Position numbers and translations under genes: made by a program
The notes under the pieces: generated by a model
Databases searched by the model: none
What the model saw: only the letters and a program-made list of their open reading frames with translations
Told to the model about the DNA's origin: nothing
In this document: one piece after another, positions 1 through 64,000 of the stretch
How positions within the stretch are numbered: position 1 is the stretch's first letter
Layout of the letters: each line of letters begins with the position of its first letter
Virus record (IMG/VR): IMGVR_UViG_3300022891_000002
Span: 32,001 to 96,000 of that record
Origin: a virus
Strand: one strand, 5' to 3'
Length of the DNA stretch: 64,000 nucleotides

Positions 1-123
1 TTCAAATACTACATCAAAGATTTTACTGGTGAGTACCTTAGATAGTAGAGTATTACCTTCTTCTTTGATTCGGCTTTGAATGCGTTCAATCAATTCTTCT
101 TTCGTAACCTTTGGGATTTTCAT
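1..123 (-). CDS. HU/IHF-like DNA-binding protein, N-terminal part (runs off the window)
   Basis: Not in the ORF track. Minus strand from ATG at 123 reads MKIPKVTKEELIERIQSRIKEEGNTLLSKVLTSKIFDVVFE, matching the HU/IHF pattern TKxELI...LSK...FDxxFE. Confidence 0.6.
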   Translation of the reverse strand, partial: MKIPKVTKEELIERIQSRIKEEGNTLLSKVLTSKIFDVVFE

Positions 124-180
124 TCTTTGTTCTGTCAAGTAAATTCAATTATACTGACATTATAAGAACTAATATTATTT

Positions 181-3100
181 ATGGCAACTACCTTGATAAA
201 AAAAACTAATCCGAAGACGGGTCTACCGACTAATACTAAAACCTTTTCGTCTCTAAGTACAAAGTATGTAGAGGAATTTGTCAGTAGAGTAGAGAGTAAA
301 TTATATGACTTTAATAAAAGTTTCCTTACTCCTTATAAAAAGAAGTTAGATGAGTTAGATAGGTCAGTAATATCAGATATAGAAAAGAACTTATCTTCTC
401 CAGCTCTTTTAGTTAAAAATCAGTTAGATGAGTTATGGAACTATCATTGGATGATAGGTCAAAAAGATGTCTTAAGTCTCGAAGGTAAGAAAATAAGTAA
501 GGTAGCTAATTATTCTAGTGAGGTAGATAACTTAGTAACCTTTGCTACTCAAGATGATTTAGCTGTTAAAGGTCTTTGGGATGCAAAAGTAGAGAAGAGT
601 ATACTAAGAGACTATGATAGACGAGTAATAAGACTTCAAAGAGACTTAACTAAAGCTACTGATATTAGTGATAGAAGTAATATATCTAATGAGTTAAAAG
701 ACATTAGTAGAGAGTTAGATATATTTTTAGGTAAGGTACAGAACAGACAGTCTACGGCTACTAATAAACAATTTGCAACTATCGGTGTTAGAGTTCGTGA
801 CTTACAAGAGACAGTAAGAGTAATGGAACTAAAGCTATCTAATACGTCTACTAATGTAACTAACGATATTGACATACTTAACTCATCTCAATTTGGCACT
901 ATCTACCAAGATAAGAGAACTTTGTTATTAGGTCAGTCTTATTCAGGTGATTATAAGAAAGGTATTATCTCTAATATTAAGAAGTATTTTATAAGTAGTG
1001 AGGATACTAATAGGCTTAAGACTAGAGAACGTGACTTATTTACTCAACTAACTAGGAATACTATAAGTAATATAAGTAAAGAAGAATCTACTAGAGTTAA
1101 AACTTTAATTAGTAACAAAGATAGATTGTCTAATAAAGACAGGTCAGCAGCTCAAGCAGTAGATAACTTAGTTAAGTCTCTTAGTTACGGTAAAACTCTT
1201 AGTGATAAGAAGATATCTAACTTTATTAAAGGAGGTAATAACTTAGATAATTTAAGGTCAGTTACTCAAGGTACTATCTATGAAAATTCTACTAATCAGT
1301 TAATTAATGAACTAAGTAGTGGAGGTAAGAACGTCAAACCTATATTACAAGAGATAAAGAATAGAGAGAAATACCCGTTAGGAGATAATGTAGAGAGAGT
1401 TTATGATAGTAGGAGTGGTAGTTATAGAAGTATAGAAGATTTAGAAAGTTCTATTAGTAACATTTTTGGTATTCAGCGGATTAAACGCATTGCTGAAACA
1501 GAGATATCTCTTGCGTATAACTTAGGTAGATTAAAGAAATTAGAAGAGTTAGGTTATAAGAAGGTAAGAATAACTAATGAAGCTGAGAACAATAGTAATA
1601 GACAACAAGCTCTTAATGTATATGGAAGTTTAGCTAAAGCATATAGGTCAGACACTAATGAACGTTACTTACCTATGTTATGTACTCATTGTCTTAGTAG
1701 AAATAATCAAGTAATGGACATTAGCACTATTTATAGGAGCAAGGTAGATACTAAGTATGAAATAAATGGGAAGTATTCTGCTTTACCTCCTTTCCATGTA
1801 TCTTGCTGGTGTTATTTTGTTGGAGTTGAAGAGAGTAAGAGAGATAAAGAAGGAAGTTTAGTAAGTGAACTAGCCGAAACAATTAAGAACTCAGTAGTAG
1901 CAAATAGTTTAAGTGGGGAGACTACTACATCTAACGCTTTCTACAATGACCCTTTTATAAAGAAATTAGTAATTGCAGGAGTAGGACTACTTGGTGTAGG
2001 AGCAGCTTACTATGCTTACACAAAACTGGCAAGAAATAGAGTTCAAATACCTCTTAATTTAAGACCTAAGAAGAGTAGTGTTAGTAATGTAACTGAGGAA
2101 ACTCAAGAAGCTTTACTTAAGAACTTTGTAAATAACTTAGACAATACAGCAATGGTAGAAGTAGCAGAAGTCGCAGGTAAGTTACCTAAAGCATTCAGGA
2201 TACTTAGTAGTGCAGATGATTTAGCAGGAGCAGTAGATAACCAACTATCTCAGGAAGTTTACACACTATCTAATTCTACTCAAGCTACTCTTAATGAACT
2301 AATTGCAGATAACCCGGAGTATTTAAGTGTATTAGACTCTTTACTATCTTCTAAGAAATCTTATGAGTCTATAAGAGATAGAATTCTACAAAATAAACTA
2401 AAAGGTCAAGATTTAGATGAAGTGTACCAGACCTACTTAAATAGTAAACAAGAATATGAAGCTCAGTTAAGTAGATATTTACAAGCAACTAAAGATAAAA
2501 AATCTAACCTTATTGATTTAAGTTCAAATCTTAATGTAAGTGCAAGAGAAGTATTACTAGATAATAGAAGTAACTTACCTGAAGGAGCTAGTTTACAAAG
2601 TGCATTAGAGAATCTTAAGAGTAGGAAGTTAATAGATAGCAGTAATAAACAACTAAGAAGTATTGAAAAGAACCTCAACAAAGAGATAAGTAACATTAGT
2701 GACTTACAATCTAGAGAAAGTAGGTTAGTAGATACAAGGTTAGGAGGTAGAGATAGTAGAGCAAGAGCTGAACAACTAAGAAGTATTAAACCTAAGGTAC
2801 CTTCTACTAATACTAAGAATTTAGATGCAGTAGTTAGTAACGTTAATAGAATCAAACGAGACTTAAATGATAATCGTCTCAATATGGAAACTATTAGAAG
2901 TATTAGTAAGAAACGTTTAGATAGTTCTAGTGTTGCGGATAGAGCTTTACTAATAGATACTCAAAGACAGTATTACAGACAGATATTAACTGAGAAAGGA
3001 AGAGTAGTCAGTCAACTAAAGAGCATGAGTAACGTAGAAAGTCTTGAGAATTTTAGTAAGCTATATAGGTCAGAGATAAGTAATAAAGCTAAGACAGGTT

Positions 3101-3378
3101 ATCCATACAGTAGTGGGTTGTGGAAAGAAGCTGACATTAGTAAGTTAGACGAGACTTATAAAGAAGTGAGTAATGTACTTACTATCAAGAAGTCTTATGA
3201 GTCATATCTATCAGAATTAGACGATATGTTAGAGAAAATGAACAATTTTGAATCTGTAATTAGTTCAAATATTCAGTTTTCAAGTACAGGAAGTAGTGAT
3301 GAAACAAATAGAATAAACTTAAGAATAGAAAGATTACGCAAAATTCCCAGAATTGGATGTTTGAAACTATATGAGTGA
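181..3378 (+). CDS. Head morphogenesis protein (Mu gpF / SPP1 gp7-like) with TM segment and long coiled-coil C-terminal extension
   Basis: RIKRIAETEISLAYNLGRL, CTHC and LPPFHVSCWC match the MuF signature (R..IA.TE...AYN, CxxC, PPxHxxCxC). Hydrophobic LVIAGVGLLGVGAAYYAY follows. Confidence 0.75.
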   Translation: MATTLIKKTNPKTGLPTNTKTFSSLSTKYVEEFVSRVESKLYDFNKSFLTPYKKKLDELDRSVISDIEKNLSSPALLVKNQLDELWNYHWMIGQKDVLSLEGKKISKVANYSSEVDNLVTFATQDDLAVKGLWDAKVEKSILRDYDRRVIRLQRDLTKATDISDRSNISNELKDISRELDIFLGKVQNRQSTATNKQFATIGVRVRDLQETVRVMELKLSNTSTNVTNDIDILNSSQFGTIYQDKRTLLLGQSYSGDYKKGIISNIKKYFISSEDTNRLKTRERDLFTQLTRNTISNISKEESTRVKTLISNKDRLSNKDRSAAQAVDNLVKSLSYGKTLSDKKISNFIKGGNNLDNLRSVTQGTIYENSTNQLINELSSGGKNVKPILQEIKNREKYPLGDNVERVYDSRSGSYRSIEDLESSISNIFGIQRIKRIAETEISLAYNLGRLKKLEELGYKKVRITNEAENNSNRQQALNVYGSLAKAYRSDTNERYLPMLCTHCLSRNNQVMDISTIYRSKVDTKYEINGKYSALPPFHVSCWCYFVGVEESKRDKEGSLVSELAETIKNSVVANSLSGETTTSNAFYNDPFIKKLVIAGVGLLGVGAAYYAYTKLARNRVQIPLNLRPKKSSVSNVTEETQEALLKNFVNNLDNTAMVEVAEVAGKLPKAFRILSSADDLAGAVDNQLSQEVYTLSNSTQATLNELIADNPEYLSVLDSLLSSKKSYESIRDRILQNKLKGQDLDEVYQTYLNSKQEYEAQLSRYLQATKDKKSNLIDLSSNLNVSAREVLLDNRSNLPEGASLQSALENLKSRKLIDSSNKQLRSIEKNLNKEISNISDLQSRESRLVDTRLGGRDSRARAEQLRSIKPKVPSTNTKNLDAVVSNVNRIKRDLNDNRLNMETIRSISKKRLDSSSVADRALLIDTQRQYYRQILTEKGRVVSQLKSMSNVESLENFSKLYRSEISNKAKTGYPYSSGLWKEADISKLDETYKEVSNVLTIKKSYESYLSELDDMLEKMNNFESVISSNIQFSSTGSSDETNRINLRIERLRKIPRIGCLKLYE

Positions 3379-4516
3379 GATATATCTAACTAAAAGTAAA
3401 CTAGGTTCTATTACTTTTGCTAGTGAGATTAGTCCTAGAAAGATAAAGAAGAATATTAATGTCAAAGGATTTTTTAGGAAAGGTAGATTTGTTAGAGCCT
3501 TTAATAGAGAGCAAGATGTAAGAGAGAAAGTAGTTAAGGTTGCTGTTGTTAGTTTAGCTGTATTGGGAACTGCTTTAGGTGTTGGAGTGGCAAGTGCAGC
3601 TTTAACTAAAGTTCGATATAACAGAAATCTAGTTAACTTTGGTAAGAATATTGCTAAAGGTGGAATTGGTATTGAAGATATGAAAATTCCTTCAGGTGTT
3701 AAAAAAGTCCAAATTCCTAAACCTATTACTGACCCAAATAAAAAATCTATGACATTCTTTGTTGGGGGGATGAGTAAGTTTGAAGATGCCGAAGGAGATA
3801 AGTTTATGAAGTTGGTACGGTCTGCTTACGCTAAACAAGGTAGACCGATAGATAAGACTAATGAACTAATTCCTCTTTTTCACCAACATCAAGTAAAAAG
3901 AGATACTAAGTTTGGAATAGCTCAAGAAATAGCTGATGTATTTGAGAAAGCCACCGTAAAAGGATATAACAAAGACTCGGTTATTATGGCCAATGAGATT
4001 TATAAATGGCACAAGTTAAACCCAACTAAACCTATTAATATTGTTACGGCTAGTGCTGGAGGTTTTCAAGGTAGAGATATTCCACATATATTAGAAGCTG
4101 CGGGAGTAGATACAAAGAAATTAATGAAAGTGTTTTCTACTGCGAGTCCTGATTATGGATTAGTAGATGAAGTAGTACCTACATTAAAAGTTATGCACAA
4201 TGATGATTTATACTCTAAAACTATTCCGGGTATAAAAGACGGATTGCGACTGCCTTCTTTACATAGAGGAACTAGGTTTGTAGGTAAAGGGAACACTCCT
4301 GAATATAAAGATATGGTAGCTAGAAAGTGGATGTATGATGACGGAAACCAAGTAGTTAAAGAAAACGGAACTTTTGTAGCTGGTAAAAGATATAACTCTC
4401 CTTCTGATAAACAGATGCCTTTAATAGTTCACTTTGCTCCTGCCTATTTTAACGGAGAAACTAAGACATCTAAGAAAACTTTGCAATACCTACACAACTT
4501 TATGTTTAAGGATTAG
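3371..4516 (+). CDS. Putative virion-associated protein: basic hairpin, TM helix and alpha/beta-hydrolase-like domain
   Basis: Contains ITF|ASE, VKGFFRKGRFVRAFNR, a TM segment VAVVSLAVLGTALGVGVASAAL, a nucleophile-elbow-like INIVTASAGG and a late His (LIVHF). Confidence 0.45.
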   Translation: MSEIYLTKSKLGSITFASEISPRKIKKNINVKGFFRKGRFVRAFNREQDVREKVVKVAVVSLAVLGTALGVGVASAALTKVRYNRNLVNFGKNIAKGGIGIEDMKIPSGVKKVQIPKPITDPNKKSMTFFVGGMSKFEDAEGDKFMKLVRSAYAKQGRPIDKTNELIPLFHQHQVKRDTKFGIAQEIADVFEKATVKGYNKDSVIMANEIYKWHKLNPTKPINIVTASAGGFQGRDIPHILEAAGVDTKKLMKVFSTASPDYGLVDEVVPTLKVMHNDDLYSKTIPGIKDGLRLPSLHRGTRFVGKGNTPEYKDMVARKWMYDDGNQVVKENGTFVAGKRYNSPSDKQMPLIVHFAPAYFNGETKTSKKTLQYLHNFMFKD

Positions 4517-4747
4517 TAGAGTAACTAAGTGAGTTTTAAGAGACAAAGAATATAGGTAAATAGATAGTTCAATTGTTTCTACTATTTGCAAGTATTGATT
4601 TATAGTTATATCTATTTTTCCATTCTCAATTTTACTCATCTCTGCTTGAGAGTAAGAGAGTATTTTACCTAACTCTATTTGACTTATCTTCCTACTTTCA
4701 CGATATTCTCTTAGCTGTTTACCAAATTCAATATTAGCTGGATACAT
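4490..4747 (-). CDS. XRE-family helix-turn-helix regulator
   Basis: FGKQLREYRESRKISQIELGKILSYSQAEMSKIENGK is a typical HTH_3 pattern. Confidence 0.85.
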   Translation of the reverse strand: MYPANIEFGKQLREYRESRKISQIELGKILSYSQAEMSKIENGKIDITINQYLQIVETIELSIYLYSLSLKTHLVTLLILKHKVV

Positions 4748-4839
4748 TATTCACCGAAAGAATTACTATTAATAACGAAAATAGTAACATACAATAAGTG
4801 ATATAACAAAAATATATTAATAAGCTAGAGAGGCGATTA

Positions 4840-5064
4840 ATGGCAGGTAAAAGATTAGTTCAAGCAGCAAAAATGGCGGGTACTGGAGCAGGAACGGGTT
4901 GGGCTGCTGGCTATGCTTTAGGTGGAAATAACGATAAAGTTCCAATGGTAGTTAAAGGTAAATTGAAGAAAGGAGGGAAAAAAGCTCCTACAATTCAAAG
5001 AAGTGCTGCTATCGGTGGTTTAGCTTTAGGTGCAGGGATAGGCCTACTTAAAAAGAAAAAGTAA
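4840..5064 (+). CDS. Small Gly/Lys-rich protein (paralogous family member)
   Basis: GxxxG runs (GTGAGTGWAAG, GGLALGAGIG), KKKK tail, and an RBS-like GAGAGG upstream. Confidence 0.7.
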   Translation: MAGKRLVQAAKMAGTGAGTGWAAGYALGGNNDKVPMVVKGKLKKGGKKAPTIQRSAAIGGLALGAGIGLLKKKK

Positions 5065-6272
5065 TGACGATAATTCATTTTAATACTGTTCCTAGCGCGT
5101 TAAAAGAAGTTGGTAATAGTGAAGACCCAAATGAAATAGTAAAAGAAGGTTTAATATTCTACTCTACTGAAGAGAACAATCCACATATAGATAGTAGAAA
5201 AAATAAACATAACTTTTCCCCTGATAAAATTAGACAGTTAGTAGAGAATACTAATAAACATTTCAATATCTCTGAGTGTGGAATTCCTGTATTAACAGAG
5301 CATAAAAAAGATGTTAATAATGTGGTAGGCTTCATAGAGTCTCCAATGGAAGCTAGAGTAATAGATGAAACTTATACGAAAGGAAATCCAAAACTCAAAC
5401 ATTTATTAGGAAGAGTTGGTGTATTCGTTAAAGATGTTATTATCAAAACTCCAGAAATAGTTGATAAGATGAGAAGAGGTCTTGCTAAAACTGTTTCTGC
5501 GGGTATTGATTTAGATTCTTTTTCTATTAAAGAACTTTCACTTGTAGCTTTACCAGCAATACCAAACGCAACTCTTTTTAGTTATCATGCTAATAAAGAA
5601 GCTAAGAAACCAAACATGAAGAAAATTAAAAATAAGAATTTGTTAGTATCGAAAGGATATAGTAAAGAAAGTAATTATGCTTTATCTCTTGAAGAAGCTC
5701 TTAATACTTCACAAAGTATTGAAGAACAAAGAGAAGAAGCAATGAAGATATTTACTGCATTTCTGGAAGTAGTTGAAGATGCTAATGAGATTGACCCAGA
5801 GGAAATGGCTTCAATGGGGATACAAGACCCGTCTGAACTTATCCAAGGAGCAATTGAGGATTTATCGAATATGTTAGCTGAGATGTTTGTTTCTGTTCCT
5901 GAACCAGAGACTCAACAACCAGCTCCCGTAACTCCTCAAAGACCAGGAATGCCAGCTAAAACAGCTAGGTACTCTTTTTCTCCCGAGTTAATTAAGTTTG
6001 CAGCTAATCCTTACGCGAAGAGTGGTAGAATGGCTGCTACTGTTCAAAGTAAGATTAATGATATGGCTACTGGTAAAGGTGCTGCTGGAGTTTATAGCAA
6101 AATAGGTAAAGCAATCAAAACTGTTAAAGCTAATCCTCTTAAAACTGGAGCTGCTCTGTTAGTGGCGAACCAAGTAAGAAAAACAGGGATGAAAGCTTTG
6201 AGTAACCGTAAAAAGAAATCTCAAAGTTTAGAAGGTAAACTATCTCGTGCAATTAAAACATTTAAAAACTAA
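5064..6272 (+). CDS. Prohead maturation protease with C-terminal extensions
   Basis: VLTEH..VVGF (His), KTVSAGID (Ser) and KELSLVALPA match caudoviral prohead proteases. It lies upstream of the scaffold and capsid genes. Confidence 0.8.
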   Translation: MTIIHFNTVPSALKEVGNSEDPNEIVKEGLIFYSTEENNPHIDSRKNKHNFSPDKIRQLVENTNKHFNISECGIPVLTEHKKDVNNVVGFIESPMEARVIDETYTKGNPKLKHLLGRVGVFVKDVIIKTPEIVDKMRRGLAKTVSAGIDLDSFSIKELSLVALPAIPNATLFSYHANKEAKKPNMKKIKNKNLLVSKGYSKESNYALSLEEALNTSQSIEEQREEAMKIFTAFLEVVEDANEIDPEEMASMGIQDPSELIQGAIEDLSNMLAEMFVSVPEPETQQPAPVTPQRPGMPAKTARYSFSPELIKFAANPYAKSGRMAATVQSKINDMATGKGAAGVYSKIGKAIKTVKANPLKTGAALLVANQVRKTGMKALSNRKKKSQSLEGKLSRAIKTFKN

Positions 6273-6276
6273 AACT

Positions 6277-6546
6277 ATGAAGAAATCAATCAACTTTTCT
6301 ATTGCTCAAATGGCTTTAGATTCTGCTAAAAAAGGAGTCAAGAGAGCTAAACGTGTCGGCACAGTAATGGCTAAGAAAGGATTAAAGGCAATAGCTAAAA
6401 ATCCTGGTAAAGCGGGTCTTGCAATGGCTGGGTTGGCTACTGCTGGTGGTTTAGGAATGGCTGGGTTAAAAGCAATTGGTAATGCTCGTAAACCTAAAAG
6501 CTTGACTGACCGACTCAAAAATGCTTCTAAGAAGATGTTTAAATAA
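6277..6546 (+). CDS. Small basic Gly-rich protein, paralogue of the protease C-terminal tail
   Basis: Start moved to the ATG at 6277 (MKKSINF). KNPGKAGL and KSLTDRLKNASKKMFK resemble KANPLKTGAAL and QSLEGKLSRAIKTFKN at the end of the protease. Confidence 0.7.
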   Translation: MKKSINFSIAQMALDSAKKGVKRAKRVGTVMAKKGLKAIAKNPGKAGLAMAGLATAGGLGMAGLKAIGNARKPKSLTDRLKNASKKMFK

Positions 6547-6551
6547 CCAAT

Positions 6552-7580
6552 ATGAGTAGAGAACAAAGGCAAGAAGTATATGAGTTATATGACCAAATTT
6601 TAGAGGGTCTGGAATCTAACTACTCTAGTGGCGAGTTGGATGAAGATGATTATACGCGACTTAAAATCAAATCTTTGGCTGACTTAGAAACATCTTTAAT
6701 TGACTTAACAGGATTAAAAGAAAGTAAAATTAGTAACAATGAATCAAATTACAGTATGAACTACGCAAATTTCAATATGGCAGGTTATTTTGTTCCCGCT
6801 CTTGTAGAGTGTATTGAGCAAGATTATGATACTTTAGAAGATGGTTTAGCAGATATTCTCGAACAGACTGAGCTAACCGAACAGCAACTAAATAAAGTTC
6901 TAAGTGGTAAGTTGTTTCCACGTCCTGAGATGGTAGATATTCTCAATGAAATGTTTACTGCAACTTCTACTAACGACGAAAACGCTCTTTTGTTACAAGC
7001 TTACGCAGCAGTAGATAGAGGTGACTTGGAAGAGTCAGTGTTGCTTGAAGTAATGGGTGAAACTGAGGAAGATGACGACTTGGAAGACGAAGATGAGGAT
7101 GAAGAAGATAGCGAAGAAATAGAAGAAGATGAGGAAACTGACGAACCTCAAGAAGATGCTAAATATTCCTACATCAATGATGAAGTAGAATCTTTAAAAT
7201 CTAAAATTGCTAACTTTGAATTTAACTCTCAACTGCAAGAACGTGTATCTGAAGTAGCTACTTATGCTCAACGAGGTCTTCAAGAACATTGGCTTACTAA
7301 GTTTAAGCGGGATTTATATTTAGGTTCTGTTACTAAGTTAGAAGATATGGTGGCAAGCTTCTCTCAAAATGCAGAAAGTAATGGAGTAGATTTAGAAACT
7401 CATCTTTATGCTATTGAATTTGCACTTCAAGCTGATGAAGAAGCTAATGACCCCTCTGTTGATTTTTCTCGTTATGTAGGGGAAAGTCTAACTCCTGCTA
7501 ATGAAGTAGATGATGAATTGCTAAAACTTAATGTAGCTAATATGAAAGAACGTTTAGCTGCTCGCAAGAATAACCGATAA
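6552..7580 (+). CDS. Putative capsid scaffolding protein
   Basis: Very acidic and helical with a D/E tract. Positioned between the protease and the decoration/MCP genes. Confidence 0.55.
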   Translation: MSREQRQEVYELYDQILEGLESNYSSGELDEDDYTRLKIKSLADLETSLIDLTGLKESKISNNESNYSMNYANFNMAGYFVPALVECIEQDYDTLEDGLADILEQTELTEQQLNKVLSGKLFPRPEMVDILNEMFTATSTNDENALLLQAYAAVDRGDLEESVLLEVMGETEEDDDLEDEDEDEEDSEEIEEDEETDEPQEDAKYSYINDEVESLKSKIANFEFNSQLQERVSEVATYAQRGLQEHWLTKFKRDLYLGSVTKLEDMVASFSQNAESNGVDLETHLYAIEFALQADEEANDPSVDFSRYVGESLTPANEVDDELLKLNVANMKERLAARKNNR

Positions 7581-7599
7581 TAAATATAGAGAATTAATT

Positions 7600-8433
7600 A
7601 TGTTTACAAGATTTGGTAAGGTTAATGCAGAGAAAGCTATTATTGCTTATCCTCGTGGTATCCGAACTCCTTTCCATGTATCCCTTTCCGGTAAATACAT
7701 TAGTAGAAATAAACAAGGTAAGAACGCTTTGCCTGAGGGAATGTTTGTTTCTAAAAAGAATGGAGAACACCGATTTCTTCCTCGTGCTAGAGTAACTGCT
7801 CCTACAAGTGGTAGCCGAATTAAAGTAGGTAATCCTTATTGCTTTGTACCTGGAGATGTGTTAGAGATTCTTAATCCTTCTGCGATGCTAACTGTATCGG
7901 GTGTTGGTGAAGCAGGAATAACTTTTAACAATCAAACGTTTAAATATGTTCCGGTTGGAGCAGCTAACGCAACAGAAGCAGCAGCTATCTTGGCAGCTCA
8001 CTTTAATAGAATTCCTAATCTGAGTAAGAATCTAGAGTTTATTGCTACAGGAGCTAATCTTTATGTCTATTCTCCTGCTGGTCGTCCTTTAGCTACTTTT
8101 ACTCCTTCTGGTACTTTAGGAACTACTGTTACTACTACCGCTGCTAATACGGTTCCTGTAGGTACTGTAAGCTCTATTGACCCCGTGACTGAAGAAATTA
8201 TCTTAGGAAGTGCGGTTGTTGGTACTTTACCAGTAGGTTCTTCTATTGGAGTTCCTCAAGATGAAGTTCTTGGTATCTTTCCTCACTCAATTGACTTTAC
8301 AGAAGGTGGAGTTACTGGTCGTGCATTAGGAGTTGTACATAAAGCTTATATCTACAAGCTGCATTTACCGTACTACGATAATTCTCTAGTATATGAATGT
8401 CCTGATTTAGAAGCACGAGAAGTTTGGTCTTAA
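7600..8433 (+). CDS. Putative head decoration / minor capsid protein
   Basis: Directly upstream of a gpE-type MCP, with beta-rich, G/T/V-rich composition. Confidence 0.55.
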   Translation: MFTRFGKVNAEKAIIAYPRGIRTPFHVSLSGKYISRNKQGKNALPEGMFVSKKNGEHRFLPRARVTAPTSGSRIKVGNPYCFVPGDVLEILNPSAMLTVSGVGEAGITFNNQTFKYVPVGAANATEAAAILAAHFNRIPNLSKNLEFIATGANLYVYSPAGRPLATFTPSGTLGTTVTTTAANTVPVGTVSSIDPVTEEIILGSAVVGTLPVGSSIGVPQDEVLGIFPHSIDFTEGGVTGRALGVVHKAYIYKLHLPYYDNSLVYECPDLEAREVWS

Positions 8434-8451
8434 TTATAAATAAATAAAAAT

Positions 8452-9618
8452 ATGAGTCACGTCGCTAGTTTTTTTAATGAACCTTTTATCAATAAGCAGA
8501 TTAATGCTATTGTTGATGAAACACATCGAGATTTACTCAAACGAGATAAGTTAATCGATGAAGCAATGCCAACCCAGACGTTTGAAACTAGAAACTTCAT
8601 GGCGTTGTTAACTTCCCGTATTGCTCCTGCTGCTAGAGTAGTTGCTTGGGGTGCAGAGATTCCCGTTACTCGTCATGGAGGATTTGAGAAAGTTACAGCT
8701 CAGCTTACTAAACTTGCTTTATCTCACAGATATGATGAAGAAGATATGTGGGCATTGTCTGAAGCTTATCAACTAGCTGGTTATATGTGGAATAAGATTC
8801 AAACTATCCACAAGCCAGATGGAACTGTTCAACGAGGAGCTAATGATGACCTTGCTACAGCTTTATTTGGGGATGTCCAACAACTATTAGACGGTATGGT
8901 AGATAGAATGGACATGATGAAGTGGCAGGCAATATCTACTGGTGCATTAAACATCGAAGATATGTCTACTGGAGTTAAGTTTGAGATTGATTATAAGAAG
9001 TCAGACGCACCTTACAATCATTTTCCTCTACCTTTAGTTGCTACTGGTAATACTGTTACCCCTACTCTTAATAAGTGGAGTGATAAACAGAATGCTGATG
9101 GTTTCCGCAATATCCAAGATTTAACAGATATCTACGAAGATACTAACGGTTTCTTGCCAGATAAGATTGTGATGAACCGCAAACTTTGGAATATGTTCTT
9201 AGACCAGAAATCCACTAAGGAAGCTGCTCGTGCAATGACTACCTCAGAAATTGGTTTAGTTTCTAGAGATATGGCAGATGAACTATTGCGTAGACGTAAG
9301 TTACCTCCTGTAGTAGAGTTTGGTGAAAAGTATCATGAAGAAGTTCCAGGTGGAGAAGCTGTTACCGCTAATTTCTTGAACGATAATCGTCTAGTATTTC
9401 TCAAGAATAAGATGGGTATCTCAGCAATTGGCCCTACTATGGAATCTAAGACTAACATTATTTCTAGTGGTAAAGATATTCCTAAGATTAAGACTGGTAT
9501 TTACTTAGATATCTACACTGAAAACGGTCGCCCTCCTAATGATGTAGTAGCAACAGTAGCTAGCTTTATTCCTATAATCATGAATCCTAAACTTCTGATG
9601 GCACAAACAGTAAATTAA
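8452..9618 (+). CDS. Major capsid protein (lambda gpE-like, HK97 fold)
   Basis: Motifs AARVVAWGAEIP, RMDMMKWQAISTG, KFEIDY, KWSD, PDKIVMN and ASFIP fit Phage_cap_E. 388 aa. Confidence 0.85.
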   Translation: MSHVASFFNEPFINKQINAIVDETHRDLLKRDKLIDEAMPTQTFETRNFMALLTSRIAPAARVVAWGAEIPVTRHGGFEKVTAQLTKLALSHRYDEEDMWALSEAYQLAGYMWNKIQTIHKPDGTVQRGANDDLATALFGDVQQLLDGMVDRMDMMKWQAISTGALNIEDMSTGVKFEIDYKKSDAPYNHFPLPLVATGNTVTPTLNKWSDKQNADGFRNIQDLTDIYEDTNGFLPDKIVMNRKLWNMFLDQKSTKEAARAMTTSEIGLVSRDMADELLRRRKLPPVVEFGEKYHEEVPGGEAVTANFLNDNRLVFLKNKMGISAIGPTMESKTNIISSGKDIPKIKTGIYLDIYTENGRPPNDVVATVASFIPIIMNPKLLMAQTVN

Positions 9619-9624
9619 AAAAAT

Positions 9625-10077
9625 ATGAGACAATATATTCTCCACAAAACTTTTAGAGATAGAACTGGTAACTTTTATTGGGCTAGAACAGCTCCATATC
9701 CAGAGGGAGAACTACCTGAAAATATTACTAAAGACCCGACTAAAGTATCTATTATTGAAACTGATACTCATGTTGCAGAATCGGTTCTAATTACTCCTGT
9801 TCAAGAAATTAGGAACTTAACTCCTGCTGCTGAACATCTCATACCCCTAACTCCTCAATTTGTAGAAGCTACTCCTGTTATTACTACTAAGATAGATGTT
9901 AATACTGCTTCTATTGAAGATATTAAAAACGTTAAAGGAATAGCAGAGAAAACAGCAACTTTGATTGTAAGTAATAGACCTTATGAAAGTATGGCTGACC
10001 TTACTACTAGAGTTAAACCACCTTTGGGTAAAACTTGGAGTGATTTTCCATTTAAATACGGCTCAACTCCAGAGTAA
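9625..10077 (+). CDS. Protein with C-terminal ComEA-type helix-hairpin-helix domain
   Basis: KIDVNTASIEDIKNVKGIAEKTATLIVSNRPYESMADL. Confidence 0.75.
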   Translation: MRQYILHKTFRDRTGNFYWARTAPYPEGELPENITKDPTKVSIIETDTHVAESVLITPVQEIRNLTPAAEHLIPLTPQFVEATPVITTKIDVNTASIEDIKNVKGIAEKTATLIVSNRPYESMADLTTRVKPPLGKTWSDFPFKYGSTPE

Positions 10078-10100
10078 TACTACTTCTACATCTCATTAAC

Positions 10101-10139
10101 AAGTATAGTTTTGACATAAGAGACTATACTTTTATTTTT
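10101..10139 (+). terminator. Rho-independent terminator after the capsid operon
   Basis: AAGTATAGTT ... GACTATACTT inverted repeat followed by TTATTTTT. Confidence 0.65.
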
Positions 10140-10157
10140 ATCTAACGATGACTAACT

Positions 10158-10583
10158 ATGCTGATTAAGTCAAAAGTTACGACACTTCAAGTAGTTAGAG
10201 ATTCTACAATAGAGAAACCTTATGTGTATCTAAAGAACTCAAGTCACTCAATTAAAGATACAATTCCAGTAATAGTAGATATTAGTACAAGTGAACCTAT
10301 AAAAATTAATAACATAGGTATAACCTTTAAACTAATTCATCAACTAACTGGATTAGTTCTTAAACAGTACGATAATAATAGCTTTGTTTTTCCACTAATA
10401 CAACAAGAGAACATCAAAGCAATCTTGTATATTAGTGGTAGTGATATAGCTACTTTCTACCAAACTAAAGGACTTGAGTTTTCTAGTAGAGTACATAACA
10501 TTATCTACGAACTAGACATCTCAGTTAAGACTACTACTAATTTATCTAAGTACACAGACTCAGGAAACTTCTATTTAATATGA
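10158..10583 (+). CDS. Hypothetical virion protein (beta-sandwich/BppU-like)
   Basis: Ends in YELDISV...DSGNFYLI, like the YYEVRV...EAGYFNL end of 20428..21330. Confidence 0.4.
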   Translation: MLIKSKVTTLQVVRDSTIEKPYVYLKNSSHSIKDTIPVIVDISTSEPIKINNIGITFKLIHQLTGLVLKQYDNNSFVFPLIQQENIKAILYISGSDIATFYQTKGLEFSSRVHNIIYELDISVKTTTNLSKYTDSGNFYLI

Positions 10584-10981
10584 GCATTAAAGTATCTACT
10601 TATAGAGAGTGGAAAGATAATCCTCTCTCAGGTTCTATAGTTCCTCGAAGTGATGATTTACCTCTAGGAGTCACATTAGAGTCGATGGATAATCCTTCAC
10701 TATTAGGAGTTGGAGTATCAGTTAACTTCACTGTCTTTACTAATACTTCTACTACTAATTTCTCAGTAGGTAATTATGGTACTAATAGTGGTTTATCTCC
10801 TATAGTTACCGAACCTACCAAGATAATTTTTAAAGGTCTAGTAGAAAAGGAAACGATTCAAAGCAAGTTAGACCCTAAACTAGACTCATCTATCTACTAT
10901 GTTACTAAAGCAGTGTTTCCAGATACAGCGGAAGTTACATTAGACGAAGGCTATTTCACAAGTAAAGTTACTCTTATTTAA
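10580..10981 (+). CDS. Hypothetical virion protein (beta-sandwich/BppU-like)
   Basis: Ends in IYYVTK...LDEGYF, a similar terminal pattern. Start overlaps the stop of the previous gene. Confidence 0.4.
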   Translation: MSIKVSTYREWKDNPLSGSIVPRSDDLPLGVTLESMDNPSLLGVGVSVNFTVFTNTSTTNFSVGNYGTNSGLSPIVTEPTKIIFKGLVEKETIQSKLDPKLDSSIYYVTKAVFPDTAEVTLDEGYFTSKVTLI

Positions 10982-10990
10982 TTAACTAAT

Positions 10991-11752
10991 ATGACTAAGC
11001 TAAGAATTATTAACAGAACTCCTTTAAAGAGTCGTGCAATTCCATTTATTGAACTACAGCCTAAATATCTTTATTGGCTAGACACTGGTAAAGAGATTGA
11101 TGTAGAAATTCTAAAAGAGAAAGATGGACATTATGAAGTAAAGCTGTCTACTAATTTTGAGAATTCTCCAGTAGGTATTCGCTCTTGGTTTATCTATAAA
11201 GAACACGTTCAAGTAGTAGAAGATAAGAAAAAGAAAGTATCTAAGAATGTACTTAAGACTGATTACTATTATCAATTAGATAATAGTTACCAACCTTATA
11301 CATCTTGTTTTCTTACTTGTGTAGCGATGTTACTATCTTTCTATAAAGTTAAGGTAACTCCTGACCAACTCTATAACAAGTGTCGTGATTTAGGATACGA
11401 CAGATTTTCTGGGGAAGGTATTGTAGCTATCCTTAAAAACTATGGGGTTAATTATCACTATACTACTTCTGGTACTGCTCAAGATTTAAAAGATACTGTT
11501 ACCAAGGCTCCTGTAATCTTAGGCACCTATCTAACTGAAGCTAGCCACATTGTGTTAGTAGTTGGCTATGACGAAACTGCTTATGATGGTCGTGGAGCTT
11601 TTATAGTCAATGACCCCTATGGAGAGTTTACTCATAACGGCTATATCCACACTCCTACAGCCGGCAAAAATACACTTTATTCTTTCTCTTTAATTGCTCA
11701 AGTTGGCGCACCTGAAGGAGACGGAAATTACTGGCTACATCTTCCAGTTTAA
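10991..11752 (+). CDS. Endolysin, peptidase C39-like domain
   Basis: YYYQLDN...SCFLTCVAMLL (Cys), SHIVLVVGYD (His) and FIVNDPYG (Asp). The N-terminal HYEVKL..WFIYKEHV module resembles cyanobacterial cell-wall hydrolases. Confidence 0.8.
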   Translation: MTKLRIINRTPLKSRAIPFIELQPKYLYWLDTGKEIDVEILKEKDGHYEVKLSTNFENSPVGIRSWFIYKEHVQVVEDKKKKVSKNVLKTDYYYQLDNSYQPYTSCFLTCVAMLLSFYKVKVTPDQLYNKCRDLGYDRFSGEGIVAILKNYGVNYHYTTSGTAQDLKDTVTKAPVILGTYLTEASHIVLVVGYDETAYDGRGAFIVNDPYGEFTHNGYIHTPTAGKNTLYSFSLIAQVGAPEGDGNYWLHLPV

Positions 11753-11757
11753 TTATT

Positions 11758-12033
11758 ATGAGAGAAAAAATGAAACGTTCGTTATATCTAAGTAAAACTT
11801 TTCTATTTGGTGTAGCTCTTTGGTTATCAGTTGCTTATGTACCAGTAGTTAATTGGATCTATGATGGTAAGTTAACTAAAGATGATTTTACGAGTCTTAT
11901 ACTTTCTACTGTTGGATTATTTGGTATTTCTAATGGAAGACTAAGAGTTAATGAAGATATTAAGAAAAGTGCAGAAACAGGAATTCCAGTTGGTCTACTT
12001 ACTCCAAGAGTAGCCCCAAAAGCAAAAGAATAA
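11758..12033 (+). CDS. Putative holin
   Basis: Two TM segments, a SKTF motif and a charged C-terminus. Directly follows the endolysin. Confidence 0.55.
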   Translation: MREKMKRSLYLSKTFLFGVALWLSVAYVPVVNWIYDGKLTKDDFTSLILSTVGLFGISNGRLRVNEDIKKSAETGIPVGLLTPRVAPKAKE

Positions 12034-12039
12034 AATGAA

Positions 12040-13599
12040 ATGGTTGTATTTTCTGTATTATTTGAGAATGTTGAGGGAGAGTATTATTACCGATATATAA
12101 GTGATAGTATTACGTATTATCTCCCTTCTTATAGGATTGATAGGTTAGATAAGCCAATCAGTAGTTTTATCAATGTTCAAGGGCCGATGTATGCTGAATC
12201 CGTTTATAAGTTCTTAGATAAAGTTTTTGAGACAGGGGAGAATATTGGTGATTTTGTTGTTACTGACCCAAGAAGTGAAAAAGAGATATCTCTAACTTTA
12301 TTTGGCTATAAGTATCTCAACTTTGTTATTTTAGTTGGTAGTCAAAAGTCTGATAGTTTACTAGAAAGCACTTTATTTAAAGAGAACTATTTATTTCTGA
12401 TTCAATGGACAGGTTCAAAAGAAGAGTTGGTAGATGATATTTCTGATAATGTAGTAAGTTTACTTGAATATACAAAACCAGAGATACTCGCAAAATCTTA
12501 CATTTCTTTTATTAATCCTGAAGATGTTCTTTCTTTTAAATCGGAATTAATTACTTACTTAGATAAAGGTACAGCGTCTTTCTATCAAAAATATAGATTA
12601 GTTAGTAAGTCAGGTAAAGATATAACTGTTCTTGACCATACTTGTAGAATTCTTAGAGAGGAGAAAGTAGTTACTATTAGCTATTTGAGAGACATTACTA
12701 AAGATGAGTTAATGTCTACTAAATTAGCTGAACTAGCTTTATTAGATGAAGAGAATTTTAATACTAGCTTACTTATAAAAATTGAATGGGATAGAAATTT
12801 TAACATTACGAGATGGAACAATCAAGCAGAAAATTTACTTGGTTGGGATAAATCAATATTAGGAAAGAATATTAGAGATACTCACCTTTTTAATTCAGAA
12901 GATACCACTACAATACAAGGTCAGATTGAAAGAATACTTAACCACAAATCTGAATTAGTAATTAGTAACTTTAGAGTAAATAAAAAAGATGGTAATCAGC
13001 TAGACATTAAATGTTCTAACAGGCTTGCTATTCGAGAAGGGGAACTTAGAGTTATTTCTTCTATTATTGACAGAAGTGAAGAAGCTTCTTTAACCACTCG
13101 CTTAGTAGAAATGGAGGAAAGGTCAGACTTATTGCTTAAAACTCTTTATTCTACTAATACTAACTTTAACAATGATGTGTTTAAAAAACTTGTAGATACT
13201 CCTTTGACTTCTAGCTCTGAAGGTTTAATTAAAGCTGAGATTATTATCAGAAAGATAGAAGAAGAGTTGAAGAGACTTAATGATACTATTTTTCACAATA
13301 ACGGTAACAACTTACTTAGTGAAGTAGCTAATCTCAAATATGATGTCAAAGACCTAAAAGAAGATGTTAATAGAGTTAAAGATAGTCAAGCTAAATTATC
13401 TTCTGAACTTAACGACTTACTTAATATTAATATTCTTAGTTTAAGTAAAAATTTAAACTTTAAAAATTTAACAGGATTGCTTGTAATTAGTTATGTAGTG
13501 TTTGGGATATTGTTTCCGGCTTTGTATCATAATCTAGCTAAACCTTATCTTATTCAATACAATAAAGAACTTAAACAAATAGAAGGTAAAAAAGATTAA
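12040..13599 (+). CDS. Dual-PAS domain protein with coiled coil and C-terminal TM helix, no kinase or cyclase output
   Basis: PAS/PAC 1 is FINPED...YRLVSKSGK...YLRDIT. PAS 2 is IEWDRNFNITRWNNQAENLLGW...KKDG...IIDRS. A heptad region and LLVISYVVFGILFPAL follow. Confidence 0.75.
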   Translation: MVVFSVLFENVEGEYYYRYISDSITYYLPSYRIDRLDKPISSFINVQGPMYAESVYKFLDKVFETGENIGDFVVTDPRSEKEISLTLFGYKYLNFVILVGSQKSDSLLESTLFKENYLFLIQWTGSKEELVDDISDNVVSLLEYTKPEILAKSYISFINPEDVLSFKSELITYLDKGTASFYQKYRLVSKSGKDITVLDHTCRILREEKVVTISYLRDITKDELMSTKLAELALLDEENFNTSLLIKIEWDRNFNITRWNNQAENLLGWDKSILGKNIRDTHLFNSEDTTTIQGQIERILNHKSELVISNFRVNKKDGNQLDIKCSNRLAIREGELRVISSIIDRSEEASLTTRLVEMEERSDLLLKTLYSTNTNFNNDVFKKLVDTPLTSSSEGLIKAEIIIRKIEEELKRLNDTIFHNNGNNLLSEVANLKYDVKDLKEDVNRVKDSQAKLSSELNDLLNINILSLSKNLNFKNLTGLLVISYVVFGILFPALYHNLAKPYLIQYNKELKQIEGKKD

Positions 13600-13601
13600 T
13601 T

Positions 13602-13952
13602 ATGTGGCGACCTTTTGACAGTCCAGCTAAAAAAAGAAAAAGATTTATAGAAAAAAACAGTCCTTATTTAGTTCCATTAGCAGTTGGAGGATTGGCAGCT
13701 ATGGGAGATGAAAATGCTTCAGTTAGACAAAGACTTAAAAGAGGAATGGTTACAGGAGGTCAGACTTTTGCAGCTATGAAGACCGCAGGAGTATTTGCTA
13801 ATAACGCAAGTAAGAAGAATTATTATAAAAATACTATTCTACCAACTGTTCAACAAGCTAGAGGAATTGCTAATACCGGACTGAACATTAAAAAAGATAT
13901 TAGAGCTGCTACTAGGTTTGATTTTTGGAAAAAGAAGAAAGGAATTATATGA
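13602..13952 (+). CDS. Small basic protein with hydrophobic segment (probable family member)
   Basis: KKRKRF, LVPLAVGGLAAMG and a WKKKK tail. Confidence 0.6.
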   Translation: MWRPFDSPAKKRKRFIEKNSPYLVPLAVGGLAAMGDENASVRQRLKRGMVTGGQTFAAMKTAGVFANNASKKNYYKNTILPTVQQARGIANTGLNIKKDIRAATRFDFWKKKKGII

Positions 13953-14545
13953 TGTACAAGTATTGCACAGTAGAAAAGATTCAAAGAAGGTTAGGTAGAC
14001 GAGCTAATATCTTTACTGAGTCTCTTATACCCTCAGATAATGTATCGGTCATCTCTTCTAATTTAGATGTAGAGTTAGTACATGAACTCATATTAGCTAA
14101 TGAGACTTTAATAGATACTTACTTTAGGATGTTATATGTTCTACCAATACATCCATTAGATATTCCACTAATAGAACCAATAGTAGTGGGATTTGTTATT
14201 AATGACTTAATGATGTCTTTATATGACCAAGGAATGATAGCTAGTTTAGGAGGTGACGGAGGATTAGGTTCTACTATCTACCAAAAAGCTAAGGAGTTAC
14301 TTAAGAGTTACTTTATTGGTACTAATATCTACATTCCAGGAGTATCTGCTCCAGAAGACAATGCTCTCCAAGGTGCTTATAGATTGATTCTACCTAATAC
14401 TCCTGAGTTAATAAATAGGAGAACTTCACTTACTCAGAATGTTACGGTTGTTGGTGAGTATAAAACTAATAAAAATAATTTGGGTCTTGACTTTGGGGAA
14501 GATAGGAGATATAGAGGTGTTGAAGTTAACTGGGAAGTATATTGA
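13949..14545 (+). CDS. Head-tail connector (Mu gp36 / DUF1320-like)
   Basis: YCTVEKIQRRLG...LIDTYFRMLYVLPI...YQKAKELLK. Start placed at the ATGA overlap at 13949. Confidence 0.65.
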   Translation: MMYKYCTVEKIQRRLGRRANIFTESLIPSDNVSVISSNLDVELVHELILANETLIDTYFRMLYVLPIHPLDIPLIEPIVVGFVINDLMMSLYDQGMIASLGGDGGLGSTIYQKAKELLKSYFIGTNIYIPGVSAPEDNALQGAYRLILPNTPELINRRTSLTQNVTVVGEYKTNKNNLGLDFGEDRRYRGVEVNWEVY

Positions 14546-14546
14546 T

Positions 14547-15050
14547 ATGAGAAAAATAACGTTTACAGGACAAGTACAATCTAACTATAGAGCTATTGTT
14601 CGTTCTAGTTCTAGCCTAAGTAATACATCTAGGTCTGCTAATAGTTTTAGAGCCAAACCTAACTCTATTGATACTAGAAATAAAAACATTAGAACTGTAG
14701 CAAGAGCAGTAGCTTATACTAATGTAGGAAATACTTTAAGAAAAGAAGTAGATAAAAATAAGCAAAGATTCTTAAAATCTGGCCCAAAATCTCGAATTGG
14801 TAAGATTGCTAATGATACCAAATTAGGAGCTTCAGCAGGAGCAGCTTTAGGTTTTCTTAAAGGAGCAGGAAATAGTTTAACTACTCCGGGGAGTGTAAAA
14901 AAGAAAATTGCGTATGGACTAGGACACGCTACTAAACAAGCTTTAAAAGGTGGAATTGGAGGAGGTAGTCTAGGAGCAGGAATTGGTACTACGAGAGGTT
15001 TTATTCAACCAAATAAAAAGAAATCACTTTTAGATAAATTTAAAAAATAG
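14547..15050 (+). CDS. Gly-zipper basic protein with conserved leader
   Basis: Start moved to the ATG at 14547 (MRKITFTGQVQSNY). Contains GKIANDTKLGA and GTTRGFIQPNKKK. Confidence 0.75.
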   Translation: MRKITFTGQVQSNYRAIVRSSSSLSNTSRSANSFRAKPNSIDTRNKNIRTVARAVAYTNVGNTLRKEVDKNKQRFLKSGPKSRIGKIANDTKLGASAGAALGFLKGAGNSLTTPGSVKKKIAYGLGHATKQALKGGIGGGSLGAGIGTTRGFIQPNKKKSLLDKFKK

Positions 15051-15056
15051 AAATTT

Positions 15057-15935
15057 ATGATGTTTGATATTACGTTTGCAGGTCAAGAAGAATGTCTAAA
15101 CTTCGGAAGAGGTAAGGATAAAGCTAAAAGAAAAAGTAGAGTTTCTATAGCTGCTGGAGCTGGATTAGGTACTATAGCAGGTGGCCCAGTTGGAACTATT
15201 GCTGGTGGATTGATTGCTAAAGGTATTAATAAAGAAAAAGATAGATATGAAAAGCAAGGCCCAAGAAGTCCTCTAGGTAAGATTGGTCACGATGCTAAAT
15301 TAGGGGCTAAATCAGTAGGGATTGGTAGTGCTATTACTGCGGGGTTGGCTGGAGCAGCTTTAGGTTCTAAATTACCAACTGTAAAAAAGAAAGGTTTTCT
15401 AGGTCTAGGTAGGGATAAAAAAGCAGAAAGTAGACAGAAACTTAAAAATACACTTATTGGAGCAGGTTTAGGAGTTCTTGGAGGTGGAGTTAGTGGAGCT
15501 GTTTCTGGTGCAGGTAACGGTGCGTTAGTAGGAGCTACAAGAGGATTTGTACAAGAGAATAAAACCAAGAAAAAGAAAGGTAAGTTTTCTAACTCTACGA
15601 AACTTGCTGAATTTGCTCTTAGTCTTCCACCTAAAAAACAAAAACAAAGAAGTAGATTAGGAATGGTAGGACATGATACTAAAGTTGGAGCTAAAATTGG
15701 TGCGGGTTTAGGAGCAGCTTATGTAGGTAGTAGCGGTATTAGAGGAGTTATGAAAGCTCCTGGCAGTCTTAAATCTAAATTGGGTTCTGCTGCCTTAGTA
15801 GGTGCTTCGGGTGCATTATTAGGTAGTGGAGTAGGAGGTTTTAGTGGGGCAACTTACGGAGCAGGAATAGGGGCAGGTAGAGCATTACTGACTCCTAGAA
15901 AGAAAAAGTCTCTATTTAATAGATTAAAAAAGTAG
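15057..15935 (+). CDS. Two-unit Gly-zipper basic polyprotein with conserved leader
   Basis: MMFDITFAGQEECLNF-GRGKDK, then two copies of the GxxGHDxKxGA unit joined by GKFSNSTKLAEFAL. Confidence 0.75.
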   Translation: MMFDITFAGQEECLNFGRGKDKAKRKSRVSIAAGAGLGTIAGGPVGTIAGGLIAKGINKEKDRYEKQGPRSPLGKIGHDAKLGAKSVGIGSAITAGLAGAALGSKLPTVKKKGFLGLGRDKKAESRQKLKNTLIGAGLGVLGGGVSGAVSGAGNGALVGATRGFVQENKTKKKKGKFSNSTKLAEFALSLPPKKQKQRSRLGMVGHDTKVGAKIGAGLGAAYVGSSGIRGVMKAPGSLKSKLGSAALVGASGALLGSGVGGFSGATYGAGIGAGRALLTPRKKKSLFNRLKK

Positions 15936-15939
15936 AAGT

Positions 15940-16566
15940 ATGAGAAAGATTATATTTGCAAACTCTACTAATTTAAACTTTGGTAGAGGTAGAGATAAAA
16001 AGAAACGTAAATCTAGAACTATTCTTTCGGACGCTAAAGACTTTGTTGTAGGTGCAAAAAATGCGGTCAAAGAAGCTAATATTAAAAGTCCTAAAGATTT
16101 AGTAGATATCTATAATAGACGTAGAGATAGGTCTAGCGTAGCTACTAATTCTCTTACTACTATTGGAGCTGCTTTAGGTGCTAGAAGTGCTATGAAATCG
16201 GGTATGAATCCCACTTTAGGTGCTTTATCTGGAGCTTATAATTTATCTTTTATAGGAGGAGCAGTAGACAGAAGAATATCTAAAGAAAAAGCTAGATATA
16301 GAAAAGAAGGTGCTAGGACTAGATTAGGTAAAGTAGGAAACGATACTAAAGTTGGAGCAGTTAGTGCAGCAGGAAGTTACGCTATTGATGGTGCGATAAA
16401 ACAATTACGAAGACCCGGAAGTATTAAGAGTAAAGCACTTAAAACTATTGCTGGCGCTATTTATGGAGGAGCTAAAGGAGCTGTCATTGGAGGCATCGTT
16501 GGCTCAGGGGTAGGAACTATCAGAGGATTTGTTCAACCTAACAAGAAAAAGAAGGATAAGAAATGA
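15940..16566 (+). CDS. Gly-zipper basic protein with conserved leader
   Basis: MRKIIFANSTNLNF-GRGRDKKKRKSR, GKVGNDTKVGA and GTIRGFVQPNKKK. Confidence 0.75.
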   Translation: MRKIIFANSTNLNFGRGRDKKKRKSRTILSDAKDFVVGAKNAVKEANIKSPKDLVDIYNRRRDRSSVATNSLTTIGAALGARSAMKSGMNPTLGALSGAYNLSFIGGAVDRRISKEKARYRKEGARTRLGKVGNDTKVGAVSAAGSYAIDGAIKQLRRPGSIKSKALKTIAGAIYGGAKGAVIGGIVGSGVGTIRGFVQPNKKKKDKK

Positions 16567-17804
16567 GAGAGATTATATTTGCGGGACAAGTAAAGAATAA
16601 TTACCTATATACCAACTTTGCGAAATCTAATAAGAAAGATAAAGAACCGAAAAGAAATCTTATTAAAGGAGCTGCTTATTTAGGAGCTTCTGGAATAGTA
16701 GGTCAACAAGCTATTAGGTCAGGTATTCCTAGATTATTAGGTGTAAGATTGGAATCTCACAGTACCTCTAAAAAGAATGCTAAAGAAATATTAAAAAACG
16801 GAGGAATTCTCGACCCAAATAAAGGAGGAAGTGGTGCTACTAAAAATTTAACTAATGATGTAAAACGTGGCTATGGTTGGGCTGCTGATGTATTTAATAA
16901 ACAAGAAAAAGGTAAAGAATTTCTTACTAGAGCAAAAAATAGTATTTATATAACAGGTAGAAATGACGCTTCTGCTAACGCTTCAAATAATGTAGCTAAT
17001 AACTTAAGAGGCTTTTGGAAAACTCCAGTAGGTCAATCTATCTATAAGAAAGGACAAAGAGCTTTTTATAGAGGTCAGTCTAGTACAGATATTGATAGAG
17101 ATGCTATAGAGTCTGAAGTCAAAAACTGGAGAAAATCAAAAGAAACACAAGAAAAACTTACAAAACTTAAAAATCAACTTAAAGACCAAGTAGAAAGTTC
17201 AAAAAAACCTAAATCAAAGCTAGACAATCCTAGAGACTTTACACCTAAAAAAAGCAAGAAATACGGCTATCTCTCTCCTATAGATAAATCAATAAGAAAG
17301 GGGATACAAGAGCAGATTAAAGAGATTAACAGTGGAGCTAGAAAAAGAGCCGAACTTACAGATATAGCCGTTGAAAAAAGAAAACCCGAAGCTATTAAAA
17401 AGGGTTTATTAGGCAGAGGTAAAAGTTTATATATTGGTGGTGGAGATGATTACTTTAATAAAAACTTTGTACCTGACCCTGATGATGCAATTGCTTTAAA
17501 AACCAACAAACCTATTAAAGTTAGTGGCAGTAGAACAGGTGCAACTTTAGAAGCTTTAAAAAGAGAAGGTGGAGGAAGTAGATTAAAAGGAATTGCTAGA
17601 TTAGTAAAAGCCAATCCTAGTAGAGCTTTGGCGGGAGCTGGTATTTTGGCAGGAGGTGGATTATTAACAGCTAAACTGGGTCAGGCAGCCTACAGGAATA
17701 TAACAGCTCCTAGTGATGGTAAAGTCAAAGGATTTAGTAGAAAAAATAAATCAGGTAAATGGTCTAATGTTAAATCATTTATAAGAGATAAAATAAAGAA
17801 ATGA
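16563..17804 (+). CDS. Leader-bearing basic protein with possible ADP-ribosyltransferase-like domain
   Basis: MREIIFAGQVKNNYLYTNF leader. ESHSTSKKNAKEILKNGGILDP...SIYITG resembles the H-x-T..A..I...G and Y-x-[TS] ART strands. C-terminal VKGFSRK..VKSFIR hairpin. Confidence 0.5.
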   Translation: MREIIFAGQVKNNYLYTNFAKSNKKDKEPKRNLIKGAAYLGASGIVGQQAIRSGIPRLLGVRLESHSTSKKNAKEILKNGGILDPNKGGSGATKNLTNDVKRGYGWAADVFNKQEKGKEFLTRAKNSIYITGRNDASANASNNVANNLRGFWKTPVGQSIYKKGQRAFYRGQSSTDIDRDAIESEVKNWRKSKETQEKLTKLKNQLKDQVESSKKPKSKLDNPRDFTPKKSKKYGYLSPIDKSIRKGIQEQIKEINSGARKRAELTDIAVEKRKPEAIKKGLLGRGKSLYIGGGDDYFNKNFVPDPDDAIALKTNKPIKVSGSRTGATLEALKREGGGSRLKGIARLVKANPSRALAGAGILAGGGLLTAKLGQAAYRNITAPSDGKVKGFSRKNKSGKWSNVKSFIRDKIKK

Positions 17805-18292
17805 GAAAAATAACTTTTATAGGTTCTACTAATACCAGTTATTTATTTGGTAGACCTAAGAAACCATCAAGATTAAAAAGTGCGGGAATAGGTGCTGGTG
17901 TAGGAGTAGCTGCTGGTTATAATGCTGGTGGAATTCCTGGTGCAGTTATGGGAGGACTTAGAGGTGCTACTGATAGTTTTGTAAGGAAGAACGGCTATAA
18001 CTCTTTACTTACTAGAGCTAAAAGATATGCTCCTACTTCTTTTGCTGGCAAAGTAACTAACGATGCTAAAACTATTGGAACTCTATCTGCTGCTGGAGGT
18101 GGATTAACGGGAGCTGTTAGAGGAGGAATCAAAGGACTTAAAGGTGGTTGGAAAGGTGCTTTAGGAGGAGCAGTTGGTCAAGGAGCTAGGTCTGCATTTG
18201 GTGCTGCTAAAAAAGGAGCTGCTGTAGGTGCAGGAATTGGTGGATTGAGGGGATTGAAGAGAAAGAAAAACTATTTATTGCCTACTTCTTAA
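17801..18292 (+). CDS. Gly-zipper basic protein with conserved leader
   Basis: MRKITFIGSTNTSYLF-GRPKK, GKVTNDAK and many GxxxG motifs. Confidence 0.75.
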   Translation: MRKITFIGSTNTSYLFGRPKKPSRLKSAGIGAGVGVAAGYNAGGIPGAVMGGLRGATDSFVRKNGYNSLLTRAKRYAPTSFAGKVTNDAKTIGTLSAAGGGLTGAVRGGIKGLKGGWKGALGGAVGQGARSAFGAAKKGAAVGAGIGGLRGLKRKKNYLLPTS

Positions 18293-18294
18293 AT

Positions 18295-18654
18295 ATGAGT
18301 AAAAGTAAATGCAAGTTTAGGTCTAGGTTTAACACTTGGAAAAGAAGTAGAGAAGCTTGGGAGGTTAGTAGAAGTCTTATTCGTAAGTCTCTTTACTTAT
18401 GCCCTATTTGTAGATTACCTCTATCACTAGGAGAAGGACATTTATTCCATATCATACCTATTAAACTACTAAGTAACTATAACTGTATTAGTTTAGTAAG
18501 TAATGAACTTAATCTACTTTACTCTTGTAAGTCATGTAACTTAAGACAGAGAACTGACATTTACCTACCTTGCTTAGAAGATAAGTTACTAACCTTATGG
18601 ACTAAGGTAACTAATAACATAACTAAAGATAATAACTATGAGAAATGCGCTTAA
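18295..18654 (+). CDS. HNH endonuclease-like protein
   Basis: CPIC...HLFHIIP...NLLYSCKSCN. Confidence 0.7.
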   Translation: MSKSKCKFRSRFNTWKRSREAWEVSRSLIRKSLYLCPICRLPLSLGEGHLFHIIPIKLLSNYNCISLVSNELNLLYSCKSCNLRQRTDIYLPCLEDKLLTLWTKVTNNITKDNNYEKCA

Positions 18655-19147
18655 AGTAGATAAGATATTTAACTGGCAAAGTGATACGAGTAATGGTACT
18701 CAGAATAATAACTGTAGGTTACAGATATACTCTCCGTTGTACGACTTTGATGAAACAAGTAAAGCTATTAAGGTAAAACGTAGATACTTAAATCCTAAAG
18801 AATACGAGGTAGTTATATGTAGCGACTTTAATGACCATGTATCAGGTTCTATTACTACTGAGATTTATAGTTTAGCTAGTAAGGTAATTAAGGAACATAC
18901 ATTGCTAGTTCCTCATACTATTTGGATTAATAAATATGAAGAACATCATGAAGGACTCTTTCATTTTCAATACTCAATTTCATTAGTAGATATAGATAAT
19001 AACTACGTAAGTAATAGTAGCTTTACTTATTATCCTATTTGGCAAGATGAATTAGAGTTTATTATGACTGGTGAACCTATCTATTTTAAACAGTTAATGT
19101 CCGCAGGCTGGGAGAAGTTATATAACAGATGGAGAACAAGAGTATGA
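18638..19147 (+). CDS. Hypothetical protein
   Basis: 169-aa ORF overlapping its neighbours; no function recognised. Confidence 0.6.
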   Translation: MRNALKVDKIFNWQSDTSNGTQNNNCRLQIYSPLYDFDETSKAIKVKRRYLNPKEYEVVICSDFNDHVSGSITTEIYSLASKVIKEHTLLVPHTIWINKYEEHHEGLFHFQYSISLVDIDNNYVSNSSFTYYPIWQDELEFIMTGEPIYFKQLMSAGWEKLYNRWRTRV

Positions 19148-19516
19148 AGAGAATTATATTTATGGGTCAAGTTAAAAATAAAAATATAGAATTTGGACTT
19201 CTGAGAAAAGATAACGACCAAGAATAAGTATGGTTTAGTGAATAATCATAGTAAAAGAGAAATAGCTTTAGGCACTGTCTTAGGTGGTTTAGCCGGAATG
19301 AATGCTGGAGGAATATACAACGATGCCAGAGCAGCCAGTGAAGTAAACAAACGTTTAAGTATTAAGGATTTAGATAAAAGAATAAAAGGACAATGGAAAG
19401 CTAAACTAACTGGAGCAGTTATTGGTGCAGGATTAGTAGGAGGTAGTCAACTATTAATGAGAAAAAATAAGAAAGACAAAGACGGACGTTCAGATAAAGG
19501 TAAAAAGAGAAAATAA
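19144..19516 (+). pseudogene. Frame-split member of the leader-bearing Gly/Lys family
   Basis: The ATG at 19144 gives MKRIIFMGQVKNKNIEFGLLRKDNDQE* (27 aa). The Gly-rich body is in the +1 frame, open from 19205 to 19516. Confidence 0.6.
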
Positions 19517-19594
19517 TTCATTCCCAAACTGAATAATTTCTTTATAAGTTACACAACTCAATTAGTATAAAAGTAAAGTCAAAAATCAACAATT

Positions 19595-20425
19595 ATGGCA
19601 GATAACAAAAGTCCATTACAAGCAGCTAATCTTTTAAAGTTTTTAACAGGTGAGTTAGTCACTTCTCCTTTAAATAACAATTTATATATTGCTTTATCTA
19701 CTACTCTTCCTACTGTGGATGGTGGTAATTTTACTAGACCAGCTTCAGCTACAGGTTATGCAGATGTTCCTTATCCTACGGGAGTTAGTTATTGGACTGA
19801 GCCAGTTAATAGAACTTGTACTAATCAGCAACCTATCAAATTTAATAAAGCACTGACTCAATATCCTACAGTCGTTGCTATTGGATTATTTGATGAGACT
19901 TCTGATACAGTTCCTATCTACTTTGGTCATATCGATTTAGGTATTTCTATTGAACCAGGGAACTCTATTTACTTTCCTCCTAGTGCAATCACTATTAAAG
20001 AAGTTAAAGATACTTTTAGTAAGTCAGATTACTTAGCTAACTCACAACTAAAGTTACTTAGGAATGAAACTTTTGAAACTCCTGCTGAGGTGTATTTAGC
20101 TCTTGGAACTATGGCTCCTACTGTAACAGGAGATATTGGTGAACTTGCAACTTCTAAATCACCTGGGTATATTCGTGTTCCTATTCCTTGTAATGCTGCT
20201 AACTGGCAACTTACTGGTAGACAGGTTCGTAACTTAAAAGAAATTGAGTTTCCGGCTGCTAATAATGCAGCTTGGGAACCTATCAAATCTTTTGCTTTAC
20301 ATCGTTCTGCTACTGGTGCTGGAAATATGCTGTATTGTGGAAGTTTTGGAGCAAACGATACTAAAGTAATTAATTCATTAGATATTCCTATTGTTCCAAT
20401 CAGTGCCATTACTATTACTGAATAA
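19595..20425 (+). CDS. Tail/virion protein with two tandem repeated domains
   Basis: LYIALSTTLPT..GYADV..IKF and VYLALGTMAPT..GYIRV..IEFP are duplicated domains of a type seen in phage tail-associated proteins. Confidence 0.6.
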   Translation: MADNKSPLQAANLLKFLTGELVTSPLNNNLYIALSTTLPTVDGGNFTRPASATGYADVPYPTGVSYWTEPVNRTCTNQQPIKFNKALTQYPTVVAIGLFDETSDTVPIYFGHIDLGISIEPGNSIYFPPSAITIKEVKDTFSKSDYLANSQLKLLRNETFETPAEVYLALGTMAPTVTGDIGELATSKSPGYIRVPIPCNAANWQLTGRQVRNLKEIEFPAANNAAWEPIKSFALHRSATGAGNMLYCGSFGANDTKVINSLDIPIVPISAITITE

Positions 20426-20427
20426 TC

Positions 20428-21330
20428 ATGGACTACGCATTACAGGCTACTATTTCTACTGATAATTCCAAAATGGAGATATCAGATATGAAGTACCAAA
20501 GAGCAGTAAAAGCTACTATGGAAATAGATAGTAGTTCCATGACTATTGATAAAGTAAATTTCAATAGAGCAATAAAAGCTACTATCTACACTGATAAGAG
20601 TAAGGTTGAAGGTGTTCTTACTAAAATAGCTGCTTATATGGCGACTATCTACACAGATAAGAGTGCTATAAGTCTTAAACTACAGAAGATTGCTGCTGCC
20701 TCTGCTCACATAAATATTCCTGAAGCTAAAACTACTTTCTTTATTTCTGCTTTACGTTATGCAAAAGCTACTATATCTTCCGGTATTAATAGCGGGATGC
20801 AAATGTTTATGAAAGTAAACAGGGCTTTAAAGGCAGTAATGGAAGTAGATAGTTCTTCTTTTAATATTGCTACTATACAAAGAGCCATTCTTACTGAGAG
20901 TCCTACAGGTCAGACTTATGTAATTATTAAAGGAGTAGATGTAAGTCTCAATGGCTATGCTTTAACTAGAAACTCAGTCCATGCTATTAATATCTTAGTC
21001 TACGGAGATAGATTAACCCAAGAAGGTAGTCAGATAGAGTTCATAGTTAAAAGAAATATTTCTGACCCAGATGACACTGCGGTTATCTATTCTTCTACTA
21101 GAAAGGGCATTAAGTTTATTCAAGTTAAGACACTTCCTGACTCAACTATTAGAGAGTATAAAGCTCAAATACAATTGAAAGAATCGGACTTCTACTTAAT
21201 TACTAACCAAAGACCTACCAAACTCTACTATGAAGTGAGAGTAATAGATAGTTTAGATGGTCGCTATCCTCCTGTAGAAGCTGGATATTTTAATCTAACT
21301 ACTACGTTAGTAGATAATAAGTGGGGTTAA
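20428..21330 (+). CDS. Virion structural protein with N-terminal short repeats
   Basis: Repeats of the form RAxKAT[IM]xxDxS, then a C-terminal BppU-like segment. Confidence 0.5.
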   Translation: MDYALQATISTDNSKMEISDMKYQRAVKATMEIDSSSMTIDKVNFNRAIKATIYTDKSKVEGVLTKIAAYMATIYTDKSAISLKLQKIAAASAHINIPEAKTTFFISALRYAKATISSGINSGMQMFMKVNRALKAVMEVDSSSFNIATIQRAILTESPTGQTYVIIKGVDVSLNGYALTRNSVHAINILVYGDRLTQEGSQIEFIVKRNISDPDDTAVIYSSTRKGIKFIQVKTLPDSTIREYKAQIQLKESDFYLITNQRPTKLYYEVRVIDSLDGRYPPVEAGYFNLTTTLVDNKWG

Positions 21331-21331
21331 T

Positions 21332-21916
21332 ATGGTAACTTTATCAGCAGATTTTAGTGGACTTGAAGGATTGAGTAAAAAGTTTGAGAATGCTTTGAAA
21401 AGGAGAAAAGATATTTCTCAACTAGAAGCAGGTATCAAAGAGGTATTAGTAGAAGATGTAAAGCTGAGGTTTGCTACTGCTCCTTTAACTAATAGAGGTG
21501 GAATGGCTCATGGTAACGTCTATTGGGCAAAGATGACTCCTAACTGGTTAAAAACTCATCCTGAAAGAAGCGGTAAACCTCTACTAAAAAATACGGGTAA
21601 GTTACTCAATTCTTTGATGATGGGTAATGATGATTCAGTATTTTCTATTACTCGTGAAGGTTTTCAGTTTGGTACTAAAGTCGGTTATGCTAAAGACCAT
21701 CAACCACCTGAGATAGGAAACACGATTCCTCTTAACCTACTTCAAGATGAAAGAATGACTGATGTGTATAGAAGTAAAGGTAAACTTGCTCCTAGACCTT
21801 TTCTCTTTATTCACAAAGCTCTTGAAGATGAAATAGTAGATGTAATATCTGAGTTTATTCTTACTGGGGAAACTAGGATAAGAACTAAGTCTAACGTTAA
21901 GGAGTTAAAAGAGTAA
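21332..21916 (+). CDS. Virion morphogenesis / tail completion protein (Mu gpG-like)
   Basis: RF...P...W, LKNTGKLLNSL, GTKVGYAKDHQ and PRPFL. Confidence 0.75.
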   Translation: MVTLSADFSGLEGLSKKFENALKRRKDISQLEAGIKEVLVEDVKLRFATAPLTNRGGMAHGNVYWAKMTPNWLKTHPERSGKPLLKNTGKLLNSLMMGNDDSVFSITREGFQFGTKVGYAKDHQPPEIGNTIPLNLLQDERMTDVYRSKGKLAPRPFLFIHKALEDEIVDVISEFILTGETRIRTKSNVKELKE

Positions 21917-22461
21917 TGTACGGCAATCTACCTCCTAGAGCGTTAGAAAATTTACAAGCTAAAACCAACTTAGGTTCTACTCAGAAGTTTTCAGCTAACT
22001 TAGATATTAAACCTTATAGAGATGAAGTAGTTAGTTACTTAGCGGAGTATTTATTTGAGTACATAAACAAAGAATACTCTAATTATGTAGCTGCTCATCC
22101 TCAATTAGGCCAGACTTTAGGAAATATAGCTGTCAGACATTACGCTATTTATGATACTTACAATGCTCCTACTACTGCATTTCCCTTATTGAAGGTTTAT
22201 AGAACTAATGATGATTGGAGAAAAGGTACGACTGTAAGAAGCTCAAATATTACTGTTACTTATTCTCTTATAGTTCCTGACCAAGAGAAGTTAATGCCCT
22301 TACTCAATTGGGTTAGTTATCAGTTACAAAAACTTTTAATAACTCCTAGCTGTAAAGTAAAAATTGATTCTGGTCTAAGAGTTCAATATAGGACAATGAT
22401 GAATGAAGTTGGTCAAAATATTCATTCTTTTATAAGAGCTGACCTCTCAATTACAGACTAA
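21916..22461 (+). CDS. Putative tail terminator
   Basis: Position after the tail completion gene, size, and an FPLLKVYR strand. Confidence 0.4.
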   Translation: MYGNLPPRALENLQAKTNLGSTQKFSANLDIKPYRDEVVSYLAEYLFEYINKEYSNYVAAHPQLGQTLGNIAVRHYAIYDTYNAPTTAFPLLKVYRTNDDWRKGTTVRSSNITVTYSLIVPDQEKLMPLLNWVSYQLQKLLITPSCKVKIDSGLRVQYRTMMNEVGQNIHSFIRADLSITD

Positions 22462-22477
22462 TAAATAAAACAAAACT

Positions 22478-22843
22478 ATGGCAATAAATATTACTTTTCC
22501 CCGTCCAAAACTTGTTACTACTTTAGATGAAACTGTACCTATTACAGCAACTTTAGTAGAAGACACAACTAACAAAGTTTATGCCGTTGACCTTAAATAT
22601 ACAGTTACTAAAGATGATGCGAGTTCAGCTACTAAGGTAATGAAGCGTGTAAAACTGATTCCTGTTATTCAAGGAACTACTCTTAGACTTGATGTACAAG
22701 AATTGACTTTTCTTCCTACTGCTCCAGATGCTCCTACAGATGCTCAGGCTATTACTCCTACCGCTGAAATTATTAGAGGTACTGTACTAATAGATTTAGA
22801 TGCTTTCCTTACGGGTGTAGGTGATGCAAGGAAGAATACTTAA
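22478..22843 (+). CDS. Hypothetical virion protein
   Basis: 121-aa ORF in the tail operon. Confidence 0.5.
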   Translation: MAINITFPRPKLVTTLDETVPITATLVEDTTNKVYAVDLKYTVTKDDASSATKVMKRVKLIPVIQGTTLRLDVQELTFLPTAPDAPTDAQAITPTAEIIRGTVLIDLDAFLTGVGDARKNT

Positions 22844-22875
22844 GAACTAAAAACATAAGATAACAAATAAAAGAT

Positions 22876-23637
22876 ATGACTATAGCAAAACAAGAAGCTA
22901 CAATTATTGGTATTACTGAGGTTAAGTTACAACGAGTAAGTGATGGACTAATTTACCATTTACCTATTCCAGCCAATATGGTAATAGATACGGCTAAAGA
23001 TGAACGAGTAATTATGGGTAAAAATAGATTAGGTAGAAGTGTTGAAACTTCCTCTTATATTCGTGGTGAAAATCCAAGTGTAACTATTTCTTACCAACAC
23101 GTTCAGCCAGAGCTACTTCAATTTAGACTCGGTAATTATTTCGAGACACAGACTAAAGAATTATTCATTCCAGTAACTTTTAATTTATCAGAAGGAGGTA
23201 CGTTTCCTGCTTCTACTGCTCCTAACTTAGGTCACTCTATTATTGCTGGCGCAGATGCTTTAGCTTCTATTAAAAAACCTAATGGGATGTCGCAAGCTTT
23301 ACAAGAAGGAGTAGATTTTACTATAGGTGCAGGTGGAGCAATTACTTTTAGTCCTGCTTTGGTTGCTGCAAAAGAAACGGTTTCAATGTTAATTCCTTAC
23401 ACTGTTACTGGTATTGGGATTGGTAGTCAGCTAATTGGTCAACATAGAGTAGTTGCAAGTGCGGTAGATACGGAAGGATATGTCTGGATTTTCTATGCAC
23501 CAAATGCTAAACCTTCTGCTGCTGGTGGAGCTATTGATTTCTCGGCTGAAGGATTTGATTTACAACTTAAGATTTATCCGAGTGGTGGATGTCAAGCTTT
23601 CACTTTAATGAAGACTGGGGATAAAGTTTCTTGTTAG
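22876..23637 (+). CDS. Major tail tube protein
   Basis: 253 aa, beta-rich, with a QEGVDFTI..GAITF insert. Followed by a terminator, then the chaperone and TMP genes. Confidence 0.6.
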   Translation: MTIAKQEATIIGITEVKLQRVSDGLIYHLPIPANMVIDTAKDERVIMGKNRLGRSVETSSYIRGENPSVTISYQHVQPELLQFRLGNYFETQTKELFIPVTFNLSEGGTFPASTAPNLGHSIIAGADALASIKKPNGMSQALQEGVDFTIGAGGAITFSPALVAAKETVSMLIPYTVTGIGIGSQLIGQHRVVASAVDTEGYVWIFYAPNAKPSAAGGAIDFSAEGFDLQLKIYPSGGCQAFTLMKTGDKVSC

Positions 23638-23657
23638 GTTCCTAAGTAGCTAGTCAT

Positions 23658-23696
23658 TAGAGGTCGTACCTAAATAATAAGTAGACCTCTATTTTT
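23658..23696 (+). terminator. Probable terminator between the tail tube gene and convergent minus-strand genes
   Basis: TAGAGGTC...GACCTCTA stem followed by TTTTT. Confidence 0.5.
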
Positions 23697-23877
23697 ATGT
23701 CAACTCTTCTCTTCTTTTATCTAACTTGTTTCGTAACTGTTCACAATCAGAAGCAATATTTTCATCTACTTTATTAGTACCTTGCTCTTTATCTGCTTTT
23801 ATATTTTCTTTGACTCTTTCTATTTCTCTAGTATCTTTAGAAGTTAATAAACCGTCTGGGTCTTCTTGTAGATGCAC
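23695..23877 (-). CDS. Hypothetical protein
   Basis: 60-aa ORF with GGAG upstream. Confidence 0.4.
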   Translation of the reverse strand: MHLQEDPDGLLTSKDTREIERVKENIKADKEQGTNKVDENIASDCEQLRNKLDKRREELT

Positions 23878-23889
23878 CTAATTAATCTC

Positions 23890-24306
23890 CTATAAACTAT
23901 CTATTTTAGAAGAAGTAAGTCTAGAAACTATTCCACAACTCCAAGAGAAGAAAGCAAATTCTATTACCTGCTGAATATTTAGAGTTAGATTGCTAAAATC
24001 TATTACTAATAAGAGGTAAACTAAGTAACCTGCCCAGCATCCTTGACAGAAAGGACAGATATTTAATTTATGTACTATTCCGTAAATACCTTTCCAAAAC
24101 CAACTTTGAGGAGCATCTAACTTGACAACTATTAAACCACTTTCTGTTTTTTGAGATTTCTTACTTGAACTAATTACTTTTTCTTTTATTTTTTTTTCTA
24201 ACTCTTCCCATACTAATTGCCAATAGAAGAATAGAATGAATCGTAAACTTATAGCATAGAGAAATAATAATGCTATATTAGTAGACGTAGATTGGACTAA
24301 CAACAT
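23890..24306 (-). CDS. Membrane protein with CPxCxGxW motif (DUF1360-like)
   Basis: LNICPFCQGCWAG flanked by TM segments. Confidence 0.55.
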   Translation of the reverse strand: MLLVQSTSTNIALLFLYAISLRFILFFYWQLVWEELEKKIKEKVISSSKKSQKTESGLIVVKLDAPQSWFWKGIYGIVHKLNICPFCQGCWAGYLVYLLLVIDFSNLTLNIQQVIEFAFFSWSCGIVSRLTSSKIDSL

Positions 24307-24319
24307 ACTTAGAACCTCA

Positions 24320-24823
24320 ATGAAGAACTTTAAAATTCAAGTCAAAAGCTATGACTTAGAAACAGACACTTACAAAGTAGATAAGACTTATATTGTACAA
24401 CGCTCTGTTAGAAGTGATTTAGATACTATTGTAACTCTACAAAAAGAAGCTCTTTATCATTTTTTAGAAGCAGATACAAACTTAGGGGAGATTGTTAGAA
24501 GTAACGATGCTTGGGAATGTCTGAAAACTTTTGCTAGTAATCTCAATATCTTGGGTCAAAAACAGAAAGGATTTGATTTAGAGGAACTTGCAGATGATAT
24601 TGAACAGATTAGTAGAATCTTTATTAGTCAAAGTATTCCTGACGAAGGTTATATAGAGCGCGATACAGAGGGGGATATTCGTTGGAAACCTTCTTTAATA
24701 TCTGAGTTACATAAACTTAATTTTGGGTTCTACTTTAATGAAGAAGTGGGAAAGTGGAGGGAGAGGAACGACTTGCTGACGGAAGAAGAGAAAGCTCAAC
24801 TAAAGGAAAAACCCAAAAGCTAA
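24320..24823 (+). CDS. Tail assembly chaperone (gpG-like)
   Basis: Lies between the tube and TMP genes and overlaps a downstream ORF in the -1 frame. Confidence 0.55.
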   Translation: MKNFKIQVKSYDLETDTYKVDKTYIVQRSVRSDLDTIVTLQKEALYHFLEADTNLGEIVRSNDAWECLKTFASNLNILGQKQKGFDLEELADDIEQISRIFISQSIPDEGYIERDTEGDIRWKPSLISELHKLNFGFYFNEEVGKWRERNDLLTEEEKAQLKEKPKS

Positions 24824-25128
24824 CAGCACCAATTCCTAGTAGTGGAGAAGTTTCAATAGACGAATTAGCTCTACTACTAGAAGTTTATAGGGAATATCCA
24901 ATTAACCCTATAAGAGATTTATGGGAGAAATTAGATAAAGAATCTATTAATCTTCTTATTGGTCAAACTCTCGAACATCATAGACCTCAAGAAGAAAGAG
25001 ATAAAGAGCTAGCAATTGAAAGATACAACGAACTCAAAGAAGAAAAAGGACTTCAAGGAGCTATTGCAATTGGCGAACAAGTAGTCTTAGCTAACAATCT
25101 TCTGAACTTTGAAATTACTCCCGAATAG
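24754..25128 (+). CDS. Tail assembly chaperone, gpT-like part (probably reached by -1 frameshift)
   Basis: In the -1 frame relative to 24320..24823, with a GTG start, directly before the TMP gene. Confidence 0.5.
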   Translation: MEGEERLADGRRESSTKGKTQKLTAPIPSSGEVSIDELALLLEVYREYPINPIRDLWEKLDKESINLLIGQTLEHHRPQEERDKELAIERYNELKEEKGLQGAIAIGEQVVLANNLLNFEITPE

Positions 25129-25136
25129 ATATAAAT

Positions 25137-28100
25137 ATGGATACTTCAAGCAATATTAAATTTAATGTTGAGGGAGATGATAAACTCTCTCAGTTCTTAG
25201 AAAAAACTCAAAAATCATTTAAAGAGCTTAACGAGAAATCTCTTAGGTTATTTAATACTGGCTTGGGAGAAGGTTCTAAAAATTTAAAAGATATTACTAA
25301 ACAGTTCCAAAACAAAAAGAGTATAGTAGATAGTTTAGTTAAAGATTACGGTAAAGCTACGGCTGCTACTAATGATTGGACTGCTTCTTTAGGTAAGTTA
25401 ACTAAAACCACTGCATTATTAGGAAGAGCTTTAAATGCACTAAATATTGCCTCTATTGGCTCTGGAGTAGTTAAAACGGTTAGTACCGGAGTAGCAGAAA
25501 TCTTAGAGGCAGTAACACTTACTCAGACTGGTTTGAATACCATGGCTGCTTCTGGTTTTGATGGTACACCTTTAATGAATTCTTTAGGGGAAATTACTGC
25601 TGTTTTAACGGGTAACAGTCAGGCAATAGAAAGCTTTTCAGCAAGGTCTTCTGCTGCTTTTAACGCATTTGAACAGAAACTAAATGAAGTTAACATTGTA
25701 TTTGGATTGTCTCAAGAAAGATTATCTGAATATGGGGACTCCCTACAAAACGGTTTAGAGAAGAATCTTAAAAATAGTGTAGGTTCTCTTACTGCTCTTA
25801 ATGCTGCCTATCAAGCTGCTAGTGCCGGATTTACTGAATTCCAACAAAACCAAGATGTTGTTAACCTAGCAATTAAAGCTAATAAAGCAGCCCCGGGAAG
25901 TGACCTATTCCAGATTGGTGGAGCTATTGGTAAAGGTGCAGGTATTCTTGAAACTAGAGATATTGCAGAATTAGAAGAAGTAACTGCTAAATGGCTGGCT
26001 ACTGAACAACTAGGTCTTACTACTGTAGGAGACATGACTGAGTATATTTCAGATATGTACAGCTCCCTTAAAAATGCAGGTATCGGTACCAATGACCTGG
26101 TTAATGAGACTCAAGGTTTGGTAGTAGCATTTACTAAGTTAGGTGGCAAAGTTACTGACATCTCAACAGAAATGCAAGCCTTCGCTCGTAACACTATTGG
26201 TAAAACTCCTGAAGCAATGAAAGCTTTAGAAGGATTGGTAGATGCACAGGGGAAAGCAATTACTCTCAACCAAGAATATTTTGGTAGAAAAGGAGTTGTT
26301 CAGGGTATAGTTGACTTTGCTGAAGCAGTTGGCTATAACACTGAGAAAATTAAGGAAGTTTATAACGAGACTAATGCTTTCAACTTTGCAATGAAGGTCT
26401 TAGCTCAAAACGGTAATCTTGCTAAGAAATCTATTGAGGATATTAGTCAAGTAACTTCTGAGAATTTAACTGAAGCTTTTGATTCTGCTACTTCTTCGTC
26501 TCAAGCAAAAATGGAACAAATCACAAATGCTTATGATGAGATAATGATTTCGTTTGGTAAAGCGTTCCAAAAGAGAACTGAGGAAGGTGTTAAATCTGTT
26601 GAGTGGTACAAAGAAGTTTTAGTTAAATTCAAAGAGCCATTAGTAGAAATAGCTGAACGCATGGTTAATTTCTATGATGGTTTAGGTAAGATAACTGGAA
26701 CTCTTGGCGCGTTAGCTAAGATGTTGTTTGGTATTGCCGGAACTATTATTTCTTTTAGAGCTTGGGGATTAGTTTTAGGAGGAATTACTAACGGCTTTAA
26801 AGATTTAAGAAAGGAAGGGTCAGTAATAAAAGAACTCTACCAATCAAATCAAGGTTTATTAGCTATCGGTAAACAAGTTCTTGGGTTAGACCAGCAAAAA
26901 CTTCTAAGTCAAAATAGAATTAATGAAGCAATTAAAAACTCTGCTACTTTAGAGAAAGAGCTTAGTAACTCTATTGGTAAGTCTAGTGCTGATAGATTAA
27001 ATAATATCGGAGTAATTAAAGAAGAGATAGACTCAATTGTTGCTCGTGACCAATCAATTATCAAAGGTCAACAGAACGTAACTAAAGTAGAAGAATCTCT
27101 TAAAAGTAAAACAGATAAACGAGATAGTCAACAGTCCGACGTTACAAATACTCAGAAAAGCTTAGCTAATCTTAAAGTTCTTAAACAAGATATAGATAAC
27201 ACATTTAAAGACAATGTAGAGAATACTAAAAGGTCGGTTCGATTACAAGAAATAGCTACTGAACAATCTGCAATTACACAGCGAAAAGCTAGTAAAGAAG
27301 ATTTAAAAAGATATGTGGAGCTTAATACTGAAAAGCTAAGACTTCAAGATACTTATAACAAAACTACTCTTGACCAATTATCTTCTCTAGAAAAACAGAA
27401 ATCTATTCTTAATAATAAATCTAGAAAGTCAGAAAGAGATTATGCAGCTTTAGATAAACTCAATACAAGAGAGACTCAATTACTTGATAGGGAAAGAACT
27501 AAAGATAGAACTCCTTTAACTCAAGATAAAAGAAACGAGCTAAATAATACTCGTAAAGATGTTGTTACTAAAATAGGTCAAGAAGAATTAGTTCTATTAA
27601 CTCAGAGACAAAAGTTACAAGAAGCTAACAACATAGTAGATAAAGAAACTGAAAAATTAAATAAAGCTAAAACCGACCAAGCTGAAAAACTTAATAGAGT
27701 TACTAAGACTACTACTGAATTAGCTGTTCTTCAACAAGACCTCAATACTAAGAAAAATACTTTAGATAGAGTTAATATTGCTTTTGAAGGTCAGCAACAG
27801 AAACTTTATACAATTCAAAATGCTTTAAGAAAAGAACAAACTACTTTAGATAAGATAAGAAATAAAGATAGTGTAGAATACTTACAACAACAGAAGAAGG
27901 TACTGACTCTACAAGTAGAAGAAGCTAAACAACTTTCTACTGTCCAAAGTGCTAGAACTACTCAACAAGCAGCACAACAAACTTATAACAAAGCAGAGTT
28001 TGAGAGTAAAAGAAAATCTATTCAGCTAACTAGAGAACAAGGACTAGCTGAAGGTACTCTTATTGAGATGAGAACTCGTTCAGGTTCAGTTGCCCTTAAA

Positions 28101-31100
28101 AATAATGCGTTTAATAGAGCTTTAATTGCTACTAATGAAGGTCTTACTAAATCTTTTAAAGCAATAGCTACTCCTGCTCAATCTTTTACCAGCATTCAAG
28201 ATACTCTTAGCAATAAGATGGCTGACTTGAGAAGTAATATTGGTCAAATAGGAACGGTAGCTAGTAGAAGTTTTACAGGAATGGCTGCTTCTGCTCAAAC
28301 TACTTTTGCTTCTATCGGAACCTCTGCTGCCTTAATGGGTGAAACTATCAAAGCTGCTTTTATTTCTACAGGTATAGGTCTATTAATTGGGGCCGTAATA
28401 GCATTAGGAGCTAAACTATTTCAAGTTGGTCAAGCTTCTGCAAAATTAGATAAAACTTATAAAGACTTTAATGTAACTCTTGAAGACTCTGCTACTAAAT
28501 TTGATAGAGCAAATATCTCTTTTGACAATAGCGTTCAAGGACTTAATAAGTTCAGTGACAGACTAGAAGCTTCTAAAAAGTTAATGGCAGATGTGGACAC
28601 TACTGTCTTTGATGACTTAGGTAATGGAATTAAAGGTGCTGTTGGAGGAATAGTAGATTTTGTAAAGACTGCTACTGGACTTAAACTGTTAGACCCTTTA
28701 TTTGCAAATATTGGTGAAAGAATCTCAGCCATTTGGACTAGCTTTTCAGACGCAGAATTCATTAAACGTTCTGCTAAAATGACTCAAATATCAGATTTTA
28801 TTCAAACTTATGAGTTAGCTCTTAGAGGACAAAATAAAGAATTAGCAAACGGAAACCTATTAACTGAAACTTCTAATCAAAAGATTAAAGCTCGGATGAT
28901 TTTGACTGGCGAGGATTTAGAGCGAGAAAAAGCTGCTAATACCGCTAGAATTGATTCGTTCCAGTCTATGACAGATATTCAAAAGAAAGAGTTAGAAGAG
29001 TTAAAAGGTAAAGGGGACAAGCTAAACGAAAGAGATAAACAACAAATTGCTTTATTAGAATCAGAAATTTCTAGACGTGAAAAAGTAATAGAAGTAAGTA
29101 AAAAACAATTTGAAGACCAACTCAAGTATTATGAAGCTCGTAACCTTTTATTAGATAGAGAGAACAAGTTTAGTAATACTCAAGTATCTTTAGAAGAAAT
29201 TAAGAGTTTACAAGGACAAGTTAATTCTTCTCAAACTGCTCTTAACACTAATATTTCAGAAGGTTTAGACATTTATTCTGCGTCTATTAAAGATTCTTCT
29301 GTTAAATCTAAGCAATTCTTATCTGACCTTAAAGATGGGAGTTTAAGCGTAAAAGCCACTCTTAAAGGTCTGGGTGGAGAAATCTATAAAGTTGGAGAAG
29401 ATGGTAAAGTTCTATCTAAATTGCCAGATACAGTTCTTAAATCTATTGAAACAGTTCTTAAAGGTAAAGAGATAGATGGTAAGAAATATACGTTAGAGCA
29501 AGTTCTAGGTCTTAAAGAAACTAGAGATGCGTTAACTGAGGCAGGAGTAGAAATACCTAAAGACCTTTCTGTTCTTGCTGATAAAATGCGTAAGAGCTAT
29601 GAAGAATCTGAAGGTCAAATCAAACTTATCAATCTCAAAGACCTTGAAAAAGATTTAGCTGATTTTAGTGTTTTATCAGATAAGTATCAAGAGAAGAAAA
29701 GACAGTTTCTATCCACAACTAAAGATGATGTTGGTGCTACTGCATTTTCTACTTCTCTTAAGAAATCTCTGAGGTTAGCAGAAACAGATTTACAGTCTTT
29801 CCTAAACGCTCTAGATTCGTCTTCTAAGGGCTTGAATAAGTATGTGACTGCTTCTACTAATAAATTCACTAAAGAAGCCTTAGATGGAACATTAGACCTT
29901 ACTGAAGGCTTAAAGGAGCTAGGTCAGGTAGAAAGTGAAATTAAAACTGAGCAGTTAGATAAACTTAAAGCTGCTATTACCGGAAAGAACAAAGATGAGA
30001 TTTTAGTAGCTCTTAAAGAGATTGGAGTAGAAACTGAAAAAGCTCTTACAGCAGATTCAATTGATTTCAATAAGTTTGAAGAGAACTTGGGAATGTATGT
30101 TGAATCTTTAAATGCAGTTGCAGAAAGTGGAGAAGCTACAAGTGAAGAAATAGCTAAGAAGTTTGAGAATGTCTACAACCAAATGAAAGGTAGAGTTACT
30201 CCGGCTGCCTACAAAGATTTAACTGAGACTCTAATTGGTTATGAAAAAGCGGCTTCGGAACAACGAATCAGCTATATTGGAATGGAAACTTCTGCTCTTG
30301 AACAACAGAAGAAATATGGATTCTTACTAGAAACAGATTATATAGAGCAAATTAATAAACTCAATATTCAAACTTCTGAAGAAAATATTAAGAATAAGAA
30401 AATAGAACTAGCTAGGTTACTTACTTTATACAAAGAATCAGCTCCTCAAGTAGTTAAAGCTAAAGCAGAATTAGAAGCTCTCGAACTGAATCTTTCAAGT
30501 CAAAAGTCCAATAATCCCGTAGAAATTGCTAAAGCTCAAAGCAAAGAAAGATTTGATACTTTAAAGAAAGAACTTGAACTAGGAACTATAACTAGGAGAC
30601 AGTTTATTGAAGAAGAACTCAAAGATTCTAGAACTCTTTATGAAACTCAGCTAGTAGAAAAACAAAAAACTCTTACGGAATTACTAAAAGATGAAGTTAA
30701 AAATGCTAAAGCTATCAAAGCTCTTCGTAAATCTATGGAGTCAGATGAGCAAGACTTTAACTTAAATCTATTAGAAATTAACAGAAGGAGAATAGAAGAA
30801 CAATTTAAGCTACAAACTAATGCTTTAGGTAAGAGAGAGCTTGAAGCTAGAAAAGACGCTCTTAACGGAAATACTAAAGAGGAACTTGAATCTGTCCGTA
30901 AATTAGAAACAGATAAGATTGCTCTAAACATTCAGACTTTAGAAGCTAGGTTAGCAGTAGAAAAACAAGGAAGTGAGAAGTTCTTAGAAATAGAGAAACA
31001 GTTATCAGAAGCTCGACTATCTTTACAAGAAACTCAAGTTAAACAATCTAAAGATAGAACTAATGAAGAGATTGAGAGAAAGAAAAGTGAGTTAAACACT

Positions 31101-34100
31101 ATAGCTGCTCTTGAAGAACGCAACAATATTCGTGGTACTAGCAATAAAAGTCTTGAGAATACTCGTCAACTAAGAGAGAAAGAAGTTCAGTTATCTATTG
31201 ATTCTATTAACTCCCAAATTGCTCTGACTGAAAAAGGAAGTAAGGAAAGGTTAGCTCTTGAACAACAGTTAGTTCTCGAAGTTAATAAGTTACAGAAGAC
31301 TCAATTTGATAACCAGAAAGAAAGACTAGAACAATCCTTAGAAGATAGACGTAAAAAGTTAGAAGCTAAACAAATGGATTTAGAGAAGAATTCTATTAAA
31401 GGTACTACTGATGAAGATATTGAAGCTAGCAGAAAGTTAAAAGAAGAGGAAATCAATTCTACTATTGAAACTCTTAAGCAAAGGTCAGCTCTGTATCGTG
31501 AAGGTAGCAAAGAGAGAGTTGCTCTTGAACAAGAAATAGCTAAAGAAACTCTTAGGTTAGATAAGCAAGTCTATGAAAATCAAAAGTCTAGATTACAGAC
31601 TCAAATAGATAACAAGAAGAAAGCTTTTAAGGATAGTCAACTAGCTCTAGAAAAACTTTTGGTACTTGGAACCTCTACTGAAGATTCTAAGAAAGTTCGT
31701 GCATCTAAAGAGCAAGAAATTCAACTGACTATTGAAGGTATTAAACAAGAAATTAACTTAACTAAAGCGGGTTCTACTCAAAGAAAAGACTTAGAACGTA
31801 GCTTAAGAGAAGAGTTACTTAAGTTAGATAAACAAAGAATAGCAAATAAGAGAGATTTAATCGATGAAGAGATATCTTTAGAAAAAACTAAGATTACTAA
31901 AATCCAGTCTCTACTTGAACGTTCTACTATTGGCGGAACTTTTGAGAAAGATTTAGAAAAGATAAGAGAACTTAAAGTCAAGGAAACTCAAATTGTAATT
32001 CAATCTATTCAGAAGCAATTAGCAACTTACAAGTTAGGTAGCAAAGAGAGATTAAATTTAGAAGCAGCTTTAACTCAAGAGATTACTAAGTTACAAAAGA
32101 TTCAGTTTGGTAACAAGAAAGAGAAGCTAGAATCCCAACTTGAAGATGCAAAAAATAAATTAGATAAGCAGATTGCATTAAAAGAAGCTGCTCTAGTAGA
32201 TGGTGCAACTGAAAACGAACTTAAGATAGTAGAAGCTGCAAAAATAAAAGAGACACAGCTTACTATTGACTCTCTTAAAAAGCAGATAAATCTTTATAAA
32301 GTTGGTAGTAAAGAACGTCTTGCATTAGAAGTAAATCTACAAAAAGAAATCAACAATCTTAGGAAACAAACTTTAGATAAAGAAAAGAATTTAATTCAAA
32401 CTAATTTAGAGTTCAAGAAAACTCGAATTGATTTGGACAATATTGAGCAAGAGAAGAAACTTCTGAGAGGAGATACGGATAGAGAAAGTTTTGAAGATAA
32501 GTTAACTGCTTCATCTCAAAGAGTAAATCTATTACAACAAGATGCGTTTACCAAACAACTTAAACTCTATCAAAAAGGAAGTAGAGAATATTTAGATATT
32601 TTGAAAAATCTTTCCCAGCTTCAAGTAGATTACCAAAAGTCAGTAGTAGACAAAGCTATTCGTGATATTGACAGAATTACTAAAGCTCAGAACAACTCAA
32701 TAGAAGCTCAGAAAATATTTATTACTCGTCAACTTAGTTCTAGTGATAACTTAACTAAGGAACTTCAAGAGCAAATTAAACTTGAGGATTCTCGAAGTTC
32801 AGTAGTTAAAGCTACAGCGGACTATCAAGTTGGTTTATTAGAACTAGCTAAAAGGTCAACTGGAGATGTAGAGAAAAGAGCTAAAATTGATGTTCAAATA
32901 GCTGAATTAAAACAAAAGTCTCTATTAGAAGCTCAAGAGTTAGAAATTAATTCTATTAAGAACAACGCAATTATTAATGAAGCTGCCTTGGAAAGAGAAC
33001 GAATCCAAATCAGCCTTAATAGATTAGAGCTTGATAGAAGTAAGTTACAGACTGAAGCAGAACTAAGGAAAGCTAAGTTAAATAAGTTAGATTCAGCAGC
33101 AATAGAAGCTCTCCAGTTACAGCTAGACTCTATTAATGACCAATATGACGCTCTTGGTAGAAGTGAAAATCTTATTTCTACTCAAATTGCTAATCAAGCT
33201 GAAATTAGTCAAAATCAAATTAGAGTCATTAAGCAACAGCAAGATTTAGCTCAAAAGAATAGTGCGTTAGACGTTGAACAAGCTAAACAAGGTCTTATCA
33301 TTGCAGGTTACGAGAAACAGCTCTCACAACTTAAGATGAAAGGAACGTTAATAGAAGCCAATGCAAATAAAGAAAAAGTTATTGGTGACTTGCTAACTAA
33401 AGCTTACGACACTCAGATTGCTCTATTAAATAGTAGAAAGGAATTAATGGACTCTACTCTTGGCTCTATTGATACTTTGTACGGAATTGAGCAGTCAATG
33501 GCTAAATCTGACTTAACTAAAGACAAGTTAGCTAGAGAACAGGCTAAAGATAAACTGACTTTCCTAGAACTTCAACAAAGAATGGAGAATGAAAGTTTTA
33601 ATCTAGAAAAAGCTAAGAATAAGATTGTAAGAGAGAGACAAAAAGTAGAGCTAACTATTGCAGAAATTAATGCTAAACAAGCTCTTGCAATGTCCAAAGC
33701 AGAAGAAGCTAGAACTAACGCTAGAAAAGATGCTACTGATGAAGAGAAATTAGCATCTCGATTAGCCGTTGAATCTGCGGAACAAGGAATTTTAGCAGCT
33801 AAAGCAAATAAGGAACTAGCTATTGAAGTATCTAAAATAGAAGAACAATCCGAGAAGAATAAAGAACTAATTAATGCTCGGAACCAAAGAAATCAAAGAC
33901 TACAAGCAGAAATGGCAGTTGCACAAACTACTACTAATACCGCTGATGATAGTCAAGTAAGAGGCAAAGCTCAGAGATTCAGAGAGTTAGATGAAAGAAG
34001 TATAGGAGATAATAATTTAACTTCTAATACTCAATCACAAGTAGAGAAGATACTTAAAGAATTTAGTGAGTCTATGAGGTCACGTAAGCCGATTGAGGAA

Positions 34101-34823
34101 ATATCTACTACTAACCTTACTAACCCTCTAAGTACAGATACTCAGCCCAAGAATAATATCTCACCTACTAACATCCTAGGTATTGGTGGACTAGGTAGAG
34201 GTGTTACAACAAGTTCAGGTACTAATAGAGATAATGATAAGACTAAGAAAGATAGTAAGGACAGTACAGCTAGTTCTATATCTAATTTAAGTAAGTCTAT
34301 TGATAAAGCAGAGAAGTCTATTACTAAAAAATTAGGATTAGATACTCAATCACTTATAAAGACTTTCAACATTAATAGTAAGACACTTAATAAACTAATA
34401 GAGGTAAGTGTAAAGAACATAGGTAAGAATATTACTACTGCTACTAATACTATTACTGGCACAACCCTTAAAGGTAATAAAGTAATTAAACCACCTAAGC
34501 CAAAGAAAGGACAAATCGTACCTGACTCACTTAGAACTATTAGAGAAGCTATTACTAACTTTAAGTTGTCAGTAGACAAGTCTAATGTAGCTAAAAAGAA
34601 AGAAGCTGATATTAGATATAAAGAAGAACAGAAAGATAATGATAAGTTACAGAAGTCAATTGAACAACTAATAGATAAGATTGAGGAACATATTGAGAAA
34701 GGTGGTAACGTAAACATTACTTCTCCTATATCTGTCACTGGTGGAGGAGATAAGAACACAGGTATAGAGATTAACAAGCACTTATTTGGATTAGCTGAGA
34801 AGATTAGAAGGAGGCAAAACTAA
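25137..34823 (+). CDS. Tail tape measure protein (3228 aa)
   Basis: TP901-type core (AYQAASAGF, LGLTTVGDM, GKTPEAMKALEGL), TM segments and long coiled coils. Confidence 0.9.
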   Translation: MDTSSNIKFNVEGDDKLSQFLEKTQKSFKELNEKSLRLFNTGLGEGSKNLKDITKQFQNKKSIVDSLVKDYGKATAATNDWTASLGKLTKTTALLGRALNALNIASIGSGVVKTVSTGVAEILEAVTLTQTGLNTMAASGFDGTPLMNSLGEITAVLTGNSQAIESFSARSSAAFNAFEQKLNEVNIVFGLSQERLSEYGDSLQNGLEKNLKNSVGSLTALNAAYQAASAGFTEFQQNQDVVNLAIKANKAAPGSDLFQIGGAIGKGAGILETRDIAELEEVTAKWLATEQLGLTTVGDMTEYISDMYSSLKNAGIGTNDLVNETQGLVVAFTKLGGKVTDISTEMQAFARNTIGKTPEAMKALEGLVDAQGKAITLNQEYFGRKGVVQGIVDFAEAVGYNTEKIKEVYNETNAFNFAMKVLAQNGNLAKKSIEDISQVTSENLTEAFDSATSSSQAKMEQITNAYDEIMISFGKAFQKRTEEGVKSVEWYKEVLVKFKEPLVEIAERMVNFYDGLGKITGTLGALAKMLFGIAGTIISFRAWGLVLGGITNGFKDLRKEGSVIKELYQSNQGLLAIGKQVLGLDQQKLLSQNRINEAIKNSATLEKELSNSIGKSSADRLNNIGVIKEEIDSIVARDQSIIKGQQNVTKVEESLKSKTDKRDSQQSDVTNTQKSLANLKVLKQDIDNTFKDNVENTKRSVRLQEIATEQSAITQRKASKEDLKRYVELNTEKLRLQDTYNKTTLDQLSSLEKQKSILNNKSRKSERDYAALDKLNTRETQLLDRERTKDRTPLTQDKRNELNNTRKDVVTKIGQEELVLLTQRQKLQEANNIVDKETEKLNKAKTDQAEKLNRVTKTTTELAVLQQDLNTKKNTLDRVNIAFEGQQQKLYTIQNALRKEQTTLDKIRNKDSVEYLQQQKKVLTLQVEEAKQLSTVQSARTTQQAAQQTYNKAEFESKRKSIQLTREQGLAEGTLIEMRTRSGSVALKNNAFNRALIATNEGLTKSFKAIATPAQSFTSIQDTLSNKMADLRSNIGQIGTVASRSFTGMAASAQTTFASIGTSAALMGETIKAAFISTGIGLLIGAVIALGAKLFQVGQASAKLDKTYKDFNVTLEDSATKFDRANISFDNSVQGLNKFSDRLEASKKLMADVDTTVFDDLGNGIKGAVGGIVDFVKTATGLKLLDPLFANIGERISAIWTSFSDAEFIKRSAKMTQISDFIQTYELALRGQNKELANGNLLTETSNQKIKARMILTGEDLEREKAANTARIDSFQSMTDIQKKELEELKGKGDKLNERDKQQIALLESEISRREKVIEVSKKQFEDQLKYYEARNLLLDRENKFSNTQVSLEEIKSLQGQVNSSQTALNTNISEGLDIYSASIKDSSVKSKQFLSDLKDGSLSVKATLKGLGGEIYKVGEDGKVLSKLPDTVLKSIETVLKGKEIDGKKYTLEQVLGLKETRDALTEAGVEIPKDLSVLADKMRKSYEESEGQIKLINLKDLEKDLADFSVLSDKYQEKKRQFLSTTKDDVGATAFSTSLKKSLRLAETDLQSFLNALDSSSKGLNKYVTASTNKFTKEALDGTLDLTEGLKELGQVESEIKTEQLDKLKAAITGKNKDEILVALKEIGVETEKALTADSIDFNKFEENLGMYVESLNAVAESGEATSEEIAKKFENVYNQMKGRVTPAAYKDLTETLIGYEKAASEQRISYIGMETSALEQQKKYGFLLETDYIEQINKLNIQTSEENIKNKKIELARLLTLYKESAPQVVKAKAELEALELNLSSQKSNNPVEIAKAQSKERFDTLKKELELGTITRRQFIEEELKDSRTLYETQLVEKQKTLTELLKDEVKNAKAIKALRKSMESDEQDFNLNLLEINRRRIEEQFKLQTNALGKRELEARKDALNGNTKEELESVRKLETDKIALNIQTLEARLAVEKQGSEKFLEIEKQLSEARLSLQETQVKQSKDRTNEEIERKKSELNTIAALEERNNIRGTSNKSLENTRQLREKEVQLSIDSINSQIALTEKGSKERLALEQQLVLEVNKLQKTQFDNQKERLEQSLEDRRKKLEAKQMDLEKNSIKGTTDEDIEASRKLKEEEINSTIETLKQRSALYREGSKERVALEQEIAKETLRLDKQVYENQKSRLQTQIDNKKKAFKDSQLALEKLLVLGTSTEDSKKVRASKEQEIQLTIEGIKQEINLTKAGSTQRKDLERSLREELLKLDKQRIANKRDLIDEEISLEKTKITKIQSLLERSTIGGTFEKDLEKIRELKVKETQIVIQSIQKQLATYKLGSKERLNLEAALTQEITKLQKIQFGNKKEKLESQLEDAKNKLDKQIALKEAALVDGATENELKIVEAAKIKETQLTIDSLKKQINLYKVGSKERLALEVNLQKEINNLRKQTLDKEKNLIQTNLEFKKTRIDLDNIEQEKKLLRGDTDRESFEDKLTASSQRVNLLQQDAFTKQLKLYQKGSREYLDILKNLSQLQVDYQKSVVDKAIRDIDRITKAQNNSIEAQKIFITRQLSSSDNLTKELQEQIKLEDSRSSVVKATADYQVGLLELAKRSTGDVEKRAKIDVQIAELKQKSLLEAQELEINSIKNNAIINEAALERERIQISLNRLELDRSKLQTEAELRKAKLNKLDSAAIEALQLQLDSINDQYDALGRSENLISTQIANQAEISQNQIRVIKQQQDLAQKNSALDVEQAKQGLIIAGYEKQLSQLKMKGTLIEANANKEKVIGDLLTKAYDTQIALLNSRKELMDSTLGSIDTLYGIEQSMAKSDLTKDKLAREQAKDKLTFLELQQRMENESFNLEKAKNKIVRERQKVELTIAEINAKQALAMSKAEEARTNARKDATDEEKLASRLAVESAEQGILAAKANKELAIEVSKIEEQSEKNKELINARNQRNQRLQAEMAVAQTTTNTADDSQVRGKAQRFRELDERSIGDNNLTSNTQSQVEKILKEFSESMRSRKPIEEISTTNLTNPLSTDTQPKNNISPTNILGIGGLGRGVTTSSGTNRDNDKTKKDSKDSTASSISNLSKSIDKAEKSITKKLGLDTQSLIKTFNINSKTLNKLIEVSVKNIGKNITTATNTITGTTLKGNKVIKPPKPKKGQIVPDSLRTIREAITNFKLSVDKSNVAKKKEADIRYKEEQKDNDKLQKSIEQLIDKIEEHIEKGGNVNITSPISVTGGGDKNTGIEINKHLFGLAEKIRRRQN
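30900..32640 (+). repeat. Seven degenerate 89-aa (267-nt) repeats inside the TMP
   Basis: The Gly of the GS(K)ER.xLE motif starts at 30969, 31236, 31503, 31770, 32037 and 32304 (exact 267-nt period), and at 32577. Confidence 0.8.
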
Positions 34824-35413
34824 TGGCAACTTTTCAAGATATAGATGACCCAGTAATACTAGGACAACACGGTAGAGAAGATGATTTAACTAAGTGTTTT
34901 CCTTTTACTCGGAAGTTATGTTTCTTAAACGAGAAAAATTTATTAGAAGGTACCGAGATAGGTAAAGAAGTTCTATATACTATCAGAGGTAAATCTTATA
35001 TCTGTCTATTTCTTGAACCTAATGCGTATCAAGTAATTATTGAAGGGGAAGCTACTCGAATGGCACCTACTGGTTCAGGTTCTTATGTTAAATATTCCTT
35101 AATTAGGAAAGGATTTACTGCTCAATTTGATTATACACTTACTGACGTTATGGTTTCTATAGACAAAATAGCTAAAGATGCGATTAAAGAGAAGAAGTTT
35201 GTAGAAGTAATAGATTATGTAAGACCTGAAACCGAGAATTATGATATTGGCTACACAATCCGAAAAGGACTAATCTACTTACCTCTACAATATACTGGAC
35301 AAATGAGTGGGGAGAAAACAGTTGATAATATAACTAAACCTACTACTCGGCCTATTCTTACCCCTGAAGGATTTACTCTTACTTTTACTGAGAATTCTTA
35401 TCGGATGGGTTAG
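34823..35413 (+). CDS. Putative distal tail protein
   Basis: Coupled to the TMP stop (TAATG); assignment from position only. Confidence 0.4.
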   Translation: MATFQDIDDPVILGQHGREDDLTKCFPFTRKLCFLNEKNLLEGTEIGKEVLYTIRGKSYICLFLEPNAYQVIIEGEATRMAPTGSGSYVKYSLIRKGFTAQFDYTLTDVMVSIDKIAKDAIKEKKFVEVIDYVRPETENYDIGYTIRKGLIYLPLQYTGQMSGEKTVDNITKPTTRPILTPEGFTLTFTENSYRMG

Positions 35414-35708
35414 AAAACATTTCCATATCAAAAGGAGAAGGGCCAATACCGTTATAGTAATCTTGTAAAGCAAAAGAGTAATATATAGCTTTACCTATTT
35501 CTTCATCGGTTAGAGATTTATTTACCCACTCATTAAACTTCTCTTCTCCCCATTTAGCTTTTAACTTAGAATAGAGTCGGGTTTTTATTTCTTTACATTC
35601 CTTTTCATAATCGAAAGGTATCATAGGAGAGTTTTCTATCTCTTTTATATAGCTATGAAGATTTTCTAACGGGTTACTGTTATTAAAATCTTTCCATTTA
35701 TTAACCAT
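35385..35708 (-). CDS. Hypothetical protein
   Basis: 107-aa ORF in a minus-strand small-gene island. Confidence 0.6.
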   Translation of the reverse strand: MVNKWKDFNNSNPLENLHSYIKEIENSPMIPFDYEKECKEIKTRLYSKLKAKWGEEKFNEWVNKSLTDEEIGKAIYYSFALQDYYNGIGPSPFDMEMFSNPSDKNSQ

Positions 35709-35713
35709 ATTAC

Positions 35714-36016
35714 TTACTCTTCTCTAATTAAAATCACTTTAGTTTCATCTTCAATAGGTTCAGGAAAATTAGGATAGTACCACTCATCACTTACTAACTT
35801 AAACCTACTTTTACAGTTAGAACAAGTACAGAACTCTCTTTTTCCCGTAAAGTATGTCTGTAAACTACCATACTCTTCTAGCTCAATATACTTTCCCTTA
35901 CAAATAGGACATTCTTCTAAATAATTATCCGTTGTTTCATTACATAAATCACAACAATAGTCTGAGTCTATTACAACATCTAAAACTTTCTTGACTATTA
36001 ATCTATTACCTGTCAT
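35714..36016 (-). CDS. Cys-rich (Zn-binding) hypothetical protein
   Basis: CDLC, CPIC and CSNC. Confidence 0.6.
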   Translation of the reverse strand: MTGNRLIVKKVLDVVIDSDYCCDLCNETTDNYLEECPICKGKYIELEEYGSLQTYFTGKREFCTCSNCKSRFKLVSDEWYYPNFPEPIEDETKVILIREE

Positions 36017-36175
36017 CTACTTACCTTCCTTCAATCGTTTAGTTTCATAATGCCTTAAGAACTTAGTCAACATCTCTTTAAGTTTAGGTAAAGCTATATC
36101 GGAGTAATCAAACACAATTTCGTTAAATAACTCATCACACTCATTTCTTAATTCGTCTTTTTCTTGTTCAGTCAT
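36017..36175 (-). CDS. Small hypothetical protein (52 aa, not in track)
   Basis: MTEQEKDELRNECDELFNEIVFDYSDIALPKLKEMLTKFLRHYETKRLKEGK*; fills the gap between neighbours. Confidence 0.5.
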   Translation of the reverse strand: MTEQEKDELRNECDELFNEIVFDYSDIALPKLKEMLTKFLRHYETKRLKEGK

Positions 36176-36371
36176 ATCTCTTTAACTTGTTATACTTAGC
36201 TTTTACTGATATTAGATAAGATACTACTTCTTTCATTGACTCCGGATGAAAGTTTAGTAGCTCCCATAGTAAAGTATGTATGTTATCTATTTCTTCTGCT
36301 TCTTTACTTGTGACCTCCTTATATAGTCTTGAGTATAGGAAGTCATTAGTAGATGTTCCTTTCTTAGTCAT
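36168..36371 (-). CDS. Small hypothetical protein
   Basis: 67 aa, with GGAGG upstream. Confidence 0.6.
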   Translation of the reverse strand: MTKKGTSTNDFLYSRLYKEVTSKEAEEIDNIHTLLWELLNFHPESMKEVVSYLISVKAKYNKLKRYD

Positions 36372-36598
36372 AACCTCCTTGACTTAAGCTCTAAGGCTAT
36401 TCTTTCTTGTAGATATATAATATCACTAAGAATATTAGTAAGCTTATCTCTTATAGCAGGTAATCTCTCATCTACTATAATCTGCAATGTTCTATAGTCT
36501 TTCTCTTCTTCTACTGACTTCTCTAACTGTTCTAACTCATAGGTATATTGTTTATGCTCAGCTCTTAATATCTCTAGTTGTTGTTCATTAGTAGTCAT
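36368..36598 (-). CDS. Small coiled-coil hypothetical protein
   Basis: 76 aa with a coupled start/stop. Confidence 0.6.
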   Translation of the reverse strand: MTTNEQQLEILRAEHKQYTYELEQLEKSVEEEKDYRTLQIIVDERLPAIRDKLTNILSDIIYLQERIALELKSRRL

Positions 36599-36600
36599 AG

Positions 36601-36732
36601 TTAATTCCCTAAGTTTAGTGCTAAGCTAGATACTTCATCAATACTTCTAGGATACTTAGTTAGTAACTTACCTAATAACTCAAAACATTTAGTTACTCTA
36701 CTTGTATAACTATCTTCATTACTCAAGGTCAT
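36601..36732 (-). CDS. Small hypothetical protein (43 aa, not in track)
   Basis: MTLSNEDSYTSRVTKCFELLGKLLTKYPRSIDEVSSLALNLGN*. Confidence 0.4.
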   Translation of the reverse strand: MTLSNEDSYTSRVTKCFELLGKLLTKYPRSIDEVSSLALNLGN

Positions 36733-37000
36733 AATATTTATTTATATCCACTACATCTTTTGGATTCTGTAAACTATCTTGTAGTTTTATTACTTTAACT
36801 AAAGTTCTATCTACGTGTCTACTCATTAAAAGCTGCCAATTTCTAATCTTTACCAGTTCCATCTTTAACTCATATACATTACTAGGACTATCTACTATAT
36901 ACAAGTTATCTATATTCTCTATATTTTTCTTAAGTGAGTTAATATACTCCTCTAATTTAACTAAATACTCGTAAGCTATAGATTCAGATATACTACTCAT
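36719..37000 (-). CDS. Small hypothetical protein
   Basis: 93-aa helical ORF. Confidence 0.6.
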   Translation of the reverse strand: MSSISESIAYEYLVKLEEYINSLKKNIENIDNLYIVDSPSNVYELKMELVKIRNWQLLMSRHVDRTLVKVIKLQDSLQNPKDVVDINKYYDLE

Positions 37001-37256
37001 TCCCCTTCACCTTCCTTACTTGTTTCTTTTCTCTTGAGTATAATACCTTTAAATAGTTTATTACCTCATTTAATATATCTGAGTAGATGTCTCTCCCACC
37101 CAATAAGTCTACTAACTCATGAGCTACTTCTCTCTTCTCAATATTAGTTCTCATCCTTATAAATGCAAACCAATCAGTATAGTCATCTGCACAAGAGACT
37201 ACTAATCTTCCATCAGGTAACTTCTTATATCTAGGTTCCTGCTTCATCTTCTTCAT
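36993..37256 (-). CDS. Small hypothetical protein
   Basis: 87-aa ORF. Confidence 0.6.
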   Translation of the reverse strand: MKKMKQEPRYKKLPDGRLVVSCADDYTDWFAFIRMRTNIEKREVAHELVDLLGGRDIYSDILNEVINYLKVLYSREKKQVRKVKGNE

Positions 37257-37389
37257 CTAAATTATTCTCTAATTGGTAAATAAAGTCTAGTAATACTTCA
37301 TAAAGGTTCTTATAGAAGTAAGGTAGAGAATTACAGTAATCTTGCTCTATAGCTTCTATAAGTTCTAAACATTTAACTCTATTGCTCAT
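37231..37389 (-). CDS. Small hypothetical protein (52 aa, not in track)
   Basis: MSNRVKCLELIEAIEQDYCNSLPYFYKNLYEVLLDFIYQLENNLDEEDEAGT*. Confidence 0.4.
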   Translation of the reverse strand: MSNRVKCLELIEAIEQDYCNSLPYFYKNLYEVLLDFIYQLENNLDEEDEAGT

Positions 37390-37612
37390 TTTCTCTCTCC
37401 ATTACTTCCTGAATACTAAAGAAAACAGCGTTAGTCATTCCATATAAAGCAGCAGTGTATTTTTGCATTAACTTAATTCTTTCCATTAGCTCTTTTGGGT
37501 TACTACTTCCGTTACTCATATTACTAGCTATTAGTTGTATATAAGTAGCAGTTTTGTAGAAGTCAGTAAGATAATGCTGGATTAATAACTCTACGTGACT
37601 CTCGTTAGTCAT
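37379..37612 (-). CDS. Small hypothetical protein
   Basis: Start probably at MTNESH (37612). Confidence 0.55.
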   Translation of the reverse strand: MTNESHVELLIQHYLTDFYKTATYIQLIASNMSNGSSNPKELMERIKLMQKYTAALYGMTNAVFFSIQEVMERENEQ

Positions 37613-37892
37613 CTTCTTTCTCCTCATCTAGTACATAAGATAAAGGTTTCTTACGTCCTTTATACTGAGCTTTCACAGTAAATGTTCGTTTCTTTTTAGG
37701 AAACATAAATGTCCAGATATCTAACACATTTACTTCCGAGGACTCATCTTCACAATTCCATAACCTAAGTTCCTCATTAGATAGAGGTTCAAAGAAAGCA
37801 TCTGCTAACTTACTTTGTAATAGACCTAGAGTACCTGGTCTATTACTAATAAACTTATCTATTAAGTCCAATTCTTTTTGTGTTAGTCTCAT
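37605..37892 (-). CDS. Small hypothetical protein
   Basis: 95-aa ORF. Confidence 0.55.
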   Translation of the reverse strand: MRLTQKELDLIDKFISNRPGTLGLLQSKLADAFFEPLSNEELRLWNCEDESSEVNVLDIWTFMFPKKKRTFTVKAQYKGRKKPLSYVLDEEKEDD

Positions 37893-37916
37893 AGAAGGTC
37901 TTTTCCTTATTTACTT

Positions 37917-38324
37917 ATGTTCAAGATAACTCGTAACTCTACTACTTCCAACACTATTCTCGAAGGCGAGGTCTACTCGACTATATCTCCATCATCTATA
38001 TCAGTACCTTGCTTTCAATTAACTAACAGCCTTCCTACTCTAACTAACTTTACTCCTATGTTTCAACTAGAACATATGAATGAAGTAGCTGAGACAGTAG
38101 ATGACTTTGTATTTAGTCTCAGTACAGTACCTTCTCAGTATCAAGTAGTAGAACTAGATATCTTATCTACTAATCTCATAGAAGACCTAGATAACTTGTA
38201 CTTTAATGGTGGTAAGTATCAGAACTTATTGTCCTTAGATGAGTTTAGTTTCGTTACTAATGTAGATGATTCGTTAGTACCTGAAGTAGACTCCTTACCT
38301 ATAGAAGAAAGAGAAAGCACTTAA
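37917..38324 (+). CDS. Hypothetical protein, possibly a tail component
   Basis: Plus-strand ORF between the tail genes. Confidence 0.45.
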   Translation: MFKITRNSTTSNTILEGEVYSTISPSSISVPCFQLTNSLPTLTNFTPMFQLEHMNEVAETVDDFVFSLSTVPSQYQVVELDILSTNLIEDLDNLYFNGGKYQNLLSLDEFSFVTNVDDSLVPEVDSLPIEEREST

Positions 38325-38710
38325 ACATCTAATACAAGGAGTTGTTCGTGATAATCTAAAGTATCATCTGACATATAACTTACATTCCTATCTGTTAAAG
38401 GATGTTGCACTAAATACTGTTTACTTTTTCTGAGTATTTCTATTACTCCTTCATAAGTTATCTCATCATAGAGCATCCAAGTTCTGAACTTAGCTTCTTG
38501 AGTAATATCTATTAGACTTTTAAGGTCTATAGGTAATCTCTTAGCTATATAACTAGCAGCTTCATACGCAACACTTATGCTAATAGATTGGTCTAACTTA
38601 TCTACCCACCAACTAGGTAAACCTATAGCTCTTATAAACTCTTTTGAAAAACCTAACTTCTCTAACTTGCTATATAACTCAGTCATCGTTAATTTGTCAT
38701 TTACCTTCAT
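38321..38710 (-). CDS. Protein resembling the N-terminal region of cyanobacterial ImmA/IrrE-family proteins, without HExxH
   Basis: LYSKLEKLGFSKEFIRAIGLPSWW...EAASYIAKRL.IDLKSL; no HExxH motif present. Confidence 0.4.
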   Translation of the reverse strand: MKVNDKLTMTELYSKLEKLGFSKEFIRAIGLPSWWVDKLDQSISISVAYEAASYIAKRLPIDLKSLIDITQEAKFRTWMLYDEITYEGVIEILRKSKQYLVQHPLTDRNVSYMSDDTLDYHEQLLVLDV

Positions 38711-38716
38711 ATTACT

Positions 38717-41407
38717 ATGTCTCCTAAGTCACCTTTAAACAGTATAATTACTTCTACTAATCAATTACCTCCTGAACAAGTAACTAAACTAGCTACAAGT
38801 CCAGGTACATTTCTCTTCAACCCTGTTACTCAGAAAGTTCTTCTCTGTTGTAAGGTAAATACTAAGATTACTCAAGACCCATTACCTCTTAAGATACTTA
38901 AAAATAAAGAGATATTCATAAGTAATCAAATTGAACTACCTGACTTCATAGTAGAACATAAGTTAGTTGGTGGCTTTACCATTAGTAGAAGTTTTGAGAG
39001 TCATCCAACTATATCTTTCAAACTAATGTGTAGTAGAGATGAGATAGATGAGGTACGTGAGAAGTTTAGAGATAGATTTGATATTAAGTATATCTTCTAT
39101 GGAATTCCCTTTAGACTGACTAACTATTCAGAAGTTATTGGGGAAAGAGTTGTCTATCCAGAAGGACATTACGATATAGACTTATCCTTTACAGGTTGGT
39201 ATGAGAAGTTAATCAATCAACCTTTGTTTGTTAAAAATAGAGGTACAAGTAACACAACTAATAAACCTTTTGAAGCTCCTGAATGTAGATTAGATGGAAA
39301 TAGTAAAGCAAATAGTGAGCTGGCTAACTCACTCAACAAACCAGATGAATTAGTAGTACCTCTTAGTTCTTATGCAAGTAGGTTAGGTTTTAGTTACTTA
39401 GGTTATGACTTCTTATGTAACTATCAGAAACCTGTATCTCCTGACCTAACTACTACTTTTGCTAGTGAGTTAGATAGTAGAAAGAGAACTAAAGGTCTTT
39501 ATGTACTTTACTCATCTGATGAAGGTATTAAAACTATTAGTTGGGCAACACCTTCTAAATTTAAGGTAAGAGAAGATAGAATAGTTCCTCCTGTTAGTTA
39601 TTCAGATAATATGAGTGAGTTAGGATATAAACCTTCTGAACTCTCATGGAATAAGTCAGATGAAGAACCTTTAGATACTAATGAAGAAGATACTTATCAG
39701 AATACTATTCCTCAATGGCTACAACTAAATATTAGAGTAAAAAAATCTATTAGTGACCCGGATAATGCAAGTTCACCTCCTAACGAGGAAGGATTACTTA
39801 AGACAGTTGACCTTAACTATGATGCTTCAGGAAAGATAAAAGTTAAGACTACTACTAAGAGAGAAGGCACAACTATCATTTGGGAGAAGATAGAGACTTG
39901 GGGATTCATGTACTTATCTAAGGATATTGTTATCACTAGAGACGGAGAAAGTATATTAGAAGCTTCTCCTAGTAACTATTGGGGACTAACTGAATCTCAA
40001 GAAACTACTTACATATTTGATTCCGCTACTGGCTACTACTTAGGTAACTCAATAACCGGATGGAAAATGTGTAGATATAAGCAGGAGTCTTCTACTGAAA
40101 CAGCTAAGTTAGAACAAGAGAAACAAGCAATAGCCGACCCATTAAGTAAACTCTTTGAATCAGATGAAGTAGTTAGAGGTGAAAAGTTATATGAGTTAAA
40201 CCAAGTAATAGATTGTTATAGATTTAGAGCTATTCCGATTAGTGGGGGAACTCAGTTTATACTACGCCAAAATAGAGACTACTACCAAGACGCTAATAAC
40301 TCATCTCCTAACATTCCTTATCAAGTTTGTACTAATGATGGAAAGTTAATTACTAAATATATGCGTGACCCGACTTGGGTAGAACCAATGTATGTAGGAG
40401 AAGAATACACTTTCTACTCTTGTTACTCTAGAACAGAAGACCCAGCAAACTTAGCACTTAGAAGAGAATTTAGAGACTCACCCCCTGAAACTGTTACTGA
40501 TAATCCTATTTATAATCCACCTTTAACTACTGGTAGAGAGATGGAGATATATAAAAAAGTCTTTATTCATAGAAGTAAATCTACTATTCAAGAGGAAGGA
40601 TTAGGTTTTACTTCTACTGGTTCATCAGTTAAAGATAATTTTATAGGAGATGGTAAAGATGGAATAGAAGAGAAATACGAGACTCACATTACTGAACGTT
40701 CGGCTCAAGATAGTAACTTTAGAAATGCTTCTACTAACATCCGAATAGAAGATGGAAGTGGTAGACCTCCAGAAGCGACAAGGAAACAACTACCTTTTGT
40801 ACCTAAAACTGAGGAGAGCTTAAAGGAGAACTCAGATGTTTACTACACAATGACCGAAACTAAACGTAAAGATGCCGTACAATCGCAACCTAAAGATACT
40901 TACAGACATCTATTAATTACTCAAGGTTATAACGTTAATGACCCAATACAAGGTTCTGTCTCTTACAATACTAAACACAAATCCGAAGCATTCTTAGGTG
41001 CAATTACTGATTTAGAGATAGATGATATGAATAATAATTGTTCTATTTCTTTAACTACTCTATTTAGACCTGAAATGATAGAAGGTAGTAAAGTTACTTT
41101 TAACTATTCTTGGGATGCTTGGAAGTGTCGAATTATAAGTAATAGTAGTAGTGTAAATATTGTAGGTTATCAAGAACTAGAAGATGGTACATTACTTACT
41201 CAGGTTACTGGTTCTACTTCTCTTAGTTTAGGTATAGATAGTAGTTTGGGTAGCTTAACCTCATTAACTAAAGTCAAACTACCTAGAGAAAACGTTGAAC
41301 CTATCAAGACTAACAATCCTAATGAAGCATATATATTTGATATGTACACAAGAGGAAAAGAGTTAGGTAAGATAGCTTATGGGTTTGGAAGTAGATATTC
41401 AGGATAG
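38717..41407 (+). CDS. Putative tail tip / hub protein
   Basis: 896 aa on the + strand downstream of the TMP. The C-terminal FRPEMIEGSKVTF...RII pattern is like hub proteins. Confidence 0.5.
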   Translation: MSPKSPLNSIITSTNQLPPEQVTKLATSPGTFLFNPVTQKVLLCCKVNTKITQDPLPLKILKNKEIFISNQIELPDFIVEHKLVGGFTISRSFESHPTISFKLMCSRDEIDEVREKFRDRFDIKYIFYGIPFRLTNYSEVIGERVVYPEGHYDIDLSFTGWYEKLINQPLFVKNRGTSNTTNKPFEAPECRLDGNSKANSELANSLNKPDELVVPLSSYASRLGFSYLGYDFLCNYQKPVSPDLTTTFASELDSRKRTKGLYVLYSSDEGIKTISWATPSKFKVREDRIVPPVSYSDNMSELGYKPSELSWNKSDEEPLDTNEEDTYQNTIPQWLQLNIRVKKSISDPDNASSPPNEEGLLKTVDLNYDASGKIKVKTTTKREGTTIIWEKIETWGFMYLSKDIVITRDGESILEASPSNYWGLTESQETTYIFDSATGYYLGNSITGWKMCRYKQESSTETAKLEQEKQAIADPLSKLFESDEVVRGEKLYELNQVIDCYRFRAIPISGGTQFILRQNRDYYQDANNSSPNIPYQVCTNDGKLITKYMRDPTWVEPMYVGEEYTFYSCYSRTEDPANLALRREFRDSPPETVTDNPIYNPPLTTGREMEIYKKVFIHRSKSTIQEEGLGFTSTGSSVKDNFIGDGKDGIEEKYETHITERSAQDSNFRNASTNIRIEDGSGRPPEATRKQLPFVPKTEESLKENSDVYYTMTETKRKDAVQSQPKDTYRHLLITQGYNVNDPIQGSVSYNTKHKSEAFLGAITDLEIDDMNNNCSISLTTLFRPEMIEGSKVTFNYSWDAWKCRIISNSSSVNIVGYQELEDGTLLTQVTGSTSLSLGIDSSLGSLTSLTKVKLPRENVEPIKTNNPNEAYIFDMYTRGKELGKIAYGFGSRYSG

Positions 41408-41775
41408 CAATCTACGTACATAGTTTTATTTTCCTCATTCCATCTACTACCTACCTCTCTTACATAGTAGTATTTGGATTTAAGTAACTTAATAGGTTGA
41501 GTATAGACTGCAAATTTATCTGCTAAGTAGAAACAATCAAACATTTTATTTATGCATTCTTCTATATCGGAGTTATCCACTTCCCACCAAACAACACTAT
41601 TATCACCAAAATAATCAATTCTATCAAAGCTATAGTATTTGGAATAACCAGATTTGTGTAATAGATAAAAAGTTATTCTAGTAACTTTTTCATCAGGATA
41701 GTCTGCTAATTCTATATTAATATCGGGTTTTTCTTCAGATAGATACCTTTGCTTGCCATGAATAGTTATTTTCAT
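41377..41775 (-). CDS. Hypothetical protein
   Basis: 132 aa. FDRIDYFGDNSVVW resembles FDSSDYKEYGDSKIIW of 42000..42389. Confidence 0.6.
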   Translation of the reverse strand: MKITIHGKQRYLSEEKPDINIELADYPDEKVTRITFYLLHKSGYSKYYSFDRIDYFGDNSVVWWEVDNSDIEECINKMFDCFYLADKFAVYTQPIKLLKSKYYYVREVGSRWNEENKTMYVDCYPEYLLPNP

Positions 41776-42000
41776 TTACTTTATCTCAAATAAGTTGTTA
41801 TCTATATACCTAATTAACTTATCTTTTGCTTCATCTACTGAATTAGCTACTACATTAAAATAAATCTTACTGTTAGGAGTGTTCTTACCTACTAAACCGT
41901 AGTAATTTTTAATAGCTAGAGTAAGATGATTTTTACTAGCTGTTGTCATCTCAGAGATTTCTATTCTGTAACCTTTATGTATTAAAGATAATATTCCCAT
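41776..42000 (-). CDS. Hypothetical protein
   Basis: 74-aa ORF. Confidence 0.55.
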   Translation of the reverse strand: MGILSLIHKGYRIEISEMTTASKNHLTLAIKNYYGLVGKNTPNSKIYFNVVANSVDEAKDKLIRYIDNNLFEIK

Positions 42001-42389
42001 TACAGCTCCTCTTCAGATAAATAAACCTCTACTACTTCACCATTACAATCATTAGCTTCATAAAACACTTGACCATATTGTTTCATAGCTTTACAAATAG
42101 TTAAAATGATTTCTTCTGCCATTCCCCAATAATTAACACTCCAGATGATTTTAGAATCTCCGTATTCTTTATAGTCACTACTATCAAAAGAAACACCTAG
42201 TATTCTAGATTCGTTGTTGACTTTAAAATAGATGTGAAAAGACCTAAAGATAGGATTACACTTAATATCGGGAAAGCTACTTGTCTTATCTAGAAAAATC
42301 ATTTCTCCAGTAGAATACTTCTTAACCAATTCAGTTAAAGTCTCTTCCATTGTACTTAAGACAGCAAAGATATCTTTCTTCTCTGTCAA
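42000..42389 (-). CDS. Hypothetical protein
   Basis: 129-aa ORF. Confidence 0.55.
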   Translation of the reverse strand: MTEKKDIFAVLSTMEETLTELVKKYSTGEMIFLDKTSSFPDIKCNPIFRSFHIYFKVNNESRILGVSFDSSDYKEYGDSKIIWSVNYWGMAEEIILTICKAMKQYGQVFYEANDCNGEVVEVYLSEEEL

Positions 42390-42416
42390 TACAAATCCGG
42401 TTGTTGAAACTCCCCT

Positions 42417-42953
42417 CTATTTAACCTCTACTGTTTTATCTGTTTTCTTGATTAACTGTCTAAAGTCGTGAGGAAATATAATATCTTTACTGTTCCAAAA
42501 TCCTAACTTAGCTCTGTTACTTAAAGCCGTTTGTTTAATAATGTTTAGTAGAATATCTAACTCTCTGTCGCTATACTCATATCTTTCAGTAGGCAAATAG
42601 TAACTAACAGCCATTCCTAGCTTACATAGCTCTACTTGAATATTAGTTTTTAGAGATACTTTCTCGACGTAACAATCCACTATCCATCTACCATAAATAT
42701 CTAGAAGTACAGGAATGATTATTATAGGTTTGTTGGCTAGTAAGTTGATAAGAGCAGTTTTAGCTAAATCCCCATAACTCCAATGTTCTAATATTTTAGG
42801 TTCTGTACTATTCTGGAATTTCTTCCTGACTTCAGGGGCATCTATCCACTGCAATCTAGCTTTAAAAGTCTCTCCTTCAAAGTTTAGTTCTAAAGTATCT
42901 CCATCTAATACAGATACTAAGTTACATTTATGTTGATTTCCTGGTTTTAGCAT
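42417..42953 (-). CDS. Thermonuclease (SNase-like)
   Basis: VLDGDT, RLQWIDAPE, DIYGRW, LGMA and KLGFW. Confidence 0.85.
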   Translation of the reverse strand: MLKPGNQHKCNLVSVLDGDTLELNFEGETFKARLQWIDAPEVRKKFQNSTEPKILEHWSYGDLAKTALINLLANKPIIIIPVLLDIYGRWIVDCYVEKVSLKTNIQVELCKLGMAVSYYLPTERYEYSDRELDILLNIIKQTALSNRAKLGFWNSKDIIFPHDFRQLIKKTDKTVEVK

Positions 42954-42954
42954 T

Positions 42955-44351
42955 TTAAGGTATCAATCCATTTATTCTCATTAACTGTCTCATTAAGAAC
43001 TGAGCTTTTCTATCTGTAATTCCTGCTCGACTAAGCCCAATATTAATTTCTCCTGGTGCGCCTAAAAATGTATCTCGTAAATCTCTACTATTAGTAGCAA
43101 AATCTTTAGCTTTTTGAGTAGCATCTTTAATCTCAGGCTCCATTACTCTTGCTACTCTTTTAGCTAATTCTCTTCTACTTAATTTTCTATAATCAACTCC
43201 TTCTTTAGTCATTAATTCGTCAAAGTTATCGTGAATCCTGCTTAACCTCTCAGAGTAACCTTTTGGATTAGTAGATTGTAGATTACCTGACCTAACCTCA
43301 TTTAATAAAGTTCTTATAATCTTGGGTTTAACTACACGAGCATAAATAAGTTGTTCTGTACCTCTAGACAGCCCTCTTGCAGTAACTCTAATTGCACCTC
43401 TTCTACCAGATATAGCTTGAAGTGCTTTTTCCCACTCTTCAGCTTTTACTTGAATTCCTAACTTCTCTGCTTCTGGGTCTTTAGCTACTTTGTTTATCTG
43501 TGCGATAGCATTACCCATCAAACTCTTTCTTTCTGTTACTGAAGCAATAGCCAGCTCTTGTATTTTTTCTCTATCTTGAATAGCAGCTTTAGTTCTATCT
43601 ATTAGTAGAAGGTTACGTCTAGAAGGAGAAGGTACGATATCATCTAGTTTTTTTTTACGGTTTCATCTGAAATAGCTTTCTCTCTCTTGAGTCTATCTTT
43701 TACTTTTCTAGTTGCTTTATCTAATTTACCTTCTGAATTATCTACTAACCTGACAATAGAGGTTCTCTCTGGAGGTCTACCTAAACTTCCTTTCTTAGCT
43801 GGAGCTAATAGGGCTTTTTCAACTTGTAATATAGTCTGCATTTCTACTGGAAGAGATTGGTATGCTTTTTGTGCGTTACTTACTTGAATCACTTTATCCT
43901 CTGCATTTCTAGTTTTTCTTTGTGGTTTTTGTAATAAACTTCTTTCTTGTGGTTTTTTAGCAGGAGTTAGTAACTTGTTTCCTTCAGACTTCTTAGTAAC
44001 TAACTGACTCTCCTTTTGTATTTTAGTTAATATAGGAGTTTCCCAAGGGTCACTTATTAAGTTTTGAGATTTCTTACCTTGAGTTAATAGTTTAGTGTCT
44101 GGAACTTTAGTAGATTTTACATTAACTACCATATCACTAGCTTTCTTACCAAATGAAGGTAACTTAAGACCTTTCTTTTTAGCTAGTAACCCTGCTCCTA
44201 CTAATAAACCTGCCCCTCCTACTGCCAAAGCTATTTTCTTACTTCTGTTCTCATCTTTCTTACGGAAGAAGTCATCTACTCGTATTACTTTAAATCCACT
44301 CTTTCCTTTACTTACTCGGTTATGTCCTTTTACTCTATTCTTTCCAAACAT
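42955..44351 (-). CDS. Basic TM protein of the Gly/Lys family, split at an A9 run (ORFs 43644..44351 and 42955..43521)
   Basis: The first ORF ends GTA AAA AAA AAC TAG. The -1 frame (KLDDIVPSPSRRNLLLIDRTKAAIQDREKIQELAIASVTERKSLMGN) is open into the second ORF. Confidence 0.6.
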
Positions 44352-44389
44352 ATAAGATACAATTAGTTAGACACTATCAGTATATCAAA

Positions 44390-44542
44390 ATGGAAGAACA
44401 ATTAATAAGTAAGATACTTGAGATATTAAAGAAAGATAAGATAACTATTAAAGGTAACGTTCTAACTATTGGAGGTAAAGAGATTAAGCTATCTAAAGGT
44501 GGAAGTCAGAAGATTACTACTAGAATTACTCAACTAAGATAG
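44390..44542 (+). CDS. Small protein (50 aa, not in track) resembling the N-terminus of 50524..53499
   Basis: MEEQLISKILEILKK...QRITTRITQLR versus MNDDQVVFKILKLLE...EQITERIIQLR. Confidence 0.55.
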   Translation: MEEQLISKILEILKKDKITIKGNVLTIGGKEIKLSKGGSQKITTRITQLR

Positions 44543-44550
44543 GAGATATC

Positions 44551-47055
44551 ATGGCAGTTACTTATGCAAATAGTAGAATAGTTCTTCCCAGTAGTTGTTG
44601 GTCAATTGTTCCTTCTACTGGTGGTTCCCTATCTGCTACTAATCTCTACTTCTCACTTCAGACAGAAAATAGAATAGGTAGAAACTTACAATTAGTATCC
44701 TCTTTAGTAAGTATAGCTACTAACAACAAAGTAACTATAACGATTAACTCTCAAGCCAAATTACCAACTGAGGAGATATTTAGTTATGTAATTGGGGTTT
44801 CTACTTCTTCTGTTCCAAATACGTTTAGTCAAATAGCTAAAATTCCAGTAACATCATCTACTACTTTTCCATTAGTTTTAGTTATCAGTCGAGATATATT
44901 CTTAAAAACTGGTTATATAACGTCAGATAATCCTAGCGATACTCCTTCTGCGGATTTACTTCATGGAATGCGAATTGGGTATAACGGAACTGGATTAGTT
45001 TATGAATATGACAGTTTAGATTCAACTTCAGCAGTAGATAATCAAGAAACTCTTTTAGCAAGCACTGGTAAGCGATTTAAGGCTAGAGGAGGTTTCTCCA
45101 CTTATATATCCTCAGTTTATGACGTAGACGGTTCTAGGCTCGATTTAAGAGAAGAAAATGATATCAATCCTATTCTTAATAGTTACGGGGCAGATGGAGG
45201 AGATTCTGGCTTTATTAGGCTATGGGTTGACAATGCTAGTGGAAGTGTAGCAGTTGGAACTAGAATTACTCTAACTGTTAAACTAAATGAAAACGTAAAG
45301 ACTAACTTATTTGATAGGAAGATTCGCTATATATTTGAAGGAATAGTAGATTTAAATACTTGTGTTCTTAGGAATACTTTAAGAGATGGAATTACACCTT
45401 TTGAGAAGCTAGGTATTCCATTAGTCTTTAACTCTAATAACCCTAACTTTGCGTTAGAAGAAGATTTACTAATTGGGGAAGCTTTATCTTTTAGTTTCTA
45501 TTTAAATTTTTTAGGAGCAGAACTCAATGACTTTATCCCAGAAGGTTCTATTATTTCTATTTACCCTTCTTTTGTTTCTAATATAGGTAGCTATGTAGCA
45601 GGAGGAGAGATAATAGGTGACTGTATCTTTAGTGAAGGTGGTAGACGTAGAGTATTGCCTTCTACTACTAATACAGGTCTTGAAGTGATGTCCGGTAGTG
45701 GACTAATTAAGAACTATACTTTTCCTCTATTACCTAAAACTACTATCTTAGGATTAATACCTAATACTGCTAATCAAAAAGTTTTTATCAATAACTTAGG
45801 TAACTGCTTTTTAGCTCCTACTAACCTACCTAACTCATCTGCTATTAGAGCTATTGTATCTACTACTTCTGGTCAGACCTCTGTTACTAGCTGGAGTAGT
45901 TATGTACCTATTACTCAAAATAGTAACTTTACACTTACCTTAACTTTACCTACCTTAGTCAGAAGTAATTATCCAGATGTAATTGCTAATAATTCTACTA
46001 CTTTCATTATTGGTAAATATGTAATATATGTACAAAAACAGTCTAACTCTGAGGTGAGAAGATTTGAAGTAAACTATAACAGTAATACTTCTAACAACAC
46101 TTTCTCTATCAACTTACTAGATTGGAATAGTGGAGTAGTTGTAAGTAGTGTACCTTCTACGACTAACTTAAGTAATGAGTTTAATCTATATGACTTACCT
46201 TATTTTGTTATTAGTAGTGGATTAGGAAGTGGATTTAGTATAGGTAGTTATAGATTTAGTATTGCTTATGCCTACGATGGAAATCAAGTAACGTCTATTA
46301 GTCATGATATTGCTAAAGGATGTATAGTAGAGCTTGATATGCCCTTATCTCAGGCACTTAATAATATGAAGTACCTAGGTGAGCCTTTATTTAAGGAACA
46401 ACTAACATTACTAGATACTACTTATATACCTGACGGACAAAGAAGGTCGTTAAAAGGAACTAATAATGAGTATCTAGACTTAATATTTTATAAGTATCAG
46501 ACTGGAGCAGGAGATAATGTTACTAGCTTTAAACCCGGAACTTTACCTTCTAGCTCTCCTGGTATTTGGAAAGAAAAAGAAAGTGGTCTTAATCTAGACC
46601 AAGTAAGTGCTTATGTTTACTCTACTATCTTTCCTAATATCTCTACTTTAAATTCCTATATTAAATCAGTAGACGAAAGTATGATTCCTCTTATATTAGC
46701 TTTAGGAGGTGGAGGAAACAGTAGTAATCAAGGAACATCTATTAGCAGTGGAAATACCGGAAGTAGTAGCTTATCTCCTTTAGTAGTTAGTGGTAGTTCT
46801 ATTAATCCAGATATTAATGTAGCGACTAATTATGTCTTTAATACAACTGGAACAATTAGTAATATAAATAACCCAACTAATATTATGGACGGAGGTAGAT
46901 TTAATATACAGACTAATAATACTGGAATATACAACTTTGGCAATCAGTATAAGTTAGCTGAGAATTATACCAGTGTGTTCTTAGAAGGTAGAGCAGACAT
47001 TAGAGCAGTTGACCGTGGTACACTTGTAGATATAATGATTTTTAGTACGTGGTGA
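44551..47055 (+). CDS. Putative tail tip / baseplate-like protein
   Basis: 834 aa, S/T/N-rich and beta-rich, with a PLILALG motif; located in the tail operon. Confidence 0.55.
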   Translation: MAVTYANSRIVLPSSCWSIVPSTGGSLSATNLYFSLQTENRIGRNLQLVSSLVSIATNNKVTITINSQAKLPTEEIFSYVIGVSTSSVPNTFSQIAKIPVTSSTTFPLVLVISRDIFLKTGYITSDNPSDTPSADLLHGMRIGYNGTGLVYEYDSLDSTSAVDNQETLLASTGKRFKARGGFSTYISSVYDVDGSRLDLREENDINPILNSYGADGGDSGFIRLWVDNASGSVAVGTRITLTVKLNENVKTNLFDRKIRYIFEGIVDLNTCVLRNTLRDGITPFEKLGIPLVFNSNNPNFALEEDLLIGEALSFSFYLNFLGAELNDFIPEGSIISIYPSFVSNIGSYVAGGEIIGDCIFSEGGRRRVLPSTTNTGLEVMSGSGLIKNYTFPLLPKTTILGLIPNTANQKVFINNLGNCFLAPTNLPNSSAIRAIVSTTSGQTSVTSWSSYVPITQNSNFTLTLTLPTLVRSNYPDVIANNSTTFIIGKYVIYVQKQSNSEVRRFEVNYNSNTSNNTFSINLLDWNSGVVVSSVPSTTNLSNEFNLYDLPYFVISSGLGSGFSIGSYRFSIAYAYDGNQVTSISHDIAKGCIVELDMPLSQALNNMKYLGEPLFKEQLTLLDTTYIPDGQRRSLKGTNNEYLDLIFYKYQTGAGDNVTSFKPGTLPSSSPGIWKEKESGLNLDQVSAYVYSTIFPNISTLNSYIKSVDESMIPLILALGGGGNSSNQGTSISSGNTGSSSLSPLVVSGSSINPDINVATNYVFNTTGTISNINNPTNIMDGGRFNIQTNNTGIYNFGNQYKLAENYTSVFLEGRADIRAVDRGTLVDIMIFSTW

Positions 47056-47063
47056 AAATAAAT

Positions 47064-47252
47064 ATGCAAATTGACCAACAGGAATATACTCAGAAATTAG
47101 CAGAAACTTATTATAGACAATCCATTAGTTTTTATACTGAATTAATTGACTTACAAGTTAAACTAGACTTTGCAGAAAAAAAGATACAAGAATTAAAGTC
47201 TAAGTTATTAGAACAAGAGGTAGTAGATGTCGATACGACCACTAATACTTAA
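47064..47252 (+). CDS. Small coiled-coil protein
   Basis: Start probably at MQIDQQ (47064). Confidence 0.5.
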   Translation: MQIDQQEYTQKLAETYYRQSISFYTELIDLQVKLDFAEKKIQELKSKLLEQEVVDVDTTTNT

Positions 47253-48480
47253 AGATGGAGTATACACAATACCTAGAAGCTCTACAGATACCAATAACAT
47301 TGTAGATTCATTAGGAGTAGTAGATACAAGTAGAAATCAAACTATTGGAGGTGTAAAAACTTTTAGTAGTCCTTTTGTGCTATCTTCTACTACCGGAACT
47401 TCTATAGGAACTATTTGGAGAAACGTAGATACTTTAGAATATAAAGACAGCACTAATACTACCAAGATTATTCTTAATAGTGCAGGTAATCTATCCAATC
47501 TCTCCAATAAACAAATAGCTTTAAATAACTTAGTAGGTACTCAGACTGCTAATAAAGTTCTTAGAAGTGATGGCACTAATATTACTCTTTCTTCTATTGC
47601 TTTAGATACCGATGTTACTAATGTCTTACCTATAACCAGTGGGGGAACAGGCAGTAATAGTCAAAACTTTGTAGATATAAGCACAAATCAGAACATAGCA
47701 GGAAATAAATATTTCAATAGATTAATTAATATAGGAGTTAATTCTTCATTAACTATAAGTCAGTATACTAATTCTGATATTCAAACATTTAATAGTGCTA
47801 ATGCTTTAAATATTTTAAGTGGTAGTTTTACTGCTTCTGCTAATTTAGCGGCTACGTTACCAATCTATTTAACTGATGTAGAAATTAACTCAGCTAATAC
47901 TAATACGTTAGGTCTTACAATTGGACATCAATACCGAATTAGAAATTTTGGTACTGGATTAGTTAGTAACTTACAAGGTGGTAGATTTACAGCTCTCAAT
48001 AGTGGAACAGGAAATGTAAGTGTTTTAGATGGAGGTTATTTTTTAAGTAGACAGGAAGGGACTGGTTCTACTACTACGGTAACAGGAGGTAACTTTCTAG
48101 CTCAGATTACAGTAGGAACTGCAAATGCAATCAATGGTGTATATGTAACTGTCTCTAGTTCTGCTGCCACTACTTTAACAACTGCAAGAGGGATTTATGT
48201 TACTGCTTCTTCATCTAACACTACTCCAGCTACTGACTGTATAGGAATAGATATTGCTAGTATTACGGGAACTGCAACTAACAAATATGCAATTAGAACA
48301 GGTACTGGTAGAGTGGTTATAGGAGATACTACTGCTACTACTTCTACTACTACGGGTTCCTTAGTTACAGGAGGAGGTATTGCTGCTGGAGGAGGGATTA
48401 GCGCTAATCTACCTACTTCTTCTGCGGGTCTATTAGCTGGTGCAATGTGGAGAAGTGGAAACGACGTTAAAATAGTATAA
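47227..48480 (+). CDS. Tail fibre protein
   Basis: NQTIGGVKTF / NQNIAGNKYF fibre repeats, LPITSGGTG, ATTSTTTGSLVTGGGIA and a C-terminal LPTS..GL..G.MWR.G. Confidence 0.75.
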   Translation: MSIRPLILKDGVYTIPRSSTDTNNIVDSLGVVDTSRNQTIGGVKTFSSPFVLSSTTGTSIGTIWRNVDTLEYKDSTNTTKIILNSAGNLSNLSNKQIALNNLVGTQTANKVLRSDGTNITLSSIALDTDVTNVLPITSGGTGSNSQNFVDISTNQNIAGNKYFNRLINIGVNSSLTISQYTNSDIQTFNSANALNILSGSFTASANLAATLPIYLTDVEINSANTNTLGLTIGHQYRIRNFGTGLVSNLQGGRFTALNSGTGNVSVLDGGYFLSRQEGTGSTTTVTGGNFLAQITVGTANAINGVYVTVSSSAATTLTTARGIYVTASSSNTTPATDCIGIDIASITGTATNKYAIRTGTGRVVIGDTTATTSTTTGSLVTGGGIAAGGGISANLPTSSAGLLAGAMWRSGNDVKIV

Positions 48481-48484
48481 AACA

Positions 48485-48775
48485 ATGCCAATAAATATAA
48501 CTGACCCAGAAACAAATATTACTGAATCTCATGCTTCTGAACGTTTAGAAATTAATCTATCCGTAGCTAATGAAATAGTAGAAAATATGCAAATGATTAT
48601 TTACTTTAACATTCGGACTTTACTAGAAGATGTTGAGGTAGCTCCTAAATACTGGGATGGTCAAAAACCTTTAATACTTAGCTGTAAAGACAATCCTGAA
48701 CTAACAGAAGCTATGAAAACAATTCAAAAACATATAGGTTTAGAAAGATATAAACAGCTTACAAAAGAGGGATAA
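48485..48775 (+). CDS. Putative tail fibre accessory protein
   Basis: Small ORF immediately after the fibre gene. Confidence 0.4.
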   Translation: MPINITDPETNITESHASERLEINLSVANEIVENMQMIIYFNIRTLLEDVEVAPKYWDGQKPLILSCKDNPELTEAMKTIQKHIGLERYKQLTKEG

Positions 48776-49159
48776 ATGCCAACTCTATTAAAAACAGAAA
48801 CACAAACTCTCAATGTAGCACCGACTACCTTATTCCAAGCAACTCCTACAACTACCTTTATCATTGCTAAAGTTCTACTAAAAAATGAAAAATCTGAAGC
48901 TGCTAAAGTTACTGTTAAACTAAATAACTTAGAAATAGTTAAAGATTTTAATTTACCTATTTTTAATCAAGAACCTTTAGAGTTAAATTCTATTTCTAAA
49001 TTGAAACTTGAAGGCACAGATATCTTAGAAATAACTATTATTCCTAGTTCTATGTCAGGTTCAGTGGCTTTTGGTTTAATTGGTGGTTATCCTTGGTACA
49101 CAACAGTCGAACCAAATGCAGCTACAATAATAATGACTTATGTTAAACAAACTATTTAA
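48776..49159 (+). CDS. Hypothetical virion protein
   Basis: Beta-rich, with a KLKLEGTDIL pattern seen in small tail-associated proteins. Confidence 0.45.
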   Translation: MPTLLKTETQTLNVAPTTLFQATPTTTFIIAKVLLKNEKSEAAKVTVKLNNLEIVKDFNLPIFNQEPLELNSISKLKLEGTDILEITIIPSSMSGSVAFGLIGGYPWYTTVEPNAATIIMTYVKQTI

Positions 49160-49168
49160 AAATATATT

Positions 49169-49744
49169 ATGGCTTATCAAGTAACTCAAGGTTCAGGTAC
49201 GTGGATAGCAGGAGAAACTTATGTAGATTCTGGAACTGGACTAACTTATCATGTTCCGGTTATTACTAATAAAACTCTTTCTGTTGTAGGAACAAATACG
49301 GGTGGTATAGGAACTACCGCTTATGCAGCTAATCAAGTAATGGGAACTTCTCAATTCACTTTCCCAGGAGTAGCACTTAAAGCTGGTCTTGGAGGTGTAA
49401 TTCAAAATGCTTCTCTTTACTGTGCTGTTGTATCTACAGGTCAATATATAATTAGACTATTTGATAAACCACTAACTACTTCTACTTTTACAGATAGACA
49501 AGCCTACTCATTGTTTAATATACCTGATAGTGAAGCTCAATCTTTTGTAGGAGATATTGAATTCTCTTTTCCTCTTGCTTCTGCTAATAATACTCTTTAT
49601 TCAGTAACAGGAGTAGGAATGAGTTTTACTACGGATTCTGCTGGTTCACCTAATTTATATGGAGTTCTATTATCTAGAAATGCTCATACTTTAGCTGGAG
49701 CTACTGGGCAAGATATCAGAATTAATTTAGAAATTCTCTTATAA
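49169..49744 (+). CDS. Hypothetical virion protein
   Basis: 191 aa, with TAYAANQVMG and LYGVLL; beta-rich. Confidence 0.5.
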   Translation: MAYQVTQGSGTWIAGETYVDSGTGLTYHVPVITNKTLSVVGTNTGGIGTTAYAANQVMGTSQFTFPGVALKAGLGGVIQNASLYCAVVSTGQYIIRLFDKPLTTSTFTDRQAYSLFNIPDSEAQSFVGDIEFSFPLASANNTLYSVTGVGMSFTTDSAGSPNLYGVLLSRNAHTLAGATGQDIRINLEILL

Positions 49745-49747
49745 AAA

Positions 49748-50251
49748 ATGAAAATAACTACTTTATCTAAAATAACTCCTTTAGTAGAAATGTCTTCTCC
49801 TACTCTACTTCAATGTAGAACTGGAGAATGTGGCGGATGTCCCAATAATACAGGTAAATTAATTTGGGTTCCTAGAAAGAATAGTGCGGATAGTACCTTT
49901 ACTGAGACTTTTAAATTTCAATATAACTTCTTTGATAAGAGTGCAGAAGGTTCGAGTCCTGTCAAGTATAATATTACCGATGGAAACACTACTATTAATG
50001 GGACAAGTGCAAGTTATAGTAATAGACCTGACAAAGCTTGGGCAGTAGCAAATAACGCAATTATGTCAAATCCTACATTAACACCTTCTTTAATGAGTGG
50101 AACGGCTTTTCTTACTCATAGTTTTCTTTTCAATGGAGGTGGTGGTTGGTTATTTTTTAGACAACCTAATCCAGCAATTAGTAATGTTCATGATGCTTTA
50201 TGTTTTGAGTATAATCATGAAAAGAAACTAATTACCTTCCGTTCATTCTGA
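49748..50251 (+). CDS. Hypothetical protein
   Basis: 167-aa ORF in the tail operon. Confidence 0.5.
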   Translation: MKITTLSKITPLVEMSSPTLLQCRTGECGGCPNNTGKLIWVPRKNSADSTFTETFKFQYNFFDKSAEGSSPVKYNITDGNTTINGTSASYSNRPDKAWAVANNAIMSNPTLTPSLMSGTAFLTHSFLFNGGGGWLFFRQPNPAISNVHDALCFEYNHEKKLITFRSF

Positions 50252-50518
50252 TAAACTATCCCAAATATCTACTTTTCTTTGTAAATTTATGAGGAGTTGG
50301 ACAGGTATTCCTAGCTTATTCTCTATCTCTTTTACCCAATAATAAGTAATAGGTCTTTCTCCTTTTAGGATTTCATCTAGCTCTAAGTTATAAAGATACA
50401 AATCTCTAATATTAATTCCTCTATCTTCTAGGATATCTATTACAATAGAGCCAGGATGTAGAGGTCTTATTTTTCTTTGCATTACATTAAATACAAAATT
50501 TACAGACATATTAAACAC
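50243..50518 (-). CDS. higA: HigA/VapI-like antitoxin (HTH), no adjacent toxin
   Basis: PLHPGSIV...ILKGERPIT...LGIP...NLQ..D. Confidence 0.7.
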   Translation of the reverse strand: MFNMSVNFVFNVMQRKIRPLHPGSIVIDILEDRGINIRDLYLYNLELDEILKGERPITYYWVKEIENKLGIPVQLLINLQRKVDIWDSLSE

Positions 50519-50523
50519 TTCCT

Positions 50524-53499
50524 ATGAATGATGACCAAGTAGTTTTCAAAATCCTGAAGTTACTAGAAAATAATACTGCTTTTATTGGTTACGCAATAAA
50601 CGGTGGAATTGGAACAAAGATAAATGTCCGAAATACTGAAACAGGGAAAACTATTCAAGCTTTATCTATTAATGTAGATTCTAGTGGAGAAGTTTTAGTA
50701 GTTAAAGATTCTAATGATGGTAAATATAAAGCAGTTACTTTTAAATCTGCTGAACAAATTACGGAGAGAATTATACAGCTAAGAAAGACTAAGCCAATAG
50801 ATGATAAGAAAACTATCGAATACACCGACTCAGATATTGAAGTTTTTTATTTATTTGTGAAATTGATAGATACAGGTTCTCCATATCCTACTCAATTACA
50901 ATCTACTTGGATAAGAAAAGGTAGCTCTTGTACTCAGTTTGTAGGTGCTTATGAGAGATGTAATTATGCTGCTAAAGACACTATTAATGGGGTAGATTAT
51001 ACAGGATTGCCTTATGAACCTTATTTTTCACTTACAGATTGTCTTAATAATGACTTAAGTAGAGATGCCCGAACACCTCATGGTGGTAGAGATGAACAAG
51101 GTATGGGAGCGGGTACTGTAGTTTACAGCTCACGAGTTACAGCCGATGAAGAACAAAGAATAAAAGGCGCATTACTATCTCATGATGGCGAGTTCGGTAC
51201 AACTTTTGCGGATAGATTTGGTTACGCTAGTATTTTAGATTGTTCTGGGGCAATGTATATTGAGGGTTGGCAATATTCTAATAGTTTAAAAACTGGAGAA
51301 CCTTACTTACATTGTGACTTTGGTTTTTTGCCGGGTTTTTCCAATGAGTGTACCTTAGAAATGCAGATAGCAGGATATTGTGATTCAAGAGGTTATATTA
51401 ATAGTAAAACTCCTCCACCTGGAACACCTGGAGTAGGAAGTATCGATAATAGCTGGGCATACGAATATGGTTGGATAAATCTACCTTATAGTTTTATGTA
51501 TAAAAGACATTTTCAACCTCTTTATGTAGACGGAGACTTCGCCAGAGGTACTTTCTTGATTCTAGAAATTAATCCTTTAACTCAAACACCTCTCATTCCT
51601 GAAGGTTTATTTCCCTGGATTTCTGGTTGTCCACCTGTTCCTAACGGCCCGTATAATGGCAGTGGGGGTAATAGGTTTCCTCAAGGCCCACCTCCACCTA
51701 AAAGACGTGATATGAAACTATCTACTCATAAAGCCGAAATCTGGCTAGGTAGTAGTAAAAAAGAAGAAGCTATTAAATTGTATGAGTTAGGTGCTAGCGA
51801 TTTATTTTCTGGAATGTACAATGCTTTTATTCTAAGAGCTAATGAAACTCAAGTAGATATAAATAGTAGACTAGGAAGAAGCACCAGTCTTACTCAAGAA
51901 GAACAGTTACGTCATGATAAATTCTATGAAAATTGTAATAAAAATATAATTGACTTACGAATTGACCCTAGAGTCTGGGTATTTATAATAGACAACATTC
52001 CTAACTCAGATTTTGGTGTTAGACCTGCTGTAGACATTGATATTCCTGCTACAGACCCTAAAAATATCAATTTACAACAAATGATAAATAATCTATATAA
52101 CAGAACTATTAATCTGACTATTGTAGATAAAAAAACTCAAATTGTACATTTAAAACTAGGTCTAACTCCTAAAAATACGTTGAGCAATACAGATTGTAAA
52201 GGTGTATCTAATACTAGCAATCCAACTCCTGCAAACGATTTAATTTCTAGTCAAAGCTGGGAGTATCAAAAAACAGTAACAATAAAGATTACAGACTGGG
52301 AAATAGAAAGTATTAGTAATAACTTGGATACTAGCTCCCTACCTACTGAAACATGGAACAAACAATACATAGAAAAAAAATATTTTACTTCTTTTGGTAG
52401 AAGCTGGTCTACTTTTGGAACAGGATTAGGAGGTGGACTATTCAAAACAGACCGTGATTTTGCTAATGATATTCTTTTACAGTCAGATAGCAGTATATTT
52501 CTAACTAATTTAACATCAGGTAATAACTATGAACAGTACAATTACAGCCAATCTAAATCTCCTACAGAAAATAATCTAGACCTTAGACTCTTTCCAAATA
52601 GTTGTTTTCTCATAGCTAAACCTAATTCATCTGCTGACGCGAATAGGTTAGTTCTTAAGTCTACTAATAGTTGGTGGGCTTTATGGGATAGAAGCATCTT
52701 GGACAGTAAAAATAAACGTTTAAGCTCTATAGTAGGTTACGATGTCAACTATTATCAAATAATTACAAGTTACGGTTTAAGTCCTAATTTGACATATACA
52801 GGTACTAATAATATTAGACAAATAAGTAATGAAAGCTATTTTGAATATCTAACTACTCGACCTAAAAAATACGTACCTTCCAATATTAGAAGCATACGGA
52901 ATAAATTAATACCTACTGCTGATAATGACGCTGCGACTCTACTTACTAGAAATAGTATATTAAATAGTTACGGATTAAACCACTTTTATGTCTATGTAAA
53001 TAATAATTGGTCTAAATACGCAACTAACAGATTAGATGGAATATCTCTCCCTTTTATTGGAGAATCTTCTCTTTTTTACTCTTTAGGCACTTACTACGAC
53101 ACTAGAGAAAATCTATTATTAGCAGATAAGTTCTTCTCTTCTCCGTCTGAAAGAATAAGCACTCGTCAATGGTTTAACAGATTATGGGGACAATTTATTT
53201 TTGATGGTTCTATTAAAGTAGATGTGGATTCTTATAAAAAAGTTGAATTTCAACATCCAAACAATCCTGCACAATACATAAAATATACTGTCTCGTCTCA
53301 AAACAGTAATAGTGAGTATAATTTTATACTAGGTACTCCTCAACAAGAATTAGAAACCGTTCTTACACCTGGAGTTCTAGACGTAACAAAACAAGTTCCC
53401 ATCAAAAAACCTACTAATGTAGAACTAGACCCAAACATGAGCTTCCTCGTATACCTGTATCCGTTCGTGGAAGTTAAGAAAAAGACTAAGGAAATCTAG
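50524..53499 (+). CDS. Large putative tail / receptor-binding protein
   Basis: 991 aa, last gene of the + strand tail block, with a Cys/Pro/Gly-rich middle. Confidence 0.45.
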   Translation: MNDDQVVFKILKLLENNTAFIGYAINGGIGTKINVRNTETGKTIQALSINVDSSGEVLVVKDSNDGKYKAVTFKSAEQITERIIQLRKTKPIDDKKTIEYTDSDIEVFYLFVKLIDTGSPYPTQLQSTWIRKGSSCTQFVGAYERCNYAAKDTINGVDYTGLPYEPYFSLTDCLNNDLSRDARTPHGGRDEQGMGAGTVVYSSRVTADEEQRIKGALLSHDGEFGTTFADRFGYASILDCSGAMYIEGWQYSNSLKTGEPYLHCDFGFLPGFSNECTLEMQIAGYCDSRGYINSKTPPPGTPGVGSIDNSWAYEYGWINLPYSFMYKRHFQPLYVDGDFARGTFLILEINPLTQTPLIPEGLFPWISGCPPVPNGPYNGSGGNRFPQGPPPPKRRDMKLSTHKAEIWLGSSKKEEAIKLYELGASDLFSGMYNAFILRANETQVDINSRLGRSTSLTQEEQLRHDKFYENCNKNIIDLRIDPRVWVFIIDNIPNSDFGVRPAVDIDIPATDPKNINLQQMINNLYNRTINLTIVDKKTQIVHLKLGLTPKNTLSNTDCKGVSNTSNPTPANDLISSQSWEYQKTVTIKITDWEIESISNNLDTSSLPTETWNKQYIEKKYFTSFGRSWSTFGTGLGGGLFKTDRDFANDILLQSDSSIFLTNLTSGNNYEQYNYSQSKSPTENNLDLRLFPNSCFLIAKPNSSADANRLVLKSTNSWWALWDRSILDSKNKRLSSIVGYDVNYYQIITSYGLSPNLTYTGTNNIRQISNESYFEYLTTRPKKYVPSNIRSIRNKLIPTADNDAATLLTRNSILNSYGLNHFYVYVNNNWSKYATNRLDGISLPFIGESSLFYSLGTYYDTRENLLLADKFFSSPSERISTRQWFNRLWGQFIFDGSIKVDVDSYKKVEFQHPNNPAQYIKYTVSSQNSNSEYNFILGTPQQELETVLTPGVLDVTKQVPIKKPTNVELDPNMSFLVYLYPFVEVKKKTKEI

Positions 53500-53511
53500 T
53501 CTCAAGTATAA

Positions 53512-53582
53512 AGCGAATAAAGAGACTCGAACTCTTGACTTCTAGTTGGAAGCTAGAAATATTACCACTATACTATATTCGC
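53512..53582 (-). tRNA. tRNA-Gly(UCC)
   Basis: Acceptor GCGAATA/TATTCGC with U discriminator, D loop AGTGGTA, anticodon arm TCTAG-CTTCCAA-CTAGA, T loop TTCGAGT. Confidence 0.85.
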
Positions 53583-53583
53583 T

Positions 53584-53661
53584 TGGTGTCAGATTATGGA
53601 ATCGAACCACATTAATGTCTCCTTATGGTTGGAGATGAGTAACCGTTTCTCTATTTCTGAC
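53584..53661 (-). tRNA. Atypical or degenerate tRNA (Met/Ile CAT-like or Trp CCA-like) with encoded CCA
   Basis: GTCAGA/TCTGAC acceptor plus ACCA, T arm TGTGG-TTCGATT-CCATA, anticodon stem TCTCC/GGAGA, but an 8-nt loop AACCATAA lacking U33. Confidence 0.5.
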
Positions 53662-53693
53662 TAATCTACGCTAGCACAAACTAATTAATCTTG

Positions 53694-54503
53694 TCAATCA
53701 TTATTTTGAATATACATCTGCTTAGCTAACTCATTTATTGCAGGAACTACTTTGTCCATGTTCATAGAATAAAGATTAGCACAAGAAAAAGAGTTAAGTT
53801 CTATTACTCCTATCCCTTTATTACTCATACCAATATCAACTGTAAAAGCTCTATCCGGAATTAAAACACTATTAGAGAAACTACGTAACGCATTTTCTAA
53901 TAGAAGTTTAGCTCCTTGGTACATTCCACTTTTAGGAGTATCCGAATATCTGATATAATCAACTATCTTTCTATCTACTACTAGAAATCTATACTCATCT
54001 TTTATATTTTTTTTACTAGCTTGAATTATTACTCTACTCTCTTCTAATCTCAACTTCTCTAACTCAGATTTAGTAAATAGTCCACCAGTAAAAATTTTAT
54101 CTCCTTCATTAGGTCGGAAAAAGAACTTCTTAGTAGTATCTCCTTCTCTACAATGTCTTTTTAAGATAGAAGGTAGAGTTATTGTCCAATCTTTATTTAG
54201 TAGATAGCCATTCCAACTAGGATAGTAGTTAAGACAATCAAAATTCTTAAGTGTACAAATAGCACCTGGGTCTAAAGGGTATTGATTAATTTCTTTAGCT
54301 AGTCTGAGACTTCCTATAAATATAGTAGCTACTTCATAATCTACTAAACCTCCAAACTTATCGTTATAGTCATAGGACATTACTTCTTGGTAAGTAGTTT
54401 CTTTATAATAGATATCTTTTTCTTTTAGGTACTCTACTAATCTATCTGTGTAGCTCAAGATATTTCTTTCAATTATCCACCTAACTTCTAGTTCTTTAGT
54501 CAT
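53694..54503 (-). CDS. ATP-grasp domain protein (DUF4343 / R2K-like)
   Basis: FFRPNEGDKIFTG, EYRFLVV, FTVDIG and IELNSFSCANLY. Start moved to MTKELEV. Confidence 0.7.
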   Translation of the reverse strand: MTKELEVRWIIERNILSYTDRLVEYLKEKDIYYKETTYQEVMSYDYNDKFGGLVDYEVATIFIGSLRLAKEINQYPLDPGAICTLKNFDCLNYYPSWNGYLLNKDWTITLPSILKRHCREGDTTKKFFFRPNEGDKIFTGGLFTKSELEKLRLEESRVIIQASKKNIKDEYRFLVVDRKIVDYIRYSDTPKSGMYQGAKLLLENALRSFSNSVLIPDRAFTVDIGMSNKGIGVIELNSFSCANLYSMNMDKVVPAINELAKQMYIQNND

Positions 54504-54744
54504 AGTACCATTCCTCATACCAAGCATGATTATTTCCTTTTCTCCAACCTAACTCTTCTAATTTTTTTAAATCCTCATTATCAAAATCTTTAGAGTCAGC
54601 AGAAAGACTAATAATATAAGTAGGTACATAAAAAGTTTCAGTTTCTATACTCATCTCTGCTGTACAATCATATCTCATAAATATAGCTATACCTTTAAGT
54701 AAGTTAGCTAGGTTAGTACATTGAGGTTCTTGTATATTAATCAC
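54496..54744 (-). CDS. Hypothetical protein
   Basis: 82 aa, with DLKKLEELGW. Confidence 0.55.
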   Translation of the reverse strand: MINIQEPQCTNLANLLKGIAIFMRYDCTAEMSIETETFYVPTYIISLSADSKDFDNEDLKKLEELGWRKGNNHAWYEEWYYD

Positions 54745-54946
54745 TATTTTCCTCCTCTACTAACTCAGTATTTATTGAAATAATGGTATAAGACTCTTTC
54801 ATGTTTTCTATAGCATTACTAAGTTTTGAGATACCATTAATTACAAACTTTTGAGTGTACTTATAGTTATACTGCTCATTTGAACCTTTACGTCTAAAAA
54901 CTATAACAACTTCATACTTCATGACTACTATGCTCCTTCTCTTCAC
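54737..54946 (-). CDS. Hypothetical protein
   Basis: Small ORF in the operon. Confidence 0.5.
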   Translation of the reverse strand: MKRRSIVVMKYEVVIVFRRKGSNEQYNYKYTQKFVINGISKLSNAIENMKESYTIISINTELVEEENSD

Positions 54947-55421
54947 TTCTAATAGTTGATAAAATTTTTATGTCTAAGTCATAGACCTTATTTTGAGTAA
55001 CATAACTAAGACACTTAACTAACCATAATAAGACTGAGTAATATAGATAAGCAATCTTTTCTCCTTTAGTTACATAGCTTAGAAGCTCTTTAGTAGAGTA
55101 ACTAGATGCTGACCTACCTCTAAAGATTAAGTAGAATAGTATATTTCTCTTACTTACCTGTATATTAGTCTTAGTAACCTTACTATCTACTACTACTTTC
55201 TCTATTAGATACTTAGTAGGTATACTCCAACCTCTCTTATTCCTCAAAGCGAGGTTCCGACGAGCTAATAAACTAAACAACATTTTACTATGCTTCTTCT
55301 CATCTACTGACATCTGATAGAAGTAAGAAGAATACTCATCACCTCTCTTACTCACCTTTCTATAGAAGTTGGATAAGGAGTATTCATAAATAGCTAATTT
55401 ATAATAGATATGACTTAACAA
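54912..55421 (-). CDS. Ferritin-like four-helix protein
   Basis: E..FY...DEKKH and E...Y...EEKEH form paired ExxH motifs. Confidence 0.55.
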   Translation of the reverse strand: MLSHIYYKLAIYEYSLSNFYRKVSKRGDEYSSYFYQMSVDEKKHSKMLFSLLARRNLALRNKRGWSIPTKYLIEKVVVDSKVTKTNIQVSKRNILFYLIFRGRSASSYSTKELLSYVTKGEKIAYLYYSVLLWLVKCLSYVTQNKVYDLDIKILSTIRSEEKEHSSHEV

Positions 55422-57132
55422 GAGTTTTTAACTTAGATACTACAACTCTCATTATAAAGCTGTAATCTAAGTCTTTTATATGTTCTAACTTAAGGTTCTT
55501 AGTAGAGAAGTAATACAAGTAGAGTCTAGTAAATACTCTCTTAAACCTTCTTGTCTCTACTACATAACTATCTAACACCTTTTTTCCATTATTTACTTGA
55601 AGTTCCTTATTAGTAGATAGTGAGTTAGGTAGTTGTCTGTACGTAACTAAATACTCCTTAGTACATTTGAATGTTGCTACCTTAGCTAGTTGAATAAGGA
55701 AATCCCAATCTTCACATCCGTTATACTCAACATTAAACCTAATATTATGTTCTTCTATTACTGAAGCTTTAACAAAGATATTAGAACCACAAGTAAGGAA
55801 GTTATACTCTAATGCGTCTTCATAAACATCTCCATTACAAATCTTACTATGATTCTTAGTTATTTCCCCATCTTTATCTATTAAAACTCTAGAATATACA
55901 CAATCTATATAAGGATATTTTTTAAATGTAGCCACTGACTTTTCTACTAATGTTGAATCCCATACATCATCTGCATCACAGAAGGAGACAATATCATAAG
56001 GAAAAGGTAGACCTCTATTTCTAGCTTCTGAAACACCAAAATGGTTTTGAGTAAATACACTAATTTTATATTTACTACTCTCATCTAATGAATTAATGTA
56101 CTTATCTACTACTTCTAGACTACTATCTGTACTCCCATCATCTACTATCATTATGTATATCTTCTGATATGTCTGATTAAGTAATGAAGATAGTGTCGCT
56201 TCTATGTACCTCTCCTTGTTATAAAGCGGAACTACTATAGTAACTAAAGGACTTTTCTCTACTTCTATTATTTGTTTTTTAGTAACTAAGTCATATACAT
56301 TAGTCTTCTTACTTGACTCACTAAAATAATTACTTATGTACTTTATCTCTTCCTTATGGTCATTAACTAAACTATTTACATTACTAAGTCTCTCTTTATT
56401 AACTACATCTACTTCTTTAAATAAGTTACTATGTTGTTCTTCTTCTAATACTTGAGGTAATACTTTAGTTAGGTTACTTACTCTATTAACTAACAGACCT
56501 CGAATATCTGAATCACTTAGGTCAAGATGTAGCTCATTAACTAAGAAATTGTATAATGTAAAGTAAGCATCTTCAGTTAAACCTCTATAAGTTACGTGGA
56601 AATGGTAAGGTATAATTATGTTCTGATGATACCAACTAATTTTAACTAACTCATCTGAAATATCTTTTCCATATACGTGTCTTTTTACTAAAGAGAGATT
56701 TGGTTCATGAGTCTTAGTAATTAAATTATGATATATATTTACTAATGATTCTTCATACTTCTCACAAGCTCCTAATATATCTTCTACCTCTAATACGTCT
56801 TTAGCTCTTAATATAGATAGAACTGTAGGAACTGGCGGGCGAGTAACATAGATAACATGAATATCTCTCTTACATACCTTCCTCAGTTGCTCTATTATGT
56901 CTAAGTAATGTACGTGTTCAGGAGTTTTTTCTATTACTATCTCTTCTTGTATTGAATCAAAGATATTAGCTAAATATTCAATAAGGTCAGTAGGTGAGAA
57001 ATTAAAAGGATTAGTTAGGCATTTAGTTTCATAAAGTATTTTAGTATTTTTCAATCCACATAGGTAGCTTAGTAGAAGTGTAGTACCTGACCTTGGTGAA
57101 CCCAAAATGAATATTAGTTTCTTATTATTCAT
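55399..57132 (-). CDS. Sulfotransferase - GT2 glycosyltransferase fusion
   Basis: N-terminal IFILGSPRSGTTLL (PAPS loop) and EKTPEH. C-terminal VTIVVPLYN, IVDDGSTD, ARNRG, FCDADD and EDWDF. Confidence 0.85.
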   Translation of the reverse strand: MNNKKLIFILGSPRSGTTLLLSYLCGLKNTKILYETKCLTNPFNFSPTDLIEYLANIFDSIQEEIVIEKTPEHVHYLDIIEQLRKVCKRDIHVIYVTRPPVPTVLSILRAKDVLEVEDILGACEKYEESLVNIYHNLITKTHEPNLSLVKRHVYGKDISDELVKISWYHQNIIIPYHFHVTYRGLTEDAYFTLYNFLVNELHLDLSDSDIRGLLVNRVSNLTKVLPQVLEEEQHSNLFKEVDVVNKERLSNVNSLVNDHKEEIKYISNYFSESSKKTNVYDLVTKKQIIEVEKSPLVTIVVPLYNKERYIEATLSSLLNQTYQKIYIMIVDDGSTDSSLEVVDKYINSLDESSKYKISVFTQNHFGVSEARNRGLPFPYDIVSFCDADDVWDSTLVEKSVATFKKYPYIDCVYSRVLIDKDGEITKNHSKICNGDVYEDALEYNFLTCGSNIFVKASVIEEHNIRFNVEYNGCEDWDFLIQLAKVATFKCTKEYLVTYRQLPNSLSTNKELQVNNGKKVLDSYVVETRRFKRVFTRLYLYYFSTKNLKLEHIKDLDYSFIMRVVVSKLKTLVKSYLL

Positions 57133-57325
57133 ATACTTTACTTAGAATTTGGTACTTACCTATTAAGACATTAACGTTACCTACACAAGTAGTTATAGAG
57201 TCACCTACTCCTATAAGCTCTTTATTAGTAACTCTTTTCTTGAGTAATGCTAGTCGTTGCTCAACTTCTTCTATTTCAGATAATAAAGTCTCTTGAACAA
57301 TACCAAACTCTTCTTGTCTTTTCAT
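57125..57325 (-). CDS. Hypothetical protein
   Basis: 66-aa coupled ORF. Confidence 0.5.
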   Translation of the reverse strand: MKRQEEFGIVQETLLSEIEEVEQRLALLKKRVTNKELIGVGDSITTCVGNVNVLIGKYQILSKVYE

Positions 57326-57564
57326 AAGTAGTACCTTGTCATTGGTGAATAACCTTCTCTAGCTCTGTCACTAAACCAAAAAGTAGTTGTTAGAGAGTCA
57401 TCGTCTATCTCTTCTTCTCTGTACCAAACATACTCTACTTTATCTATATCTACTGTAGTTAACAAGAACCTCTCCTCTTCATCATTCCTTAAGTAGATAC
57501 TTCCTTCCTCAATATCTTCCTTTATATGTTCACTAACTGCATCTACAAACTCTTCTTTATCCAC
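57322..57564 (-). CDS. Acidic hypothetical protein
   Basis: 80 aa. DKEEF...DKVEYVW parallels NKELF...EDVEYLW in 57557..57763. Confidence 0.5.
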   Translation of the reverse strand: MDKEEFVDAVSEHIKEDIEEGSIYLRNDEEERFLLTTVDIDKVEYVWYREEEIDDDSLTTTFWFSDRAREGYSPMTRYYL

Positions 57565-57763
57565 ATGACCATCTGAGTAATAACCACAAATACTCTACAT
57601 CTTCTGTACCAGTAATAGATAACTCTTGATTCTTTTCCTCTCTTAGTCTTTGTAAACCAAGGTAGGTATAGATTAAAAACAACTCTTTGTTAATAAATCC
57701 CTCGACATATATATAATCTACCTTTTTGGTTATATCATCTTCTATCACATAAAAAGTATTCAT
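57557..57763 (-). CDS. Hypothetical protein
   Basis: 68-aa coupled ORF. Confidence 0.45.
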   Translation of the reverse strand: MNTFYVIEDDITKKVDYIYVEGFINKELFLIYTYLGLQRLREEKNQELSITGTEDVEYLWLLLRWSCG

Positions 57764-58152
57764 AAGAAGTTCTTGTAATTTACACTGAAAAACTGACCTA
57801 ATGTTTTTGCTTGAGCTTTTGATATCTCTCTCTTACCATTGAGAACCTCAGATACTACCCCTTTACTACCAATAATTCCTACTAAATCTTTCTGTTTGTA
57901 ATCGTGTAAATCCATACAACCTTTTAAGAATTCAAGAGGTTCTAATTCAGGAACAGGATAATGTTCAGTTTCATACTTTTCAATCAAGATACATAGTAGT
58001 TCATAGATAGCAATTTCTTCTGAAGTTTTCTCTTTATCGAAAAAATATGGCTCTACTAATTTTACATATTTATCTAACTCTTCCTCTGACTCAATAGGCT
58101 TGATAATAATTTCAGAAAATAGTCTGATATATTCTTCTTGGTTGAAAGTCAT
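57760..58152 (-). CDS. higA: HigA-type antitoxin / HTH regulator, no adjacent toxin
   Basis: PIESEEE...LIEKYETEHYP...KQKDLVGIIGSKGVVSEVLNGKREISK..AK.LG.FF. Confidence 0.8.
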   Translation of the reverse strand: MTFNQEEYIRLFSEIIIKPIESEEELDKYVKLVEPYFFDKEKTSEEIAIYELLCILIEKYETEHYPVPELEPLEFLKGCMDLHDYKQKDLVGIIGSKGVVSEVLNGKREISKAQAKTLGQFFSVNYKNFL

Positions 58153-58237
58153 GTGATTAATCTCCTCAAGTTTCTACTTTTTTAGAAATATAAGCTATAA
58201 TGTTAGTATGTCCAAATAAAAAAGGTGTCTCGAATTT

Positions 58238-59917
58238 ATGTACTACTCAGACAAATACTCGGAAATTCCAAACGGAATAGTTAATAAAGCAGCTACAGGT
58301 ATAGGTTTAACCAGTTTTGCCTTAGAAAATGAAGTTCCGACCGTAGTTGTTACTCCCACAGTAGCAATGATTAAAAATAAGGTTTCCCAGTATCCAAACA
58401 ATAGAAGATTAGATTCAGTAATAGGACTTTACCAAGGAGTTTCTTTAAATAGCATTAAAGACTATATAGGAAAAACTACTGTCCCAAAGATAATGGTTAC
58501 TTATGACAGTTTTTATAAAGTAGCTCCTTTAATAGATAGTAGTTACCAAATAATTGTGGATGAGTTTTCTGAACTGCTAGACGCATATAACTACAGAAAT
58601 AAAGCAATATCCAAGCTATTAATTGAAATTCAGAAATTTAATAGAGTCTCTTATGTATCAGCTACTCCAACTAAAACAGAATATTTACCTCCTCAGTTAA
58701 AAGAACTACCTTATACTACTTTAATCTGGGATGATTTAACCAAAATCAATATTGACTTATTACATAAGAAGCGTCCTATTCAAACTGTTAGAGCTTTAAT
58801 TAATAAATATAAAAGTGGTTTAGTAGAGATTAATGGAATAAAGAGTGAAGCAGGCTATTTCTTTGTTAACAGCGTTCGGATGATTAAAGAAATATGTGAG
58901 AAAGCCGAACTACTAAACTCGGAAGTAAGAATTATTTGTGCGGATACAGATAAGAATAAACGGACATTAGGAGACTATGATATCTCTACTTCTCTTGACC
59001 CAGAGACTATGTTCACGTTTATTACTTCCTGTAGTTTTAAAGGATTAGATTTCTACAGTGAACGAGGAGTAGTCTTTGTAGTATCTAATAATACTAATAC
59101 TCATACATTAGTAACTATAGACACTGACATTATCCAAATAGCAGGTAGAATAAGAAATCCAACAAATCCCTTTAGAAACTATCTATGTCATATCTTCAAT
59201 ATCAATCCTTTAAGTCTAACAAGAGAAGAGTTCGTAAGAGTAACTGAAGAAAAGATAAAGCAAAGTAATACTCTACTACAAGGATATAGTAAGCTTACTG
59301 ATGAAGAAAGAGCCTTATTTCTATCTACTCAAAACTTAGAAAACTTCTATATTTCTGTTACAGAAGACGGAGTTCCTTACTATGATGAGATGTTGTACTT
59401 ATTAGATAAACGCAGATACGAAGATATAGCCCAAGTCTATAAAGATGGTTTATCTGTCAATAGTTATTACTCCTCTCTAGATAAAGTTGATATCTTACCT
59501 TCTACTAAACTAGACATTGATTACCTAGTTAATAACTCTTTTTATTCTCTTTGCAAAACTGCTGTTGAAGGGAAAGGTGATTTAGAAGTTATCTACGAAC
59601 AATTTCCTTTAATTAAAGAGGCTATAGAAAAGCTAGGAGTAGAAAGAGTTAAATGTTTAGGATTTAATAATACTAAAATACAACATGAAATCGACGACTA
59701 CAATAAGAAAGACTCTGTTAGAACAGTTGTACTAAAAGAAATAGAAAGAGATAGGTTCTATAGTTGTAAAGATATAAAGATAGCTCTTGGATATATTTAT
59801 ACTCGCTTAGGGGTACGTGCAACTGCTAAAGCTACGGACATCTTAGAATACTGTAACGCTAAACTTTGTTGTAAAAAAATAAATGATAAATCTGTGAAAG
59901 GTTATCTTGTAGAGTAA
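58238..59917 (+). CDS. Superfamily-2 helicase-like protein
   Basis: Degenerate Walker A (ATGIGLT), IVDEF, SATP, FFVNS, FKGLDF and QIAGRIR. Confidence 0.7.
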   Translation: MYYSDKYSEIPNGIVNKAATGIGLTSFALENEVPTVVVTPTVAMIKNKVSQYPNNRRLDSVIGLYQGVSLNSIKDYIGKTTVPKIMVTYDSFYKVAPLIDSSYQIIVDEFSELLDAYNYRNKAISKLLIEIQKFNRVSYVSATPTKTEYLPPQLKELPYTTLIWDDLTKINIDLLHKKRPIQTVRALINKYKSGLVEINGIKSEAGYFFVNSVRMIKEICEKAELLNSEVRIICADTDKNKRTLGDYDISTSLDPETMFTFITSCSFKGLDFYSERGVVFVVSNNTNTHTLVTIDTDIIQIAGRIRNPTNPFRNYLCHIFNINPLSLTREEFVRVTEEKIKQSNTLLQGYSKLTDEERALFLSTQNLENFYISVTEDGVPYYDEMLYLLDKRRYEDIAQVYKDGLSVNSYYSSLDKVDILPSTKLDIDYLVNNSFYSLCKTAVEGKGDLEVIYEQFPLIKEAIEKLGVERVKCLGFNNTKIQHEIDDYNKKDSVRTVVLKEIERDRFYSCKDIKIALGYIYTRLGVRATAKATDILEYCNAKLCCKKINDKSVKGYLVE

Positions 59918-59924
59918 GGTTACT

Positions 59925-59950
59925 GGGAGTTTTAGGACTCCCTTTCTTAT
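59925..59950 (+). terminator. Rho-independent terminator
   Basis: GGGAGT...ACTCCC hairpin followed by TTTCTTAT. Confidence 0.6.
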
Positions 59951-60004
59951 CTACTTCTTTGGTATGTTAAAGTTTACAAAGGAGAAATAAACTATCAACT
60001 AATA

Positions 60005-61309
60005 ATGAAAACAAAACTACAACCTACCAGACAATTTGAAGAACAGTTATACACAACTAATCATTCCTCTAAGATATCTAAGTTATCTGACTCTACTATT
60101 CAAGAAATTAGTTGGGAAGGTAAGTATACTGTAGATGACTTAATCCACTTCATTCACAAAGACCCAATAGCAAAAGCTTGCGTAGATGTAAAATGTTTGA
60201 GAGCTGCTAATACATTCGGTACTTATCAACATAGTAAACCAGATATTACGGACTTCATGCAAGATATGTTCGGTAATATGAGAGATACATTAAAGAAAAG
60301 TGTAGCTGAATTATCTATTGCTCCTGCTCTTGGTTTTTCTGTAGCTGAAATCAATTTCAAGATGGATAAAGAAGGATATTTAAAACTAGAAAGTATCTAT
60401 CCATTAAGTTTAGAGAGAGTCAAATTTAAGGGTTCAAAAGGATATATTGAGTGGGTTCTTTATAATGACAGACATAAATCTAACATTCATATCCCATACA
60501 AGAAAGTCATTCATGTAACCAACTCTGCTGCTACTACATTCAACGACCCATTTGGAAATGCTGAGGCTGGACTGGCTTATCCATTTTGGAAGGCTAAAGT
60601 AGCTATTTTTGGAGACATGATTATTTCTACTAGAAACTTAGCTACTGGTATTTTAGTGGGAAGAGTTGATAGTGCTGCTACTATTAATGCTACAGTGACA
60701 GATGCTTATGGTAACACTCTAATGGGAAGAGACGGTCAACCTCTTCGGAAAAATGCAGCTCAAGTAATGTATGACAAGTTAAGTAATGTAGAAAACAACA
60801 CAATTATTGTTACCGATAAAGCTAATGAGATTACCGCTCTTAATGTTCCTGATGGTAGTCAGTCATGGGATATCTCTCTTAATAGATTTGATAAACTAAT
60901 TCATAGAGCATTTGGAGTTCCTCAATTAATCTTTGAAGAAGGTAGCGGTTCAATTGGAGTAGCAACACTATCAGTAAAACAATCTACTTTACTTGATGCG
61001 AATATAGAAGTTGTAGTAAATCAAATTCAAGACCAAATCATTGAGAAAATCTGTAAACCAATAATTATTAACAACTTTGGTAAACAGAAAGATTACGGTA
61101 AATTTACTATTGATTCTTCTTCCGACCCAGGAGTAGAAATGCAGCAATTGCAAAACATATTTACTGCGGTATCAATGGGAATTCTATCAGCAGATGACCC
61201 TGTAATAAATAATAGAATTAGAGGAATACTAGGACTTCCATTACAAACTGAACAAGAGATAGAAGAAGCAAAAGCTCTGAAGCAAATAGAACAACAAAGC
61301 CAAATTTAA
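60005..61309 (+). CDS. Portal protein (Mu gp29 / DUF935-like)
   Basis: DPIAKAC, LGFSVAEI, DPFG...AYPFWKAK, DKLIHRA.GVP and IIEKICKPIIINNFG. 434 aa. Confidence 0.75.
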   Translation: MKTKLQPTRQFEEQLYTTNHSSKISKLSDSTIQEISWEGKYTVDDLIHFIHKDPIAKACVDVKCLRAANTFGTYQHSKPDITDFMQDMFGNMRDTLKKSVAELSIAPALGFSVAEINFKMDKEGYLKLESIYPLSLERVKFKGSKGYIEWVLYNDRHKSNIHIPYKKVIHVTNSAATTFNDPFGNAEAGLAYPFWKAKVAIFGDMIISTRNLATGILVGRVDSAATINATVTDAYGNTLMGRDGQPLRKNAAQVMYDKLSNVENNTIIVTDKANEITALNVPDGSQSWDISLNRFDKLIHRAFGVPQLIFEEGSGSIGVATLSVKQSTLLDANIEVVVNQIQDQIIEKICKPIIINNFGKQKDYGKFTIDSSSDPGVEMQQLQNIFTAVSMGILSADDPVINNRIRGILGLPLQTEQEIEEAKALKQIEQQSQI

Positions 61310-61349
61310 ACGACTAACAGGAGTTAATGCCACCAGCTATGTAGTTTTA

Positions 61350-61583
61350 TTAGTAAGGTTCACCCGGATATTTATATTCTCTTACTTGAAGAAATAAATT
61401 TTTAGCATCTTCCAAAGGTTTCTCTAATTCTTTTAACTGCTTTTCAAATTCATCTGTCTTGTCACAAAATGTTACACAATCATCGAGAGCATCTTCTAAC
61501 TTATCTAGTTCATCATATTTAGAAAATACTAAATCTAATAATAATTCAAATTGTTCCTTGGTTAAATCTAGTTCTACTTTCAT
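61350..61583 (-). CDS. Hypothetical protein
   Basis: 77-aa acidic coiled coil. Confidence 0.55.
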   Translation of the reverse strand: MKVELDLTKEQFELLLDLVFSKYDELDKLEDALDDCVTFCDKTDEFEKQLKELEKPLEDAKNLFLQVREYKYPGEPY

Positions 61584-61771
61584 TCTTCCTTTTCTTCTGG
61601 AGATTTTTCAGTATCTTTATCTTTAGGAGATAGCCGTTCCATCTCATCTAAATATCCTCTAAGTACGTGAGGGGGAAATTTGTAAGCATTAGCTATTATA
61701 TCCTCATCAGAAATATAGACGATATTCTCTGAACTATCTGAATTATTTTCTTTATTTTTATCATTTGTCAT
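61580..61771 (-). CDS. Hypothetical protein
   Basis: 63-aa ORF. Confidence 0.5.
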   Translation of the reverse strand: MTNDKNKENNSDSSENIVYISDEDIIANAYKFPPHVLRGYLDEMERLSPKDKDTEKSPEEKEE

Positions 61772-61776
61772 ATTAA

Positions 61777-62181
61777 TTACTCTTCTTCTACTAAAGTATA
61801 TGACTCACAACCACATTCAGGACACTCAATAGTATCTGCATCAAACATCCAATCATCATAATAATCTCCCTCCTTATCGCAGATATTACATTTAACTTGT
61901 TGACTAATATATTGAAAAGGATAAAGACCACTAATACATCTTTTATCTAACGCGTTTAACAATTCTGAAACAGTAGAAGTAGAAACATTTAGAGAATAGA
62001 GATTCTTACCTTTCTCAAAATATATGTCTACTTCAGAATGTTTACCTAATACTTCACCAAAGAAAACTGTTCTTTTATCTAGGAACTTATCTATTTCTTC
62101 CTCAGTAGCAATAAATAACCCTTCAACATCTCCCATTCTTCCGTAATCTTCTGAGAATTTCCACAATTCTAGTTGAGTCAT
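61777..62181 (-). CDS. Hypothetical protein with C-terminal Zn ribbon
   Basis: GRMGDVEGLF, FGEVLGKHSEV, CNIC and CPECG. Confidence 0.6.
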   Translation of the reverse strand: MTQLELWKFSEDYGRMGDVEGLFIATEEEIDKFLDKRTVFFGEVLGKHSEVDIYFEKGKNLYSLNVSTSTVSELLNALDKRCISGLYPFQYISQQVKCNICDKEGDYYDDWMFDADTIECPECGCESYTLVEEE

Positions 62182-62193
62182 ATTAGTTCCTTC

Positions 62194-62445
62194 CTAATTT
62201 GCTAATGATTCTAACCAAGCTTGAACTTCATCTCTACTTATTTTTCTTAAGACTCTTTCTTTAGATTCAGGTACGTATTTTATGTACGAGACTGCATCTT
62301 TTATTGCTGCTTGTAGTTCTATTTGAAATTCTGGATTACCTCTTTCTACTTCTTCTAGTTTTCTATTAATCTCAACCTCATCATTTAGGTTAGTTACACC
62401 GATACTTAGTAAATAGTCTTCCCACTCTTTATCTTTGTTATTCAT
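62194..62445 (-). CDS. Hypothetical protein with an antitoxin-like C-terminus
   Basis: KISRDEVQAWLESL resembles ParD/RelB-type C-terminal tails. Confidence 0.4.
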   Translation of the reverse strand: MNNKDKEWEDYLLSIGVTNLNDEVEINRKLEEVERGNPEFQIELQAAIKDAVSYIKYVPESKERVLRKISRDEVQAWLESLAN

Positions 62446-63245
62446 GGTTTTAGCTTCTTGTAATTGTTGTTCTTAACTAACTCATAAACTCCAAATTTCT
62501 CAAGAACTAATCTATCTAGTAGATGTATATCATAAGCATCTTCAAAGTTAAACAGACACTTAGATATAATTGGACACTCCATCATGAAACAATCCCTAAT
62601 AGCTTCACATACTAATCTAGTTTCTTTTTGAGCGGTTTCATGCAGTCTTTGATTGAGAGTAGTAATCCATTCTCTTAAAGTCCCATTGAAAATAATTTTA
62701 GTAGTTGCACATTCCGGAAGTAACATTCTAGAAGTTTCGCGACTTACTCCACTAGCTAAGCACTTTTCATAAGTAGATTTAATTTGACTAAGTATACTTC
62801 TACTTTCTTCTGTAGCCTCAGCTAAAATACGATTTTTTTCTTCATCAAACCAATTATCGTCTGATTGATAGGTAATAGTAGCTAACACTTCTTCACTACT
62901 TTGTCTATTATTTTTACATTGTTTTCTAAATTCTACCTCTTCAAAACTGGCTATCTCTGCATATCTTTGACTTAATTCCTGTGGACGTAGTGACCAATGC
63001 CGTAACAACTGTCTACCTACAGCTCTACTTGTAACAATCTCAATCCCTAAGTTAGTAGTTGTAAATACACTCCAATGTCCTTCTGAAATACAATGTCTTA
63101 ATAACTTATGTGGCTCATTAAATAACTCATTAATTTCTCTACTAGAGCTGAGTCTTGCTATTCCTACAGTTATCTCATCTAAAGATTTACCTTCGTACTC
63201 TGTCCCTTTATAACCTTCTGTCTTAGTTATTAATCTTACTTGCAT
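62442..63245 (-). CDS. thyX: FAD-dependent thymidylate synthase
   Basis: GHWSVF, SRAVGRQLLRHWSLRPQELSQRY (RHxx7S motif), RETSRMLLP, GTLREW and AQKETR. Confidence 0.9.
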   Translation of the reverse strand: MQVRLITKTEGYKGTEYEGKSLDEITVGIARLSSSREINELFNEPHKLLRHCISEGHWSVFTTTNLGIEIVTSRAVGRQLLRHWSLRPQELSQRYAEIASFEEVEFRKQCKNNRQSSEEVLATITYQSDDNWFDEEKNRILAEATEESRSILSQIKSTYEKCLASGVSRETSRMLLPECATTKIIFNGTLREWITTLNQRLHETAQKETRLVCEAIRDCFMMECPIISKCLFNFEDAYDIHLLDRLVLEKFGVYELVKNNNYKKLKP

Positions 63246-63257
63246 TAGTTTAGCTCC

Positions 63258-64000
63258 TTATAGGTCATACATTCTTTCCTCTACTATTTGGTAACAATCA
63301 TCGTAATATCTAGCTTCTCTTTCATCTAGCATCGGATTATATTGATTCCAACATTCATCTTCTTTTCTTTCTCTTTCTACTTCACGTAACTCTTCTCGAT
63401 ACTCAGCTAGTTGTATTGCCCACTCTTCTAATAGCTCTCTTTTTCTTAAAGAACTGTGTCTAGGTAATTCATCATTTTCAAGGTTAACTTCATCACCGTA
63501 AAGATTTTCAAGATATTCCCATAGCAGAGGAATGAAGTATTTAGTAGAAGTCTTACTATATAACAGCTCCTTAAATCGAGGAAACTCTTTCTCATACATC
63601 TTATAGAGCTTGTCATTATTATCAATGCTAAACTCTGTATTTACTATTCTGTCAGCTAATTTAATAACTAAAGCTGCTTCATTATCTTTTATCTTAGGAG
63701 CAGTCTTTTCTAATATTTCTTTACGATTAGTTCCTTTCTCATTTGTAACTGCTAAAACTAAATCTGCTACTTTTTTACCAAATTGAATTAATAGAGTCTC
63801 ATAAGTAGTCTCTGTATCTTCAATGGAGTCATGCAGCCAACTAGCAGCTAAAATAGTTTCATCAGCAATTCCAAAATCTAGTAGAGTTAGGTATACTTCT
63901 TTTAGATGAACATAGTAGTCGAGTCTTTGAGGAGACCCGTCTTCGGAAGGTAGCTCCCCGTAGAACTGATTTCTATGAACTAATTTTGCGAATTCTTCAG
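63258..64000 (-). CDS. RelA/SpoT-type HD hydrolase (small alarmone hydrolase / Mesh1-like); 5' end lies outside the window
   Basis: The frame of 63258..63599 is open to the window edge: FAKLVHRNQ...VHLKEV...AASWLHDSIEDT...FGKKVADLVLAVT...IKLADRIVN. Confidence 0.85.
   Translation of the reverse strand, partial: EEFAKLVHRNQFYGELPSEDGSPQRLDYYVHLKEVYLTLLDFGIADETILAASWLHDSIEDTETTYETLLIQFGKKVADLVLAVTNEKGTNRKEILEKTAPKIKDNEAALVIKLADRIVNTEFSIDNNDKLYKMYEKEFPRFKELLYSKTSTKYFIPLLWEYLENLYGDEVNLENDELPRHSSLRKRELLEEWAIQLAEYREELREVERERKEDECWNQYNPMLDEREARYYDDCYQIVEERMYDL

What the first reader, a model, noticed from the sequence alone, without database searches (positions are those of the whole stretch)
10991..13599. 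Lysis cassette containing a kinase-less dual-PAS membrane protein: possible sensor-gated lysis
Seen: endolysin, a two-TM holin-like gene and a 519-aa protein follow each other with gaps under 10 nt. The third protein has two PAS/PAC modules, a coiled coil and one C-terminal TM helix, with no HisKA, GGDEF or HTH output. Known: PAS domains sense light, redox state or ligands, and coiled-coil plus C-terminal TM proteins are common next to phage lysis genes. Inference: a host-derived sensor grafted onto a holin/antiholin-like anchor, tying lysis timing to the physiological (e.g. light/redox) state of a photosynthetic host.
Basis: partly seen in the sequence, partly recalled or inferred. Interest (0 to 1): 0.75.

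Follow-up and report, generated by a model that had tools for sequence, protein, structure and literature searches.

The report
PAS sensor protein in phage lysis cassette
An uncultured 150-kb phage, probably of a cyanobacterium, keeps a membrane-anchored sensor-type (PAS) protein with no known output directly behind its cell-wall-cutting enzyme and hole-forming protein, so it may time host bursting to a signal inside the cell; this is untested.

Summary
Three same-strand genes lie 5 and 6 nt apart:
- a 253-aa beta-barrel plus Peptidase_C39_2 protein;
- a 91-aa protein with two hydrophobic segments and holin-like layout;
- a 519-aa protein with three PAS-like domains, a heptad coiled coil and one C-terminal TM helix, with no kinase, GGDEF or HTH domain.

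The order is kept in all 12 other distinct contigs of this about 150-kb phage clade that reach far enough (PAS protein 51-85% identical). The triad always sits between the capsid and neck/tail genes. Two sister-clade genomes (95-100% complete) lack both the peptidase and the PAS protein.

The peptidase is the only cell-wall hydrolase candidate found in the genome. All 32 phage records holding a relative are cyanophages.

My best reading (about 0.45) is a lysis cassette in which the tail-anchored PAS dimer partners or restrains the holin. The closest analogues are PBSX XhlA (by architecture) and the T4 antiholins (by function). Sequence membership in XhlA and Phage_holin_1 was tested and failed.

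Light or redox sensing and host origin are not supported. There is no LOV cysteine, the closest solved PAS domains belong to proteins not known, to my knowledge, to carry a cofactor, and no close cellular homologue exists.

Other follow-ups of this scan report membrane-anchored PAS proteins in lysis cassettes on other DNA. I did not test those notes.

The parts
10991..11752 (+). 253-aa putative endolysin: N-terminal beta-barrel (residues 1-85) plus papain-like Peptidase_C39_2 domain (residues 89-210)
   Evidence: Pfam PF13529 at 3.6e-16 and phrog_10051 'endolysin' at 2.4e-21. Q95, C106, H186 and D208 are invariant in 19 family members. The AF2 model shows beta strands followed by an alpha/beta domain. 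Foldseek returns C39 peptidases and SH3b+NlpC/P60 peptidoglycan peptidases. It is the only C39_2 copy in the genome, and none of the six other wall-hydrolase families searched is present.
11255..11620 (+). Peptidase_C39_2 catalytic domain of the 253-aa protein
   Evidence: The Pfam best stretch is residues 89-210 against profile positions 2-143 of 143. The six-frame search of the genome finds the same place.
11758..12033 (+). 91-aa holin-like membrane protein with a basic N-terminus, two hydrophobic segments and a charged C-terminal tail
   Evidence: Hydropathy gives segments at 16-34 and 44-62. The family alignment A2 is 53-90% identical with 33 invariant columns. A MxxKMKRS two-methionine start occurs in 5 of 6 members. 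The nearest ESM Atlas clusters are Phage_holin_1 at score 0.91, a lead only. No Pfam holin hit was found, and hhalign to a true Phage_holin_1 gives probability 0.5%.
12040..13599 (+). 519-aa tail-anchored triple-PAS coiled-coil protein ('PAS519')
   Evidence: There are 33 homologue clusters of 513-520 aa at 50-87% identity.
12040..12345 (+). N-terminal PAS-like alpha/beta domain (residues 1-102), not detected by Pfam
   Evidence: AF2 secondary structure is E4-11, E14-18, H40-65, E67-75, E82-92, E95-102. The Foldseek alignment to the triple-PAS protein PpsR spans 338-382 columns.
12388..12693 (+). PAS-A (residues 117-218), PAS_3 type, ending in the invariant YLRDIT linker motif; D199, H200 and C202 are invariant
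   Evidence: Pfam PAS_3 scores 1.4e-11. Invariant columns come from alignment A1. The profile search of PDB is topped by PERIOD at 5e-7 and ARNT at 4e-5.
12775..13071 (+). PAS-B (residues 246-344)
   Evidence: Pfam PAS_9 and PAS, and TIGR00229 over residues 240-347. The top PDB match, the ThkA PAS domain, is only E 0.013.
13072..13422 (+). Helical region (residues 345-461). Residues 345-432 are the most conserved part of the protein, with an invariant PLT kink and an NNxNN break; residues 393-461 form a heptad coiled coil.
   Evidence: 43% of columns are invariant, against 16-25% in the PAS domains. A distant homologue, P0064, aligns through this region and has PLT at the same place. Only generic coiled-coil hits appear in PDB and Pfam.
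13462..13539 (+). C-terminal transmembrane helix (residues about 475-500), followed by a 19-residue charged tail
   Evidence: KD 19-mer mean is 2.25. AF2 predicts a helix at 475-516. Y485, F488, P493 and Y496 are invariant within the helix.

Best explanation
The three genes form a late-expressed lysis module embedded in the structural operon of an about 150-kb phage, probably a cyanophage.

The 253-aa protein is a cytoplasmic endolysin with no signal or SAR sequence. It combines a beta-barrel wall-binding-type domain with a papain-like C39_2 cysteine peptidase that would cut peptidoglycan peptides. The 91-aa protein is a class-II-type holin that lets the endolysin through the cytoplasmic membrane.

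The 519-aa protein is a dimeric, tail-anchored membrane protein. Three cytoplasmic PAS-like domains feed through DIT-type linkers into a strongly conserved helical and coiled-coil stalk, and that stalk ends directly in a TM helix. Its 'output' would therefore be the state of that stalk and TM helix in the membrane, which either assists or blocks holin oligomerisation. The architectural analogue is the XhlA co-factor; the functional analogue is an antiholin. Hole formation would thus depend on a cytoplasmic signal read by the PAS domains.

Shown here: the gene order, the domains, the conservation, the co-occurrence and the lack of any other hydrolase candidate. Inferred: endolysin activity, holin function, any contact between the holin and the PAS protein, and the existence and nature of a signal.
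For: - The genes are tightly packed on the same strand with no strong promoter- or terminator-like site between them.
- The order peptidase, small membrane protein, PAS protein holds in the window and in 12 other distinct contigs. PAS identity falls to 51% and capsid identity to 54%.
- The peptidase and the PAS protein are both present in 3 large clade genomes and both absent from 2 sister-clade genomes that are 95-100% complete.
- Peptidase_C39_2 is a catalogued endolysin domain type (table in PMC5017753). All 32 phage records with a relative are cyanophages, and 13 of the 32 listed records label it endolysin (2 more lysozyme). In Microcoleus phage My-WqHQDG and Synechococcus phage S-CBP2 it is followed by small TM proteins.
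- The 150-kb genome holds no Phage_lysozyme, Amidase_2, SLT, M15_4, M23 or NlpC/P60.
- The 91-aa protein meets the usual holin criteria quoted in PMC9096620: adjacency to the lysin, 65-95 aa with two TM segments, and a charged C-terminus.
- In the PAS protein the post-PAS helical region is the most conserved part and the TM helix carries invariant aromatic and proline positions, which argues for a specific partner and against a mere anchor.
- There is precedent for a coiled-coil, C-terminal-TM protein required together with holin and endolysin: XhlA (PMC5589764, PMC10630273).
Against: - There is no experiment and no modelled or measured contact between the two membrane proteins.
- All context comes from one clade, so the linkage may reflect shared descent and need not reflect function.
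- The triad sits among head and 'cargo' genes. In one relative a leader-tagged cargo-type gene lies between the peptidase and the small protein.
- The small protein hits no holin family, and the C-terminal module is not XhlA by sequence.
- No PAS ligand can be named.
- No spanin-like partner for the outer membrane was seen next to the triad.
- Other small TM ORFs exist elsewhere in the genome.
Confidence: 0.45

Rival explanations
1. The endolysin-holin pair is real, but the PAS protein has a different late function at the membrane and only hitch-hikes next to the lysis genes. It could be a decoy or tether for a host signalling protein, a superinfection or host-physiology switch, or a membrane platform for assembly.
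For: - The endolysin plus small-TM pair occurs without any PAS gene in Microcoleus phage My-WqHQDG, so the PAS gene is an add-on.
- The most conserved part is a soluble helical region, not the TM helix, which fits binding of a cytoplasmic partner.
- PAS-A resembles the protein-interaction PAS domains of PERIOD and ARNT.
- Neighbouring genes in this operon are heterogeneous: decoration-like, cargo and neck genes.
Against: - The PAS gene is never separated from the small membrane protein in 13 contigs, although other genes come and go around the triad.
- It is gained or lost together with the peptidase.
- A tail anchor places it in the same membrane as the holin.
Confidence: 0.28
2. The triad belongs to the head and cargo system, not to lysis. 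On this reading the C39-like peptidase removes the short ITF-x-G leaders of the neighbouring basic glycine-rich proteins, or is itself packaged and ejected to open the wall at entry. The two membrane proteins would then serve assembly or entry.
For: - The triad lies between capsid and neck genes, next to leader-tagged cargo genes, and one cargo-type gene is inserted inside the triad in L004.
- The top fold matches include a papain-like toxin and double-glycine leader peptidases such as PCAT1 and 6mpz.
- My searches found no recognisable prohead protease in the window.
- In Arthronema phage TR020 the homologue sits between the capsid and tail-tube genes.
Against: - The same peptidase family occurs in T4-like and T7-like cyanophages, which by my own knowledge lack such cargo arrays, and is labelled endolysin or lysozyme there.
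- In Acaryochloris phage A-HIS1 neighbouring genes are marked as virion structural proteins but the homologue is not.
- The N-terminal beta-barrel plus papain-like layout matches peptidoglycan peptidases over their full length (6biq, 3m1u).
- The peptidase has no cargo leader.
- The genome would be left with no recognisable endolysin.
Confidence: 0.15
3. The roles inside the lysis cassette are swapped. The 519-aa protein would be the hole-former itself, a single-TM holin with a large regulatory domain as in T4 holin T. The 91-aa protein would be its antiholin or a pinholin.
For: - The single TM helix has invariant residues.
- A large soluble domain on a one-TM holin has precedent in T4 T (PMC11413866, PMC8385771).
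- The second hydrophobic segment of the 91-aa protein is weak and rich in Gly, Ser and Thr.
Against: - T4 T has its large domain in the periplasm and an N-terminal TM, which is the opposite layout.
- The endolysin plus small-TM pair works as a unit without a PAS protein in another phage.
Confidence: 0.1

Closest known systems
[quoted passage not shown]
   Same: Both are three-gene cassettes of endolysin, small holin and a membrane protein built as a cytoplasmic coiled coil followed by one C-terminal TM helix. In PBSX all three genes are needed for lysis. The weak Pfam XhlA alignment is colinear, with the coiled coil leading into the TM.
   Different: XhlA is about 90 aa and has no sensor. Here about 345 residues of PAS domains and a conserved helical region precede the coiled coil. 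Sequence membership fails: 8-11 bits against a 34.7-bit cut-off, and hhalign probability 0.4% against a true XhlA. The host here is probably a diderm cyanobacterium, not a Firmicute.
T4 lysis inhibition: holin T with antiholins RI (periplasmic sensor) and RIII (cytoplasmic) (PMC8385771, PMC11413866)
   Same: A separate phage protein with a sensing role acts on the holin after translation to set the time of lysis.
   Different: There is no sequence or fold relation. RI senses superinfection in the periplasm. Here the sensing part is cytoplasmic, of PAS type and tail-anchored, and an antiholin role is only inferred.
Lambda S107/S105 and phage 21 S71/S68 dual-start holin/antiholin motifs (own knowledge)
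   Same: The 91-aa gene starts M-x-x-K-M-K-R in 5 of 6 family members. Two in-frame starts would differ by extra basic residues.
   Different: One subgroup has only the second start. Use of both starts has not been shown.
VqmA_Phage of vibriophage VP882 (PMC8284805)
   Same: It is a phage-encoded PAS-domain receptor through which a small-molecule signal decides when the host is lysed.
   Different: VqmA_Phage is a soluble PAS-HTH transcription factor that triggers prophage induction. The protein here has no DNA-binding domain, is membrane-anchored, and sits among the lysis effector genes.
PAS-containing sensor histidine kinases, including phage- and giant-virus-encoded ones (BFVD hits; FixL and DosP)
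   Same: Both have tandem PAS domains joined by DIT-type linkers to a C-terminal coiled coil.
   Different: There is no HisKA or HATPase domain. The helix ends in a TM anchor instead of a kinase.

Membership tests
Peptidase_C39_2 (PF13529), papain-like cysteine peptidase | Profile match above the curated cut-off | tested here: met
   60.5 bits against a 24-bit cut-off, covering profile positions 2-143 of 143. The six-frame genome search gives 61.8 bits.
Peptidase_C39_2 (PF13529), papain-like cysteine peptidase | Conserved Gln, Cys, His and Asp/Asn catalytic residues in papain order | tested here: met
   Q95, C106, H186 and D208 are invariant in 19 members. Their assignment as the catalytic residues rests on motif position and was not checked on a superposition.
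Phage endolysin (functional class) | Degrades peptidoglycan from within at the end of infection | not testable with these tools
   Only indirect evidence is available: the phrog_10051 'endolysin' hit, the listing of PET-C39-2 as an endolysin domain (PMC5017753), its status as the sole hydrolase candidate, and the adjacent holin-like gene.
Phage endolysin (functional class) | Cell-wall-binding module (for example SH3b) | tested here: inconclusive
   The model gives an all-beta barrel at residues 1-77 and aligns over full length with SH3b+NlpC/P60 enzymes 6biq and 3m1u. No SH3 Pfam hit was found, and the model is weak (pLDDT about 60).
Class II holin (criteria of Wang et al. 2000 as quoted in PMC9096620) | Gene adjacent to the endolysin gene; 65-95 aa; two TM domains; charged hydrophilic C-terminus | tested here: met
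   The gene starts 5 nt after the peptidase gene and encodes 91 aa with hydrophobic segments at 16-34 (KD 1.78) and 44-62 (KD 1.11, weak). The tail carries several conserved charged residues (R61, R63, D67 invariant).
Phage_holin_1 (PF04531) | Profile or sequence similarity | tested here: not met
   None of the 6 members hits Pfam at E<=10. hhalign against the IME-EFm1 Phage_holin_1 protein gives probability 0.5%. The only support is an ESM Atlas look-alike at 0.91.
PAS domain | Profile matches above cut-off, and the PAS alpha/beta fold | tested here: met
   PAS_3, PAS_9, PAS and TIGR00229 all score above their cut-offs. The AF2 PAS domains reach pLDDT 70-88, and Foldseek E-values to FixL, DosP, PpsR and ARNT are about 1e-13.
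LOV / flavin photoreceptor PAS | Adduct-forming cysteine in the GxNCRFLQ motif | tested here: not met
   Read from alignment A1. PAS-A has no cysteine at that site, and PAS-B reads G-K-N-I-R with a nearly invariant Ile where the Cys would be. No LOV protein is among the best sequence matches.
Sensor histidine kinase | HisKA/DHp domain with phospho-acceptor His, and an HATPase_c domain | tested here: not met
   No such Pfam or NCBIfam hit appears, even at E<=10 on the C-terminal 180 residues. A T-P-L-T motif recalls the H-box, but Lys stands where the His would be.
XhlA (PF10779) | Profile match above cut-off | tested here: not met
   3 of 6 members match at E 0.47-3.5, far below the 34.7-bit cut-off and no better than generic coiled-coil families. 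hhalign against a true XhlA gives probability 0.4%.
XhlA (PF10779) | Architecture and place: cytoplasmic coiled coil plus C-terminal TM, encoded beside holin and endolysin | tested here: met
   See for the architecture, and for the gene order.
Spanin (i-spanin) | N-terminal TM with a periplasmic coiled coil, paired with a lipoprotein o-spanin | tested here: not met
   The TM is C-terminal with only about 19 residues beyond it, so the coiled coil is cytoplasmic. The genes that follow vary among relatives and are cargo-type. No systematic lipobox search was made.
Antiholin (functional class) | Binds the holin and delays triggering | not testable with these tools
   No complex prediction or experiment was available.

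The most novel reading that the evidence does not exclude
Tail-anchored PAS proteins are a so-far undescribed class of holin regulators. On this reading a cytoplasmic sensor is wired through a coiled coil straight into a membrane helix, so the phage sets the moment of lysis by the host's internal state (a metabolite, energy or redox signal) and not by a fixed holin clock. If the membrane-anchored PAS proteins that other follow-ups of this scan report in lysis cassettes of unrelated phages hold up, this would be a general and convergent strategy.
Probability: 0.3. Interest if true: 0.8.

Novelty: new variant of a known kind. Interest (0 to 1): 0.58.

Why it matters
Lysis timing fixes burst size and latent period. 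The known post-translational controls are few: dual-start antiholins, T4 and ICP1 lysis inhibition, P1 LydB. None of them reads a cytoplasmic signal through a PAS domain.

A sensor fused directly to a membrane anchor inside a lysis cassette would show that phages can couple the final step of infection to host physiology. That matters for cyanobacteria, where infection dynamics follow light and energy supply (PMC7112961, PMC5931967).

The triad is also a compact three-gene system that can be tested by heterologous expression. In addition it documents a C39-like cysteine peptidase as the likely standard endolysin of many cyanophages.

Tried and rejected
- **C-terminal module outside the clade.** The profile of residues 340-519 searched against 1.84 billion representatives found only the family itself and one weak singleton, P0064 (391 aa, PAS-PAS-coiled coil-TM, 24% identity).
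- **Context of P0064.** Viral and metagenome scans found nothing.
- **Homology of the small protein to the 2-TM protein behind the My-WqHQDG peptidase.** BLASTP gave nothing and hhalign gave probability 28%, so I do not claim it.
- **XhlA and Phage_holin_1 membership.** Both were rejected.
- **A degenerate HisKA/DHp reading of the PLT-containing helices.** No profile support.
- **Cofactor assignment from solved structures.** There were no direct sequence hits, and the profile hits are to proteins not known, to my knowledge, to bind a cofactor.
- **Fold search of the helical stalk.** Not attempted, because model confidence there is below 50.
- **Promoter and terminator scan.** Nothing above chance, apart from one promoter-like site at 10111-10138 upstream of the preceding genes.
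- **Prohead protease.** None was identified by PHROGs, Pfam, NCBIfam or PDB, so the leader-peptidase rival cannot be closed.
- **Leader-tagged cargo genes in the sister clade.** None were found in the 19-kb stretches held, so this does not separate the rivals.
- **Literature.** No paper in the library links a PAS domain to a holin or antiholin in a phage lysis cassette.
Full report
**What the window is**

The window is bases 32001-96000 of a 150,360-bp IMG/VR viral contig with about 33% G+C. Two relatives of 151,199 and 146,537 bp have direct terminal repeats. In the second, the capsid gene and the triad lie at opposite contig ends. The genome size of this clade is therefore about 150 kb, and the CheckV estimate of 49% is misleading.

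The region 181-35,400 is one long + strand structural operon. It holds these genes:
- a 1065-aa protein of unknown family;
- several genes without family hits;
- the major capsid protein at 8452-9618 (phrog_29, 4e-33);
- an HHH protein;
- two small all-unknown proteins;
- the triad;
- basic glycine-rich genes carrying a shared N-terminal tag;
- a Gp80-like protein;
- a neck protein;
- a 3228-aa tape-measure-like ORF.

The capsid protein is closest to Pseudanabaena phages Pam2 and PA-SR01, at 28% identity.

**The observation**

The PAS protein has more to it than was seen. The AF2 model (mean pLDDT 65; 70-88 in the PAS domains) shows three PAS-like alpha/beta domains at residues 1-102, 117-218 and 246-344. 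These are followed by helices at 345-371, 378-386, 393-419 and 425-461, and by a helix at 475-516 that contains the hydrophobic segment. Foldseek matches tandem and triple PAS proteins such as FixL PAS-A/B, DosP, PpsR and ARNT at E about 1e-13.

Heptad periodicity is significant in residues 393-419 and 425-461. No kinase, GGDEF or HTH domain is detectable. The genome holds no other PAS gene.

**The peptidase as endolysin**

- The C39_2 match is strong, and Q95, C106, H186 and D208 are invariant in the family.
- Peptidase_C39_2 is one of the catalogued endolysin catalytic domains (table in PMC5017753).
- A tblastn search of 50,697 phage records finds relatives in 32 records, all cyanophages (Synechococcus, Prochlorococcus, Microcoleus, Acaryochloris, Leptolyngbya, Arthronema). 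13 of the 32 listed records annotate it as endolysin and 2 more as lysozyme.
- The best match, Microcoleus phage My-WqHQDG, is 33% identical over 96% of the length, including the N-terminal domain. It is followed at once by a 106-aa protein with two TM segments.
- In S-CBP2 two small TM proteins follow the homologue.
- Six-frame searches of the whole 150-kb genome find no Phage_lysozyme, Amidase_2, SLT, Peptidase_M15_4, M23 or NlpC/P60, and only this one C39_2 copy.
- The protein has no signal or SAR segment, so it would need a holin.

The fold model is weak (pLDDT 60). Its best matches mix leader peptidases (PCAT1, 6mpz), a papain-like toxin, and SH3b+NlpC/P60 wall peptidases aligned over full length. 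The fold alone therefore does not decide between endolysin and leader peptidase.

**The 91-aa protein**

The family is 53-90% identical. It has a basic N-terminus, a strong hydrophobic segment, a short polar loop, a weaker Gly/Ser/Thr-rich segment and a conserved charged tail. It meets the classical position, size and topology criteria for a class II holin (quoted in PMC9096620).

Five of six members begin M-x-x-K-M-K-R, which recalls dual-start holin/antiholin genes. One subgroup has only the second start.

It belongs to no Pfam holin family. A true Phage_holin_1 protein does not align with it. The ESM Atlas look-alikes of that family are only a lead.

**Linkage**

There are 33 homologue clusters of the PAS protein at 50-87% identity, all 513-520 aa long, and none is fused or truncated.

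A tblastn of the four window proteins against all fetched loci shows the order peptidase, small protein, PAS protein in every clade contig that extends far enough. That is 12 distinct contigs plus the window, with the triad 2.3-3.3 kb downstream of the capsid gene (gene tables).

Genes around the triad vary. One relative has a leader-tagged 137-aa gene between the peptidase and the small protein, and the gene after the PAS gene differs between relatives.

Two sister-clade genomes (capsid 33-34% identical, 132-139 kb, 95-100% complete) have neither the peptidase nor the PAS protein anywhere. They carry unrelated genes after the capsid gene.

The evidence nonetheless amounts to one gain in one clade.

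**What the PAS protein's own sequence says**

The most conserved stretch is not a PAS domain. It is the helical region 345-432, with 43% invariant columns against 16-25% in the PAS domains. It contains an invariant P-L-T kink and an N-N-x-N-N break. The only distant homologue found, P0064 (24% identity, E 5e-15 pairwise), aligns through this region and has P-L-T at the same place.

The TM helix is variable overall but holds four invariant positions: Y485, F488, P493 and Y496. PAS-A ends in the invariant YLRDIT, and PAS-B ends in I-D-x-S-x-E. By established knowledge of PAS signalling, these are the linker motifs that couple PAS cores to C-terminal signalling helices.

Together this suggests a sensor whose downstream helix is the functional output and has a specific partner.

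On ligands, the PAS-A profile is closest to PERIOD, ARNT and HIF PAS domains (5e-7 to 1e-4). PAS-B matches ThkA only at E 0.013, which is not significant. Heme PAS domains appear only at E about 0.5, and the LOV cysteine motif is absent. H200 and C202 in a PAS-A strand are invariant, and their role is unknown.

No cellular protein came close in sequence. Recent capture from a host is therefore not supported.

**Comparison with known systems**

By architecture and position, the C-terminal third resembles XhlA. XhlA is the membrane protein that, with holin XhlB and endolysin XlyA, is needed for PBSX lysis. In Enterococcus phages it always accompanies Phage_holin_1 or Dp1 holins (PMC5589764, PMC10630273).

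I tested membership directly. Pfam XhlA appears in 3 of 6 members only at E 0.47-3.5, no better than generic coiled-coil families. hhalign against a verified XhlA (IME-EFm1 gene 22, PF10779 at 8.8e-14) gives 0.4% probability. It therefore works like an XhlA-type accessory at best and is not a family member.

Functionally the nearest concept is an antiholin with a sensing role, as in T4 RI/RIII (PMC8385771, PMC11413866). The nearest phage PAS sensor that governs lysis is VqmA_Phage of VP882, a transcription factor (PMC8284805).

Placement of lysis genes between head and tail genes is known from phage P2 (own knowledge). It recurs for this peptidase in Arthronema phage TR020.

I found no paper linking a PAS domain to a phage holin or antiholin.

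**Rivals**

- The PAS protein may be a passenger with another membrane function (0.28).
- The triad may belong to the head and cargo system, with the peptidase as leader protease or ejected wall hydrolase (0.15). I could not identify any prohead protease to close this rival.
- The roles of the two membrane proteins may be swapped (0.10).

**Other notes of this scan**

Notes from other follow-ups report membrane-anchored PAS proteins inside lysis cassettes of unrelated phages. I did not test them and do not count them as support. If confirmed, they would turn this single-clade linkage into a recurrent one.

**Verdict**

The lysis reading is the best one but is unproven. The light/redox and host-origin parts of the first interpretation are unsupported. 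I class the finding as a new variant of a known kind, a lysis cassette with an accessory or regulatory membrane protein that here carries PAS sensors.

Noticed in passing
window 11758-11775: The holin-like gene begins M-R-E-K-M-K-R, with two in-frame Met codons four codons apart and extra basic residues in the longer form. This holds in 5 of 6 family members and resembles lambda and phage 21 dual-start holin/antiholin motifs. The L008/L009 subgroup has only the second start.
   Followed up: partly
L004 7308-7721 (also L016): A 137-aa basic gene with the cargo-type leader (M-R-L-I-T-F-A-S) and a glycine-zipper segment is inserted between the peptidase and the small membrane gene in one relative. 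Cargo genes evidently move in and out of this region.
   Followed up: partly
whole record; G004, G005; L008/L009 contigs: CheckV calls these about 150-kb contigs 42-49% complete, yet two of them have direct terminal repeats, and one is permuted so that the capsid gene and the triad lie at opposite ends. The 308-325-kb JGI contigs that probably drive the estimate may be concatemers.
   Followed up: partly
window 9625-10077; L031 12681-13214; L034 10775-11308: A helix-hairpin-helix protein follows the capsid gene. It is kept even in the sister clade whose capsid is only 33-34% identical. It gives a sub-threshold PsbU-like hit (E 7e-5). A DNA-binding-type motif in a head-module protein is unusual.
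   Followed up: no
L031 10249-11832: A 527-aa GIY-YIG/NUMOD homing endonuclease is inserted directly after the capsid gene in one sister-clade genome.
   Followed up: no
window 5064-6272: Earlier first-reader notes call this ORF the prohead protease. It has no hit in PHROGs, Pfam, NCBIfam or PDB sequences, so the head maturation protease of this phage is not identified.
   Followed up: partly
P0064 (ENA contig of 1.9 kb): This 391-aa singleton has two PAS domains, the same P-L-T helical region (its stalk break reads N-K-D-N where the family has N-N-x-N-N) and a C-terminal TM helix. It is 24% identical to the window protein and is the only relative outside the clade among 1.84 billion representatives.
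   Followed up: yes
window 13602-13952: The 116-aa ORF right after the PAS gene is very basic (24 K+R against 6 D+E). At this position relatives carry different genes, some with the cargo leader. No spanin-like pair was seen next to the triad, so how the outer membrane would be breached is open.
   Followed up: partly
phage collection: Relatives of the C39_2 peptidase occur only in cyanophage records (32 of 32), across myo-, podo- and siphovirus types. The family looks like a marker of cyanophage lysis genes.
   Followed up: partly
window 25137-34823: A single 3228-aa ORF sits in the tape-measure position and has two internal hydrophobic segments.
   Followed up: no

Follow-up and report, generated by a model that had tools for sequence, protein, structure and literature searches.

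An array of leader-tagged, polycationic glycine-zipper proteins in an uncultured ~150-kb tailed phage: candidate capsid cargo with a proposed targeting peptide

The internal proteins of phage T4 share only one element, a capsid-targeting sequence (CTS) of 10–20 residues (PMC3012670). [quoted passage not shown]

The locus described here lies in a window of 64,000 nucleotides, positions 32,001 to 96,000 of the virus record IMGVR_UViG_3300022891_000002, and encodes a tandem array of basic, glycine-rich proteins with a common N-terminal leader (Table 1). Our best explanation, to which we assign a probability of about 0.45, is tentative: the array would encode cargo proteins of the capsid interior, each with a targeting leader that resembles the T4 CTS and is probably cleaved.

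Table 1. Features of the array and of the head region around it (positions in the 64,000-nucleotide window).
Feature	Position	Strand	Remarks
Small basic Gly-zipper protein	4840..5064	+	74 aa; upstream of protease
Head-maturation protease, by transitive homology	5064..6272	+	Domain at residues ~1–180, then scaffold-like helical region and basic Gly-zipper C-terminal passenger
Small basic Gly-zipper protein	6277..6546	+	Short F-terminated N-terminus; between protease and scaffold genes
Acidic scaffold-like protein	6552..7580	+	Two of the four genomic [EQS]-S-N-[YF]-[SAGR] sites
Major capsid protein	8452..9618	+	phrog_29, 4e-33; PF03864
Papain-like Peptidase_C39_2 protein	10991..11752	+	Alternative leader-peptidase candidate; type annotated as endolysin in PHROGs
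Mu gpJ/gp36-like head-completion gene	13925..14545	+	Directly upstream of array; weak Pfam match; homologue of Pam2 'gene product J'
Gene A, leader-tagged basic protein	14547..15050	+	167 aa; net charge +29
Gene B, leader-tagged	15057..15935	+	292 aa; two Gly-zipper/basic modules; net charge +40
Gene C, leader-tagged	15940..16566	+	208 aa; net charge +33
Gene D, leader-tagged	16563..17804	+	413 aa; distinct, strongly conserved body, C-terminal Gly zipper, basic tail; net charge +51
Gene E, leader-tagged	17801..18292	+	163 aa
HNH-like zinc-finger gene, no leader	18295..18654	+	PF01844, E 0.0099, below cut-off
Gene without leader or assigned function	18638..19147	+	169 aa; within array, position kept in relatives
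Gene F, leader part	19144..19227	+	27-codon ORF ending in a stop
Gene F, body	19205..19516	+	+1 frame open from 19205; GTG at 19238

Six co-directional ORFs between 14547 and 19227 start with the consensus M-[RK]-x-I-[TI]-F; the full leader comprises 14–19 residues, M-[RK]-x-I-x-F-x-G-[SQ]...[YF]. All six starts listed in the first-pass annotation exist, and a regular-expression search over the whole 150,360-bp genome returns these ORF starts and no others, all within 4.7 kb. With a leader HMM, the six are recovered in the window at E-values of 1e-9 to 1e-12, and the next match has an E-value of 1.5. For gene A, an upstream in-frame ATG at 14439 was rejected as the start in favour of 14547. 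The picture of six leader genes is complicated at its downstream end, where the sixth, gene F, is split by a frameshift at an A4 run (19206–19209) that marks a pseudogene, a sequencing error or recoding, and where two genes without a leader lie inside the array. Both keep their embedded position in relatives, and one of them, the HNH-like gene, is 97% identical in the related contig L008.

Each array protein has a three-part layout in which the leader is followed by a Lys/Arg patch, of the type G-R-G-K-D-K-K-K-R-K (R-P-K-K-P-S-R in E), and then by a soluble, helical Gly-zipper body; net charges range from +25 to +51. The body motifs comprise a core R-[ST]-R-L-G-K-[IV]-x-N-D-[AT]-K, P-G-S-x-K-x-K, Gly zippers and a C-terminal R-G-F-x-Q-x-N-K-K-K. 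Their proposed sharing among most bodies stands for A, B and C, with two copies in B as the result of an internal duplication, and has to be toned down for E and D, which have a weaker form. The gene F body shows weak similarity to body types E and 4175.

The array genes are under purifying selection, with dN/dS values of 0.07–0.31 across the genes examined. Gene A has an orthologue in L008 with 91% identity (dN/dS 0.15), gene B (0.14) belongs to a cluster of seven members, and gene C has 25 homologues in which the leader is conserved. In an AlphaFold2 model of the gene C product (pLDDT 58), residues 1–46, with the leader and the basic patch, are disordered, and four long helices extend across residues 67–197; both structure models made were of low confidence, and Foldseek gave no matches. 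Gene E is the core member, present in 11 of the 11 related contigs that cover its slot, and its body is nearly invariant (dN/dS 0.07–0.17). Arms-race cargo, of which the T4 internal proteins are an example, is not conserved in this way, and the difference counts against a cargo role.

Gene D, with 55 homologues on many 110–151-kb contigs and with invariant motifs, matches no Pfam or PDB entry, nor do the 24 family members searched match Pfam. An Alt-like ADP-ribosyltransferase (ART) was considered; PF15633 gives no match, and the sole lead, a low-confidence structural row in the ESM Atlas, has a TM score of 0.58 by target and 0.21 by query.

The maximal hydropathy of the array proteins (KD19) is 0.8–1.44, as against 1.8–2.25 for true transmembrane proteins of the same phage; on this measure, they are not classical membrane proteins. 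The Pfam glycine-zipper families PF13441, PF13488, PF13436 and PF05433 give at best 17.9 bits, below the gathering threshold of 28.9.

The array sits within a late structural operon and has no internal terminator. Its neighbours differ from the head–tail connector and tail genes of the first-pass annotation: a head-completion gene stands upstream, and Gp80-like (PF23140) and Neck1-like genes follow downstream. Further genes had been called related to the array (3371, 4840, 13602 and 42955–44351); the resemblance proved to be one of composition, composition-adjusted BLASTP being not significant, and those at 42955–44351 are leaderless and on the opposite strand. Orthologues of the protein at 6277 also bear a short F-terminated leader, and in the distant relative L024 two leader-tagged genes occupy this slot between the protease and scaffold genes. 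About 3 kb upstream of the array, a stand-alone C39-like peptidase domain (PF13529, 60.5 bits; PF03412, 26.4 bits; both above cut-offs) is encoded near a holin-like gene and a gene for a transmembrane-anchored PAS protein. The presence of the peptidase and holin-like genes just upstream of the array speaks against the cargo interpretation. In three relatives (L012, L016, L022), one leader-tagged gene lies directly upstream of the C39-like peptidase gene.

Lack of the leader in homologues had been named beforehand as a result that would refute a propeptide; a leader-profile search of related metagenomic contigs found 44 leader genes on 12 contigs. Their products have pI values of 10.3–11.9, with 10–23% Gly and 15–24% Lys+Arg, and fall into at least five body clusters to which the leader is the sole common element, the unrelated D body included. 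Weak body similarity connects 36 of 43 family members, which are thus paralogues. The leader family is specific to this phage lineage: homologues were found neither in the isolated phages searched nor in 185,579 prokaryote genomes, and the array is absent from the closest isolate, Pseudanabaena phage Pam2; these absences count against the cargo interpretation.

Synonymous codons vary within the leader (Ile4 is encoded 15 times by ATA and 16 times by ATT, and Gly8 by four codons), which indicates selection at the amino-acid level. Among E orthologues, residues 2–17 form the least conserved of 148 windows of 16 residues (0.67, where the body has 0.89), and the boundary is sharp, the near-invariant body beginning at the basic patch. 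Chimaeras, P0087 and P0125 among them, reveal a shuffling of modules. Distant relatives have different shared leaders of their own on basic Gly-rich genes and on D; in these replacement leaders, too, the last residue is aromatic (F), and a small residue and a K-rich patch come after it. Such differences from lineage to lineage point to a partner encoded by the phage.

A candidate for this partner is the product of gene 5064–6272, predicted to be the head-maturation protease through intermediates that link it to phrog_976. A profile of this protein (A3) finds 168 relatives, and 34 of the 56 sampled match phrog_976 'head maturation protease' (best E-value 1.9e-18). One intermediate, P0127, matches both the 5064 profile (E-value 2e-57) and phrog_976 (7e-8). 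The N-terminal domain has an invariant pair, His80 and Ser145. The 5064 protein itself has no direct PHROG match and no match to Pfam S78, S78_2 or Mu-like_Pro, and Peptidase_S77 (PF03420, gp21-type) finds nothing in the 150-kb genome at E ≤ 10.

Orthologues of the protease occur with and without basic C-terminal passengers, which are swappable. Free-standing passenger homologues have short leaders that end in A-E-F|G-Y-R, the same junction as in the fused forms. Since a leader-only HMM fails to detect the protease–passenger junction, its resemblance to the array leader is one seen by eye. Across the leader family, the leader ends in Y or F, then G, A or R, without Glu at the junction. Head-assembly proteins contain N-[FY]-[GAS] more often than expected (9 observed vs 2.6 expected, z 4.2), an excess not seen in other structural proteins. 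Of the four [EQS]-S-N-[YF]-[SAGR] sites of the genome, one lies at the boundary of the protease domain, two lie in the scaffold and one lies in the leader of A. This candidate cleavage motif was picked after the data had been viewed, and it is partly conserved in scaffold orthologues. The major capsid protein aligns from residue 2 with that of Pam2 and so has no N-terminal propeptide; the protease is thus left with no known substrate, a point counted against the cargo interpretation.

Taken together, several independent sequence patterns, namely selection at the protein level, attachment to unrelated bodies, variability, replacement leaders and the protease, fit a removable targeting peptide. 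Tailed phages of an uncultured ~150-kb group would then encode internal head proteins in this array. The leader would bring each protein into the assembling prohead and would probably be clipped after its closing aromatic residue by the phage's own protease. The mature polycations may be interspersed with the DNA in the capsid and be ejected together with it at infection, when they may serve in charge neutralisation or DNA condensation, in membrane insertion through their Gly zippers or, for D, in an enzymatic activity. Channel formation and host takeover are further candidate roles, put forward in the first-pass annotation.

The same context and leader evidence would also suit minor structural or internal virion proteins that keep the leader as an N-terminal docking strand for the portal, the scaffold, the head-completion protein or the inner capsid surface. 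The alternating I-x-F pattern is well suited to a β-strand, cleavage of the leader is a prediction only, and the capsid protein without a propeptide and the leader HMM that does not match the protease junction fit as well. We nevertheless regard a docking strand as unlikely; a permanent element should show no less conservation than the body, but the leader is the least conserved window in E, and the junction of an aromatic and then a small residue is found again at the boundary of the protease domain and at passenger starts. Another view draws on the adjoining lysis cassette. Class II bacteriocins are cationic, GxxxG-rich, leader-bearing and C39-adjacent, a pattern that the array recalls; with the C39_2 protein, the holin-like gene and the PAS protein at hand, direct adjacency to the peptidase gene in some relatives and sub-threshold Gly-zipper matches, the products might be unpackaged, membrane-active late proteins (lysis helpers, envelope disruptors or superinfection-exclusion factors). 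In that case, the leader would be a tag for regulation or processing, and the peptidase at 10991 might cut it. This is quite unlikely: no array segment reaches transmembrane hydropathy, the leader ends without Gly-Gly, the leader-tagged genes of L024 stand between protease and scaffold genes in a 21-kb locus without a C39 gene, and a set of five or six paralogues, the longest of 413 aa, would be unusual for lysis functions.

Capsid and scaffold proteins of the staphylococcal phage 80-alpha mimic the N-terminal extension of L27 and are cut by the host's Prp. Removal of the array leader as such a mimic by a host protease is very improbable. An aromatic residue, a small residue and a basic Gly-rich patch at the leader end look loosely L27-like by eye, and no Pfam protease family is directly detectable on the phage's own gene. 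The motif differs, however, from the L27 consensus F-F-A|S-K-K, the capsid protein has no such leader, Prp peptidase (PF04327) finds no match in the phage genome, the phage encodes a head-maturation protease by transitive homology, and lineage-specific leaders point to a partner of its own. It is likewise highly unlikely that the shared N-terminus is a functionless relic of tandem duplication or gene conversion. The genes are tandem, and most members are joined by weak body similarity; yet the leader has been retained, with varying synonymous codons, in 12 contigs that share just 54–61% identity in their capsid proteins, it occurs on the unrelated D body, and distant lineages substitute other shared leaders.

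The preferred reading, capsid cargo with a targeting leader, can be extended to a more general proposal, possible though doubtful: that ~150-kb phages with a phrog_976-type protease use a lineage-specific, aromatic-terminated N-terminal address code to load a changing set of polycationic Gly-zipper proteins, the enzyme-like D and passengers released from the protease. One junction would act as both targeting tag and protease site, and this CTS-like system would have arisen independently of that of T4. If the cargo reading is true, capsid-targeting leaders extend beyond the T4-like and phiKZ-like phages, and occur with a different code and protease family in an uncultured group. They would offer a sequence-only way to list probable virion cargo or injected proteins of metagenomic phages, and a short tag with which the loading of foreign proteins into capsids could be tried. 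The array would add to the internal proteins a new Gly-zipper class of extreme positive charge, with a possible role in DNA condensation or envelope penetration, and gene D would be a widely conserved, enzyme-like cargo candidate without a recognised fold.

Several described systems invite comparison. Class II bacteriocins likewise are cationic and GxxxG-rich, begin with a short leader and have a gene for a C39-clan peptidase close by. They differ in that Gly-Gly (or G-A, G-S) was not found at positions −2/−1 of the family leaders, in that the array proteins are 160–413 aa long, and in that the peptidase here is a stand-alone C39_2 of the PHROGs endolysin type beside a holin-like gene. Glycine-zipper membrane proteins (Gly-zipper_YMGG, Gly-zipper_Omp, Rick_17kDa_Anti; SlyB-like) have the same runs of G/A/S-x-x-x-G/A/S, and one array homologue has been auto-named SlyB by JGI; the array proteins, however, have no lipoprotein signal, hydropathy below the transmembrane range and extreme positive charge. 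In HK97, a short C-terminal encapsidation tail reportedly directs the maturation protease into the prohead (Duda et al. 2013). The variable C-terminal passengers on orthologues of the array phage's protease are reminiscent of this, whereas the array signal is N-terminal and belongs to separate proteins, and was linked to the protease C-terminus only by eye.

With the phiKZ-like giants (SPN3US gp53/gp54, phiKZ gp93), the array shares tandem paralogues with near-identical N-termini. The cleavage rule differs, as the (S/A/G)-x-E motif of phiKZ/SPN3US propeptides was not found at array leader ends, the proteases belong to different clades, and the genomes differ in size (150 kb here vs 240–280 kb); the array propeptides are short, and are known from sequence rather than proteomics. 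In T4, the leader sequence is unrelated and the protease is of the S77 gp21 type, as opposed to phrog_976; the array leader ends in an aromatic, then a small or basic residue, and not in L/I-x-E. The candidate cargo of the array differs from the T4 internal proteins in its Gly-zipper polycations and in the highly conserved, not hypervariable E. In both T4 (IPI-III and Alt, with the CTS) and the array, a short N-terminal leader is the sole element common to otherwise different, mostly basic proteins, and the genes are clustered, with a content that varies between related phages. As in T4, where gp21 removes the CTS, the predicted prohead protease is phage-encoded (PMC3012670, PMC5694885).

The phage record comprises 150,360 bp with 33% G+C, of which bases 32001-96000 form the window. 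Six plus-strand genes, here termed A to F, share the protein start M-[RK]-x-I-[TI]-F. Searched in six frames with a regular expression, the whole genome has exactly six such sites, all in the array and at the positions proposed in the first-pass annotation; a leader profile matches the six genes with E-values of 1e-9 to 1e-12, the next match in the window being at E 1.5. Gene A starts two bases past the stop of the gene upstream, and not at an in-frame ATG at 14439. Gene F does carry the leader, but it is not one intact ORF: the leader ORF stops at 19227, the body lies in the +1 frame, open from 19205, and the apparent frameshift falls at an A4 run. The contig nearest to this phage is 93% identical. 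The body motifs described earlier are present in A, B (in two copies) and C, and are weaker in E and D. Two leaderless genes lie between E and F, in the same place in relatives. One of them, an HNH-like zinc-finger gene, is kept inside the array in every relative checked and is 97% identical in the related contig L008, and is thus not a recent homing insertion.

Features of the leader-tagged array and its surroundings (window positions; single numbers are starts)
Feature	Position	Strand	Remark
MuF/SPP1-gp7-like protein	181		assigned by eye; a Pam2 gene matches distantly
Head-maturation protease homologue, 402 aa	5064-6272		relatives match phrog_976
Acidic scaffold-like protein	6552
Major capsid protein	8452-9618		phrog_29 at 4e-33; PF03864
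Peptidase_C39_2 protein	10991-11752
Holin-like gene	11758
TM-anchored PAS protein	12040
Mu gpJ/gp36-like head-completion gene	13925
Leader-tagged array	14547-19516	+
Gene A	14547	+
Gene B	15057	+
Gene C	15940	+
Gene D	16563-17804	+
Gene E	17801	+
HNH-like gene	18295-18654		leaderless
Gene for 169-aa protein	18638		leaderless
Gene F	19144	+	interrupted
Gp80-like gene	19595		PF23140
Neck1-like gene	21332
Tape-measure-like gene, 3228 aa	25137-34823

The array is part of a long late operon whose genes all run in one direction, and no convincing promoter or terminator is seen inside it. Among isolates, the Pseudanabaena phages Pam2 and PA-SR01 come closest, at 28% identity in the capsid protein; Pam2 encodes homologous head proteins and lacks the array. 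Against L008, the capsid protein is 61% identical (dS about 1.8), and the block that takes in the gpJ-like gene and the array (13925-19147) is 91-97% identical (dS 0.3-0.6). This pattern indicates that the latter block has been exchanged in mosaic fashion. At the tape-measure position there is a single ORF, whose 2794-aa counterpart in a distant relative matches PF10145 (PhageMin_Tail); a very long tail is implied, provided that the customary length rule holds. Kinship with the array had been suggested for three basic or Gly-rich genes: no support was found for 3371, and homology of 4840 and 6277 to A or D was rejected, as Smith-Waterman z-scores of 4.6-7.3 against shuffles are not backed by composition-adjusted BLASTP. 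The 3371-4516 product is a 381-aa head-module protein with an N-terminal basic region and one strong TM helix (KD 2.12), and matches no family.

Conservation of the leader in homologues, on which the first-pass proposal had been made to depend, is borne out by the related contigs. All 25 metagenomic homologues of the C protein keep both the leader and the G-R-G-K-D-K-K-K-R-K patch. Eleven related contigs were compared, and the leader profile, counted over twelve contigs, finds 44 leader genes, two to six on each, all with pI 10.3-11.9, 10-23% Gly and 15-24% Lys+Arg. Clustering of the bodies after leader removal gives an A/C/F type with 12 members, an E type with 11 (each of 163-164 aa, and on every contig covering the slot), a B type (seven members), a 136-143-aa type adjoining the C39 peptidase (four members), a D type (three members among the twelve contigs and 55 in a wider search, without detectable similarity to the other bodies) and a few singletons. 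Beyond these contigs, C and E match nothing by tblastn in 50,697 phage records, and an E alignment finds no relatives in 185,579 prokaryote genomes, so no host is pointed to. No array protein scores above threshold in Pfam or PHROG. For C, PDB sequence and profile searches give no match, and a Foldseek search of its AF2 model against BFVD returns none at E <= 0.001.

Five lines of evidence indicate that the leader is a functional unit. The first is codon use: Ile4 is encoded by ATA 15 times and by ATT 16 times, Gly8 by all four codons and Thr5 by three. The leader is thus preserved as protein, not as DNA, and nucleotide-level conservation was rejected as an account of it. It is also modular, being the sole element common to all body types; in the chimaeric homologues P0087 and P0125, a D body is joined to leader-plus-module units, which have thus recombined onto it. 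The E orthologues hardly vary in the body from the R-P-K-K-P-S-R patch on, and their most weakly conserved 16-residue window is residues 2-17 (0.67, versus 0.89 in the body; rank 1 of 148). To be common to paralogues yet loose within orthologues is how signal or pro-peptides behave. More distant phages with D have different N-termini, each again common to several basic Gly-rich genes of that phage: six genes of contig L024 have an M-x-x-L-F-I-S-D...F type of leader, after which comes A-R-K-K-G-S-K-D-K-K-K-R, and three genes of contig L023 start with M-Y-L-L. Since each of these phages has its own leader, the leader tracks phage lineage rather than cargo, as would be expected if some phage-encoded partner reads it. 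Finally, the AF2 model of C, at low confidence (pLDDT 58), has residues 1-46 disordered and the remainder as four long helices. A leader without any function is unlikely.

The D body is a domain of wide conservation. Certain His, Ser, Arg, Tyr and Asp positions are invariant in its 55 homologues, which lie on contigs of 110-151 kb, and its motifs (G-V-R-L-E-S-H-S-T, Y-I-T-G, Y-R-G-Q-S, and S-L-Y-I-G-G-S-D followed by F-x-P-D-x-D-D) look enzymatic. No match was found in Pfam, PHROG or, by sequence and profile, in the PDB. Assignment as an ART was considered from a weak ART-HYD1 structural row in the ESM Atlas, which otherwise gave no usable lead, but is unconfirmed by PF15633 and has no profile support. 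In L024, a D-like gene adjoins a ClpP-family protease gene (PF00574; 9374-9874, minus strand).

Indirect evidence on the destination of these proteins comes from the 5064 protein. No Pfam or PHROG protease profile matches the genome directly, Peptidase_S78, S78_2, Mu-like_Pro, S77, Prp and phrog_976 included; PDB sequence and profile searches with the 5064 protein give no match, and its AF2 model has a pLDDT of 41. A profile built from this protein and close homologues (A3) picks up 168 remote relatives, of which 56 were sampled. Among these, 34 match phrog_976, 'head maturation protease' (P0127 at 2e-57 against A3 and 7e-8 against phrog_976; P0131 at 5e-45 and 5e-13), and His80 and Ser145 are invariant in all 56. 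By this transitive homology, the 5064 protein has a head-maturation protease domain over residues 1 to about 180; behind it come a scaffold-like helical region and a tail that is basic. Short orthologues end a few residues past a conserved F-S-P-E-L-I-x-F, and in long ones a basic passenger begins after ...T-A-E-F|G-Y-R. The set compared (P0028-P0070, P0223, P0237, P0242, P0247, P0265) takes in short forms, long forms with differing basic C-terminal passengers, and free-standing copies. Free-standing passenger homologues, matching the C-terminal part of A3 at 1e-7 to 1e-16, are small genes with short leaders ending at A-E-F|G-Y-R, as in the fused forms. A passenger fused to the head protease would have to enter the prohead and, because the module travels in this way, the free leader-bearing copies very likely enter it too. 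This is the best argument, although indirect, that the leader-tagged basic proteins are capsid-internal. Homology of the array leader itself to the protease-passenger junction was considered, and a leader-only HMM gave no support. Two leader-tagged basic genes of L024 are placed between the genes for protease and scaffold; the same slot in the window holds the small basic gene 6277, whose orthologues all open with a short F-terminated peptide.

The array proteins have net charges of +25 to +51, and their maximum hydropathy over 19 residues (0.8-1.44) nowhere reaches transmembrane level, compared with 1.8-2.25 for three other proteins of this phage (holin-like, PAS and 3371). As synthesised, the array proteins would be polycationic and soluble, properties suited to packaging together with DNA; their uncharged Gly-zipper stretches could insert into a membrane at a later stage. 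With dN/dS of 0.07-0.31, against 0.03-0.23 for the capsid protein, all members are under purifying selection. The array could instead belong to the adjacent lysis cassette, with a lysis or envelope role and the C39-like peptidase as processing enzyme. The low hydropathy speaks against this, as do the lack of Gly-Gly at the leader junction and the L024 locus, where leader genes accompany protease and scaffold genes and no C39 gene is present. The C39_2 peptidase is, in addition, an above-cut-off match to Peptidase_C39 and to Peptidase_C70 (AvrRpt2 family). The cleavage site of AvrRpt2 follows an F-G pair, and F-G is a frequent ending of the array leaders, perhaps by coincidence. Instead of a propeptide, the leader could also be a docking strand that is kept permanently, against which its low conservation counts, though not decisively; processing by a host Prp-type enzyme is improbable.

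For a cleaved leader, a candidate rule can be formulated. The last leader residue is Y or F, and the next one is G, A or R. The eight head-assembly proteins have nine copies of N-[FY]-[GAS], versus 2.6 expected from shuffles (z 4.2); twelve other structural proteins have four, versus 4.1 expected. The stricter motif [EQS]-S-N-[YF]-[SAGR], picked after the data were seen, has four sites in all genome ORFs: one just past the protease domain of the 5064 protein, conserved in A3; two in the scaffold, one without conservation in contigs L010 and L014; and one in leader A. As a lead, this fits a single protease that would cut itself, scaffold and cargo.

The underlying logic is known. T4 internal proteins are diverse and have in common only a 10-20-residue CTS, which is removed by the head protease (PMC3012670); the array likewise has diverse bodies under one short leader. 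In the phiKZ-like phage SPN3US, the head paralogues gp53 and gp54 share identical 15-residue N-termini that contain the motif of the protease, which also processes itself at the C-terminus (PMC5694885); the common N-termini again resemble the array. However, the array leaders have no Glu-type cleavage motif and the genome has no S77 protease, so the array would belong to neither system. The apparent differences lie in the leader code and the protease family, and the class of cargo appears to be new.
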